A DNA stretch of 64,000 bases from Callorhinchus milii (Eukaryota). Below, in pieces: positions 1 to 64,000 of the stretch; the stretch's first letter is position 1, and each line of letters opens with the position of its first letter. Position numbers and translations under genes: made by a program. The stretch is taken from NCBI RefSeq assembly GCF_018977255.1, contig NW_024704742.1:41108001-41172000 (forward strand). The letters run 5' to 3'. The notes below the pieces were generated by a model. That model was not told the origin of the DNA, did not search any database, and saw only the letters and a program-made list of their open reading frames with translations.

Positions 1-3000
1 AAACAGATGCCAATCAGTCACAAATTTCAGCAATAGTTTACACTGAAATACAAACAGAATGCGAAAATATTCCACAGAGCACAATGGTTTCTGGAACCAT
101 GGGAAAATAGTGGTGAAGTATTGGCTGTGGAGGAAAGATGGCCAGAGCAGAAAAGTAGAGACATGAAATGCTGAAATTTGGTTGTAAACAATCCATTCCC
201 CCAGAGAGATTGGAGCAAAGTCTATGATTGGGTATCTATGGAAGGGCTTGATGGACCTTTCTCATTTCATGTTCTTTAATATAATAATAATCCTTGCATT
301 GATTTAGCGCCTTATCACGTCTTCGAGACGTCTAAAAGAGCTTCACAGAATATACTGTAAAATGAATTGACTGTATATTTTGTGGGCAAAATGCCTCTAT
401 GATGTGAATCCAGACCTCAAAAATGCAAATTGTACTCAGAAGTTTTAATATACAGTCACTACATTTTACAGTATAGTCTGTGAAGCGCTTTGAGACATCT
501 CGAAGACCTGATTAAGGCGCTATATCAAATGCAAGGATTATTATTATTATTATTCTGGCAGAAGTGGAGTTTTTGTGCAATTGGCTGCTGCGTTCTGCCC
601 ACAAAATACGCAGTCAATCCACTTTACAATATATTCTGTGAAGAGATTTGAGATGTCTCAACAGCATGACAAGCCTCTATATCAAATGCAAGGATTATTA
701 TTATTATTATTTGGGGAAGATGGGACATAAATTAAACCTAAGTGACTCAAACTCATTATATACAAAAGTGGAGAAAAGTATTACTTTGGAAATAAAATAA
801 GGGAGCAAGAACAGATAACTAAAATGTGATGGTTTTGCTTGTAAAGGGCATGCAGCCCAAATTCCTGAGGTGAATGGTCAATATTTCTGAGCAGTGTGTA
901 ATGCAGCCCCCCCACCCCCGCCCATAAGATAAAAACAAGATAATGCATACAAATGTAATGTGCATATTATGCACTCAAAGTACTAATTTTAACCTATTCA
1001 AACCTAAACCCCAAAGAGTGTCATCACAGACGTGTAGCATTTATCACAGCGCATCTCTTGAATGTTTATTAAATACCTCCTGCATTGTTACAGTCAGTTC
1101 ATTAAAACTGCTACACCTGTGACCGGCTAATAAAGATTGATGGAGGTACTGAATAATTACTGATCTGTATTTTATGAACCGCTGATCTCGGCTACTACTT
1201 GGTTTAGCTGGGGAGGAGGGAAGCAATCATACATCAGCACCTTGTAGCTGCCATTCATTCACACTCCGATAAGCTGCTGAAGCTCTCAGCGCAGAGTGAA
1301 AGTTTCAACACTCTGACGCTCCTGCTCTCCTTGTGTCTCCCGAGTTACTTTCCTTACAGAAATTACTCTTAACAAAATACCCGTTTCCCAGCTTAGAGTT
1401 TATGCTCCGAGAACAATTTATGAAAGATCAATGAGAGGTTTAAAGAGCTGATCTTTAATGATCTGTGGCTTTCTCTGGCTTACTCCATGAATTCTGGAAA
1501 TTAACAGTCTGCATGAATGACATTGATATCATGAGTTTGACAGAGAGCACATGTGCGATTGCACATAAAACACATTTAAAACACCAAGCACTTCTGTATC
1601 AACAAATATGTGCGATGAAACATCATTATTAAGACTAAAGTACAATTAAAATATCAAACATCAAGGTTAGTGTTGAATACAAAAAGTGCATTTCCAGTAA
1701 GGCAACCACTTAGCTCTTTCAAGAAAAGATTGTGGTGTAAATATAGCAATAAGAAACTGGACTTTCAAACTCAAACCGATTGTTGTATAGTTTTACAAAT
1801 AAACAGTGTTGCCTTTTTTTAAAAAAAATTAAAATCAATCAGGCGCCAGTTTGTAATTCTGTCAGAAAGAGGTAGGAAATGGAAAAGTAAAACTATACAA
1901 ACTGCTTGAATCAATCACACCTCGAAATGTACAAGTAGAGATCAAGGTAGAATTAGAGCAAGTCAGAACAGCAGTGCTGTCAGCACAGACTCCACTAACC
2001 CTTATCATTCAAAAACAGAAAGGTAATTGTAGCGTTACGAAACACACAAAGAGGGAGCCTCCAGATAAACCTCATCAAATCATTCCAACACAATAATTCT
2101 CTCCCGTCATTTCCTACCCACTGCATGATTCAAATAACGAGAGAGGATTCTGCTTCTTTTTTTAATCAGTGTAAAAGTCCTGCCACTGGACATAAATACA
2201 CCCAACACACAAAAAACCCTAAAGATTTATTCAGTGTCAAAATAAATTGCAACCAGTAACTAAGCTCGCTTCCACATCAGATTAAAACGGTAACATTCGC
2301 AATATATCACTTTATGTCCTTAATATAATTTACTTGGTTCATGTAATTTAGTCCCACATTAAACATCTTGTTAGACTATATTTACAGTAAAGTGCTTTCA
2401 TGAGCTACCGTCTGTAAAAGCCCGACACAGTCCAATTGTCTTCTTAATGAATGAGTTACCAGCTTATTGTACATCGCCTGTCTCTCCCTTAAATTGAGCT
2501 AACAGACCTCTTGCAACAGGATAGGGAAGACAGGCTTGTGTTTTGACCTCCTCTTAGTGCCCTTTAATACAGTAGTAAGTAAGAGCCATCAAAAGCACCT
2601 CTTACTTACTCTAAGTGTCACACGTCCAGCTGTCATTGATCTAACAATATGTTCTCACAGTGATGCTTGTGATAATTTCTCAAATGCACAGGCAATTAAT
2701 TCAAATGCAAATCTCAAGAAACACCCCCAAAACAGCTTTATCTTTCTGTAAATATTTCTTCCCTGTCTAACATTCCGTGCTCCCCTCTTCCTCTCTTTTC
2801 GTGTAAATATACAACAAAAAAACAACCCATTAAAACATCCCTAGCAAAAAACAAAGGTTAATTTCTTGGACTGATTAAATTCTGTATAGAAGCAGCAGCT
2901 TTTTATCAAGTTAAACAATTAATTTGCATCAAGAGATAATCAGAGGCCACATAATTTAATTACAAAAATAATCACAGCCATGTGTTTCTGCGTATAATGG

Positions 3001-3095
3001 AACACTTCTCACAGAATAATGAGCCTCGTGAAATTATCCCCAAAACCACGTTTGAAGTACTGTGTGCTATTTTAAAACAAGGCTGGAGGACTTAC
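1..3095 (-). other. LDB2: LDB2 intron following the first coding exon (partial)
   Basis: Begins with GTAAGT at 3095. The next LDB2 exon (DSDNLWW...) was not found in 1-3095. Confidence 0.9.
279..711. mobile_element. Three 3' tail fragments of SINE family A (279-393 minus; 446-553 and 575-711 plus)
   Basis: GTGAAGCGCTTTGAGAC...GCTATATCAAATGCAAGG(ATT)n tail, as in the full-length copies elsewhere in the window. Confidence 0.85.
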
Positions 3096-3227
3096 CTCTG
3101 TGCGAGTCTGCAGCCGCTTGTTCAGCTCATATATCCGATAGTCTGGCTGTACCACGTACGGCGTGTGCCTCCTATAAAACGGTCCAAAAGGAGAGGAATA
3201 GAAAGGGTCATGAGGTGCGCTGGACAT
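3096..3227 (-). CDS. LDB2: LIM domain-binding protein 2, first coding exon (44 codons); the gene continues beyond the left edge of the window
   Basis: Reverse complement reads ATG TCC AGC GCA CCT ... CGC ACA GAG|GTAAGT = MSSAPHDPFYSSPFGPFYRRHTPYVVQPDYRIYELNKRLQTRTE. This is nearly identical to the vertebrate LDB2 N-terminus as I recall it (MSSTPHDPFYSSPFGPFYRRHTPYMVQPEYRIYEMNKRLQSRTE). Phase-0 canonical donor at 3095; A at -3 of the ATG. Confidence 0.97.
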
Positions 3228-3355
3228 CTTGGCTGCTTGCAGAGAATCAAGCTACACGCACTGTAACATCAACATCCATACGGTGCACATGGGCTTCAGG
3301 CTACAGTGGAGGCAACCGGCACAACACACTGGGATAATGCTCGGGGAGCCCTCTG
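3228..3355 (-). other. LDB2: LDB2 5'UTR portion with upstream ATGs; possible NAGNAG acceptor at its 5' boundary
   Basis: Contiguous with the ATG. Minus strand shows TCCTTTCCTCTTGCAG|CAG, with the AG at 3357-3356. Confidence 0.55.
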
Positions 3356-3499
3356 CTGCAAGAGGAAAGGACCGGATGGATCGCTCTAGGCAGAAAAACT
3401 TGGTTTTAAAAATTCTGTTTGCGAAAGGGTCATTTCCTGTCCGCTCCGAGGACTGGCAAAAAAAAAAAAAAAAAAAAATATATAATTCTTCAAACTGAC

Positions 3500-4100
3500 A
3501 GAAGGGTCTGAGGTTTGGTTTTAATTTTTCCCAGCGAGGACCCCTCAGGAACCTGGCAGCAAAGACTTGTTAGCATAGAGGTGGTTGAACAGCTGCCTGA
3601 ATCAAAACATCCCTCTGCAAAGGAATCGTTCCACTGCAGTGCTGCATTTTTCCAACGCTGAACGCTTCAAACAATGCGTTTTCTTCGCTTACTCTGAAAG
3701 AGCGTCCTGCGCGGACGGGGCATTTGTTGTGCGCTCGCAGAAAGCCGCGGAAATCAACCGAACCGAGAAACTTCTTTGATTACGTTTGCAAATCGAAGAA
3801 AGATTTCGAAATAACACGCTTCTATGTTTCGAGCATATGTGCTGTATAGGTGAAGTAAAAAAAAAAAAAAAACGAATCAAACAAACGCGTCTCGTCAAAC
3901 CGCCGACAGGAATGAGATTTTTAAGCGTGGATGTTGTTTTTTACCAAAATAAAACTGAACAAAATGATTTCCTTCTTATAAATATTATTTTTTCTTAAAA
4001 AAAAAGGAGGTGAGGTTACTGGCAGTAACGGGGAACGTCTTGGGGCTCTGGAATCGTGTCCCACGCTTCTCATCCTTTCAGTAGATGACTTTGCCAAAGT
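3500..4100 (-). promoter_or_regulatory. CpG-enriched LDB2 promoter or first non-coding exon region
   Basis: Dense CpGs at ~3650-3910 in an otherwise CpG-depleted window, directly upstream of the start codon. Candidate minus-strand donor GTAAGC at 3692. RFX-like palindrome GTTACT-GGC-AGTAAC at 4015-4029. Confidence 0.6.
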
Positions 4101-5100
4101 GAACGAAACAGTTAACAGAATAATGAATCATGAATAAACAGTTAAACTATGTTTCAGTAGTTTTTTGTATTGCGTTGCTGATAACACATGCTGATGTACT
4201 GACATGTGTTAACTCCTTGTGTTACATACTTGAAGTAGTCATTGCCAAGGGGAGCCTCCCTGAATGCCCCCCCCCACCAACTCCCCTTTTCCCGCTGAGA
4301 AGGTCATATGGCCACAAGGGGGCTTGACCTTCTGTTTACATGTGAGTGCACATATTACAAAAAGAACAATGACATACTGAGACGCTGGCTCCAATTACTT
4401 CTTGAATCAGGTTATACCAGTCAACTTTACTGTGCAACACAGAATGGGAGAATGCACGTTTGAACAGATACAAGGGTTCAAGTCCCCGAGTGGTAAAACA
4501 AATAATTCATGCGTATTATGTCATTTTAATAGGGATGCAATAGAACTTGACTGACCGGACACATTTCTTTAAGTGAGAGCTGTTTTCCTGCAGACAGTTT
4601 ACTTCAGCAATATATCTTCAGTAGAACACTCCAATGTATTTTTGAGAACTCTTGAATGCACTGCGTTTATAGCTTTTTCTCCACAATTGCTTATCCCAAT
4701 TACAAACAATTTTATCCTAATACAGGAGACTCCAATCAAGGTAACTGAGTATAGGTCTCTCCTTTTGTCAGTTTCTTTATGAGAGAAGTTAATTATTTTT
4801 GATGCTTGCCTGACTTCTTTGCTCTTGTTTAAAATGCACAGCAATGTGAGTTCCAGAATTGCTTTCATACAAAAAAGACAAAGTTTTAAGATATGGCTGT
4901 GGTTGTGCTTCTCCTTCAACCTGTGAAGCGACTGCACAAAATCACAATGGATTATTTGCTTTAAGAATCTCTTTGGTTTGTGCATGGGGAGTGATATTGA
5001 TGATACTTTGATGAGTTCCAAGTACTGATTTTTTTTTAATTGCCCGATATTTGAGAGATGCAGAAGGGAATCCCTCCTCTTCCAAACTACCCTGCCCTCC

Positions 5101-5131
<31 letters not shown>

Positions 5132-5164
5132 AACAGCTCCAGGGAGAGAAAGCGCAATCCAGTT

Positions 5165-5690
5165 ATTTTGTGTCAGTCTGACACATTCAGAAACCCATCA
5201 CCATGTTTAAGAGTATCCAAATCAGACAAAGTTCTGCCTATATAAACCACTTACACATCATGTAGCTTGCGTTTGGAGTGGAATGCACACTCTCCCCTTG
5301 GAGTATTAGGCACAAGTTGGCAAGAGGTAAGGCTTGGGGATTACTGAGTGTACATTGATGCACTGCTGGATTTTAACCAGCTAAAGCCTCATAGCTTGCT
5401 ATTCTGGCAAGCTTCCCACTGCTTGTCCAGCTAGGACCAACTGACCTGTTAGGCTTTGGGCTTGCAGGATTAATGGTAGCTGAGAGGGAAGAATCCTTGT
5501 GCCCAGTGACTTGTCTGCCCCTCCAATTTTCCTGGTGAGCCAGGCTGTCTGCACTTAGGAACGGGACTTCTGAGACCACCACAGAGGGCTGACTTAATTC
5601 CGATGTTCTGGTGCCAAGCACATTGCCTTGGAGCCAGCTCAACTCCAAGAAGACCCCGCTTACCTCCCCCTCACCCAGATAAATAGTCAC
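5165..5690 (-). mobile_element. Unclassified repeat family X, 3' portion
   Basis: Reverse complement aligns with 59240-59610 (CCCTCTGTGGTGGTCTC, TTTGGATACTCTTAA..CATGGTGATGGGTTT, GTGTCAGA). Confidence 0.75.
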
Positions 5691-7789
5691 ATGTAATAGC
5701 TTAGCATTGCAGTGGATTCACTTTACATTCTCTTACAAGGTTTAGCTGAACGCATCAATTTCCATTTACATTGTCAGCCAGACTATATGTCTCACAAGTG
5801 GATAGTATGAAAGATCACCTTTTCAGTTGTTGCAGTACATGTCCTGAGGTCTAACAATTAACCCTTTGAGCAAATAAATATTATCAGATCAACTGTAGTC
5901 TCCTGCTTTATCACCAATGAACTTCAGGAGGCAGAAAGCATTACTTGCCAAACAGATTTGCCAGCTAAAAATAATTGTTTATTTGTCAGATGCAATACGA
6001 TTTGTAAAAAAAGTATCAGGCTAATACTAAATAAGCACAAAGACAAACATTTACAAGTAACTGAAGAGATGAATTCATTCATGACACATTTCCTTGTTAC
6101 AGTTCTTTCTCCCACAAAATATACAGCCAAATTTACTTTACAGTATATTCTGTGAAGCGCTTTGAAATGCCTCGAAGATGTGATAAGGCGCTATATCAAA
6201 TACAAGGTTTATTATTATTATGTAGTGGATTGTAACCTAAGTTCTTTTTCATATAAAGTTATTTTTGAATTTGCAGTGTCTGCCTATACACTGAATTTGC
6301 AATGCAAATTCAAGAAAGCTCAGTCCAGACTTGTAGTGCTACTTGATAACAGATGTATCAGTGATTTCAATCACATTGGGAAACTGTGAGCTTTCAGTCA
6401 CAGTCTTGTTACTTAAAAGTGATACGGCACAGAAACAAGTCATTCAGCTCAACCCATCCATACCTATGTTTATACTCCACACAAACTCTCCAACCCCTCC
6501 AATTCCCTGTCTTATACCCCTCTATTCGCTTCTCTCTCATTTATGCTTCAGATTTAAGAAACATATACAGGAAATAATGAGAATATTCTGTTTAAGCTGT
6601 ACAACCCTTCAATCAGAGTTCTCTCTTTGAAGGTGACCCTTTAGCAAATTTAATTTGGATAAAATAATATTTAACTGTGTCTGCCTATACACTGAATACT
6701 GTCCTCTGCAATAAGACTCTCAATTCTTCTTTTGTACATTTGTGTTATTTGCCATACACTGTGATCCTGGAAGCCCAGCACCACCTTTCCATTTGCAGAC
6801 ATTATCTGTGCCCTTCCAAGGAGGGTGGTTGCGAGCCCTGCTTCACATATGTGAATGCATGATGTTACTACACTTTAAACACAGTGACTACATTTTACAG
6901 TAAATCCTGAATGGGGCTATATCAAACGCAAGGGTTTATTTATTTTGGGCCCACTGACAAAGTGAGATACGAACACAAGGATAAGAAGGATCCACAAGTG
7001 TAAAGAGTACCCAATTTCAGCTCCAGGGGGAACGTAGCTAGATTGCTCCACATTGCCACCTTACAGTGAGTCTTCAACACTACCTGTTTCATACTAGGTT
7101 GCATTATATTGCAGATCTGATATAATGTTTTTTGATCATTCTCAAAGGGTCTCACATCACCAAATGTTGGAAGCACTCCATAAGCCAATTATCCATCTGG
7201 TGCTTGGAGACAGGCCAGCCCAATGTCTTGTCCCCATAGGGGACTGTAAGACATTTTGAAACTGTTTTATTCACAGAGGAACAATGTGGCTTGCTGTCAA
7301 CAACATATTGAAATCCAGATTCCTTTCCAGATTTAATGAAGTCAGACAAAAAACAGAAATATTTTTCTATTCTTACATAATTCTAAAAGCATACTAAGTG
7401 GAATCCAAATGTCCTTATTATGTTGGCAAGCAATGAAACGTTGAATACCAGTATATGCAACTCACTGATTTTCTCAGCAGACACCCATTCCATTCATTTA
7501 AGCAGTTCAATTTATATACAATTCAAGTTATATACAGTATTTGGATGTTTTTTTTCCCATCCATTTATGAAGATTAGGGTGACAAAACTGAAGAATTAAT
7601 AATTTTATCAGCATTGAGCAATCGAGGTCAGATTTGGAGTAGCAAAATAAATCTCCCTTTTCTTTGCCCCCAAACAACTGTCATAATCCCAACCTTAGAA
7701 TAACTGTCCCCACTTGCAATTGTGTGATTTTCCCCAGTTTCCATACTGGCCATCATTATGACTTCTCTGAATGAAGTTACTGAATGAGC

Positions 7790-8700
7790 TTTTTTTTGGT
7801 TTGCAGGGTATCTGACATAGGCAGAAACTCATCACCATGCTTAATAACAATAATAACTTGCATTTATATAATGCTGCTCACACAGGGTAGCGTCCCACAG
7901 CGCTGAAGAGATTCCAAACCAAATCCCACATATGCATGGTTTCAGTTTGCTTGGCATTGAGTAAACATACTCTCTCTCTGGAGGAATGCATCATGCTTTA
8001 CCTATCACAGAGAATTTAAGTACAATTTACAAGACCGAAGGCTTTGGCACCCCAGAGGAATCACCGGGATACTGCTATTGTTTAACCAGCTAAAACCATA
8101 CAGCTTGCCTTTGGAAACATTGGCAAGCTTCCCACTGCTTGTTCAGCTTCCCGCTGCTTGACTAGTTGGGATCACACTACTTGTTAAGACTTTGCAGGTT
8201 AACAGGAGATGTTGGCAAGAATTCTAGTCTCTAATGACTGCTCCTTCAAGTCCCGCTAACATGTCAGGCTGGCTGGTCCGTCATCACTGGTGTTATTTAG
8301 TACTACAGACCCACCTGGCTCAGGAATTGGACTACCAATACTGCTACAGAGAATCAACCTGGTCTGATATTCGATTACCAGGCAACAACAACAAATTACA
8401 TTTGTACAGTGCCTTTCATGTCAGGAGGACGTCCCAAGGCACTGTACAGTCAGGGATTTGGACCCGAGCAGAGACATGGGATCAGGAAGGATGGAGCAGG
8501 GGTAGGAGGGTGCCTGAAGAAGCAGTCAAAGAGGAGGATGGGGGACTTGGAGCAGGCTGGAGCCTGCTGAGCGGAGGGAGCGGACAGGTCAATATGGTGT
8601 CAGCAGGTCACAGAGCAAAGTCGTGGAGGGCTTTGAAGGCAAGGCATATCACTTTGGAATCAGCTCAACGTCAAGATACCACACTTACCTCCCCTCTAAG
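7790..8700 (-). mobile_element. Family X copy interrupted by a short L2-type tail (~7845-7905) and an L2 3' fragment (~8382-8660)
   Basis: Shares TTTAACCAGCTAAA..TGGCAAGCTTCCCACTGCTTGT and CAGCTCAAC..CTTACCTCCCC with 5165-5690. Confidence 0.7.
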
Positions 8701-8974
8701 GGGATTTCTAATTTAATGCTGATTTTTTTTAACAGTTTTTTTGCTATAGGACACGTCCACTATTAACTGGGTTAGTACTGCACATATTCATTTTAGGTAA
8801 TGCCCCCATGGAGATGTGCAAATCCCCCTCCTCAAGGGAGGTTTGCTGTCAGGGGACACACAAGAAGTTTCTCAGAATTTGATCTGTTACCAGTAAAAGG
8901 TGCATGTTTAGAGTCGAATCTTGACTGGCCCAGCTGGCTGGTAGTTGGAAATACTGGCAAGTGGTATTTCTAGT

Positions 8975-10013
8975 GTTTATGTATATCAAAAAGAGCAGTG
9001 GACCTAATCCCTGGGGGACACCAGTCTGAAGAACAACCATTCACCACTACCCTCTGCTTTCTGTCTCCCACCAATTTTGTATCCATGATACCACAGTCCC
9101 TTTATACATAAATTACTTGGATATAGAGAGCAACATTTTCAAGTTTGCAGATGACACAAAACTTGGGAACGTAGTAAACAGTGAGGACAATGGTAGCAGA
9201 CTGCAGGAGGACACAGACAGACTGGTGAAATGGGCAGACACATGGCAGATGAAGTTTAATGCAGAGAAGTATGAAGTGATAGATTTAAGGAGGCAGAATG
9301 AGGAGAGGCAATATACACTAAATGGTACAGTTTTAAAGGGGGTTCAGGAGCAGAGACCTGGGAGTTCACAGGACAAGTTGATAGAGCTGTTAAAAAAGCA
9401 CATGGAATCCTGGCTTTATAGATAGAGGTTAGAGTACAAAAGTAAGAAAGTTCTGCTAAACCTTTATAACCTACCAGTTAGGCCTCAGCTGGAGTACTGT
9501 GTCCAATTCTGGGCACCACCCTTTAGGAAGGATATGAAGAGAGAACAGAGGAGATTTACCAGAATGGTATCAGGGAAGAGGGACTTCAGTTATGTGGAGA
9601 GACTAGAGAAGCTGGGATTGTTCTCCTTGGAGCAGAGAAGGTTAAGGAGAGATTTAATAGAGGTGTTCAAAATTATAAGGAGTTTTGATAGAAAGGGAGA
9701 AACTGTTTCACTGGCAGGTGGGTCAGTAATTAGGGCACATAGATTTAAGATCATTGGCAAAAGAACCAGAGGCGAAATGAGGAGACATGTTTTTTTTACA
9801 AAGAGAGTCTGGAATGCATTGTCTGAAAGACAGATTCAATAGCAACTTTCAAAAGGGAATTGGATAGGTACTTGAAAAGGAAAAAATTGCAAGGATATGT
9901 GAAAAGAGCGGGGGAGTGGGACTGATTGGGTAGCTCTTCCAAAGAGCTGTCACAGACATGATAGGCCGAATAGTCTTCTTCTGTGCAGTAATATTCTATG
10001 ATTCTATCTATGA
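8975..10013 (+). mobile_element. 5'-truncated CR1 LINE (RT C-terminus and 3'UTR) with an inverted 5' segment (8975-9107)
   Basis: ORFs KFADDTKLG..RLQED.DRLVKWADTWQMKFN and QRRFTRMV..LEKLGLFSLEQRRLRRDLIEVFKI; tail ATTCTATGATTCTAT. The minus-strand piece encodes RKQRVVVNG..GVPQG..LGPLLFLIYIN. Confidence 0.93.
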
Positions 10014-10780
10014 TCTTATTCCCTGTGCAATACTGAGGCTAAGCTTGGACATTGCACAGATCTTAAGATGGGGCCTAATTCTGTGAGCAGTCACATGGTC
10101 CACCAAGTCAACCAAGCTGATATTGAGCACCATGAGCAATGACAGCAAGACCTGAATCTCTAATGGGGAATGTATGGTGATCCCGAGGGTCTTTTGTGCA
10201 CCATGAATAAGCCATGTGTAAACATAGCTGTATTTGTTGTTCCCCCCCCGGCTCAGATTCAGGCTCCGCCACCGTTAAGCATTCCGAGACGCTATCCTGT
10301 GTGGAGGGCCCTATATAAGTGCAAGTTTTTGTTGTTGTTGTATTATGTGTCACAGATTGGTAAAGGGGACATTACAAGTCCCCTTAATTACATAATTGAT
10401 ATTTAATTACTTTTTTAAAATTAACAACCAATCATTTTCATTCAATGTTAATTAAATAGTTAAATACATCTGGAATTCCCTCGTTGCCTAAGTGGTGCAG
10501 GTTACAGCTGTTTTTACATAAGGTTTACACGCTTAATAGACCCCATTATGAGGATGATCAAAAAGAAGTAATTGGCGTAACCTGGAGAAACATTTGGCAA
10601 TTCCATTTACTCTCAGAGGCACTGAGGCACTTGACGTACTTGGAGAGGCAGGGCAAAAGTTGCAGAGCCTCAGACTACTGTCAAACCTGTTGCATGTGCC
10701 AAGAAAGCTGTGAATAATGGCTCTTATTGACCTTCACACTCCATGTTGAACTTGTCAATTCAAACATGGAATATCGCAAC

Positions 10781-11088
10781 TGTCAGCTTGGCTCAGTTGG
10801 TTCCAATCTCACCTCTAGGTCAGAAGGTTGTGGGTTTCAGCCCTATACAAGGACTTGAACTCATCGTCTTGGCTGATTCTCTAATACACTAATGGGAGAG
10901 TGTTTGAGGTCCTGCCTGCTTCTTTTGGTAGTTCAAATGAACATAATAATCATCTCACTGATACTTGTAAAGGTTGCTGGCGTGGATTGCTCCCATTTGA
11001 TGTAGCGCCTTTCACATCAGAAGGACGTCTCAAAGTACTTTACAGTATATCCTATAAAAAACATGTTAAATGCAAGGATTATTATTAC
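10781..11088 (+). mobile_element. Old tRNA-derived Deu-domain SINE (family B, SacSINE1-like), degraded
   Basis: Head TGTCAGCTTGGCTCAGTTGG..AGAAGGTTGTGGGTTTCAGCCC; mixed tail fragments downstream. Confidence 0.65.
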
Positions 11089-12399
11089 TTTAAATGTTTG
11101 TTGCCTAATGCAGTTTACTGTCCTTAAGAAAAGGGAAGCTCTTGAAGAATCTATCGACTTCCTTCCGAAGTGGCCATATTGGCTGTTACCCGGCAGTATG
11201 TTTGGGAAAAGAAAAACTGGAGAACTGGTGCAACTACTCCGTAAGACATACAGGTAAGTCTTTACTATGTTGAGGAATACGAGTAGGAACTGCCACTAAA
11301 CTATTTTATTTGTTTTCTAAATGTACTGTACATTCAGTAAACAAATAAAACGCTTGCAGTATTTCTTACTCATGTTCTTCAGCATAAAAATGCTTAATGA
11401 AAGGCACACAACAACAAATTACATTTGCAGAGCGTCTTTCACTTTGAGAGGAAGTCCTAAGGCGCTGGACAGTCAGGGATTTGTACCCGAGCAGGAGGTT
11501 GGGATCAGGAAGAGTGGAGGGGAGGGGTAACGGGATGATCGAAGACGCGGTCGAAGTGGAAGTAGTCGAAGTGTTTCCTGTCTTGGTCAGCCACTGAGAA
11601 GTGTGTTTCCAGCACCCCATTCTATTTTCTCTCTCCCCTTACACACACACCTCTCTTCAGGGAGGTGACTTTAGCGAGTGCCTTGCTGAGCATTGTGTCA
11701 CCACTTTGGTTTGTATGTGAAGTTAAGAAGCTTAAAGACCAGTTTTAGCTGTGCTAAAGAGCTAAGGTAACCCACTGCTGTGCATGTGACTCAAGCATCA
11801 CAATCCCCAGCACATTGCAAGTATTAGCAGCAATTCCGCAACCATTAACAACACTAGCAGGAGATGTGATATACCTACATACAAGGTGATAAACTAACAG
11901 AATACTTTAGTACTCCTGGCAATATTTTAGTATTTAATCTTTGCTACATACATTGCAGTTCTCTCTCTTTTGACACACAATTGTTCAGCACAAACAGAAA
12001 GATTATGATTTTACAAGATCGGAAGACTGAATTGCTAAATAAACCATATGCAAGGTCAATTCAAGTCACATTATAACAAATGAAACTGTAAAATGTTTCC
12101 CGATATGAGACAATGGGCATGATTCTCTGGTCATCAGTAAAGTAAGCAAATGTGAGTTTATTCAAAAAACAATCACAAACTTGCTCTGCCAAGGTTGTAT
12201 CATTTGCTGACTAGCAGAGAATATGATGTATGTGTCAGTCAGGCTGGGTACATTTATTAATGATCAGAAAACAACAACCAGTTGCTAGGTTAGGCATACC
12301 GCATAAAGCTGGCATTGCAATATGGCAGTATGATTTTTATTTCTACAATGCTGATACCACATTTGTGTTCCAAAATACTGTCTTTTCTTCCCCACATCC

Positions 12400-13073
12400 A
12401 AGCCACAACCCGCTCTGCCTTCCCTCACCTCTGTAACATCACCCGATCTCACCCCTCAGGCCACTGAAACTCTTGTTCATACCTTCATCACCTCCAGGCT
12501 CGACTATGCAAACGTCCTGCTTGTCGGCCTTCCCAACTCCTCCCTCCACAAGCAGCAGATAATCCAGAATTCTGCAGCCCGTGTCCTCTCCGGCACCAAA
12601 CTGCGTGACCCCATATCTCCCACTCTCGCCCGACTCCATTGGCTCCCTATCCTTCAGAGGATCCAGGTCAAGTTCCTGGTCCTCACCTACAAAGCCCTCC
12701 ATGGCCTCGCCCCACCCTATCTCTGCGACCTTCCTAAACCCCTACCAACCCGCCAACTCCCTCTGCTCAGCCGGCTCTGGCCTGCTCCACGTCCCCCGCC
12801 CCACCCGCCCCACCATTGGCGAGAAAGCCTTCAGCCACTCTGCCCCCAACCTCTGGAATTCCATCCCCCAATCACTCTGCCTCGCCCCCTCCTTAGCCTC
12901 CTTCAAGTCTCGCCTCAAGACCCTCCTCTTCGACCATGCCATCAGCCACCCCCCTTCCCCTCCCCTCCCTTCCGCCCCTGACCCCAGCTCGAGTCTGAAA
13001 TGCTGTACGCTGTCCAGTGCCTTGGGACGTCCTCCCGATGTGAAAGGAGCTATGCAAATGTAATCTTCTTGTT
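12400..13073 (+). mobile_element. L2 LINE 3' fragment
   Basis: Coding remnants TSRLDYAN.LLVGLP, IQNSA, RLHWLP and FSHSAPNLWNSIP..SFKSRLKT; tail GGGACGTCCTCCCGATGTGAAAGG. Confidence 0.93.
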
Positions 13074-14346
13074 TTTTAGCACACAGACTAAGTAATGGGG
13101 AGGGTGGAATAATCAATCTTTGGTCTCATACTGGTCACACACCTTCTCCTTATAACTGATTTAGATAGTGTCAGAGTCCCATGGTAGGCAATGACTGCTT
13201 TGAATAATGTTGATTATGTACATTTTCATTGGACCTGTAAACATGAACCACATTATTCTGTTCTAAACAAACATTAAGAACTATTCTGAAAAGGCACCAC
13301 TGATGAATAGTTGTATATTCAACAACCACATTAAAGACACGAGTACTGTCCTTGTCTGACAATAACATGACCAATTAAAAAAATGTTTGCTGCAAATCCT
13401 GAGTCAGGGAAAAGAAAGTGGTGATTTACTGGAGAGGGTTCCCATAGGATTACCTCAAAGGTGGTTAACTCGTATCTTATTTCCTGCAGGCACCTGAGAG
13501 TTCATAAGAAACCTAGGATAAAACATGCTTTAGTAGTCTGTCCTCCAAATATCTGGTGCCTAAAAAAATTATAAATCGTGTGAAAATTGCATTTAATACT
13601 GGTACTAATTGTTACATCAATAAAAATTCCTTCTTTCCAACAACTAAACATATGAACTGGTCTGCATGTGTGATACCTCTCTCCTTCCCCGCACCTGATT
13701 CCATCACAGTGGTTGGGCCCGAAGCAAACCAGCAATACAGGACTGCCGTCCTGTTGCTCGCCATGTTAGACCGCTGGTTTGCAAGATATCAGCTTTATTC
13801 TTGAGTTACATCGGTATCCCTCTAACCAGTCATCCAATGCTTTGACCAGCGAGCAATTGCTCAGTGATTTCGGGAGGAGGGAAGGGGAAATCGTCTTGGA
13901 CCAGTCAATGTCTTTTGTTATTGTGAAATTTTCAACTATGGGTCGATTAATAATAATAATCCTTGCATTTGATATAGCGCTTTTCACGTCTTCTAGATGT
14001 CTCAAAGTGCTTCACAGAATATGCTGTAAAGTGAATTGACTGTATATTACACCCTGTGTTAATTATCATATCATGGATATCACTTACCCCCACACAAATA
14101 AAATCAATATATTCGCAAAATTCCGTGAAATATCCAGCAAGAGTTGAATTTATTTTTGATTTACAGTATTACCACATTACCAATTACCAACAAGCTACAC
14201 TGAGTTTTGAGATCCTCACTGATTTTACCAACAATAGATTCACTACATTTTAAAGTGTACCCTGTGAAGCTCTCTTGAGTTACATCAATTATGTGATCAG
14301 GCGCCTTATCGAATGCAAGGATTATCATTTCATAACCACGCTGATA

Positions 14347-14666
14347 CATAATAATAATAATCCTTGCATTTGATATAGCGCTTTTCACGTCGGGAGGACG
14401 TCCCAAAGCACTTCACAGAACACACTGTAAAGTGAATTGACTGTATATTTGTGAGCGAACGCAGCAGCCAATTGCGCACAGCAATGTCCCACAAACAGTC
14501 GTAGATTGAAAATGACCAATTTATTATTGTTTTTGTTTTTGGAGGGATTATTATTAGGCGTGTGGAGTAAGGAAACTTGCCCAAGGTTTCGCCCTCTGCC
14601 TGGAATTGAACTCAGGTCTCTCGCTTGCAAAGCGAGTGCTCTAACCACTGAGCTACAGGACTCCAC
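14347..14666 (-). mobile_element. SINE family A, short form, full length and young
   Basis: tRNA-Ala-like head with A box TAGCTCAGTGG, anticodon arm CTCGC-TTTGCAA-GCGAG and B box GAGTTCAATTCC; CCTTGGGCAAG; Deu 3' motif GCTGTGCGCAATTGGCTGC; L2-type tail with (ATT)n. Confidence 0.95.
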
Positions 14667-14667
14667 A

Positions 14668-14743
14668 AATCAAATGATAAATAGCATTTGAGGATGTTAC
14701 ATGGTACATGGTAACATCCTCAAATGCTATTTATCATTTGATT
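14668..14743. repeat. Perfect 33-bp inverted repeat with 10-bp spacer
   Basis: AATCAAATGATAAATAGCATTTGAGGATGTTAC-atggtacatg-GTAACATCCTCAAATGCTATTTATCATTTGATT. Confidence 0.97.
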
Positions 14744-16267
14744 AACATGATGGATACCACTGATTCAAAACATGTGAACAGCAATTCTATTTGCTCCAAG
14801 GTGATCCATTTTAAAGTATTCATCAGCAATTAGGACACGGGAGGTGATTAGGAGGGATGAGTGCTCATGTTGAGTATGAACTCGCTGATCAAAGCATCGG
14901 ATGACTGCTTAGAGGGTTACCAATGTAACTCAGGAATACTCAACGTGAGCCCCCATCTACGTTGTTCTATGTATATTAACTAAGTTAGGACAGGCAACAA
15001 AAAGCCTTGATTTGTAACACCTCAACAGCTTTAACACTGGCAAAACATATCTGTACCATTTAGCAAATTATTTGTAGAAAACATCTAGCTGACATGCACA
15101 TCAAGGTTTAAGCAAGATTTTAACCAAAGTAAACTAGGGATAAAGCAATTTGGCCATTCTGATCAGTGGCTGAAGAGGAGGGTACTGTAAACACACAATG
15201 CACATTAGTTTCAATAAGCTGTAGTTATGAACTCATTACAATAAAGCAAGCTCACTTCCTCTGATTCTTCAACAGAAAACACTTGCTAATGTAAAGGCCA
15301 TCAACAAAAATGCACATTAGGCATTAATAAGGGGTTGTGAAGAGGATCCGGAGATTCAAAGCCTGTTCAGCCCACTCACATTGTCAGCTTCACCATTTCC
15401 ATTTGTTCCACATTTGCTACGCCTTGACATTAAACTCACTGCTCTCAGCCACTGTTCCTGCTCTGCACCAACTCTAAATAATGTTGTCTTAGTAAAATGA
15501 GGTCCTGGTCACAATGATGTGCCACAATTACATGGCCACAATTGTAGCATTTTTTGAGAATGTTTTTTTCACTTCTTTTTCAACCTCCTCGGGCAATGCA
15601 CTTTGACCTATGCAAGCAGTCAATATTGTGCCAGGGCTTTGCCAACTCTGCTTCTGTTTAGCTGTCAGGTCAGGGAACTGCATGAAGGTTTGATTTTAAG
15701 TGATATTCATGGAACATTTGTAGGTTTTTCTTTGCCATTCCAGGAATTTCCTGTCTACAGTAGCTTCCAATTAGAAGCAATGTCTTTTTAAAATGTGCAG
15801 GAGGGATGAGAGTCTAGATTGTGGCTAATAAAGAAACCTTTGACAGATTTAATAGAAACAGCAGTTAGGTGCATTCACATACCAGGCAGGAGGAAGTCAT
15901 AAGTGTGTTAACTCTTAGACTCCCAACAGAGATTCTGCGGACCAACCATTTTCAGTTCATACAAATTGATACTGATGGGAACGTTCATATGACAGTAAGA
16001 AAGTTTGTCATTAGGAAAGGCTTTCTTGCTGTATTAACCATGAGTCACTAAAATAAATACAAAAATATAGTTGTTAAAAATATTTTGTACCCAGCATTCA
16101 CCCCGTCATCTCTATTTTTTCCTGCTGTTTTCTTGGCTTTCTTCCCTATTTACAGAGAGCCTGTCCTCTGTGCTGTCTATTATATGATCTTAGACACTGA
16201 AACCTAGTTCGTTGTGCAAGGAGATCAGCATCGCAAGAAAAACATAAGCTTAGACCTAAGTCATTAG

Positions 16268-16520
16268 TGTCAGCCTTGCTGAGATAGTAGCACTCTTACA
16301 TCTGAGACAGAAGGTTGTAGATTCAAGCTTGATAGTCTATCTAGCTTTACATTCCAATACAATATTGGGAGTGGCACTGAATTGTCATGGGTGCTGTTCT
16401 TTGGATGAGACATTAAAGTGAGGTTTCAGATGGATGGCACTATTCGGAAAAAGGAGTTTCTCCCAGTGTCTTGATCAACCAAAAAAAACACACCACATCA
16501 AACACAAGGATTATTATTAT
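16268..16520 (+). mobile_element. Deu-domain SINE family B, degraded
   Basis: GTGTCAGCCTTG head; GGATGAGACATTAAA and ATGGCACTATT..GGAGTTTCTCCCAGTGTCTTG Deu motifs. Confidence 0.7.
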
Positions 16521-16523
16521 TTT

Positions 16524-16836
16524 AATAATAATAATCCTTGCATTTGATACAGCACTTTTCACGTCTTCCAGACGTCTCAAAGCGCTTCACAGAATATACT
16601 GTAAAGTGAATTGACTGTATATTTGTGGGCAAAACGCAGCAGCCAATTGCGCACAGCAGTGTCCCATAAACAGTCGTAGATTGAAGTGACCAATTTATTA
16701 TTGTTTTTTTTTCTTGAGGGATTATTATCAGGCGTGTGGAGTAAGGAAACTTCCCTAAGGTTTCGTCCCATCAGGAATCGAATCCAGGTCTCTCGCTTGC
16801 AGGGTGAGTTCTCTAACCACTGAGCTACAGGACTTC
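16524..16836 (-). mobile_element. SINE family A, short form, full length
   Basis: Same architecture as 14347-14666; tail loop TGGAA. Confidence 0.92.
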
Positions 16837-17878
16837 ATTTTATTGAGAGCAATAAACAGCTCCACAGTCCAGGAATCAAGCAGGCCTTAGAACACACCAT
16901 TTGCTGGGGAAGGGAGGAAGAAGAATCCATTGCACAAATTATTTGGAAGAGATAAAAGGATCTTTGAACTCAGAAAATATGAAGAGTTCCTTTCATTTCC
17001 CAGAGAACTGAGGCAATCTTGAGTAATACTTGAAAGATTTCTCAAAAATAAAATACAGTAATTAGAAATTCAACAAGGCCCATGGGCATGAATCAGGCTC
17101 TCAACAGTCAAGCTCAGAAGACAGAAGGTGAATAGACCGTTTAGATTTAACCACCTTATATTGAGACTGCATAATATGGGGAATAGATATTTCAACATTA
17201 AGTCTGACTGATGAGCCGAGGAGACCGGTCAAACATTAACTTGGATTACAGCAGACTGAAGGCAGCCTCCCCAGCTAGACCTGCATTAGCTCCCTCCAAT
17301 GATAAAAAAAATGTTTTGGATGTGGTATTTATCATCCTGGAATGGTGAAGCGACAAGTGGCTCTAGTCGGATATCAACCCAGGACCTTTATGTTCCACGG
17401 CCAATTCTAAATCAACTGAGATAGTCTTTAAGTCCAGTTTTGGCAATTGAAACAGTTATCTGAACCCAGAGATTAGATTGCAGCTTTGAAATTATTCTGC
17501 ACTATTGTTGATAGCATCTACTGCTCCACTTCTTACATAACATATACTGTATTCTGTTTTGAGTGAGTTTTGACGTTGGCAGTAGCTGTGGGGGTGAAGC
17601 ATTGCTGCCAAAAAACTCCACTGCACCAAACATTATCTGGGCTTGATCCTGCTCACTTGATTACAAATTATTTTGCTTATTAATGATTTGCTATCACTTG
17701 TGATTATCACATGGACTCAAGCTTAGAAGAGGGAAGGGTGAAGAGGCATCTTAGATTTAATTACTCTGCACAGACAGTAGTGAAGTTGTGGAACCCGCTA
17801 CACAGCGAGGTGGTGTAGGCAGATTCTGACAGCAAATTTAAGTGGGAAATCAATAGCTATTTCGCAATAAAATCAATT

Positions 17879-18314
17879 GAACAACAACAAAAGGATTCCA
17901 TTTATAGAGCGCCTTTCACGTCGGGAGGACGTTCCAAGGCGCTGGACAGTTGGGTCAGGACCCGAGGAGGGGGGAAATGGTCAGGGTGAGGGGAGGAAAG
18001 GGAGAGAGCGAGGAGGGGGTAGAGAGTCGAGAGTGGAGCTGAAGGCACGGTCAAAGAGAAAGGTCTTGAGACCGGCCTTGAAGGAGGAAAGGGAGGAGGC
18101 GGCGAAGGCACTGGGGGATGGAGTTCCAGAGCCTGGGGGCTGAGAGGCTGAAGCCCCGGCCACCGATGGTAGGGCGGTTGGGGCGGGGGATGTGGAGTAG
18201 ACCGGAGCCAGAGGAACGGAGGGTACGGGCAGGTAAGTAGGGGGATAGTAGGTCGGAGAGGTAGGAGGGAGCAAGGCCGTGAATGGCCTTGGAGGTGAGG
18301 ACGAGGATCTTGAA
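17879..18314 (-). mobile_element. Young L2 LINE 3' fragment
   Basis: FKILVLTSKAIHGLAPSYLSDLLSPY..RTLRS..GGRGFSLSAPRLWNSIP; (TTG)n tail; nearly identical to 39568-40004. Confidence 0.95.
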
Positions 18315-18781
18315 GTGTACAAGAGATTGAGTGGTGCATATTTTGTTTACATTAGGTCCAGTTGGATTGACACAATAGTCTATTCCATTGCTGTATGCTC
18401 TCCTATTCTCAGAATCCAAATACCTGATTTGAACACTCGAGTTGATCCAAAACAACATGGCTAAGAATTAAATCTGGGACTACCTTTCAGAACACTATGC
18501 ACTAACCATCATGCTTAACCACTGAACCATTAAGATAATGTGTTTGAATGGACTGGAATCTCATCTCAACTCTGAAAAATGGAGGCACTCTCTCGCACAA
18601 AAATATCTGAGGAGGTTTTTTTATAAATAAATGATCCTGAAATATTATGAGTTTTCAGAAGAATATCCTGTCAATACTAATTCAATACTAGGAAAAATGA
18701 TGGAAAAAAGTAATAAGAGGAAAATAATGGATAAGACGCAACAACCTAAATGGACCCCCTCATTTTCATTCACTGGTTGAA

Positions 18782-19212
18782 ACAACAGCTGGAATTTCTA
18801 TAGCACCCTTCAGTTAGAATAATGTCTCAGAGCGCTCTGTGCCTTCATTTTGGAAGGTTGAGAAGGGATTTGTAGGTGATGGTGAGGATATTGCCATGTG
18901 TATTTGTAGGGGAATGCAGCAGGACATTTTGCACACACCAATGTCCCACAAACAGCCATGAAACAAACGATCAATTTTACTTGGGTGATTGTTGGCCAGG
19001 ACACCAGAAGAAACTCTTTCGATTAGTGCCACGCGATCTTTATAGTCCACCTGACCAGTTGAACACCTTGTCTGAAGGATCCAACAATGCAGTGCACCCT
19101 CAGCACTGCAATAGAGTGTCAGCTTGTCCTGTTCCAAGTCCCGACATGGGGCTTGAACCCATAACTTTCTGACTCAGAGGCAAAAATGCTACCAACTGAG
19201 CCAGGCTGACAC
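18782..19212 (-). mobile_element. Deu-domain SINE family B, near full length
   Basis: Reverse complement: GTGTCAGCCTGGCTCAGTTGGTAGC..CTCTGAGTCAG..GGGTTCAAGCCCC..GTGCTGAGGGTGCACTGC..GTGTCCTGGCCAAC..GGCTGTTTGTGGGACATTG. Confidence 0.85.
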
Positions 19213-19829
19213 ACAAGACGCCAGACCACAAGATACAAAATCAAGAGGCGGACTGCACGAGAAGCAGAGGTCGCTCCCAAAAATACAAAAAAAAATGGAA
19301 AATTTTAGCAATACAAAATAGTTGAAATGCTACAGTACATCGGAGCCAGTGTAAAAGATAAAGAAAATCTGCAGAAATGCCAATTAAACATTCCTGAGAA
19401 ACTGAAACAAAAATCTCACTGGGTTTGTGCAATCCTGTGGCATTAAAGTGTACAAATGATAAGTTCATGTAGAGTTCACATTCTAAGAATGTAAGATGAC
19501 TTTTGCATTTTCACAGATGAGTCCCCACATCTAACACCAAACTGATACAGACAGCAAACTGCAACCAGTTATAGATATTGACATGTCTCACCATGAATAA
19601 AGCGTAGCACCCAAGCTCCCAGCATACAGAGAGGAGAGGGTGCTGCCGAGTGACCGGATCACTCATGCCTGGATCCTCCATGTGGCCTTCTCTGGGATTT
19701 GAAAAGCAAGCTTGCGAATCGCATGCAAAATACAAAACATATTACCCTGACAGGCAGGGGCAGTTCCATCTAATTTCCCACCAAATACTAGAAAGTGCCA
19801 TTGCCCGGTTCCATGTCACTGTGCATGAG

Positions 19830-20140
19830 AGCACGGGAATGGGATTAATTTGACCATCTTTTTCAAAGAGCCAGCACGGACATGATGAGCTGAATGGCCT
19901 CCTTCTGTGCTGTATAATTCTATGATTCTATGAACATTTCTTCACTCAGCAATGCCTGCCCCAGAAGGCCATACAGGCAGAACTAATTCAATGTTTAGAA
20001 GGGAAATAGATATTTGGGAATTACGGTCTTAAAAGAGCAGGGACAAAAAGAGGTTAAATGGGATTAGGAATATCTGCTATCATATAATAAAATGATGGAA
20101 AAGGATCAATGGGCCAAATGGCCTCCTCCTGTGACTATGT
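19830..20140 (+). mobile_element. CR1 3'-end fragments
   Basis: CAAAGAGCCAGCACGGACATGATGAGCTGAATGGCCTCCTTCTGTGCTGTATAATTCTATGATTCTATG, followed by an older CR1 tail. Confidence 0.8.
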
Positions 20141-20399
20141 TCCCTAGTTACAGTGATAAACTACTGTCGCAACACCTTTTTATTTTATATTAGCTATCAG
20201 TCTTCTCTTCCTTTTATTACCTGTTGTCCTTTCAACCTAAAATTTCACCTAATCACTTATTCTGCATTTATCTACACTTTTGATCCTTGATGGTTTCCCA
20301 CACTTTGGATCTCAGCACTTCACATATTTCAGCAATGGATCTCAGCTCTAAATATAGAAAATAGCATGTAGCAAACATGGACTCAAATAATTTAGTAAA

Positions 20400-20820
20400 A
20401 ATTATGGATTCAAGCCCCAGGTCTTGTTTAGGCTGACATTCCACTGCAGTACTGGAAAAGCACTTCATAGTTGAAGGTGGTGTCTTTTGGTGGTGATAAA
20501 CCAAGATCCAGTCTACCTGGCTTCAGGCGGATAACACAGATCCCATGACATTATAACATAATAATAATCCTTGCATTTAATATAGCGCTTTTTCACGACT
20601 TCTCGACGTCTCAAAGCGCTTCACAGAATAGACTGCAAAGTGAATTGACCATATATTTGTGGGCGAAACGCGGCAGCCAATTGCGCACAGAAGTGTCCCA
20701 CAGTCTGAATTGAAAATTACCAATTTATTATTGCTTTGTTTTTTGGAGGGATTATTATCCTCCAGAATAGAACATTCCTCGCATAACTGTGGGACTCTCT
20801 TGCGCATAGATTGTTTACCA
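20400..20820. mobile_element. Family B fragment (plus, ~20400-20555) abutting a headless family A copy (minus, ~20560-20820)
   Basis: Deu motif GATCCCATGAC in the first part; family A tail and Deu 3' motif in the second. Confidence 0.8.
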
Positions 20821-21065
20821 CATTTGCCCATAAAAAAGTCACTATACAGTTATTACTGTGAATAGCTTTGAAATCTTTCAAAATTATTGCCACTATAAAA
20901 ATGTTTATCTGTCTATGTGGATTTAGCTAGTTAAACTCCAGGAGTACCCGCGCTTCACCCACAAAATATACAGTCAAGTTGCTTTACAGTATATTCTGTG
21001 AAGCACTTTGAGACATCTCAAAGATGTGATAAGGGGCTATATCAAATGCAAGGATTGTTACTATT

Positions 21066-21308
21066 ATCCCATCGCACACCATGGAGTCCCCAAGCCTTGG
21101 CTCTTGCCAACCTGCGCCTAATACTTTCCAGAATTAGGTAAGCAGGATGTGTCCCTCCAGGGAGAGAGTGCGCATTCCATTCCGACAATCTATCTCTGGG
21201 ATTTCCATGTGTTGGTGGGATGTATGGAATTTTCAGTCTGGTTTGGATACTCTTGAGCATTTTGATGGGTTTTCGCATGTGTCAGACACCCAGCTGACCA
21301 AAAAAAAA
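21066..21308 (+). mobile_element. Family X 3' end
   Basis: GTCCCTCCAGGGAGAGAGTG.GCATTCCATTCC..GGTTTGGATACTCTT..GTGTCAGACACCCAGCTGACC(A)n; matches 59460-59612. Confidence 0.8.
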
Positions 21309-22249
21309 TCTTTCTCTTTCTCTATTTATCTATTTCTCTCTTTATCTCTCTGTCTCAGGACTTTGTAATGAAATGATGAGCTGCACAAGCAATGTGCACA
21401 TATGGTTCTCATTTCCGAAAAGCTTTGTGACTGTTCACTGAGCAACACAGATCTTTAAGGTCAATGGTGTTTGTACACTGCTTTGTTTTCCATGTGTTTG
21501 GAGGAAAGAACTGAAGCATTTTTTCCATACTACGAAACTGCCAACGACAAGTAATTCCTCTTTTTGACTGTGCGGACAACAAATGTATAAGTAGGCACTG
21601 ACAACTTATATTTTGATCTGAACAGGAGAAATCTCTCCTTACATGTGTCCAACACAGGATGACGAGAAAGACGTGAAGCTACCCTCTTATCTAAAAAAAA
21701 TCATAATTTCTTTAAGACATAGTATCACAACTTTTTGGTCACCCTGTACAAACTGAGATATGGATATAGAACACGAAGGGTGAATTAACCCAGGGCATTA
21801 ATGACATACTTTAAATTATTGTTAATGTACTGTTTCAATCAATTGTTACTGAGAGATAGGTCTTTTGTAGCTTAACAACATCATTTTTTGTTTAAAAAAT
21901 ACAGCAGATCCTGAATTATCCCCGCTCCGATTATTCGCCACGCTCTGCTTGCTTCTTCGACTCTGCTCCCATCGTGGCTCACTTCCCTGGTGCTTTGCTC
22001 ACCTCCCCCACTGCTCCAGGCTCCTGCTCATATCTGAATATAACGGTGTAAAGATTTTCAGTGTTATATGTCATCTGATTTCATTTTCTGAACATTTTTG
22101 AAGCAATGTATTATTGTATTATTGCCGACTTAGAATTGAATTTTTTCAAGTAAGATTTTCCTGCAGAGCAAAACATTCTTGATGGGATATGAAACAACAT
22201 AACATTCATGGAATTCTACAACCGACCCTTCAATCATTAATAAAATAAG

Positions 22250-22381
22250 TCCGGGAGAGAGCGCACATTCCATTTCAAACATGTGTAAGCAACATGCATG
22301 TAACTTCCAGTTTGGCATGCATACTCTTCAGCATGATGATGAGTTTCTGCATGTGTCAGACGCCCGGCTGATCAAAAAAAA
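22250..22381 (+). mobile_element. Family X 3' end
   Basis: GGGAGAGAGCGCACATTCCATT..GCATGTGTCAGACGCCCGGCTGATC(A)n. Confidence 0.75.
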
Positions 22382-23494
22382 CATTGCTTTTAAAAATGTA
22401 GTATTTCAAGTGAAATGAAAGCTGCAAGCCTCAAGTTATATATTATAACCATGATTGTACAGTAAACTCAAATAAACCTCATCTTTATAAATCGTATAAT
22501 CACCTAAGTCGTACATGCACCCGAGCCCCATTCAGTTTCCTATCAAAACCACTCAGATTTCTTTGCACTACTCGTATTAAGCACCTCCTAACTCGTAAGA
22601 CCACTTCCTTACCCTCCATTACTCCCACACTTACCGGCTGCATTGAATCGCGGGTAATTGCATCCTGACTGGTCAATGCATGTGCAGAAGAATTTAATTT
22701 CCCCCAATGCAACGCGATTACAACGCTTGCCAGTAAGTGTGTATGCGGCGACGGTCAAAATGCATTGAATCGTAGGAAATGTGATCTTGACCCGTACCAC
22801 ATTCACACTTACCGGCTGCATTAAATTACGCATGCACAGTGTAGATTATTGATTTAATTGGATTTTGCACAATTTATAGTTTGCTTGCAACAGACTTCAC
22901 ACAAGTCATATTAAATGTTATGGTACCGACTGATTATGTGAGTTTTATTGTGTTACATAGATCTACATAGAATGTACAACATGGAATCAGGCCATTCAAC
23001 CCAATATAAAGACCGGTTTCTGCCGGTCTTTATATTCTGCATAGTTTCGCTCACAAAATATACAGTCAATTTACTTTACAGTATATTCTGTGAAGTGCTT
23101 TGAGACGTCTCGAAGACGTGATAAGGCACTATATCAAATGCAAGGATCATTATTATGAGACTTCATCCATTCCTTACTTTTCCCACACCCTTTTTTCTAT
23201 TCCTTTCTCTCTCATGTGTATACCCAGCTTCCTCTCAAATGCATCCAGACTACCCTATTCAACTACCACATTCATCAGTTCAGTAAATTCACCTCGATTA
23301 ACTGCTAATCTGATTACAGCTGTTATAGCAGGTAATCAAAGACCCACTTAAAATTTTAATGAGCTCCTGTAAAAACAAAATGACAACCCTTCCTATGTGA
23401 TAGACTTGGGTACCAAAACAATACACCTCTGCCCTCATTGCCCCTTACAATGATTTTGGATCTGTTTCACCAAAAAGAGCAATACTCTGTTCTG

Positions 23495-24035
23495 CAACAA
23501 TAACAACAGTAAAATTACATTCATATTGCGTCCTTCATGTGGAAGGATATCCCAGAGCGCTGGTCAGTTAAGGATTTGCACCCGAGCTGGGGGTTGGAAT
23601 CAATAGGGGTGAGAGAATGGCTGAAAGCACAGTCAAAGAAGAAAGTCTTGAGACAAGCCTTGAAGGAGGCAAGAGAGGGGGGGCGAGGCTTAGGATTCTG
23701 GGATGGAGGTCCAGAGGGTGGGAGCAGAAAGGCAGATGGCCCGATTGCCAATGGTGCGGCGGGCAGAGTTGAGGACATGAAGCAGGCCAGTGACTGCCAA
23801 GCAAAGGAAATTGACAGGTTGGTATGGCCTTAATAGATCGCAGAGCAGGAAGGGCTTTGAAGGCAAGGACGAAGATTTTAAACTCAATCCTCTGAGGGAT
23901 GGGGAGCCAATGGAACCGGGCGAGAATGGAGATTGTCGGTTCACAGAAGTTAGGACAGGAGAGGACATTTCTGAATAATTTGCATCTTGTGGAGGGAAGA
24001 GTTGGGGATACCGGTGAGCAGGGAGTTAGCATATG
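23495..24035 (-). mobile_element. L2 LINE 3' fragment
   Basis: ILARFHWLPIPQRIEFKIFVLAFKAL; SLASFKACLKTFFFD; (TTG)n-type tail. Confidence 0.9.
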
Positions 24036-24502
24036 TTGTTTAGTCACGGATCAACTTTGAAAACAGGACAATTTCTTTCTGCCTCTTCAACTCTCGCTGA
24101 ACTTTTCAAAGTATGGAATATTGCCTCATTCTGCTCGACTTGAACTACAGTTATGTGTGATCACGCACCTCTAGGGATGAAACTAAATCAAATGATATAT
24201 AATTGAACTTCATAATAGATGCCAGTTATTTTGGCTTCAGAAATTAACATCAGAATTACATGTTTAGCTGTACTTATAGTGTCCAGCATAGTAATCCTGC
24301 TGCAAAATGCCATTTCTACCACTTCCCTAACCTCTGAAAATCCCTCCTTGCTCATTATGCTCCAAGATACTATCCCATGTGAAGGGTGTGATATAAATTC
24401 AAGTTATTGTTATGATCATAAAATCCCCATTTATATATTGCAAGCCAGGTAGCATTAACTGAATGATAAAAGGTGATAATGTTATTCACTGATAGAATTT
24501 GA

Positions 24503-25352
24503 TCTATAGCACAGAAACAGCCCTGGTCAAAGTGACAAATGACATTCTGTCCATCTGCAACCGGGGCTCCCTCTGCCTCCTCGTTCTCTCTGCTACCTTC
24601 AACACCATTGAGAACTCTATCCTCATCTACCACCTCTCCTCTCACTTCAACCTTCATAGTTCTGTCCTTAAACAGTTAAGATTGTATCTCTCACACCGCC
24701 TCCACTTCATCTCCACAAACAGCTTCTCCTCTATGCCCCCAGACTGTCTTGTGCGGCATTCCTCAGGTATCTGTCCTTGGTTCCCTCCTCTTCAGTATTT
24801 ATATGCTCCCTCTTGGTGACATCATCCGCAGACATGGGGTCAACTTACACATGTATGTGGATGACACCCAACTGTACCTCTCTGCCTCCACCCTTGACTA
24901 CAGTACCACTGTCAGCACAGCAGTGGTCCTAAAGTCAAGGGTGGAGAGCTAATCTTCTTCAGTTGAACGTGAACAAGACCGAGGCTGTCCTGATTGGCTC
25001 CTGTCAGCGCCTCCTCACCTCAGGCATTGACAGCATCACCATCTGTGGATGCAAATTCCACCTCACTGAGCTAATCCGGAACATTGGCGTCTTGTTTGAC
25101 CCGCAATTATCCTTTCTACCCCACATGCGTGCCATGACCCGCTCTGCCTTCCCCCACCTCCGCAACATTGCCCGGCTCTGCCACTGCCTCACACTGCAAG
25201 CCGCTGAGACCGTCATACACGCATTCATAACATCCAGGCTTGACTATGCAAACTCCTTGCTTGTCGGCCTCCCCAATTCCTCTCTCATCCAGAACTCTGC
25301 AGCCAGTGTCTTCTCCCCCACCAGGCTCCGCGAACCTATCACCCCCAACCCC
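24503..25352 (+). mobile_element. L2 LINE RT-domain fragment, frameshifted
   Basis: [81 protein letters not shown]. Confidence 0.95.
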
Positions 25353-26349
25353 ATCGATCAAGAACACTTTGCTCTGCAGAAAAATCTTATTTGAGAAATG
25401 CAATTCTAAATGACAAATAATACATTGCTATATAGTTGCACAAATAAAATTAAATGCAATATTAAGATAATAATTAGGTTTAATGTGAAGTTAACCAGTT
25501 TTTGGTTTAGCTTCACAGGAAACGGCAACTTCGCTGAGCTCTTTGGGGTTGGGGGGGGGGAGAGAGTGTGGTGAGTGGTGGCTGCTGTATAGAATCACAT
25601 ACCAATGTAGCTTAGCGATTGCAACCTTCAACTTAACTAGAGGCATCCTGCAAGTGTACACACTGTTTAAAACCTTCCTCTTCGCCCTTGCCATTCATGG
25701 ATTACAGGGCAATCCTGTTACAGTGCAGTCATCTGTGTCCAAAAATTCAGAGACTGCTTAATGTACATTGTGAAAAAAATGTCAACTCCCAGGTGGTCAG
25801 GTCACCTTTGGGGTCACTTCCTGCATGCTGTGCGCACACCTGCAATGTGCAGGAAGCGCCCCAGACAAATTCAACCAATCGAGGAGGGTACTGGGGTGAC
25901 AATATTTTTTCACAGCACTTTGCCATTTCATTCACATTGGAATTTCAGAATTTTGCATGTTTGAATTCCAATATTAGTTTGATCATAAATCTCAATGAAA
26001 TTTGTTATCTGAAATGGATAAAAGAAAGTAAAATGCAAAACTTTTGGGGCTTTATCATGTGCCAATCACTAGTACTGTACTATCATTCCTTTTTTATGCA
26101 TTAAAATGAAATCCCATCTCACGATATGTCACCAAAGGATCATTCACATTTGTGATCAGTATTGCGATAGACCCTGGTGAAAAACAACTAGCTATTAATA
26201 ATCTGATAAAATACCTGGCTACTCTGCCTCTCTCATTGTAAAATATCAATCAAATCAATCAAATTGAGATGAGTTACAATCGTGCAATTACGCTCACATA
26301 TAAAAGAAAATTCATCAAAAATATTTTGTGGAAAAATTTGAATATTGCC

Positions 26350-26815
26350 TTGAGCTCATAGTCTTAGTTTACACTCTAGTGCAGTGTTTGAGAAGCAGGA
26401 GATTATCGAAGGTAGATCAGATGAGTCACTAAACCAAGGTATTGTCTTCCTGTTTTAATAAAAATGCTACTAGCACTACTAATAATGATGCTTGTATTTG
26501 TATAACACCTTAGTATGCCGTTGAGATATCTCAAAGTGCTTCACAGGATATACCGTAAAGTGGATTGACTGTATTTTTGTGGACAAATTATGTGAATGTT
26601 AAAAATCCTAGGACAATATATGAAAAGAGAAGGGAGTTTCGATAGTATTCTGGCCAACAATCTCTTCCACATGAGTTAGTCATTTATCTCATGGCTGTTT
26701 GTAAGACCCTGCTATTCATAAATGGCTTCTAGACTTCCCAACAAAAATAGTCACTACATTTGATAGTATGTAATTGTGAAGTGTTTTTGAGATAGTTCAG
26801 CATGATCAGATAATA
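26350..26815 (+). mobile_element. Family B Deu SINE with a nested family A tail (~26480-26590, minus)
   Basis: GATGAGTCACTAAACCAAGG, TTCTGGCCAAC and GGCTGTTTGT motifs, split by an inverted family A tail. Confidence 0.6.
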
Positions 26816-28059
26816 TAAAGCCTTAAAATTGACATCCTTTAGCCATTACTCTCATTAACAACTCTACTGTGGATATTAACTTAAATTGTATAACTAATGC
26901 CTATTAAACGATATTATCATGATTGTAGTATCTTTGATCTATCTGGCTCTCTGAATGCACTTCGAGTCTGTGTGCTCCTTGCTGTAATTAGTTTAAAGAT
27001 AATCATCTTTAAACTTTTAGTGCATGAAGTTCAGACCTTTCTCTGATTCCAAAAAACGCACAGGGTTGAAGTTGTCGTATGATTCCTGAGCCCACCTTGT
27101 CCACGGTATTCAACTGTTCAATTAATGTGAGGGTTAAATCATTCATTGGCTTTGGGATTGTTCATTAATATCTTGGCCAAATTATAATCTTGAACACAGG
27201 ACCAGCTATTCTGTTAGTAGTTAAATGTATCATCTTTGATCTTTAGGGATACGATGGAAACATTTCATTCTAAAAACACTGCAATGTGTTAATTAAGCAA
27301 CCTTAATTAGTTAGAACATTGACTGATCCCGTGGTGTGGTGTACTGAAGACAGAGCTCCACCCCCTTAACATTCTCAATGGTCACATCCGAGACCTGATG
27401 GCTGTCTGGCCTGTTTCTGCATTGTAATATTCTACGGTTCCAAGACAGGGCTCTTTTCAGCCTCAATTTTTTTTTAAGCGCGAGTTGAGCCTGCAAACCA
27501 GTACTCCAATCCATGGGCAGGCTTGTCCGATGATCGCTGAAAGTGGTTTGCAAACATTGAGAACCACTGTGACAGAGCCAGGGGAGTAGATCGGTCCATA
27601 CCTGTGGAGCAGTGAATGTCTTCAATTACTGACACACTGACAACCTTTATTAACAATGTGATAATGATCACTAGTGATAATTAATACTATGAGCGCCAAC
27701 ATTTCTGCTCCTACATTCCTAATTACATTTTGAGAGGAATGGGCATTTTGCCATGTTGTATATCAGATGCCAAAGAATGGTGGGATGTGAATTCAATCTC
27801 CTATACTGACCTAAGACTCATCCCAGTGGATAGGCTCCAACGAAGCTAAGTATATCTCTCAGGAAGAGAGGAAGAATTTGAAGCCAGTCCCATCACTGCA
27901 CCTCTGAGTTCAAGAGCAATAAAGGGTAAGGGCCTTTTCAGCAGGCTGCCCATGCATCTTCTCACTGCAACAGCAGCAAACACTGTAGGTGATGGAGGGA
28001 GAAAGCACGTAGAAAAATGTCAAGAGCATATTCACATATTGAAATTGTAACGCACTGGT

Positions 28060-28420
28060 ATTTAGCACAGATTGTTTTGGGCAAAGAAGACCCTTCTGCC
28101 CACATGATCTAATCTTTCTGGAACACACACCCTACCATGCTCCATCACAGTGGAAAGCTGTTTTTGAAATGGATCCAGTGTCCTGACCTCAACCATTCTT
28201 CCTGGTAACCTGTTCCAGTTGTCAATTACCCTCCGGGTAAAGAAATATCTCCTAATGTCTGTCCTGAAATTGCCCTTTGCATCCTTAAACCCGTGTCCTC
28301 TTGTTCTACTGTTTTGACCTATCCAAAAGTATTGTTCTGGGTTCACTTTCTCAATTCCATTTAAAATCTTAAATATCTCTATGAGGTCCCCTTTGAGAAA
28401 TCGCCTTTCTTCAACAAGAA
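28060..28420 (-). mobile_element. CR1 LINE 3' fragment
   Basis: SRTRGHGFK..FRTDIRRYFFTRRVIDNWNRLP. Confidence 0.9.
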
Positions 28421-31400
28421 GCAGACAGTTGTCACCTTCTGAAATACTGGAGTGATAAGAAGACAGAACACCCTTTAATTTTCATATACTTTAGTTTATT
28501 TAAAGCAAATTAAAAAGCCTAAGGCATGATCTGAATATGCAGCAACTGCAAAAAGTGAAAAAATATTCTCACTGTTGGTTTAGGCTCAACTGAGTGAGGC
28601 ATCTTCCTTACATTTTACCATCTCCATGGTACAGCTCTGCCCAGGGGCTTAATAAAGCAGCCTTTTGCACTGCACAGCATCTCATTTGAAGCAGCTTGCC
28701 CTGAATACTGTGATATCTTGAAAGGATGGTATCACAATTCACTGACATTTTTAAGGAACTTCAGACCTAAAGCGAAGGATTTAAAAAAATTAAATCTGCA
28801 ATTTTCTGCTCTGTGGGTGTTGCATCTGTGGGTGTTGTAAATAAAATACACTTTTGTGCCATTTTAAAAATATTCCTCACAGCCTAAACACAGTTTCTCC
28901 CGTATGGTGCTAAATCGTTGGATGTTACATTGCAAAAACTTCAATCATAAAAATCATGTCAGTTCGATTTCTAGTAGATTATGAAGAATAAAAAAGTTGT
29001 TACATTTTAATGATAACAAATATTGCCGCAACACTCTTTATTACACATGGAGGTCTCTTTTGCAATATTCACAAATTGGACTTGCTGTGTTAATTGCAAC
29101 TTCCGGTGGGCGAATAGCAGATCGTCAAAATCGCATCTGGTAAATCCTAAATCAGCAAAGAAAGAAAGACCAGTGCTTTGGTTGCACGCCTTTGTTGATC
29201 TGGGATATTCAATTTACTGTCATCGATTCATGATCAGATATTTACAAACAGTCACAATTAGTCATATAGAATTACACAGAATGTTACAGCACGGAAACTA
29301 GTTCATGCCGATGTTTATACTTCATATAAGCCTGCACCCCTTGTAATCCCATCTCCCTTATCTCTCTATTCCCTTCTCCCTTAGGTATACATTAAGTTTC
29401 CTCTTAAGTACTTTGATGATACACATTTATTGTGACTTTGAGTCAACAGCCTTGTTTTATCCTTTACTGCTTAATTTTATGAATATTGCAAATTAGATCC
29501 CATGGTGCTACAAAACAATAGCTGCCGTACTCAGTAATATTATAACACATAAATACATGAACAATCCACAGAGCTTTCCGTGATATCTCAAATTAGATGC
29601 TACAAATTATAAACTGAAAACCAGAGGAGCATAATGCGGAAATAAGGTAGAAATCTCAAACTGCAAGTCTCCTAGGCACTGCTTGGATTGTCCGTCACAT
29701 CAACTAAAAACTGCAGGTAACCTTTAATCAATGCATTTTACAAATGCATCACTGTCAATTATATATCTTATTTATTCAATGGAAATACCATAACTACCAA
29801 ATGAAGAACCATGAGGGTTTTTTTGTAAAGGAACACTAAAGGTTAAGCTATGTGCTGCTAGCCTTAACTAGTCTCCCATTGCTACTTCTGTATAGCGTGC
29901 CGAGCTCTTGAATAATTTATACCCATCTACTGTACTGAGGAAGGTTCAAGGTCTGTGCAGTACTGTTGTTATTTTTCAACCTAAATGGATTATCATGGTT
30001 GCATTTGGTGCATCTCCAATCTGGTCTACTGACGCACACATCATAAATTCAGTAGTTTACAGCAAATTACAGTTAGAGCCATTTGTTTTTTTTTAAACAA
30101 ATGAAATGTGTGTCTGTCGTTTCTTTTAGAAAAGTATTAATATTCAAGGGAATGTTTCCACAGCAACTCTAGTTTCTCATAAGGGTTTTACACAGCACAG
30201 ACACTGATGGGTTAAACCTGCACCTGCGCAGCTGACTGTAAGAATGGAAACCTTACTAACCATCTGCGAGATGGTGCCTTGCCTAGTAAACACACTCTCA
30301 ATCAACAGCCCATCCAACAGGGCGCTGTCATTTCTGAGGCTGATGGAGCTAAATTGAAGGAAACTATTCACAAGCAGTTGGTTGTGTCTTGCTTTCTTTC
30401 TTTCAAATAAAAAATACTTCTTTCAAATACAACAATGGTAACAAAGAGAAAAAGTGCATCGCAGGATTCATATAAAATATTGTTGAGAATTAAGGTTCCA
30501 TAAACACAGATTCTTCTTCATTTCAGAGTTTTCAAATAATGTTACACAACCAAAGGAATGTTCTATTACTCATAAACCACAGCTGGTAAATGTCACCACC
30601 CCCTGAATCCCAAGATAAAAACAAAACAAAAGGGAACCAAGTCTGAACGCAAGAACACAAAATATTGTCTGGGACATAAAAGACAAAAGCAGAAATGGTA
30701 ACGTTAACCATTGACCCCAAGCTTGCAATACCAATAGACCAAAGTATGAGGAGTACACACAGCAGAACTTGGGAATGCAAAGCCAATTTGTGGTGAAATT
30801 ATTTCCAAAAACATTTCCAGACATTCCAGTGCAATTGTGCTTTTTGTATCCAGTAACTTAGAATCATAGAATCTTACGAGGGAAGGCCATTACAAAGGAG
30901 GCCATTCAGCCCATCGTGCCTTTGCCAGCTCATTGGAAGAGCTATCCAACTAGTCCCACATAGAATCATAGAACTTATATACTTCTGGAGGTTATGTAAT
31001 TTAGAGATTTCCACTTTTTGAGAAGGATTATACAGATAGGACCAATGACATTCTGTCAGGACTTGACAATCTGTGATTCAGAAGGCGAGCAAAGTTATGG
31101 TTGCATCAATTGTCAAGGATCCCTCTCCAGTACAACTCTCCAGATCTTAATTCTATTTGAAAGTACAAGCAAAAAAATATATATATTTTACATATCTACT
31201 ATTTGTGTGTAAAATAATATTTAGATTGTCTTAAGGACTTCCAAATTTGTATCTATCAATTATTTAATTACAGTTAATAAAAGCTAATTTAGAGTCACTT
31301 GTAATTATTTTTATTGACTGTGTGCATAAATTAATGAAGGCTGCAAATTGCTCAGTGCACAAGCGTTTGCACATGGTTAAGCACAAACCTAATAACATGG

Positions 31401-33111
31401 GTTCTTAACCCAGTATCTTAAATAGCCAGTACATATCTACATGTTTTCCCTTTCAACATGTCAAAGCCCGAGATCGTTTCATCCCCTTACTTATTTTGTA
31501 TGTCTCTCATCACCAGTAATGGTCTGACAGGGTGACCAAGCCTGGGGTTCTGCATCTGCCTTAAATTGTATGAAGACAATGACAGTGTTAACCAATTCCA
31601 ACCATTTCCCAATAATTTAATAAAATCTACAGCAAAACAGGGCCTCCACATCTTGTTACATTCAGTTACATTACTAGTTCTAATTAATTTTTAATTAATA
31701 ATTTATTTTTACTCTTCACATGCACAAATCCTTTACAGATTTACATAGAATACGGCACTGAAACTAGTCTGTGCCAGTGTTTATACTCCACACAGACTCT
31801 CACCTCTCGTATTCGCCTCACCTATAAACCTCCATATACTCATGAAGTTTTCTTTTAAACACATTGATGCTATTTGTGTCCACCATAGCTTGCTGCAGTG
31901 ATCCTAACAACTGTTTGTGCAACTGAGCTATGTACTCAACAGTGATAAATTGTATTACAATAATACTCCACACGCATCTAAGTGTTTAAAAGTGTCTAGA
32001 TTACAAGACAAATTAGATTTTATTTTGTTTTATCGTGACCAGCAGAGATCATCCTCTGGCCTTAAATTACACACTGGTTAAAATATATTTAAAATAAATC
32101 TATTGCACAATAGCAGATAATACAATCACAAAGTTGAAGGTGTCACTTAAAAATGTAACATTTTTAATTACCAGATTTTCCAGGGTTCAAAATTCTCAGT
32201 GTCCACATACTCCAGGGAAATTATTATTATTAATAATATGTGCATTCATAAATAATCCTTATCTGGCTCCAGGGGTACATACAATAGATTGCTGCTGGAG
32301 TCCCTCATTCAAGTGGCCCTGCCTCCCCAGTCCAATTGCCAAAGTTGTCCTCTGAGAGAGAAGCTCAGCGCTAAGACACCGAAGTTTGTTGGTAACAAGA
32401 GATAATGGGACATTATCCGGGTAAACATGGCCGCAAATATATTACTTCCTAAAGGAAGTAGAGCCATTTATGTAAATAGTTTCTGGGGAATGAGTGCTAG
32501 CGGTAAACTAATAAAGAGAATGCTCTTGAAGGAATGACTGTCATGAAGGATTGGCAATTACTCCATTATCATGAGAAATCACTTGCGCTGCTGTTTTTAA
32601 TTTTAAAAAGATTTGGAGGTGGTGGAAAGGAATGCATGATATATTTTTCTTTTACGTCTCAAGACAACATTCTCAGCCAAGAAGGCAGTTAGATGGATAA
32701 CCAGCTAGTTCCTCTGATCCCATATGTGCACCTGCCCCTTTGGAACCTCTCCTCCCCCACCCTACCACCAATGTGCCTTTCCATCTTTAGTAGCTGCTGA
32801 GTCTCATTCAATAATCCCAGTGAAGACATTGTGGAGGAACAGGAGTTTATTATGCTGAGCAGTGAAACTCACCATGTTCTACCATTTTGTGTTACCCCAA
32901 TGGAACATTATGAAGCTGCACTGCTTTTATATTTATATCAGGAATATGTACGTTGGGAGCCAGAACCTCAATTTCAGAGTAGTTTTGAGAACCAGATATG
33001 GTGCTGTGTACTCAAAGATTACGACATGACTTTGACCTCATAACCACCAAGATTTTGAAATTTACTGCATTGTTTATTAAATCATAATACTGTGCAGTAC
33101 ATAAAAGTTTA

Positions 33112-33728
33112 AAGGTAGGGTGGAGCAAGCCCGCGGAGGACTTTAAAGGTGAGATCAAGGATCTTGAACTTGATCCTCTGGGGGATGGGGAGCCAGTGGA
33201 GACGGGCGAGGATAGGGGTGATCGGCTCACGAAGCTTAGTGCAGGAGAGGACACAAGCTGCAGAGTTCTGAATAATCTGCACTTTGTGGAGAGAAGAGTT
33301 GGGGAATCTGGCAAACGGGGAGTTGCCGTACTCGAGCTTGGACATAATGGAAGTGTGGATGAGGGTATTAGCAGTCTGAGGGGAGAGACAGTGGTAGAGG
33401 CAGGCAATGTTGCGAAGGTGGGGGAAGGCAGAATGGGTAATGGCACAGATTTGGGGATTAAAAGATAGTTGAAGGTTGAACAAGACACCAAGGTGGCTCA
33501 GCGAGGTGGAGAAAGCATCCACTAATAGTGATCTTGTCAACGCCTGAGGTGAGGAGGCGCTCATAAGAGCTAAGGAGGAGGACCTCTATCTTTTCGACAT
33601 TCAACAGTAGGAAATTAACTCTCATTGAGGACTCAATGTTGGACAAGACAATCCAGCAGGACAGCAGTGGTGCTGGGGTCGAGGATGGAGGCAGAAAGAT
33701 AGATTTGGGTATCATCTGCGTACATGTT
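33112..33728 (-). mobile_element. L2 LINE fragment
   Basis: MY.DDTQ remnant; NFLLLNVEK.E; IIQNSAACVLS..ITPILARLHWLPIPQRIKFKI. Confidence 0.92.
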
Positions 33729-34288
33729 GAAGTTGGAGGGTTATGACTAAGAACTGTCAAAATGCTTTTAAGATCTGCAATGTTTTTGGCGGATTCCAGG
33801 AATCACCATCAATCTTGACATTGTCACAGGAATTGATGACAGACCAATGTGGCTAATAACCAGCCACTATTTCATTTGAAAACCAAGAACTTTGAATGAA
33901 CAGAACTGAACTACATGCTGGAAGGACAATTGCCATAGATATCAGTCCCCTAACATTACCTAAGTCAAACTCCCCTTTGGGTGGGAAACTTTACCCATTT
34001 TCTCGTGCAGCAAAGCTCCACCCTTGGGTCAGTGAATCCTTCTGGAGGGGGAAATCTGGATAACATTGTGCCAGTTTCTAATTCCACCGGTTCTCTGGCG
34101 GGGCTGCTGCAACCTAATCTTCTGAGGTTGACCCAACCACTGGGGGGGATCGAGAAGCTGGTATATTTTCGCATCAAGATAATTTCCCACAACCTCGGAT
34201 GTCTCCTCCATGGTTCAACTCCTTATGCAGGTTGCAATATACCATGCTTTGAGATGTCTTCCTGATGTGAAATGTGCTATATCATTTG

Positions 34289-35269
34289 GAAGCATCATTG
34301 TTGCTACATTATTATTATTATGCTAAGGAGAAGCTGCATACCGTTTCTGTATCTCAAGGTCCATATTTGTATGTGTGAATCTGAGAGAGATGAAAGAGCA
34401 CAGTGTTATGAGCTGCACAAACTGGAACTAGAAGTGGAAAAGGCACAGAGATTGCATGATTTTGAAGTGCAGAAGTTTCAGAAAGGGATTAGGAGCCAGA
34501 AAAGGAGAAGGGAAGAGAGTTTGGGCTCAAGATTGGCCTGGCAAAAATTGGCACAATCTCTTTCAAATCAGTGATCTAGACATGTTAACTAGACATCTGT
34601 AAACTCCACCTTAATCACAAGTTTCAATAAGAGATAATGAGACACGTGGATTTTCAAGGGGGCTTGAATTATGAGTAATCCAGTACAATTGGACCCAATC
34701 TATCCAAGTAGAATATTTAGTACCATCTGGTAAACAGTAACATTTATCATATTGTAAGTAGATCATTTTGTTTCCTCAGATCTGGTGCCTGAAGTATATA
34801 GCCTTAAGTTTGTTATTTCAGAAAAGGAATTGTAAGACGCTTGAAACAGATATGTGACATATATGGAACAAATGGAAAAATAAATGCTGACCAAATATTT
34901 GAACTGATGCAAACAGCTAATTTTATTATTAGTGCGTGTAGTTATTAAGCTACATGATTCTAGAGCGGGTGACTTAATTGCAGAAGAATAGGTGGATGAG
35001 GCTTTGCATTATCTGGTAGGTGACCGAGACACTGAGCACCTTAAACTGGTACTCTGGTCATAGAAGACTGGCCATTGAGAACGCATATCTTTCAATTGTG
35101 TTAAGATGTGATATCATTGAAATAACTATTGTGAGAAGAAAAGATCTGGGATATTCATGGAGACAGAACAGAAGCATCGTTGTTGCTACATTATTATTAT
35201 TATTACACTAAGGAGAATCTGCATACCATTTCTTATCTCAAGGTCCATATTTGTATGTGTGAATCTGAG
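34289..35269 (+). repeat. ~97-bp direct repeat pair (34289-34385 and 35171-35269)
   Basis: GAAGCATC.TTGTTGCTACATTATTATT..CTCAAGGTCCATATTTGTATGTGTGAATCTGAG occurs twice with few differences. Confidence 0.95.
34386..35170 (+). mobile_element. Decayed Gypsy (Gmr1-like) gag fragment
   Basis: ERAQCYELHKLELEVEKAQRLHDFEVQKFQ coiled-coil-like stretch and LVPEVYSLKF (~34782-34811), resembling the LVPEAYRQKF motif of Gmr1-type Gag; many stops. Confidence 0.5.
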
Positions 35270-36639
35270 CAAAAATGATGCCCATCTCGACATTGCAGTG
35301 TAAGACATCTCAGAGACATAGAACACACACACACACTTCAATAAAATGGTGACTAGCATACATGTAGATTGTATTTAATCATCTATGCTTAAACTTATAG
35401 CGTTCAGTCTGTTTCATAACCTGAGACGAAAAAAAATTCATGGCCTCCATTGTCTTAACATTTGATTCTGAGTTATGTAGAATTTTGAAGAAAAGTCACA
35501 CTTAATTTGGAAGTCAACACTCTTAAAGTTTAGACCATGATATCTATCCAGCTACTTTTTTTAAAAAAAAGTTGGACACAATTTTATTGATTCCTTTCAG
35601 TAAGTGTGTGGAACGCATATCCACTGCTCTACAGTGAAATTAAAAAAATTGAGGGCGCACAAGAGATGTCAGCTGCATAATTCCAATCCCTTTGCTGCTT
35701 GGATCTATTTCCTGCTGTACAGGGTCAATGCTGATAGCCCATAATAGAGGACGACCCAGACAAGAACAGATGCCGACGGGACCAGTAAGTTATTGCGTTC
35801 TTGCATTACATTTTGAACAAAAAGGTCATTTTATTTTAAACAAAAATCTCTCCCGCAAGCAAATAGCCAGAGATGGTGAAGTGCTGTAAATAGGGAAAAT
35901 ATAATTTTTCATGAAAAATCATGAAATATAAAACCTCAAGGTCACTCCTTTCACAGTATCACTGCAGTAAAGACAAAGTCCCCTTGTAGATTTACAATTC
36001 ATGGATTCATCCAACAAACCACCAATACTCTGACCTATGTGCCCAGTCTGTTTTGCAGTCCAGACTGACAGAATCTATATAGGATTTCATAATGTACTTT
36101 CATGCAGCTGGTTTCTTTCGGTTAGTTATACAGTAGTTCTTTTTTTTGATAGAAGGGAAAAAAGTAGCAATGCAGCAGTGTTTCCAATACTGGTGCATTG
36201 CTACTTTCCAATATATTTTCCAAAACTGTATTCACAACTCTGGAAAATCACATTCACATCTTCTTAAAATACAAGAAACCAGACAAAAGGTACAGTCCAA
36301 TTCCTAAAACAAATACATCTGGAAACAACTATGGCAGACAGACAAGTCATGGAATCCCAGCATTCTTGCATTAATGGCAATTCAGTAAAGAAAACAGAGC
36401 AAGTGATTTACAAACCCAGTGTAGAGTTAAATTTGCTGAGGACACCAAATTGGGAACAACTGTGGAATTAGAAAAGGTTGCAAAAGGTCCTATATGTAGC
36501 TCGTGGCGCTATGGTTCGACAATGCTACCCTATCGGATGTGAGTACCAAGACTATTGTAGCCAGAATCATGCATTATGATTATAGTGACATTGGGAATGG
36601 AACTTATACAGTGCACATAGGGAGAACGTATCAAACTGC

Positions 36640-37440
36640 TTTACAAAGATGTCGTGAAACCCAAGCTAAGTTGATGGCTGAAGGTGTAGTAAAAGATAGG
36701 TCTTTAGATGTGTTTTTAAAGCAGAGAGAGCAAACAAGGCAGAGAGATGTTGAAAGAGTTCCAGAGGCGAAGCAAGCAGGGAGGGCAGGCTAGAGTGAAG
36801 AAATGAAGAGTGTGGATGGGGTGTAAGGTCACAAGAGATCACAGAGGTGGGGTGTGGTAGGGTGTAGCAGTACCTCAAAAGCATTTGAGAAAAAAAACTA
36901 GTCAATTCATTGGTGCACAGGGAGCCAGTGGAGCCTGGTGAGGATGATGTGATGGAATCACAATGCTTAGTGTGGAAGAAGATGTGAGTTGAAGCCCTCA
37001 TGAACACGGCACATGGCTGCAGGGGCAGAGGAGAAGCCATTAGAAGAGACAAGAAGACACTTGAGAAGGTAGGAGTAAAACAAAGAAACTGAAAAGCCAC
37101 AGTGGTATATAAAGGAGGAGAAATGTTTCAGGATGAAATGGTCAACAGGGTCCAAGGCAATAGTGATCAGGGGAAAGGAGGTACAGGGGGTTCTGGTTGC
37201 AGATGGCGTAGATGTAGTTTGTAACTTGTAGGTTACATGTAAGTTTGTAACTTACATATAACTTGTAAGTTTGTAGTTTGTTGAGAGCTGTCTCAATTCT
37301 GTGAGCAGGATAGAAGGTAGATTGCAGGGAAATGTACTGGGAATCGTAGGAGAAGAAGGAGGGAAGTTGGAAAGCAACTTTGAGGAAGAACAGGTTGGAG
37401 AAGGAGTGATAAGTAAAGTGTTTGGAGGGGTTCAGTGGAT
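36640..37440 (-). mobile_element. Old L2 LINE fragment with a low-complexity insertion at ~37215-37280
   Basis: QSTFYPAHRIETAL; HWLP-type remnant; ALKTHLKTYL. Confidence 0.7.
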
Positions 37441-38965
37441 TTTTTTTAAGAAAACTGCCAGTCATAACTTGACAACCGTGCCAGTAAAAAAAACTATCAA
37501 TACTGCCCTCAAATCTCTATCAGTGATAATTTCAAAAGACATCCACTCCTTTAAGATTTGTGGATGCATATTGCCTGGATCAGGAAACTTATTTTAAGAT
37601 TTTCCATTTGACTATAATCTGGTTAAACATGACCTCCCTTTCTTGAATCCATGCTTACTTCCAACCAGAGTTTTTCCAAATGTTTGTCAACTAGATCTTT
37701 CAAAATTATTTCAATGATTTTTTCCATATTTCATTTCATCTACAGTTCCAGGTTTTTCTTATACCTTTTAAAAAATAACAAATAACAGAACAATATTAAT
37801 TACCATCCAATCCTCCGGAAACTACCCAATGCAACAAAGATACAAAATTGTGAGTTAAAGTCAATTTCACTCCTTAAGTCCTTTAAGACTTGTGGATGCA
37901 AGTTGCCTGAATCAGGAAATGTATTTTAAGATTTTCCATTTAACCATAATTGGTCAGAATGTGTATATTGTTCTCCTCTGCCTTTCCTGGAAATGACTGA
38001 AGGAAAATCTAAGTTAAAATATATTACAAGCTTTAAGGCCAGCATATTATAAAAAATAAGAATTAAACAAACGTTAGATCGAACTTTACTAATTCCAATC
38101 GGTTCTTTTATGATTTTTTTTCTTCCCTTCAGGCCATGATAAATACCCCTTCCCCATTCTAGTCAGCTTAATACAAGATGTAGCCTAAGCTTTGCTGCAC
38201 AATGTAAGCATAGAACCATTCCTCCAGGGAATTGCTATATGCAAAATACTGGTCCTTTGTGAGAATAAAAAAATGTACACGACTCTCCTCTAACTGCTTA
38301 TCTACAGCAAAGAATATTTCATAGGAGCTATTTTCCGCTGTACCTTTTTCAGAATTCACTGGCAGTACCAAACAACAATACCTGCCTGGCTTTTCAATTC
38401 TGTCCTGTATTGATTTTTAAAAAAAAATTGATTTCAAGTTCTGTGTGAAGAAGGCTGAACATTTTGTAAATGTAGACAGGTGGAGACTGTGTGTCTCCAA
38501 TACATCATTTCCTTTTCTTCTCCACTTCTAGTACTGCAATCAGTTTCACATCTAGACATTTAATAGCCTGACAAACACATGCAACAAAACCTGGTTCGTG
38601 GATAAATAGTCGCAAATCACAAGCAGCACTGGCACAAACCACAGCTTTAGTACTCAAAATCTGAGTAAGTTGTATTCAGATTCACACTTTCTACTGATAC
38701 TGTAGAAAGAGATTGAAAAATGTTCCCTGAAGTCAATTGATTTGTTTTCCACAAACAAATGCACTCAAAATCCTGCACTAAAATACAAGGTTGTAAAAAA
38801 AACAGGGTCACTTATAACTTGGAACAAGTTATTTTCTTTCCTCATTGCAGTTCACTCACACAAATAAAAAATTATAGTGCAAAACAGATCTACCCTTTCA
38901 GAATTAATTCCAACCATCTTAGCTTAATATAGGCTTTCTTTTAACAAAAGTTTATTTTTTCGATA

Positions 38966-38988
38966 CATATATATATATATATATATAT
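38966..38988. repeat. (TA)n microsatellite
   Basis: Direct reading. Confidence 0.95.
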
Positions 38989-39128
38989 AAATGTTTGTGT
39001 TTTTGTGCTTATGAGACAATTGGATGTCACTGTTGCAGAATAACAATTATACCTCTCTGGGTAGCAAGGGTCAGTATCAGGCACTCTCAGATTTAGAGTA
39101 AAGTTCCCCTTCATCTCCACCTACAAAA

Positions 39129-39383
39129 GGGGAGAAATTTCACCTGGGTCCAGATTTCCTCAATTTATGTAGCATTTGGTAAGTCAATCAGCCTCAACTC
39201 TGAATCTGTTTTTCCGCCATTCTTAAAAGAACTTACAGAAAACCAGCTTCAAAATTAAGACTGTAGAGAAGAATTTGCCAAATTCTGGACACTGAAATAA
39301 TAATAATAAACCTTGCATTTGATGTAGGGCCTTATCATGCTAAGAAAATGGAGTATATCTAGACCCAGGTGGAATTTCTCCCC
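39129..39383. mobile_element. MITE-like element with ~50-bp imperfect terminal inverted repeats
   Basis: Starts GGGGAGAAATTTCACCTGGGTCCAGAT, ends ATCTAGACCCAGGTGGAATTTCTCCCC; contains a SINE tail piece at ~39297-39340. Confidence 0.7.
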
Positions 39384-39567
39384 AATGTGCTTTAACCTCA
39401 ACCTCATGGCCTCTCTGAATGAGTCTGCATTATGCCCTTAATTATAGGCAGCTTTGTCCCGTGGGCCTTGGTCCATAAAGCATTGATTAAGATTGCCTCA
39501 AATTTATTTCACAAGTAGGACCCTTACAATGAAAAGCAACATTCTTCCTATCATTCTGAGCTAATTT

Positions 39568-40004
39568 CAACAACAACAACAACAACAAGATTCCATTTAT
39601 AAAGCGCCTTTCACGTCAGGAGGACGTCCCAAGGCGCTGCACAGTTGGGTCATGACCCGAGCAAGGGGGAAATGGTCAGGGTGAGGGGAGGGAAGGGAGG
39701 GAGCAAGGAGGGGGGAAATGGTCAGGGTGAGGGGAGGGAAGGGAGGGAGCGAGGAGGGGGAAGAGAGTCGAGAGGGGAGCTGAAGGCTCGGTCAAAGAGA
39801 AAGGTTTTGAGACCGGCCTTGAAGGAGGAAAGGGAGGAGGCGGCGAAGGCACTGGGGGATGGAGTTCCAGAGCCTGGGGGCTGAGAGGCTGAAGGCCCGA
39901 CCACCGATGGTAGGGCGGTTGGGGCGGGGGACGTGGAGCAGACCAGAGCCAGAGGAACGGAGGGTACGGGCAGGTAGGTAGGGGGATAGTAGGTTGGAGA
40001 GGTC
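39568..40004 (-). mobile_element. Young L2 LINE 3' fragment with a ~47-bp internal tandem duplication
   Basis: LSPYLPARTLRSSGSGLLHVPR..GGRAFSLSAPRLWNSIP; (TTG)n tail. Confidence 0.95.
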
Positions 40005-41336
40005 AAATTTCAAATTTCAAATCCAAATTGCAGATATGAAAGATATGAAAGATCATATGAAAGAAAGTTAAACCACTGGGTGACCCAATCTACTCAGTCA
40101 ATGTAAGACAGATATCACAGATAACAATTCAACAACAACTTTAAAGAAATTTATTAATGCTGCTTTGTTTTTAAATATCATTGTACTCTTCAAAGGCCTG
40201 ACATTCCCCAGGTTGTAGGCTGATTTAAGATACTTATGTCAAATTTAAAATTTTGCAAATAAAAACTTGCAAAAAGTTAGCTTCCAAATTAAGACAGATT
40301 AATTCAATAATTTTCACAAACTCTCAAAATGCAATGTTAAGATAATTGTCTTCAAGCTAAGAGCGTAAGAAATTTGGACTCTGATTGGAAAGGCATGGAA
40401 AGGCTGAAGGAATTCTGAAGATAAAAGCTATCTTCCTTCTGGTTTTAAGTTAAAATTCTCATTTTTTTAATACCTTGGAGCACATTCTGTTTGTCGGTGC
40501 ATAAAACTGCTGACTTAAGCTCCTCTCTCCCAATTTACAAACATTGACCAAAGGTTTGTGAGGATTTGGGGGGGTTAAAATTCTTCTTTGCTGAAAAATG
40601 ATCATCTAAGGTAAACAGCATTTAACTTGCCAAGCAAGAGGGAAAAATCAGAAACTATGAAACTGCCAGGCAAAATCACAAGGCAGTATGGTAAGAAATG
40701 TGTTGGAGCATATTAAACATTGCATAATTGCTATAAGTGCAGCTTCTGCCATTAAACTGACCGTATGTGGTATATTCCATTTATGGCTACATAATTCACA
40801 TGTCATTTCCATTTTTCATCACCATTATTTGTGCTAGTAAACAAATCATTTATGTTCTAGAAAAACTCACTGAAATTTGCTTAATGACCAGACGATTCAT
40901 TGTTTATCAAATACTGCATTAGAAAACTACATTTCAAAGAATCCCCTCAATGCAGCTTATTTTCTAGCATGCACAGTTGTTTCAATACTTTTTTGGGCAA
41001 AATCGTCTTATTAAGTATGTAAAAGTGCTCCCTCATGAGTTATGTTCACATTTAAAATATTTACTCGTTGCATGCAGCATTTGTGAATTTAAAGTAACAT
41101 CTTTACACAATTATGAAAATACTCCTCAATATTATTGTACAATTAGAATAAAGGGTTCTGCTTTAGTTCCTACTCAAATATATGTATAATCTGTGCAGAA
41201 CCAATCAGTACTGCTGCTTTAAATAACATACGCTACGCACATTACGAAAACTTAATTAGTAAAGTAAAATGCAGAAAAGGAAGCAACACGAGGTAAACAT
41301 CTATTAATCGCAAAAACCCATGATGCACATTTTAGT

Positions 41337-41660
41337 TATAATAATAATAATCCTTGCATTTGATATAGTGTCTTATCATATCGTTGAGACATCTCAAAGC
41401 TCTTCATAGAATATATTGTAAAGTGTATTTTGTGGTTAAAACTCAGCAGCCAATTGAGTGACCAAATCTTTTGGGGGGGGGAAGAGATTATTACCCCCAG
41501 CAAGCAATCTGCCAATCGACTAACAACCAGTTTCCTACTTATTGCTAAGTAAAGAGAGGCATGTGGAGTAAGGAAACTTGTCTACGGTTTCGTCCTAGGA
41601 ATCGCACCCGGATCCTCTCGCTTGCGAGGCGATTATGGTGCGCTAACCACTACCATACGG
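41337..41660 (-). mobile_element. SINE family A, long form
   Basis: tRNA-like head plus the extra segment TTTACTTAGCAATAAGTAGGAAACTGGTTGTTAGTCGATTGGCAGATTGC; family A tail. Confidence 0.88.
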
Positions 41661-42547
41661 GACATTTTCCACTTTGCATTGTATTGAATTGAATAAAACT
41701 ACAAGCAGATGATGATGACCAAATTGCAAAGGAGATTCTACACAAATGTTTACACAGACCAGTTCCATGAACATAAATGTGATGTAATTTCTGAAGCATT
41801 CAGTACCTCTCAGCACAAAATAGAGATTGTGTGTCCTGCTGCTACAATGAGGTATGAAACATAACATTTGCACCACTGCATTTGACACATTAATGGGATT
41901 CTCCAGCTTGTGAATATCGAATTGCGAAAATCTCAACAAGCAAAACACACGCAGCTTCCCATCGGTGTTTTGCTCACCAGGCTTATTTTCTGCGATTTCT
42001 TGCTCACAAATTTCACAATCTGATGTTCACATACCAGAAGCAATTAATACAAAAGAAGTACAGTGTGCATTTTGGGTCCCATAATGTACACTGGATAGTT
42101 ACTACAAATCTATGGGAGTATGTAGTATAATAACCGATGAAAACAACCATGGTAAAGCTCTGTACAGTTGGTAGGTTTTGAATCTTAACTAGATGCTCGG
42201 AAATTAAGAATCTGATTTACACTTGTAATGCAAATTAGGATCTTTTTTTCTCTGTTATTACTTTGAACTCCAAGAACTGCAAAATCCCCAGACATCATTA
42301 TCTTGCTCTTCTGCAATCAGGCCTTTACAACAGCAATACAGTTTATGTTGAATTTCTTTTAAAAAGATTATTACATATACAGAAACAGGAAGCATCTCTG
42401 AAGCAGAGTTCTGACTCACTACGCTTCGCACACAATATAAAATGAAAAAAAGATTAACCCCCTGTAGTCCAGTTAGACAGGGTAAAACCATTTCTTCAGA
42501 ATAAACATTATACTTTATCTCAGTTTTTACTAAGTTTAGGAAAAACA

Positions 42548-42886
42548 AGTCCGATAGTGTAGTGCTTAGTGAATTCGCCTCGCAAGGGAGAGGAACCTGG
42601 GTTCAATTTCCGAGCAGGACAAAATTTTAAGCAAGATTCCTTACTCCACACGCCTCCGTTTACCTAGCAGTAAGTAGGAACCTGGTTCTTAACCGATTGG
42701 CAGATCGTTTTCCAGGGGTAATGATCTCTCAAAAAAATTATTTTGTCACTCAATCCATGACTGTTTGAGGGACAATGCTGCCCACAAAATATAGTCAATC
42801 CATTTTACAGTATATTTTGTGAAGGGCTTTGAGACATCTCAATGATGTAATAAGACGCTATATCAAATACAAGGATTATTATTATT
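42548..42886 (+). mobile_element. SINE family A, long form, full length
   Basis: tRNA-like head; CORE-like GCAAGATTCCTTACTCCACACGCCTCCGTTTACCTAGCAGTAAGTAGG; partial Deu 3' motif; tail. Confidence 0.9.
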
Positions 42887-44302
42887 AAACTAACAATGGG
42901 TAAACTCTACTCAGGCCACAGAGTGATTCCAATATACTGCCCAATATGCAACTCAGCTATACAGAGTAGAAAGTGCATTAAATCCGGTGCTCTCAACAGG
43001 AATGGTGGAACTTACTCTTAGATCTCCTGAGTTAAACAGGAAAACGTAAAGCAGGGCCTCTGGTCATGATAATTATCTGAAGCCTGGAAACATCAAACAA
43101 GGGCAGGCTGAAGTGGACACTTAATGGTATTGGCACAAAAGAACAATTTGAATAACAGCCAGATCAGGTTCACGTCTCCCACCCCTTTCCCCATTTGTCT
43201 CAGATTTTTGACGAACTCCAAGATTAGTATAATGGCCCACAGCTCCAATCTGTTTTCTGTGCCATTTGAACTTGGAAGGACTCCAAATGCCCTGGATCCT
43301 TTAGCTTTGTGAATGCTTCAATGCTATAAGACAGGATTGAATTCAGCTGACATACCTTTCCATGGTCAAACAGTCTGCCAAGGTTCTCTCTCTAGGCACA
43401 GGCATAATAAATGGCAACTTGGCTTAAGTAATGGAGGACAGCTGGCACTGTACTCCAGCATAGCTCAGTGCCTTGTGGACAAGAGGCAGAAAATTAGTGG
43501 GGAGGAAAGGGGTAATTTATTTTTGTCATATGGGATAACTGGGAGAAGGTTCCTGGTTCAATCGCTAATACCTGGCCCAACTGGTCATTATTCATGGACA
43601 AGCCTCAACAATTAAATTAACATGTAGATGGGACTATCGGTAGATGGGAAATATTCCAGCCAATGTGCCCCTCACAGGTGTACTCACAAATACGTGCATG
43701 CTCAACACACACATACACACACTCCATGTAGGTATTTAACAACTTACAGGCATACCCCAAACCACACACCCATAAAATATACACACATATACAGCCAGTG
43801 ATCAGGAGCAGTATTGGCAGATTTTTCACCTTTTTAATCTGAGAACACTGCAGCCAATTGTATTGCCAATACCACTGCTTCCACTGAGATGAGTTGTCAG
43901 CACAGACCAGGTACCAAACAATTTTGCCTGGATATTTTAGTTAGTTGTCTCAAAAATGTTTACTGCTGGCCTTTTCTCACACTCTCCTGGTGTGGGATTC
44001 TGCATTTTTTTTTCAAATTTGGCACGATTTTCAAAATTGTATATTTGCAACTGGAATTAATGGAACTTTGCTTATATTATAATTTTAGGCCTGGATAAAA
44101 GCATCCAGGTGAAAGCAGGAAGAAAAACTTGTTGCGTTGTATAAGCTATTGAAACTTGTGTGAGATAAAAGTATAGTTATACTAATGTGGGAACTCCAAC
44201 TGGCCCCAAATAAACTGGAAATGCCAAGAGGCAAAGACTCTTGAAGATTGTCAGCGAGTCAGTTAGTGTGTCAGCTGACTGACACACTGGCTGATTTGAT
44301 AG

Positions 44303-45367
44303 TGTTGTGATCCCGTTTCATAAATAAAATTGTGAATATATATTAACTAATGTAGTTGAAAGAATTATTTTAATGAATAGCTTGAAATGCTTATGTTGAA
44401 AGTGCTGGTATAATTAATGGTTACAAATGCTTATGTAGGCTAGAAAAATTTCAGGATGACTTGTTTATTACAGCTGAAGTTTGTTGAAGATGTTTTTCCA
44501 TAACAAATTCAAAGATGTTTTCTATAACAATTCAAATTTTATAACAATTCTGCAGATTTATAGCCTTAGGAAGATGTTCTTCTATAACAATAACAATTCT
44601 GCAGGTGTAGTAACAATTCTGCAGATTATATTTTATTATTATTTTATGTGAGATAATTGCTTCATGTACAAGAGAATGGAAAGATTTTCCATTCCCATCC
44701 TGACAGTGGAAAATCGATTATAAAAGATGTATGGTTGAACTATAATTTGTTCAGCCTAGGACAGAGCATATCAGGTGCTGTCCACACAAGAGCCATCTTT
44801 CATGTGGTGATATGAAATGGTGAAGCAAATGTGTTGTCTTCAGGGTTAAAATCCATCAGACTTGGACTGTTCCATCGTTTCATCAACTTGATTCCAGCAA
44901 TTTCAAGAGGAAAGAAAGCTAACATAACTACAGGACGGCTGAAAGCGTTTGGAAAGCAATAGGAGAAGAATAACAACGAAAAACTGCAAAGTAAAGTATA
45001 CAACTCAGCTGTACACCATTGAAGATTCAACATTGACTTCATCATAATGAACCCAAGGAAGAGGTTTCTGGTCTGAAGCAAGAGACTTTCTGCTCTTTCT
45101 CTGCTCTTTTTAAATTTACCAACTATCTCTACCCAAGAAGCACAGATTTGAAGATTTTATGGAGTGACCAACTGCTGATTCTGTTACTTTGATATGGACG
45201 TTTGTCTATTCTATGGACCTGTCTGATGTATTTCTCATAATTGAACTGACAAATTTTACCTTTCTTATTCAGTAAAGAAATTTTCAAAGCATGAGTTGCT
45301 GAGTATCTGTTCCTCTGTTCTTGGGTCCTTAAATAAAAGAGGGCTAGAGAGAATAAACTGGTCTTAC
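44303..45367 (+). mobile_element. Possible solo LTR
   Basis: Starts TGTTG; tandem ATAACAATTC units at ~44500-44625; TATAAAAG at 44719; AATAAA at 45332 and 45352. No terminal CA or target-site duplication seen. Confidence 0.35.
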
Positions 45368-45391
45368 TTTGTTCATTGCCCAGAACCCAAC

Positions 45392-45808
45392 AGTAGCATT
45401 CTCACCTCTAAATCAAAAGGTTGTGGGACTAAGCCCCACGTCAGGACTTTGAGCTCATACTCTAGGCTGACACCTCTTGGCTAGAGGAGGATTCCATTGT
45501 TGGTTGTGCCGTCACTTCTGACATTAAACCAACGTCCTATTTGCCTGATCAGGTGAACGTTAAAGATTCCATGACACTATTTGAAAAAGAGAACAGTTTC
45601 TTCCAGTGTCCTGGCCAACAATCCCCCAGATAAAATTAGTCATTCACTTCATGCCTGTTTGTAGGACAATGCTGCGTGTGCAAATTGGCTGCCACATTCA
45701 CAAAAACACAATCAGTAAAAATCAAACTTTCAGTAAAAAAATCTTGTGCACCATCTCGAGACATTTGCGGATGTGATAAGGTGCTATATCAAATGCAAGT
45801 ATTATTAT
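45392..45808 (+). mobile_element. Deu-domain SINE family B, near full length
   Basis: GTAGCATTCTCACCTCT..GGTTGTGGGACTAAGCCCCAC..AGGCTGACACC..AAAGATTCCATGACACTATTTG..GTGTCCTGGCCAAC..GCAAATTGGCTGCCAC..tail. Confidence 0.88.
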
Positions 45809-48689
45809 TTCCATCCATGAAGAGTGAGGAAATGGCACCCCAACTGGAAAAATAACATATTATATTTTCATCAACAAGTCACTTTCTAAGCAGGAATTGT
45901 ACAAGTCTGTGAACATTTTCAAAATAATATATTTGCTTCAAAATAAATAATAGATATATTGATAAAGGATGAGCAATTGCCTAAAATATTTTGCGCTTAA
46001 ATCAGGGTTTCTACGAAGTGTGGCTACAAATCAAGCAATTGGCTAATCTTCACAGAGCAATCTGTTTAAATCACTTGTTCTGTAATTCCATCTAAACAGG
46101 ATCAGAACACACTTTAAAACATATTTTACACAAAGCTGATTAGATTGCTATCATGTAGTGCTGTCTCCAGGTGAAAATGTGTCAGTGTCTTGAAGGTGCT
46201 TAATGCACCAAGCATTGCAAATCAGGTAATTGGGAAACATTTCATGATCAGATTGAGATTTTATGTCTGAAGGTTAATCTTGGTTATGTAAGAGCTTGGA
46301 GGCAGCTGTGTGCGCTAGGGTGGAATTATCTATTTGCAGAGGAACTGGAGTCATTTATCTGGAGTAGCTGTCTTGAAGGGAGAAAGTGCAGTGAATTCCT
46401 TGGATCCTTAGCAACTTCTGCACTCATGCCTATTCAGAATACTGTTTTGAGAAGAGGGGAGACACCGGTGCTTTCTTCAGAATAATCATAGATTAATGAC
46501 AGTAATTGCTCCCACTTTCACAGACTCTCCCAAAGTGAGCAACTGCTCCTGATCATAAAAGCTAGCTTAGCTTCTGGTTCAAGTTCAGTAAATAAACTCA
46601 GTTAGTCAGGTTTCTCTAAACCCATGTCCTCTTGTTTTACTGTCTTGGTACATCCTAAAGTATTGATCGGGGTTTAGTTTATGAAGCCCATTTAAAATTT
46701 TAATGATCAGTTGTGATTCTGAATCTTCTTCTCTCAAGACTAAAGAGCCCAAACTTGTCTAATCACACGTGATAGCTCATTCCTCTAACATTGGAACTCA
46801 TGCTTGTTGCTCTGCTCCAAAGACCAGAGCAGCCCGATTATGACATCTGGGGATCTATTCCTATCGTCTGATTAATTGTGTGCACTATTTGCTTATCCAC
46901 AATGGGGCTGGTCCCAATTATTGAGGATAATTGGCTCCCTCCTGTACTTAGCTCTCTGTTAAATGAGCGCACAGCAGCTTATTGTTTAGCAATTTCCAAA
47001 TAACATTATCCTCCTTGTACAGGGAAATCTCATTATAATGCAGCCTTCTGGATCCAATGTCTCAAAACCTGCATTATCGTCAAAATGGGGAAAAATAGCC
47101 AACTTCTGGGATGTCAGGGGGCTGCTGACATCACTTCCTGCACATAGGCGCCACTGACACCACTTCTGAGCATTGTGTGCAAGAAGTGCTGTTAACATCA
47201 CTTCCTTCATGAAGTGACCAACATTCATGAAAGTACCTTCACCTAAAAGTGACGTCAATTGTATGGTGACCTGACAATCCATAAGTGTGCCATTTTTTAG
47301 TGAAAACCAACTAGTGAGTGCCAGAAGCTGGATATCATGGTCCTGAGGACACCAGCATTAAAAGTGAGGCTGCATTATCTCCAGAGAAGGGAATGGGGGT
47401 ATGGGAGAGGGGATTAGGAGGATTGAATCCTCTTGTGGAGTATAAACACTGGTAAACACTAGTTTGGCTGAATAGCCTGTTTTTGTGCTGTAACACTGTA
47501 ATGTAATGTCCCCCAGTAATACATAATTCCATGTATCACTGGGGGACATTATAATAGAGCTGCCTTGTACTCTGCAGTGAACCATATGACTTCACAAATA
47601 TGATTCCTGCTGTAATTCTTCCTTTGGCCTAGATGGACTTTCCTTTGAGATTCATGATTAAGTGCGGAAATCAAAGTGTAATTGTTCATTCATTGTACCA
47701 AATTTGACAAACAAGGGTCAAGCCAATAGCATCTGTAATTACACTAGTTCAATTTCCTTTTTTTTAAAAAAAGAGTAACTTCAGATATTTAGAGAATTCT
47801 CTGTGGTCAGTCAACTGCTTCAGAAGCTGTTTACCTCAGTGATTGTGTTACATTATCTACGAGATACTTCTGAGGCACACAAGATCCTGTTCTGAATTGT
47901 TGCAAGCTTTGAAGTAATTCAGATTCTCAAAGAGGATAGCTACAGGGTAAAGTCAATTTGTAGATAATGTGTGCTGAATGTAAACTCATCTGTGATCAGC
48001 ACCGGATTATTGCTTAATCAACCTGACGTAATATCATCCCAAACCATTAGCGCTCTCTGTGAACATCGCTACATGTCAAGTATATGTTGNAAAAAAATGG
48101 TGGCAACTGAGCTCCAGGCTGTAAACTAATCATGGGCTTCGGATCATAAACCACGGCTTATGAGGTTCTCTGAACACCTTGTGTGTCACAGTGATAACAT
48201 GATTCACTCAGGTTATAGTTTGTCATTAAGCTTGAATTTTGAGGTCTAACCTCAGTGAGTGGATGATGGCACTCTGCACTTCACATTTATTCTAATTTGT
48301 GAGTAATACATTTAAGAATATCCAAAGCAGGAACATTTGGTGCACCTGAGAGGCAACATTGAACTCATTTTAAGTGCAAGAACATCTCCATCAGTTTATC
48401 ATTATACAACAAAGCAGTTCCAGGTAAGATGCGTTACACACTATCTAGATGCTGTTTGAAATTCCAACCAGTTGAGTATCTCTGCTGACAGACAATGACC
48501 ATTTAGACTGGACACCTCACAAGGTTGATTTCCCACCCTCCCTCTGGATATTTTGAGCATCTCATATTTTCTCCCTTCAGCACGATCAGAGGATGCTAAC
48601 AGTGTGCGGATCCTGCTTTTGACTTTGGGCTCTGCAACCTGGTCCCACCCAAAGTTATCTCTATTTTTCATTCAAATAGATACAGGACA

Positions 48690-49180
48690 ACACTGTTATA
48701 ATGTGTCTTGCATTCCAGGATATATTGTAAAGTGCCGTGATTCATATTTTGTGGACAAGCACTGTAGCCAATTTGCACATAGTAATGTCCCACGAACCTC
48801 CATGGCCTGAATGACTAATTTTATTTGGCCAGGACACTAGAGAAACTCCCTTTTCCTTTTGAATAGTGCCATGGGACCTTTAAAGTACACCTGAACAGGC
48901 ATTGGTTGTCTAATCCAAAGGATGGCAACATCTCCAGCATTTGAGGGTCCCTTGCACCCTCTACCCCACATTGGAGGTGGCGCTTTCAGCCACTACGCCC
49001 CGAAACTCCAGAACAATCTCCCTCAGTCCCCCAGCCTTGTCCCCTCTCTCCCCTTTTTCAAATCCTGCCTGAAAACCTTCCTTTACCACCTTCCCCCCCC
49101 CCCACCCCTGGCTCAGAGTCAGCTCTGAGACGCTATCCTGAGTGGAGGGTGCTATATAAGTGAAAGTTGTTGTTGTTGTA
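48690..49180. mobile_element. Family B SINE (minus, ~48690-48940) followed by an L2 3' end (plus, ~48945-49180)
   Basis: TTGGCCAGGACAC..TAGTGCCATGGGA; GGGAFSHYAPKLQNNLP..FKSCLKTFL with (TTG)n tail. Confidence 0.8.
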
Positions 49181-49508
49181 GTAGTACATAGTTGTGACAA
49201 AGCTGTGTTTTTTCAGCAATTTATTATTTATTGACAGACTATTTTGGAGTCCCTCAACCTCATTCCCTCCTCTCCACCTTCAAAACCCACCCTAAAGCCT
49301 ATTTCTTTTCCCCTCCCAGCACCCTCTCCCCGCCCTCCCACTTAGGTTTCCAGTCAATTTACTGTTTATCTGAAGAAGAGGCAGTCAAAGCATAGGATTA
49401 ACATTTCATCCTAAAAATTACACCTCTGTCAATGCAGCATCATTTTAGGAATGCACTGGGCACAATACGGGGCTTGAACCCACAACCCAGAGTTTTTTGT
49501 TCATCAAA

Positions 49509-49817
49509 GTGGAGTCCTGTAGCTCAGTGGTTAGAGCACTCACTTCGCAAGTGAGAGACCTGGCTTCAATTTCCGGCAGGGCAAAACCTTGGGCAAGTTT
49601 CCTTACTCCACATGCCTAATAATAATCCCTCAAAAAAAATAATAAAATTGGTCACTTCAATCCACGACTGTTTGTGGGACATTGCTGTGCGCAATTGGCT
49701 GCCGCTTTTTGCCCACAAATATACAGTCAATTCACTTTACAGTGTATTCTGTGAAGCGCTTCGAGATGTCTAGGAGACGTGAAAAGCACTATATCAAATA
49801 GAAGGATTATTATTATT
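49509..49817 (+). mobile_element. SINE family A, short form, full length
   Basis: GTGGAGTCCTGTAGCTCAGTGGTTAGAGCACTCACTTCGCAAGTGAGAG..CCTTGGGCAAGTTTCC..GCTGTGCGCAATTGGCTGCCGC..(ATT)n. Confidence 0.95.
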
Positions 49818-50269
49818 AAAGTGAAACAAGAGTGTTTTGCATCCAATGTTTTCCACTCAGAGCATTCAGTGTCAGAGTGAACATGCCTATCTATGGCAGG
49901 TTAACGTAGCCTCTACATTGCCCATTAACGTCCCCTCATCCCAGTCTGAGCAGACCAGACCAGTGTGGAACGTTCTGACGTCTGACACCAGCTACCATCA
50001 TGCGCATGAATGAAATGACCAATTTGTGACAAAATGTACAAGAATGGGTTTACCTAGTGCTGGGTTCAGACTGTCCAAACTCACACTAGCAGCAGATGTG
50101 ACTTTTATCAAACAGTCTACGTTGACTTCAAACCTGGGTCTTGGAAATGAAAAGAAACAGAGAACTTATTTTTACAGGTGGCTTATCATGTTGTAACATC
50201 TCAAACTGCTTAACAGGTGATTACTTGCTGCTGTTGCTGCTTGCCATATGCTACTGTTGCTTCTTGTTG

Positions 50270-51290
50270 CTTACACTGCACTCCTCTATCCCTCGTCCCC
50301 TCCGCTCCACCATTAGCGGACGTACTTTCAGCCACTATGCCCCTAGACTACGGACCTCTATGCCTCAATCCCTCCACTTTGCCTCCTCCTTGCCCATCTT
50401 CAGATCACACCTGAAGACCTTTCTCTTTGAGTTTGACCATGCTTTGGTCACTTCCCCCTCTCTCTGGCTCGGCGTCAAGCTCCGCCACTGTTAAGTGCTT
50501 AGAGACACTACCTCAGGTGAAGGGTGTATAAATGCAAGTTGTTATTTTTGTTAATCTTTGAAGCCCTGAAGTTTAGTGACTGCAAAGTCCAATAACCACT
50601 GAATGACCCATGAATGACTAATTTATCTGGACGATTCCTAGCCAGAATACAGGGAAAAAACTGCTTCTTTTGACCAGACTTCATGGCCCATCACCAACCA
50701 CCATCTTCACTCGGCTTTACTGGCTGCCCATTCCTCAATGGATTGAATTCAAGATTCTCATTGTCACCCTCTTTGAAATGTCTCCACAGCCTTCCCTACC
50801 CTACCACTGCATTCTCCGAAACCCTGGCCATTCCCTGCTCTGAACAAGCATCGGCCTGTTTCACATGTCCCACCCCAACTCTCCACATCCTTCAGCCATT
50901 CTGACCCTGCTCTCTGGAGTCCCTCACCTCATCCCCTCCTCTCCACCTTCAAAACCCAACTGCAATCCTATTCCTTTGGCCACCTTTACCCTCTCCAGCA
51001 CCCTCTCCTCACCCCCTCTCCCCAGTCATTTGGGACATTCTCCAGATGAGAAAGGCACTATACCAATGTAAACTGTTGCTTTTGTTGCCTTTTTGTATAC
51101 TGTATTACCACAGGATCTTTAACGTTCATCTGAAGAAGAGGCAGTCAAAGCATAGGATTAACATTTCATCCTAAAGATTACACTTCTGTCAATGCAGCAT
51201 CATCTCAAGACTGCACTGGGCACGACACAGGGCTTGAACCCGCAACTTTGTGACCCAGAGTTGAGTACGCTAACAAGGAAGCCAAGCTGT
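50270..51290. mobile_element. Two L2 3' fragments (plus; ~50270-50545 and ~50683-51087) and a family B head (minus; ~51108-51290)
   Basis: GRTFSHYAPRL..FRSHLKTFLF; YWLP..IEFKI; GGGCTTGAACCCGCAAC. Confidence 0.75.
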
Positions 51291-51587
51291 GCACACAGTA
51301 CCATTTAGTCCCTTGACAGCATTACAATATGGCATTTCACAGATCATGCAATACCCAAAATATATATGTAACAATACAATTTCTGCTCTGGTTGCGATGT
51401 CCTTGTGTTGAAAAGTGAAATTACATTATTCATCTGCAGGCACTCCTCGGAGATTGTAAGGTAATCAGTACGTTTCCATTCACATTCCTTATTCAGCAGG
51501 TCTGGGAACTATGCAAAACAAACTGGAGCAGGTTACCTGAAGAAACACCACAAGCCTGCAGTCCAGTTATACTATATATTAATATAC

Positions 51588-51666
51588 GATTATATTTTTT
51601 TCTATTTAATAAGAAGCCTCAGTATTTTAAATACTGAGGCATCTTATTAAATAGAAAAAAATAATC
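51588..51666. repeat. Near-perfect palindrome with ~33-39-bp arms and a 1-nt centre
   Basis: TTTTTTTCTATTTAATAAGAAGCCTCAGTATTT-t-AAATACTGAGGCATCTTATTAAATAGAAAAAAA, one mismatch. Confidence 0.95.
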
Positions 51667-52391
51667 TGGTAGAGAGGTTGAAATGACAACATAGATTGTG
51701 AAGCTCAAGCAGTTTATTATCATCTGAACCCTGAGATGAGATTAGTTTCATTCCAATCACTCCAGTGCGCCCATTATTTTTTATGTAAGTGTCTTGATGA
51801 TGATAATATATAGCAGTCTTATTTTCGACAATGTAAATTAAGTCTAACCCATTGCTGGAAGGTGGAAACTCAGTGCATTAAAGCAAAGTTCAGAATAACA
51901 CCACTTTCAGAGTTTGTTTCAGTTTTACTGCCACTTACTCAGTCCGTTCCAGCCTCCATACTGCTCTCCTATTTTAACATTCCTACTCTCTCGACCAGAG
52001 CCACTCTCTCTCTATCTCTCTTTCTTTAAGAAACAGTAGCTTGACTACATCAGAACTCTGTTATAACATACTTGGTTATAACCCAGGTTTACTTGTAAAG
52101 CAAGTGCCCTGTTGACACACTGCTGGCACCCTACTCTTGGCCGGGTTCCTGTGAGCTAAAAAACGAACAATTTCCAGGTTATCAGGTCTTCATGTCCTGG
52201 CAGTGACATCGACTGCGACCTAATGACCCTGAAGTCAGACATTTTTTAAGCACAGGAAGCTGGCCAGCTTTCTGCACACATGCACAGTGATGGCACGGGT
52301 CAATAATCTTTGCTGTCACAATGTGGAAGCGCTGATAGCGCTTGCACCCCATTATAAGGTGGTTGGAATTTTATGGACCCCAAGAACAGCA

Positions 52392-53012
52392 TCCCCGGCA
52401 GGGAGAAACAATAGGCAAGTTTCCTTACTCGACACGCCTATGTTTACCTAGCAGTAAGTAGAACCCAGTTGTTAGTCGATTGGCAGATTGCTTTTCCAGG
52501 GGTAATAATAATTCCGTCAAAAACAAATAATAATAATAGTAATAATTCTTGCATTTGATATAACGCTTTTCACGTCAGGAGGACGTCCCAAAGCGCTTCA
52601 CAGAACACACTGTAAAGTGAATTGACTGTATATTTGTGGGGGAACGCGACAACCAATTGCGCACAGCAGTGTCCCACAAACAGTCGTAGATTGAAAATGA
52701 CCAATTTATTATTGTTTTTGGTTTTGGAGGGATTATTATTAGGCTCTGTGTGGAGTAAGGAAACTTGCCCAAGGTTTCGCCCTCTGCCTGGAATTGAACT
52801 CAGGTCTCTCGCTTGCAAAGCGAGTGCTCTAACCACTGAGCTACAGGACTCCACATAATAATAAATTGGTCACTCAATCTGAGACTGTTTGTGGGAGGGA
52901 CACTGCTATACGCATTTTGCCCACAAATTACACTTTACAATATATTCTGTGAAGCACTTTCAGATGTCTCGAAAACGTGATTAGGGGCTATATCAAATGC
53001 AAGGATTATTAT
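52392..53012 (+). mobile_element. Long-form family A SINE split by a nested short-form copy
   Basis: 5' part at ~52392-52535 (CORE-like segment); 3' part at 52856-53012 (Deu 3' motif and tail). Confidence 0.85.
52536..52855 (-). mobile_element. SINE family A, short form, young, nested
   Basis: Almost identical to 14347-14666; inserted into the host (AAT)n tract, with ATAATAATAA on both sides. Confidence 0.95.
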
Positions 53013-53549
53013 TGTCACAATATGGTTCTACTGTATCTCGGGTGAGGGGAACCAATCAAATGACTTATTAGCCGGGACCTTCCTCTTCAGTGCTAACTAT
53101 TTGGGGGAGAAGCAGCTCCTTCAAGAACATTGTTTATGGAAAGCCAAGGTTTAAATAGGCCAGAAAACTTTTTCCCCCTTAATTCCTTCTTAGGTTTGAA
53201 CATTAATATTGCTGCCCGGGTATCTCTGGAGAGAGATGAGAAGAGAGAGAACACTTCCATGACCTAATGGAGGGTTTCCCAGGGGATATTTGAATCATAA
53301 CAGCCCAAGCTATTTAAACATATACAGTTGTTCAAAAACAATCTTAAACATATACACTTCGCTGGATGCCGGTTAACCTCTGACGCCGGGTAAATGAAAC
53401 AAAATACCCGGCCCCGATTACCCTGTATTCTTACCTGTTTCAAATATTATGGTTCAATCAGACGAAAACCCGCTTACTCCGGGCAAAATGCCGCACTGGT
53501 CACCACTGGATGCACTCACTTGGCCTTCAGTGTGTCCAGCGGCTCCATT

Positions 53550-53855
53550 TGTGGGGTCCTGTGGCTCTCGCTTTGCTAGCGAGAGACCTGAGTTCAATTC
53601 CAGGCAGGGCGAAACCTTGGGCAAGTTTCCTTACTCCACACGCCTAATAATAATCCCTCCAAAACAAAAAAAACAATAATAAATTGGTCATTTTCAATCT
53701 ACGGCTGTTTGTGGGACACTCCTGTGCGCAATTGGCTGCCGCGTTCGCCCACAAATATACAGTCAATTCACTTTACAGTCTATTCTGTGAAGCACTTTGG
53801 GACGTCCTCCCGATGTGAAAAGCGCGATATCAAATGCAAGGATTATTATTATTAT
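53550..53855 (+). mobile_element. SINE family A, short form, young, with a small deletion in the D-arm
   Basis: GTGGGGTCCTGTGGCTC/TCGCTTTGCTAGCGAG..; tail GGGACGTCCTCCCGATGTGAAAAGCGC. Confidence 0.93.
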
Positions 53856-54939
53856 TCAGCCACGAGGGGCTCTGGGATGTAAATGGGAGGAGTCAAACTG
53901 CGATTGACAGCGGACTCCAACCATTCACAAGAGGTTGGAGTTGGGCTGTCAATCAGTGAAGGGGCGGAGAAACAGGGCAGCACAAGGGAGGGAACTCATG
54001 ATTGATTGACAGCTGGGTCACTTGTGAATGAGTGGAGCCCAAACATTCACAAGCGGCTGCAGGATGTCAATCACCTCAACGCTGCCGGTAATTGGTCCCC
54101 TTCCCATCCAGTGGAAACAGCAGTCGGAGGGAGAAAGCGCCGCCCCTGTGCTGGGCAGAAAGTAGTGTATTGTATTTTGCAGCCAAACAAAGTATTCTCT
54201 AAGAGTATTTTCACTGTAACTGGTCAGTTAGCATTGCTTCAAGCAAAACAACATTATTACATATCATTAAACAGTGTGGGCGGGGCTCCTCTGCTGGGTC
54301 GGAATGGTATTTCGATTAACCGCGGACACTTCTTAAGCCAGACGAAAAGGCCGTCCCCAATGTGTCTGGCTTAACCAGCTTCCACTATATTAGAATACAA
54401 AATGCAGCATAAACAGCGCAGAATAAACCACATGTAAAATGAGGAAGCGGGATTGTCATCAACTTCAGGGCACAGTTCCTGCAATTGGAATCTAGAATGC
54501 TGGCTGCTGGTTTCCATCTACATTAAATTGGATGAAACCGGAAGCTGTTTGCAGGCTTGGAACTCAAGAATGCAGCTCTTGCTGTGAACTCTAAAAACTG
54601 GAAGGCTCAATTATGGTATTACTAAACATATTCCTTTCGTTAGTTGAGGAATGGTGTGAAAATATTTTGAAATAAGCCCCTTCCTCACTAATGAATAACG
54701 GGAGCACCCAAACCCAAGATGCTGCCAGTGCGTAGATTCTAGTTTTCTGACTCTCGCAAACTGCAATCAAGACTTCACTTAAATCTTTGCCCCCCTCCCC
54801 ACTCCCCCCTCCCCCTCTCCCCCTTCTTCTCCCTTCCCCCCCACCCGAAACAAATTTATTGACTTTGAGTGCTTTTATTTTCTTGCTAGCTTTTTGGGAG
54901 TAGGAAGTTTGAATGTGAATTATTCTTGTGTGTGAGACT

Positions 54940-55232
54940 GGCTCGGTTGTTAGCACTGCGGCTTTGATGTTAGAATGTTATGAATTCAAGCACCACGTCG
55001 AGACTTGGAATTCATAGTCTAGGATGACACTCCAGCTCAGGGCTGGGTATGTGCTGTATGGTTGGAGGTTCCATCCTACGGATGAGACATTAAATCGTGA
55101 TCCCATTTACCCATTCTTGTGGGTGTTAAAGACCCTATGGCACTACACTACACTTCATAATAAATCCAGTGAAAAGCTTTGAGACGTTTTCACCACCTGA
55201 TAAGGTACTACATCAAATGCTGATATTATTAT
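54940..55232 (+). mobile_element. Family B Deu SINE, internally deleted
   Basis: GGCTCGGTTGTTAGCACT..TTCAAGCCAC..GGATGAGACATTAAA..AAAGACCCTATGGCACTA. Confidence 0.7.
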
Positions 55233-55946
55233 TTATGAATTATTCTGTATCAGGATTGAAATTTAGTTTTTTTTAAAAAATTTGATTAGTGATCACGAAA
55301 CCATATTTTCACCCGAATACAAAAAGGCATTAAAACTGCATTTGTCTTCATATCAGTTTTCTCTTATGCTCTTTGTCATGGTTACATAAAGCAGAGACAG
55401 ACTGTGCAACCAAATGACCCAAAGAACAGGGACTCCTTTTTTGGCACAAACACTGCCGACATGGATTTGTTCCACATGCAGGATCACTGCAGACATCGCC
55501 TTGCACGGTTCAAGATCAGGTCAGGATAAATGGGGAACTAAGTGTCGGAGTGCTGCCAGAAAACACTTCACGTGTGTTTGACTAAATCATCAGAGCCTGA
55601 GCATTTTATGCACATTTTATTATTTTTCCATTTTGCATGTGTGCAACAAACTTTAGAGGATAAATGCATGCTCCTTCCAGTTCACCCACACTGGACTCCA
55701 TGGAGAAAATGGTTGCTTATTAAGTGTTAAATCCAGAGCATTGCTGAGCTGCAGACTCACGTCGCTGGGCTGAAACTGACTGCCACAACTCGTTTCATTT
55801 GTGACCCTTCAGAGAGATGAGACCTGCATCTCCAGTGTGAAATTGATTTCAAACCCAGCTCCCCCTCGTGACAGCGCTACGTTCTTCCATCCTGGCAAGC
55901 AGTCCTTCATTCCTTTTCCGCTCTCCTAGGAAGCTTTATTACTTTT

Positions 55947-56176
55947 AATAATAATAATCCATGCATTTGATATAGCGCCTTATCACATCTTCAAGACGTC
56001 TCAAAGCGCTTCACAGAATATAATGTATATTTTGTGGGTGAGATAATGGCAGCCAATTGCACCAGCAGTGTCCCACAAACAGTCGTGGATTAAGTGACCA
56101 AATTATTATTTAGTTATTTATTTTTGAAGGAATTATTACCCCCGGAAAGCAATCTGCCAATCGACTAACAACCGGT
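55947..56176 (-). mobile_element. SINE family A, long form, lacking the head
   Basis: Tail, Deu 3' motif and GTTGTTAGTCGATTGGCAGATTGC segment. Confidence 0.85.
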
Positions 56177-58229
56177 ATCTTTTTAAAAATTTTAATTTCT
56201 TTAAGTATCTTTCATCGGCATTTTTAATATTGTTGCAATATTGTAATCAAAACTGCTTCACCTGAAAAAAAAACTAAAATCCTAACATAGATCCAATTTG
56301 TTCAGTGACATTGATTTCAATTGCGGAAAAAATCTTCACCAGAATTATTCACTACCAGTCACATATTTCAGTTACCACTCCATCAGCTTTCACCCATATG
56401 GTGAGCTCCTAATTTCAAATGATATCACGGGGGACATTTGACAACAGAACCCAACAATATTCATGGCTCTATAGCAATAGAACCCTTTCACTTGCTTTAT
56501 GGAAGCTGTTATGTCCACTGGGTGTCCAACACATGTGGAAACTTGTCAATATGCTTATGAGTATCCAAACCACACCTAGTTCCACATATGTATGTCATCT
56601 ACGCATAGAAACGTCCCTGTGTCTGGAAAGGAATGTGCACTCTCTCACATCCAGAGATGATTAGACACAGGTTGGCAATTGACTTTCTAGACAGAAAGTC
56701 AGAGAATGAATACCCAGAGGCATGTGGACCAACAAATTAGCTGAGCACCATAGACCAAAGGAAGGAGGATTCCCCCCCACCCCATTATGATGAGAATCAT
56801 CAGACTGAAGTCACTGTGGCTCCCCAAAATAATCACTGCTATCTAATGTCACAGGGTGGCTTCCACAATTTTCGAAAAAGATCATATTGTCTATGGTTAG
56901 TGGCCACTACACCATCATCCAGCACCTTTGGACATCCTCTTGACATGAAAGACGCTATACAAATGCAATTTGTTGTTAATTTGTTGTTGTCTATAAACCA
57001 ATTTGAAAACTATTTTGAATTTTGGCTTCTTGTAAGCAGCGACAGAACAAAGAGGAGTCGTGCAAACATTTTTGGACTGCTTGTGGCCTTAACAATGTAA
57101 TTCAATCTCAAATGACCTTCATGGTTAATCTTGCCCCGGAGGAGAGTTTCTCCATTGGGTTATCGAGGAAGGAAAGGGTAAAACAGATTGAGGTGGAGTC
57201 CTTCCTCGCTTAACTGAAGCCTGGCTGCTGGTAGGATGAATAAGGCACAGGACAATGCTTATGGACAGAACTGTAGGATTATGGATCTTCATCTTTAGCT
57301 TTGGGCAGGAAAATCTTGCCAATCTCTGCTCTGCCTTTCCTCATCCACATACCTTTGAAGGTTGCAGTTTTAAAAGTGTTGATGGGTGTGGTGGCAATAA
57401 GCAAGATTGAAGAGGTAGACTTTAAGGCAGGACTTAAAGATGTATAGTGAGGGAGGAGAGAGGAAAGACTGAACAGAATGAATGAGCAAAATATAAATGT
57501 TACAGTTGCATTCACTATTAAGACATGTTCACAGTCACATAAAACATTCAGCCTGCAACATTTAAGTTCCCAATACTGTAACTTGTCAAAGGAATACAAA
57601 GACAATTAACAATTAATGACTGATATGCTATTTGATAAGCACAATGAGCCCTGATATTGTTTCATCCACATTCAGCCGCCTACTTAATGGTGATTTGGGT
57701 AATTTGAGATAATTAGGTGCTTTGTTACTAAAGACAAATTTTCTGTTGCACAGATCCCTGACAAGTGACAACAACAACCTTCAAAACTCCGGGTGCAATT
57801 TATACAATTGTACAAGTGTGCTCAACAATTGCTCCTACCCTTTAAAGTGATGTGCCTTCCTTAGCCCTTTCCCCAGCTCAGGCTCCCAATCAGTTTTGTG
57901 AAGCACCTTCAGATGTCCTCCTGATGTAAAAGAAGCTATATAAATGTAAATTGTTGTTGTTGCCCTTTGAGACATGCTATATCAAATACAAGTGTTTTTG
58001 TATTTTTTGGCTCAGTAGAAATATGATATACCGAGTAGATGAATAGAAAGAAAGCTACCATTTTTACTGTGGCCATCTTTCTCCCACCTCTATACCCATC
58101 CCCAGCTCAGCTGACCAGCCAGCATTGTCAAGTCATTTGAGATGTCCTACTGACATGAAATGTGCTCTATAGTGGTAAACTGTATTCTATTTGAAAGATT
58201 TATGCTGTTCATGCCCTGCTTGATCCTGG

Positions 58230-59612
58230 ACTTTGCTAATGGGTCGGAGGAAGCCTCTGCTGCACTGAGGTGGATTTGTGGTGAACACAGGAATTGGTTG
58301 CAGGGAGGGAGGGCTCTTGCCAACACTGACCTGTCACTAAGCACCCTGGAGGCAGAGGTGACTTCACAGTGGGCATGTCTATTTGCCAAAGCTCCTCGCA
58401 TGAGGACAACAACAACTACAGCATCCTCCACGCAGGGTCGTGTTTCAGAGCGCTTAATAGTGGCCTGACTTCAAGCCGGGGGGGGAGGAGGTGAAGTGGC
58501 TTTAAGCACGGTCGAAGAACAAGGTTTTAAGGTGGGACCTGAAAGAGGGGAGAGAGGGGACAAGGCGGAGGGATTGAGGGAGAGTGTTTTAGAGTTTCGG
58601 GGCATAGTGGCTGAAAGCGCAACCTCTGATGGTGGGGTAGAAGGCACAATGGATGAGCAGGAGGCCGATGCCAGTCGAGTGGAGGTGCCGGATGGTGAAC
58701 TGTGGATTGAGGCGGACGGAGAGGTAGCGAGGTGCCAGGGAGTGAATAGAGGTGCCAGGGAGTGAATGGAGGTGCCAAGGACCTGGATTAAGCAGCTGGT
58801 CCTGAACAAGGCTGGTATCTGGCATTGGACTTGGACCTCGAGAAGATCAAGGTGGCTGGCACGTCACAAGCTGTCCTGTAAAGGTCCTCCCACCACACTG
58901 AAGGCAGATGCCTGCCAAATAACTGATGAGGAATCTCTGAACCTTGGGGCGACAGCTACTGGAAGGTGCTCCTGGAATCTGAGTTCATGAACACATGTTC
59001 GTATATCCGGTGCCTGGAATCCACCTTGGTTGGCCTGCAGAGAGGCAAGCCGCCGCTGCTTAAACACCACATCTCCAATTGGTGGAACCAGCGCTCAATG
59101 GGAAGAGCGTAGCACTGCTCTCATGCATTTCATGCTGAGCTGTGTTTCTCACCAGGAAGTTCACGTGGAGTTCCTGGTACCTACCATCCACCTAATGAGA
59201 GCTCAAACCCACGCTTGGCGGATGTCAAATGACCAACTAGTGACTGTCCTCTGGGAGAGCGGGGGAGGTATCCCTGGGAGCTGAACTGGCTCTAAGGTGT
59301 CATGTTTGACAACGGAGTGTTGGAATCGAGTCAACCCTCTGTGGTGGTCTCGCTAATCCGTTCCTGAGCCGGGCAGATCCACAGTATTCCGGGACACGGC
59401 TGATGACAGCACAGCCAGCCCAGATCATCGGCAGGACTTTCTGGATTTAGGTAAGCATGACATGTCCCTCCAGGGAGAGAGTGTGCATTCCATTCCAATA
59501 AACATCTCTGGAATTTCCAGAGATTTCCATGCATGGAAATCTCACCTTGGTTTGGATACTCTTAAGCATGGTGATGGGTTTTGGCATGTGTCAGAACCCG
59601 GCTGAACAAAAA
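58230..59612 (+). mobile_element. Longest family X copy (possible decayed non-LTR retrotransposon), interrupted by an L2 at ~58406-58780
   Basis: 59240-59612 aligns with the other family X copies. The upstream part has coding-like remnants (WEERSTALMHFMLSC..EFL). AGGAC flanks the L2 insert on both sides. Confidence 0.55.
58406..58720 (-). mobile_element. L2 LINE 3' fragment
   Basis: GLLLIH..PTIRGCAFSHYAPKL; (TTG)n tail; related to 48945-49180. Confidence 0.85.
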
Positions 59613-59698
59613 TACACATTCCCTGCTTTAAGGAACAAACAAAAATATTGCCTTCTTGTGCAGTAAACATCTTAATTTACCAAGTTCATCCAGCAGTT

Positions 59699-59702
<4 letters not shown>

Positions 59703-59731
<29 letters not shown>
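59703..59731. repeat. (CT)n microsatellite
   Basis: Direct reading. Confidence 0.95.
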
Positions 59732-59737
<6 letters not shown>

Positions 59738-60767
59738 TTCTCCTCCTCCCACCCAACACCCCTCCTCCTTGGGTCTGCGAATTCTTCTTAATAACGGAGA
59801 ATAACCTTGCATATACACATGACACAGAATATAAACGTTGATGTTTTGGGGATGAAGAGGTCGTCAGCATTCAAGTGATTTTATAGTTCTGTGAAGAAAC
59901 TCTGCCCTTCCACTCGTAAAGAGGCCACAATAAGTTAAAAGGAGAAAGCCATTTGCTAAAATCCAACGGCATCAAAATATCCAGGCTTGACTCATCTCCG
60001 AGCAGCATACCATATTCTTAGATGTGCTGTAGTCATGGCAACTGCAATTCAGTGACCTCGTTATTTCAACCTAATCCTGGTTTGAAATTACAGTTGCTCC
60101 TCCCTTTTGCCTGGCTAGCCTGATAACATAATCATTGCAAATTAGTATGGAAAAACCCAGCAGGATTTGTTCTGTGAGTGGCATAGGACTGGTCAAGCTG
60201 AAGAAAGTGTATCAAAACACTGGCTTTATCAGAGAAATAATATACAAACGGAACAGCAATAAACCCAGCTGGAACACAGTTTGAATTCACAAGTCTGACA
60301 GCTCCTTTCTCCGTACACATCATTTGAACAAGATTTTAAGCCTTTAAACCCACTTTTTTTAAAAAAACTCAATTTTAAGCCGTCAGTTTTCTACTTCAGT
60401 AATTCCCTGCTTTGTTACAGAATTAATTGGTTTCAGTGAAAGCCTTTCCCTATAGTATGTCACACTGCACGTCCTACGGGGCTGGTACACTAACCTCAGT
60501 GCAGTACATATTCCTCTGGTGCACAACTGACTCAATGCACCTAGGATATGCCAGTGCCTCCGAGGATCTTCTTAAAATTCCATTAAATCATATCCCCAAA
60601 TTAAAACTAAGCAGTGTGCTTCGGAACTTTCAACTTTAAAACTTTGCTTTTCCCTTTGCTCAGGCAAAGATCAGGCAATGGCAGAAATGGTATGTGAACC
60701 AAATCCAACTTAGAGTCACAGAATTTTACCAGACAGATGCAGGCTACTCAGTTCATTCGGTCAGCAA

Positions 60768-61114
60768 TGGAGTCTTGAAGCGTAGTGGTAACGGCACTCG
60801 CCTCGCAAGCAAGAGGACCTGGGTTTCATTCTTGGGCAGGGTGAAACCTTAGTTTCCTTACTCCACACACCTCTATTTACCTAGCAGTAAGTAGGAACTC
60901 GGTGATTAGTCGTTTGGCGGATCGTTTTCCAGGTGTAATGACCCTTAAAAAATATTTGGTCACTCAATCCACAATTGTTTATGGGACACTGCTGTGTGCA
61001 ATTGGCTGCCACATTTCGCCCACAAAATACAATCAATTCCCTTTACAGTGAAGTGCTTTGAGACATCTCAACGATGTAATAAGGTGCTATATTAAATGCA
61101 AGGATTATTATTAT
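60768..61114 (+). mobile_element. SINE family A, long form, full length
   Basis: TGGAGTCTTGAAGCGTAGTGG..CTCGCCTCGCAAGC..CTATTTACCTAGCAGTAAGTAGG..GCTGTGTGCAATTGGCTGCC..tail. Confidence 0.9.
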
Positions 61115-62752
61115 TTTTCTCCATTCGAACCACTTGTTTTGCTCACTTCCCACACCCTTTAATGCTACTCTTTAACAATGCTCTTCTTGTATTTTATTTT
61201 GGCATTCAACAATACTGATCAATTTTGACTATGGGATTCAAAACACTTTGGTAACAAATGCAATTGCAGCAAGTCTTAAACAGTTAAGATAACCACACAA
61301 AGTACAGCACAGTTAATCTGCAAGTGAAAGATTGGCAGCACCAACTATGTAAGCAACCATACCCTAAAGAAATGCAATTCTGAAAGTAATTTTTTTTGTC
61401 GGTGATGTTTAAATAGCCGTATCGGGATACAAGCGTAACCTTTCGCATGCAATAGCGATTGACTAAGTCACTCCACTCTAATTCTTCGGACAGTGTGAAT
61501 CTCTTTTCCAAGGTGAATGATTTTTAACAAATCATAAAGCAAATGTACTGCACCAAGTGAACAAAAACAGTGTGCTCTCCACTTCAATTAACAGCCCATA
61601 CCAGGAGAGGCAACTTTCCCTGCATTTAAGAAGGAATATTTCAGCTTCGGGCTCACTTTGACAACCTTAACTCTCATAACCATCTTCCCAACATACATGT
61701 TATTACAATGCCTTCAAGAACAATGGATGCCCCGTAGCCCTCCTCCTTCCCCTCTCATATAATGAATATCAAATCTCTACAGCACAAATCATCCAGTCTA
61801 TGCCATTTTGCTTCCAGTCAAAAGACAACTACAGGTATATAGGTGGAAAACAATCTGAATGTCAAAAGTGAAGAAGCTGAACAGCAAGATTTGAGGAGGA
61901 ATCAGTACATTATTTGAGTATTTTCAATTTGATCTTAGAACTAAATAAAAACAATAGAACTGTCAACCTCAAATCCAGAGAGTGTGACACTAGAATTCTA
62001 TACAAATCCTCTTAAGTACTGTATAACGTCACCTTTATTAAACAATTTAAACAATCTGGTTGAGAACTTAACATCTCTTAAAACATCGCTTTCAGTAACA
62101 CAGTAATTAGGGTACTTCCCACTTTCATCAAGAGCTCAGGAGGAATCTGCACATGTGCAACAAAGGGCAAAGGGAAAGTGGGGCTAAGAGACGCCGAATA
62201 GCAGTTACATGTTTTCCTGTGTTTAAGCCAGGAATGCGACTGGCTCTTTAAGGACAATAAAAAGGTTAAAGGAGATCTAATTGCCCCCCCCTAGCCATTT
62301 TAAACATTTTTTTAAAAAGTCTGAAAGTTTGCTTGAAACTGGTTGCATAAAATCTGATTTCTGAACCCATCTGGTGAGGAGCTAGACTGTGAAATATGCT
62401 CCATAATGTGCAAGTTGTTGGGTTGAGCTTAGCACCTAATCGATACCACTCAAACCAGATCAACCTTGCACTATTACTACTGTTTCAATGAGGAAGCTAA
62501 CTTAAAACAATACTAATTTTCCAGTATGAATTGGATATTCAATGCATTCATTTATGTTTAAAGTTTACAAAACTAGTGAACATTTGCCATTCGGGTGCTA
62601 AGGTATTAACAAAATAAATTGTGTTAAATCTACACGTTTAAGAAATCTGAGATGGCAGTTATCTTGAGCAGCCCTGTACTTCCCCTGATGTTGAAAAGTG
62701 AAGGGAATCTTGCAGTTATCAGCATCCTTGCAATAAACAATCAACAAGCTCA

Positions 62753-63311
62753 CTACAACAACAACAACAAAATTACATTTATAGAGCGCCTTTCACGTCG
62801 GGAGGACGTCCCAAAGCGCTGAACAGTCAGGTGTCGGGGCCTGAGCATGGGGGAGGGATGGTATAGGGGTGAGGGAAGGCAGAGAGGTGGGAGGGAGACC
62901 AAAGGCACGATCGAAGAGAAGGATCTTGAGGCCGGCCTTGAAGGAGGCAAGGGAGGAAGCGAGGTGAAAGGACCATGGGATGGAGTTCCAGAGTGTGGGG
63001 GCAGAGAGGCTGAAAACCCGGCCACCAATGGTTGGGCAGGTCGAGCGGGAGACGTGGAGCAGGCCAGAGCCCGCTGAACGGAGGGAGCGGGCAGGTTGGT
63101 AGGGAGTCAGCAGGTCAGAGAGGTAGGAGGGGGCAAGTCCATGGATGGCCTTAACGGTGAGGACGAGGATCTTGAATTCGATCCTCTGGGGGATGGGGAG
63201 CCAGTGGAGTCGGGCGAGGGTGGGAGTGATGGGGTCGCGGAGCCTGGTGCGTGAGAGTACACAAGCTCCAGAGTTTTGGATGATCTGCAGCTTGTGAAGG
63301 GAAGAGTTGGG
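62753..63311 (-). mobile_element. Young L2 LINE 3' fragment with an intact reading frame
   Basis: ORF 62793..63446: LQIIQNSGACVLSRTRLRDPITPTLARLHWLPIPQRIEFKILVL..GLAPSYL..WNSIP..FKAGLK; tail GCGCTTTGGGACGTCCTCCCGACGTGAAAGGCGC..(TTG)n. Confidence 0.96.
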
Positions 63312-63489
63312 TGATGGGTCATGGGAAGATTTCTTCAAGGTGGGGGTGATAGTGGCTGTTACTGCACATATAAAGGGAGAGGTGAAGAAATATGCGTGGA
63401 TTTGGAGAATATCACCCCTAATGGTTTGCAGAACCCAGTTCATCATAACTCCATTAGGAAATCATCTCAAATGGATGTGAGAGTTATTT

Positions 63490-63667
63490 TAAAAAATGGT
63501 CACTCAATCCACAACTATTTGTGGGGCACTGCTGTGCACAATTGGCTGCTGCGATTCACCCACAAAATACACAGTCACTACACTTTACAATGTTTTGGGA
63601 AGCGCTTATAGAAGTCTCAACATGTGATAAGGCAATGCAAGTATCTAATGCAAGGATTATTATTATT
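63490..63667 (+). mobile_element. SINE family A 3' half
   Basis: GGTCACTCAATCCAC..GCTGTGCACAATTGGCTGC..GCAAGG(ATT)n. Confidence 0.85.
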
Positions 63668-64000
63668 AATCGGAAAACATACACTCCTGAAATGCTGCAG
63701 TTTGGGATTGATGGTTTGGGAGGATAATGACTCCCATTGAGAGGCAGCTGGTACCCTTGATTTGGCTACCGATGACTGCTTGTTTACCTTTGTGCTGCCT
63801 GTCCCATGGGTGACAAGTCTCAAAGTTGCCATCTGTTTCCAGTACAGTTAATTCTACTGATCCTTACACAATGATTTGGGGGCAGTGGATTGCACGTCCA
63901 TCTCTCCAGAGCAAAATGATCACAGTGGGATTAGTTTCCTTGCTCTTTCTCTCTCTAGTTTTCTGGCTAGGTAATCACCACGGGGTCATAGAGGAAACAA

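What the first reader, a model, noticed from the sequence alone, without database searches (positions are those of the whole stretch)
42548..42886. Chimeric SINE joining a CORE-like domain to the 3' part of a Deu domain
Seen: family A copies (41337, 42548, 52392, 55947, 60768) run tRNA-Ala-like head, then a segment with composite consensus CCTTGGGCAAGTTTCCTTACTCCACACGCCTCTGTTTACCTAGCAGTAAGTAGG, then CTGTTTGTGGGACACTGCTGTGCGCAATTGGCTGCCGC, then an L2-type tail. Established, from memory of consensus sequences: the first segment aligns with the MIR/CORE domain (CCTTGGGCAAGTTACTTAACCTCTCTGTGCCTCAGTTTCCTCATCTGTAAAATGGG), and the second is the 3' part of the Deu domain of SacSINE1/AmnSINE1/SINE3. 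CORE and Deu normally define separate SINE superfamilies. A plausible 3' parent with the whole Deu domain (family B; 18782, 45392) is in the same window. Inference: family A arose by recombination of a CORE-SINE 5' module with a DeuSINE 3' module. The family may already be catalogued without this architecture being noted.
Basis: partly seen in the sequence, partly recalled or inferred. Interest (0 to 1): 0.72.

Follow-up and report, generated by a model that had tools for sequence, protein, structure and literature searches.

The report
Known chimaera SINE, possibly crustacean-derived front
This is an already described jumping-DNA family of chimaera fishes, built from two older families, but its front half closely resembles lobster and crayfish elements, which hints that it came from crustaceans.

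Summary
The repeat is real and chimeric: tRNA-Ala head, CORE domain, a spacer of about 40 nt, then a 3' end of about 165 nt shared with the window's Deu-type family B, ending in an L2-type stem-loop. Only 1 of the 5 named copies carries every module. The chimera is published: Luchetti et al. 2017 describe the elephant-shark CmiSINEs (SINE2-1_CM, SINE2-1B_CM) as CORE-SINEs that took their 3' ~160 bp from the Deu-SINE SacSINE1-CM by recombination, and lancelet BflSINE1 is an earlier CORE+Deu hybrid. The shared part lies downstream of the best-conserved Deu/Nin core. One point I did not find in print: counted by eye, the whole 5' module (head, CORE, spacer; 169 nt) matches published lobster (Homa, 132 identities, one gap) and crayfish (Procla, about 131) CORE-SINEs, more than those match each other (about 71%), and the match stops at the family B junction. 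This suggests horizontal entry from decapods, rescued by capture of a resident tail (about 55%). A younger short form lacking ~62 nt is also present. Verdict: known family, with a testable new lead on its origin.

The parts
42548..42619 (+). tRNA-Ala-derived head with Pol III A and B boxes (long form)
   Evidence: aligns with short-form heads that ARAGORN calls tRNA-Ala and Rfam calls tRNA
42624..42682 (+). CORE domain, decapod-like type
   Evidence: by-eye match to CORE-SINEs printed in the PMC5804259 supplement; shared by tRNA-headed repeats in unnamed contigs; no match to family B
42683..42722 (+). post-CORE spacer, specific to the long form; matches the lobster and crayfish SINEs by eye
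   Evidence: weak scores in only 2 of 123 background loci
42720..42742 (+). junction zone (A-rich linker): decapod-like match ends, family B match begins
   Evidence: the linker alone is not significant against B, so the breakpoint is placed only within this zone
42742..42816 (+). segment shared with family B (3' body of the Deu-type SINE); this copy lacks about 28 nt after 42780
42817..42886 (+). L2-type tail with stem-loop and (ATT)n end
   Evidence: aligns with local LINE 3' ends; similar hairpin predicted
41338..41663 (-). long-form copy with a deletion in the B-shared segment
60768..61116 (+). long-form copy, the only one with all modules
55946..56178 (-). long-form copy, 5'-truncated (spacer to tail)
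52390..52532 (+). long-form copy, 5' piece (interrupted)
52854..53016 (+). the same long-form copy, 3' piece
52533..52853 (-). short-form copy nested in the linker of a long-form copy
49509..49817 (+). short-form copy (about 62 nt of CORE 3' half and spacer missing)
14349..14667 (-). short-form copy
16523..16837 (-). short-form copy
53553..53855 (+). short-form copy
45385..45812 (+). family B, SacSINE1-like Deu-type SINE, near full length (3' donor type)
18775..19215 (-). family B, near full length

Best explanation
Family A is the published holocephalan CmiSINE (SINE2-1_CM / SINE2-1B_CM type), a non-autonomous retroposon. Pol III transcribes it from the tRNA-Ala head, and an L2 LINE reverse transcriptase binds the 3' stem-loop and inserts it by target-primed reverse transcription (established SINE biology; inferred here). 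It arose when a CORE-SINE 5' module (head, CORE, spacer, about 170 nt) was joined, probably by template switching in an AT-rich zone, to the last ~165 nt of the older resident Deu-SINE (family B, SacSINE1-CM type), which supplied a tail the local L2 could use (junction shown; mechanism inferred). A later ~62-nt deletion gave a younger short form (shown by lower divergence and one nested insertion). The 5' module most likely came from a decapod-type CORE-SINE lineage (inferred from a by-eye comparison; see the section on the most novel reading).
For: Module order and junction. Same architecture and the same recombination model in PMC5499810. Age order fits: mean pairwise identity B 62% (34 pairs), long form 79% (14 pairs), short form 88% (15 pairs); the paper gives SacSINE1-CM 22.4% and CmiSINEs 12.6% and 17.2% divergence. 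Density fits: about 22-24 tail-bearing A/C hits and about 11 B copies in 64 kb (my count) against about 20 and 14 expected from the paper's insertion counts and a ~975-Mb genome (size recalled). Tail hairpin shared with local LINE ends. Very high copy number in the host's runs.
Against: The Repbase consensus sequences and the paper's figures could not be seen, so identity to SINE2-1_CM was not measured. The host's name is not known. The paper says its two CmiSINEs differ by 5.1% and both carry 58 bp of CORE; the short form here lacks half of CORE, so it may not be one of the two. Consensus sequences here rest on 3-6 copies. Tail hairpins are individually weak (z from +0.8 to -3.1; 9 SINE and 4 LINE ends). 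Pfam found no family in 6 of 6 LINE-like fragments, so the label L2 rests on recalled motifs and on the paper.
Confidence: 0.85

Rival explanations
1. Same chimera, but the 5' module is native: an old CORE-SINE lineage inherited vertically, kept in chimaeras and decapods and lost or missed elsewhere (the 2017 paper supposes an undetected or extinct resident CORE-SINE).
For: CORE is ancient and mostly vertical. In the same supplement a sea-star and a coral SINE (Pami, Styp) share long, high similarity by eye and were not flagged as transfers. tRNA heads and CORE are conserved by function. Few taxa have been sampled.
Against: By eye, family A is closer to each of the lobster and crayfish SINEs (about 78%) than they are to each other (about 71%), including the non-CORE spacer. 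CmiSINEs were not found in three elasmobranchs, two teleosts, coelacanth or lamprey. The best of 124 motif-selected CORE-like loci reaches 118 identities only with 9 or more gap openings.
Confidence: 0.4
2. A related but uncatalogued family in another cartilaginous fish, not CmiSINE itself.
For: No direct comparison with Repbase; the short form is not mentioned in the parts of the paper read.
Against: Every text-described feature of CmiSINE is met, and density and age order match.
Confidence: 0.12
3. No Deu contribution: a plain CORE-SINE that took its tail straight from an L2 LINE.
For: The last ~55 nt match local LINE ends; the best-conserved Deu/Nin span is absent.
Against: A 75-nt segment upstream of the LINE-like tail matches family B at z 11-22 and has no counterpart in the LINE ends aligned; the paper rejects this for the same reason.
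Confidence: 0.03

Closest known systems
CmiSINEs (SINE2-1_CM, SINE2-1B_CM) of Callorhinchus milii, PMC5499810
   Same: tRNA-Ala head, CORE body, 3' ~160 bp shared with SacSINE1-CM, L2 tail, younger than the Deu family, similar density, recombinant origin proposed
   Different: The text mentions no short form lacking half of CORE and no decapod link (0 hits for Homa, lobster, crustacea, decapod). Sequence identity not measured.
SacSINE1 / SacSINE1-CM (DeuSINE)
   Same: Family B fits it (tRNA-like head, long body, older, shares its 3' end with family A); the label rests on the paper and on recall
   Different: Family A has none of its head or of its conserved Deu/Nin core
Homa (Homarus americanus) and Procla (Procambarus clarkii) CORE-SINEs, PMC5804259 supplement
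   Same: By eye, collinear head, CORE and spacer at about 78% over 169 nt; Homa with a single 1-nt gap
   Different: Unrelated 3' halves: no Deu-like segment, different tails
BflSINE1 of lancelet
   Same: CORE and Deu in one SINE
   Different: It carries the conserved Nin part; family A carries only the downstream 3' part. Its sequence was not seen.
BivaMD-SINE1 (Meta+Deu) and Ante (CORE+V)
   Same: two-superfamily hybrids ascribed to module exchange or template switching
   Different: other domains and hosts

Membership tests
CmiSINE (SINE2-1_CM / SINE2-1B_CM) | tRNA-Ala-derived head with A and B boxes | tested here: met
   ARAGORN calls tRNA-Ala in 3 short-form copies, Rfam tRNA in 4; long-form heads align with them but are too decayed to be called
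CmiSINE (SINE2-1_CM / SINE2-1B_CM) | 3' ~160 bp shared with a resident Deu-SINE | tested here: met
CmiSINE (SINE2-1_CM / SINE2-1B_CM) | tail homologous to an L2 3' end | tested here: met
   the name L2 for the local LINEs is recalled, Pfam gave 0 of 6
CmiSINE (SINE2-1_CM / SINE2-1B_CM) | high identity to the Repbase consensus | not testable with these tools
   supplement not held; figures not held
CmiSINE (SINE2-1_CM / SINE2-1B_CM) | holocephalan host | not testable with these tools
   no genome held; organism name coded; inferred from SINE content and density
CORE-SINE superfamily | about 65-bp CORE domain after the head, by profile hit to the MIR or SINEBase consensus | not testable with these tools
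   no Dfam or SINEBase model available
CORE-SINE superfamily | middle segment homologous to published CORE-SINEs | tested here: met
   by-eye match to Homa and Procla, classed as CORE; 3 of 122 motif-selected loci also match the CORE 5' half outside the motif (z 8.1, 6.3, 4.2)
DeuSINE superfamily | conserved Deu/Nin core (about 120 bp; SacSINE1 124-258) | tested here: not met
   head, CORE and spacer of family A do not match family B; the match starts at about B position 253-269
DeuSINE superfamily | part of the 330-bp vertebrate Deu domain | tested here: inconclusive
   length arithmetic would place the shared segment in its 3' third; no AmnSINE1 or SINE3 sequence was available and Nishihara 2006 is not held
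horizontally transferred SINE module | divergence too low for host split, and patchy distribution | tested here: inconclusive
   by-eye counts and published absences fit; no tree, no crustacean genome searched

The most novel reading that the evidence does not exclude
The 5' module of the chimaera CmiSINE entered horizontally from a decapod crustacean lineage near the lobster-crayfish ancestor, and survived by swapping its foreign tail for the 3' end of the resident Deu-SINE, which the host's L2 could mobilise; it then reached hundreds of thousands of copies. This would be a cross-phylum SINE transfer from arthropod to vertebrate and a concrete case of the tail-capture rescue that PMC5804259 proposed only as a possibility.
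Probability: 0.55. Interest if true: 0.68.

Novelty: already known. Interest (0 to 1): 0.42.

Why it matters
The lead on the 5' parent matters more. SINE horizontal transfer is thought rare because a SINE needs a compatible LINE, and PMC5804259 names only a few cases. A crustacean-type module that became one of the commonest repeats of a vertebrate after capturing a local tail would show how that barrier is crossed, would name the 'undetected' CORE parent that the 2017 paper could not find, and would weaken the use of CORE distribution as evidence of vertical descent. It can be tested in an afternoon with public genomes.

Tried and rejected
No host genome is held, so no genome-wide consensus. 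The spacer motif and a CORE motif found 0 loci in viral contigs. Rfam found no family in 12 of those loci. No RNA holder was listed for the locus. Laying contigs could not show whether the nested insertion is polymorphic: the joint skipping it (5-8 contigs per run) is as well explained by other long-form copies. An apparent alignment of the spacer to family B in MAFFT was rejected: 32-182 of 200 shuffles reach it. Motif searches in supplements of PMC7245038, PMC4824008 and PMC4758252 found no Deu or CmiSINE consensus (one file unreadable in each of the last two). Pfam found nothing in 6 LINE-like fragments. Earlier scan findings: none by sequence, place or words. Contamination of the Homa ESTs by chimaera DNA was considered and rejected: Homa lacks the family's 3' end and groups with the other crustacean SINEs.

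Full report
Observation. A search with 42548-42886 finds all five named copies and many 3'-only fragments. Alignment shows a long form (family A) with the order tRNA-like head, CORE-like segment, spacer of about 40 nt, A-rich linker, a segment shared with family B, and a tail ending in (ATT)n. The spacer motif matches exactly the five named places at up to 3 mismatches, with 0.01 matches expected. Only 60768 has all modules. 42548 and 41337 have internal deletions in the B-shared segment, 55947 is 5'-truncated, and 52392 is split by an opposite-strand insertion and resumes at 52854. In 4 of 4 contig sets of the host, summed depth over SINE bins is 1.4e5-5.5e6 against about 9-120 in unique bins, so this is a very abundant family, though the tool warns that the figure is not a copy number.

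A second form. Five near-full copies (14349, 16523, 49509, 52533, 53553) and probably one truncated copy (20557) match the family A profile at positions 1-108 and 171-335, so they lack about 62 nt covering the 3' half of CORE and the spacer. They are younger: mean pairwise identity is 88% (15 pairs) against 79% for the long form (14 pairs) and 62% for family B (34 pairs), and one sits inside a long-form copy. Three of them are called tRNA-Ala by ARAGORN and four are tRNA in Rfam.

Junction. I scored each module against the family B consensus and four B copies with 200 shuffles each. Head, CORE, spacer and linker were not significant (23 to 200 of 200 shuffles reached the score). The 75-nt segment after the linker scored z 11-22 in 5 of 5 targets, and the tail scored z 6-15 in the 3 targets that have a tail; the 35 nt between them did not match. 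For these last three modules I used the short-form consensus, because the long-form copies have deletions there. The breakpoint lies within 42720-42742. The tail aligns with the 3' ends of local LINE remnants and most copies fold into the same hairpin, although single folds are weak (z +0.8 to -3.1 over 13 sequences). The label L2 for these remnants is recalled and taken from the paper; Pfam found nothing in 6 of 6 fragments.

What is known. PMC5499810 (read: parts 1-4 of 6, abstract to discussion; figures and supplement not seen, and they hold the consensus alignments) describes the elephant-shark CmiSINEs: tRNA-Ala head, body 67-68.5% similar to 58 of 65 bp of CORE, 3' ~160 bp 94-97.5% similar to the Deu-SINE SacSINE1-CM, and an L2-2_CM tail. 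It proposes that a proto-CmiSINE acquired its 3' end by recombination with SacSINE1-CM and rules out direct capture from L2. Its counts (302,861 and 218,294 insertions) predict about 20 and 14 per 64 kb for a ~975-Mb genome (size recalled); I count about 22-24 and about 11, with the caveat that 3'-only fragments cannot be assigned to one family. CORE+Deu is also named for lancelet BflSINE1 (passages of PMC5804259 and PMC4824008; Nishihara 2006 itself not held). The captured piece starts at about position 253-269 of my family B consensus, after the span that SacSINE1 shares with zebrafish, lamprey and coelacanth (124-258). It is Deu only under the 330-bp vertebrate definition, which I could not test directly.

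CORE test. No MIR or SINEBase model was available. The supplement of PMC5804259 (read whole; main text parts 2-3 of 5 and passages) prints CORE-SINE consensus sequences, and the middle segment matches them by eye. A 20-letter motif scan fetched 124 loci; 36 of 122 with enough flank have a tRNA-like head matching family A beyond all 100 shuffles, 3 of 122 also match the CORE 5' half outside the motif, 2 of 123 give a weak spacer score, and 0 of 123 match the 3' part.

New lead. I compared by eye the family A consensus printed (positions 8-176, 169 nt, built from 3-5 copies per position) with the crustacean consensus sequences. These counts are manual, not computed. Lobster Homa: 132 identities with one 1-nt gap (head 53 of 66, next 66 nt 51, last 37 nt 28). 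Crayfish Procla: about 131 identities with five gap openings, three ambiguity codes counted as matches. Homa against Procla: about 119 of 168. Family A is thus closer to each than they are to each other, which puts it on a short branch near their common ancestor. The Homa match ends within a few bases of where family B homology begins. For scale, long-form copies match each other at 128-134 of 164-170, and the best background locus reaches 118 identities with 9 gap openings, score 81 against 186 for the Homa counts; single copies against a consensus is not a like-for-like comparison. CmiSINEs were absent from three elasmobranchs, two teleosts, coelacanth and lamprey, while crustacean CORE domains form a supported clade across five decapods. 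This favours entry from decapods into the holocephalan line, followed by tail capture, the rescue route that PMC5804259 proposes in general terms. Chimaeras feed on benthic crustaceans (recalled). A preprint notes that a snow-crab CR1 is closest to an elephant-shark CR1 at 57% and does not exclude an old transfer (passages only); this is circumstantial.

Against the lead. In the same supplement the sea-star and coral SINEs share long similarity by eye and were not flagged as transfers, so extended modules may persist vertically or move often among aquatic animals. Heads and CORE are constrained. Homa rests on four or five ESTs. An unsampled taxon could be the real donor, and no crustacean genome could be searched here. 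I give transfer about 55%.

Is the lead in print? The 2017 paper has no hit for Homa, lobster, crustacea or decapod; the 2016 paper has none for Callorhinchus or CmiSINE and says Repbase matches of its new SINEs were limited to conserved domains or promoters. Searches (listings only, except papers named here) showed no paper making the link; passages of PMC3747384, PMC4758252, PMC11481361 and PMC6887750 do not make it either. The library lacks most subscription papers, and Repbase and Dfam notes were not visible.

Verdict. Real, chimeric, and already known as CmiSINE (85%). The stated novelty fails. The decapod-like origin of the 5' module is an untested but sharp lead, and it carries the interest score of 0.42.

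Noticed in passing
window 14349-14667, 16523-16837, 49509-49817, 52533-52853, 53553-53855: Younger short form lacking about 62 nt (CORE 3' half and spacer), with a more tRNA-like A box; it shows that an intact CORE is not needed for amplification. Not mentioned in the text read of PMC5499810.
   Followed up: partly
window 14402, 52587, 53801 versus LINE ends at 13026, 39628, 62810: The three least diverged short-form copies have the same pyrimidine-rich hairpin loop as the local LINE 3' ends, while long-form and other short-form copies have different loops: possible re-tuning of the tail to the LINE active at the time.
   Followed up: partly
window 52390-53016: Nested insertion: a short-form copy sits in the AAT-rich linker of a long-form copy on the opposite strand, so its (ATT)n tail is complementary to the target; a short AAT-type duplication flanks it.
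   Followed up: partly
window 277-552, 20554-21067, 14218-14459, 16484-16637, 26477-26792: SINE tails often lie tail-to-tail or inside other SINE copies, suggesting preferential insertion at existing AT-rich tails.
   Followed up: no
window 12355-13076, 17880-18314, 23497-24027, 24841-25394, 33113-33735, 39575-40003, 62755-63461: Many decayed LINE 3' fragments of L2 type (label recalled) ending in (GTT)n; CR1-like fragments at 9030-9842 and 28062-28481.
   Followed up: partly
window 11266-11386, 14668-14743, 47496-47559, 51593-51663: Short perfect or near-perfect inverted repeats (self-matches on opposite strands); one directly abuts the short-form copy at 14667.
   Followed up: no
L002, L104, L024, L098, L045, L046, L031 and related loci: Several distinct tRNA-headed CORE-like repeat families in unnamed metagenome contigs, each with its own 3' end; some loci (L032, L054, L065, L078) hold the CORE motif in short tandem arrays.
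   Followed up: partly
L124 901-1200: A CORE-like, tRNA-headed animal repeat on a 3-kb contig of a bacterial symbiont genome bin, probably host DNA left in the bin.
   Followed up: no
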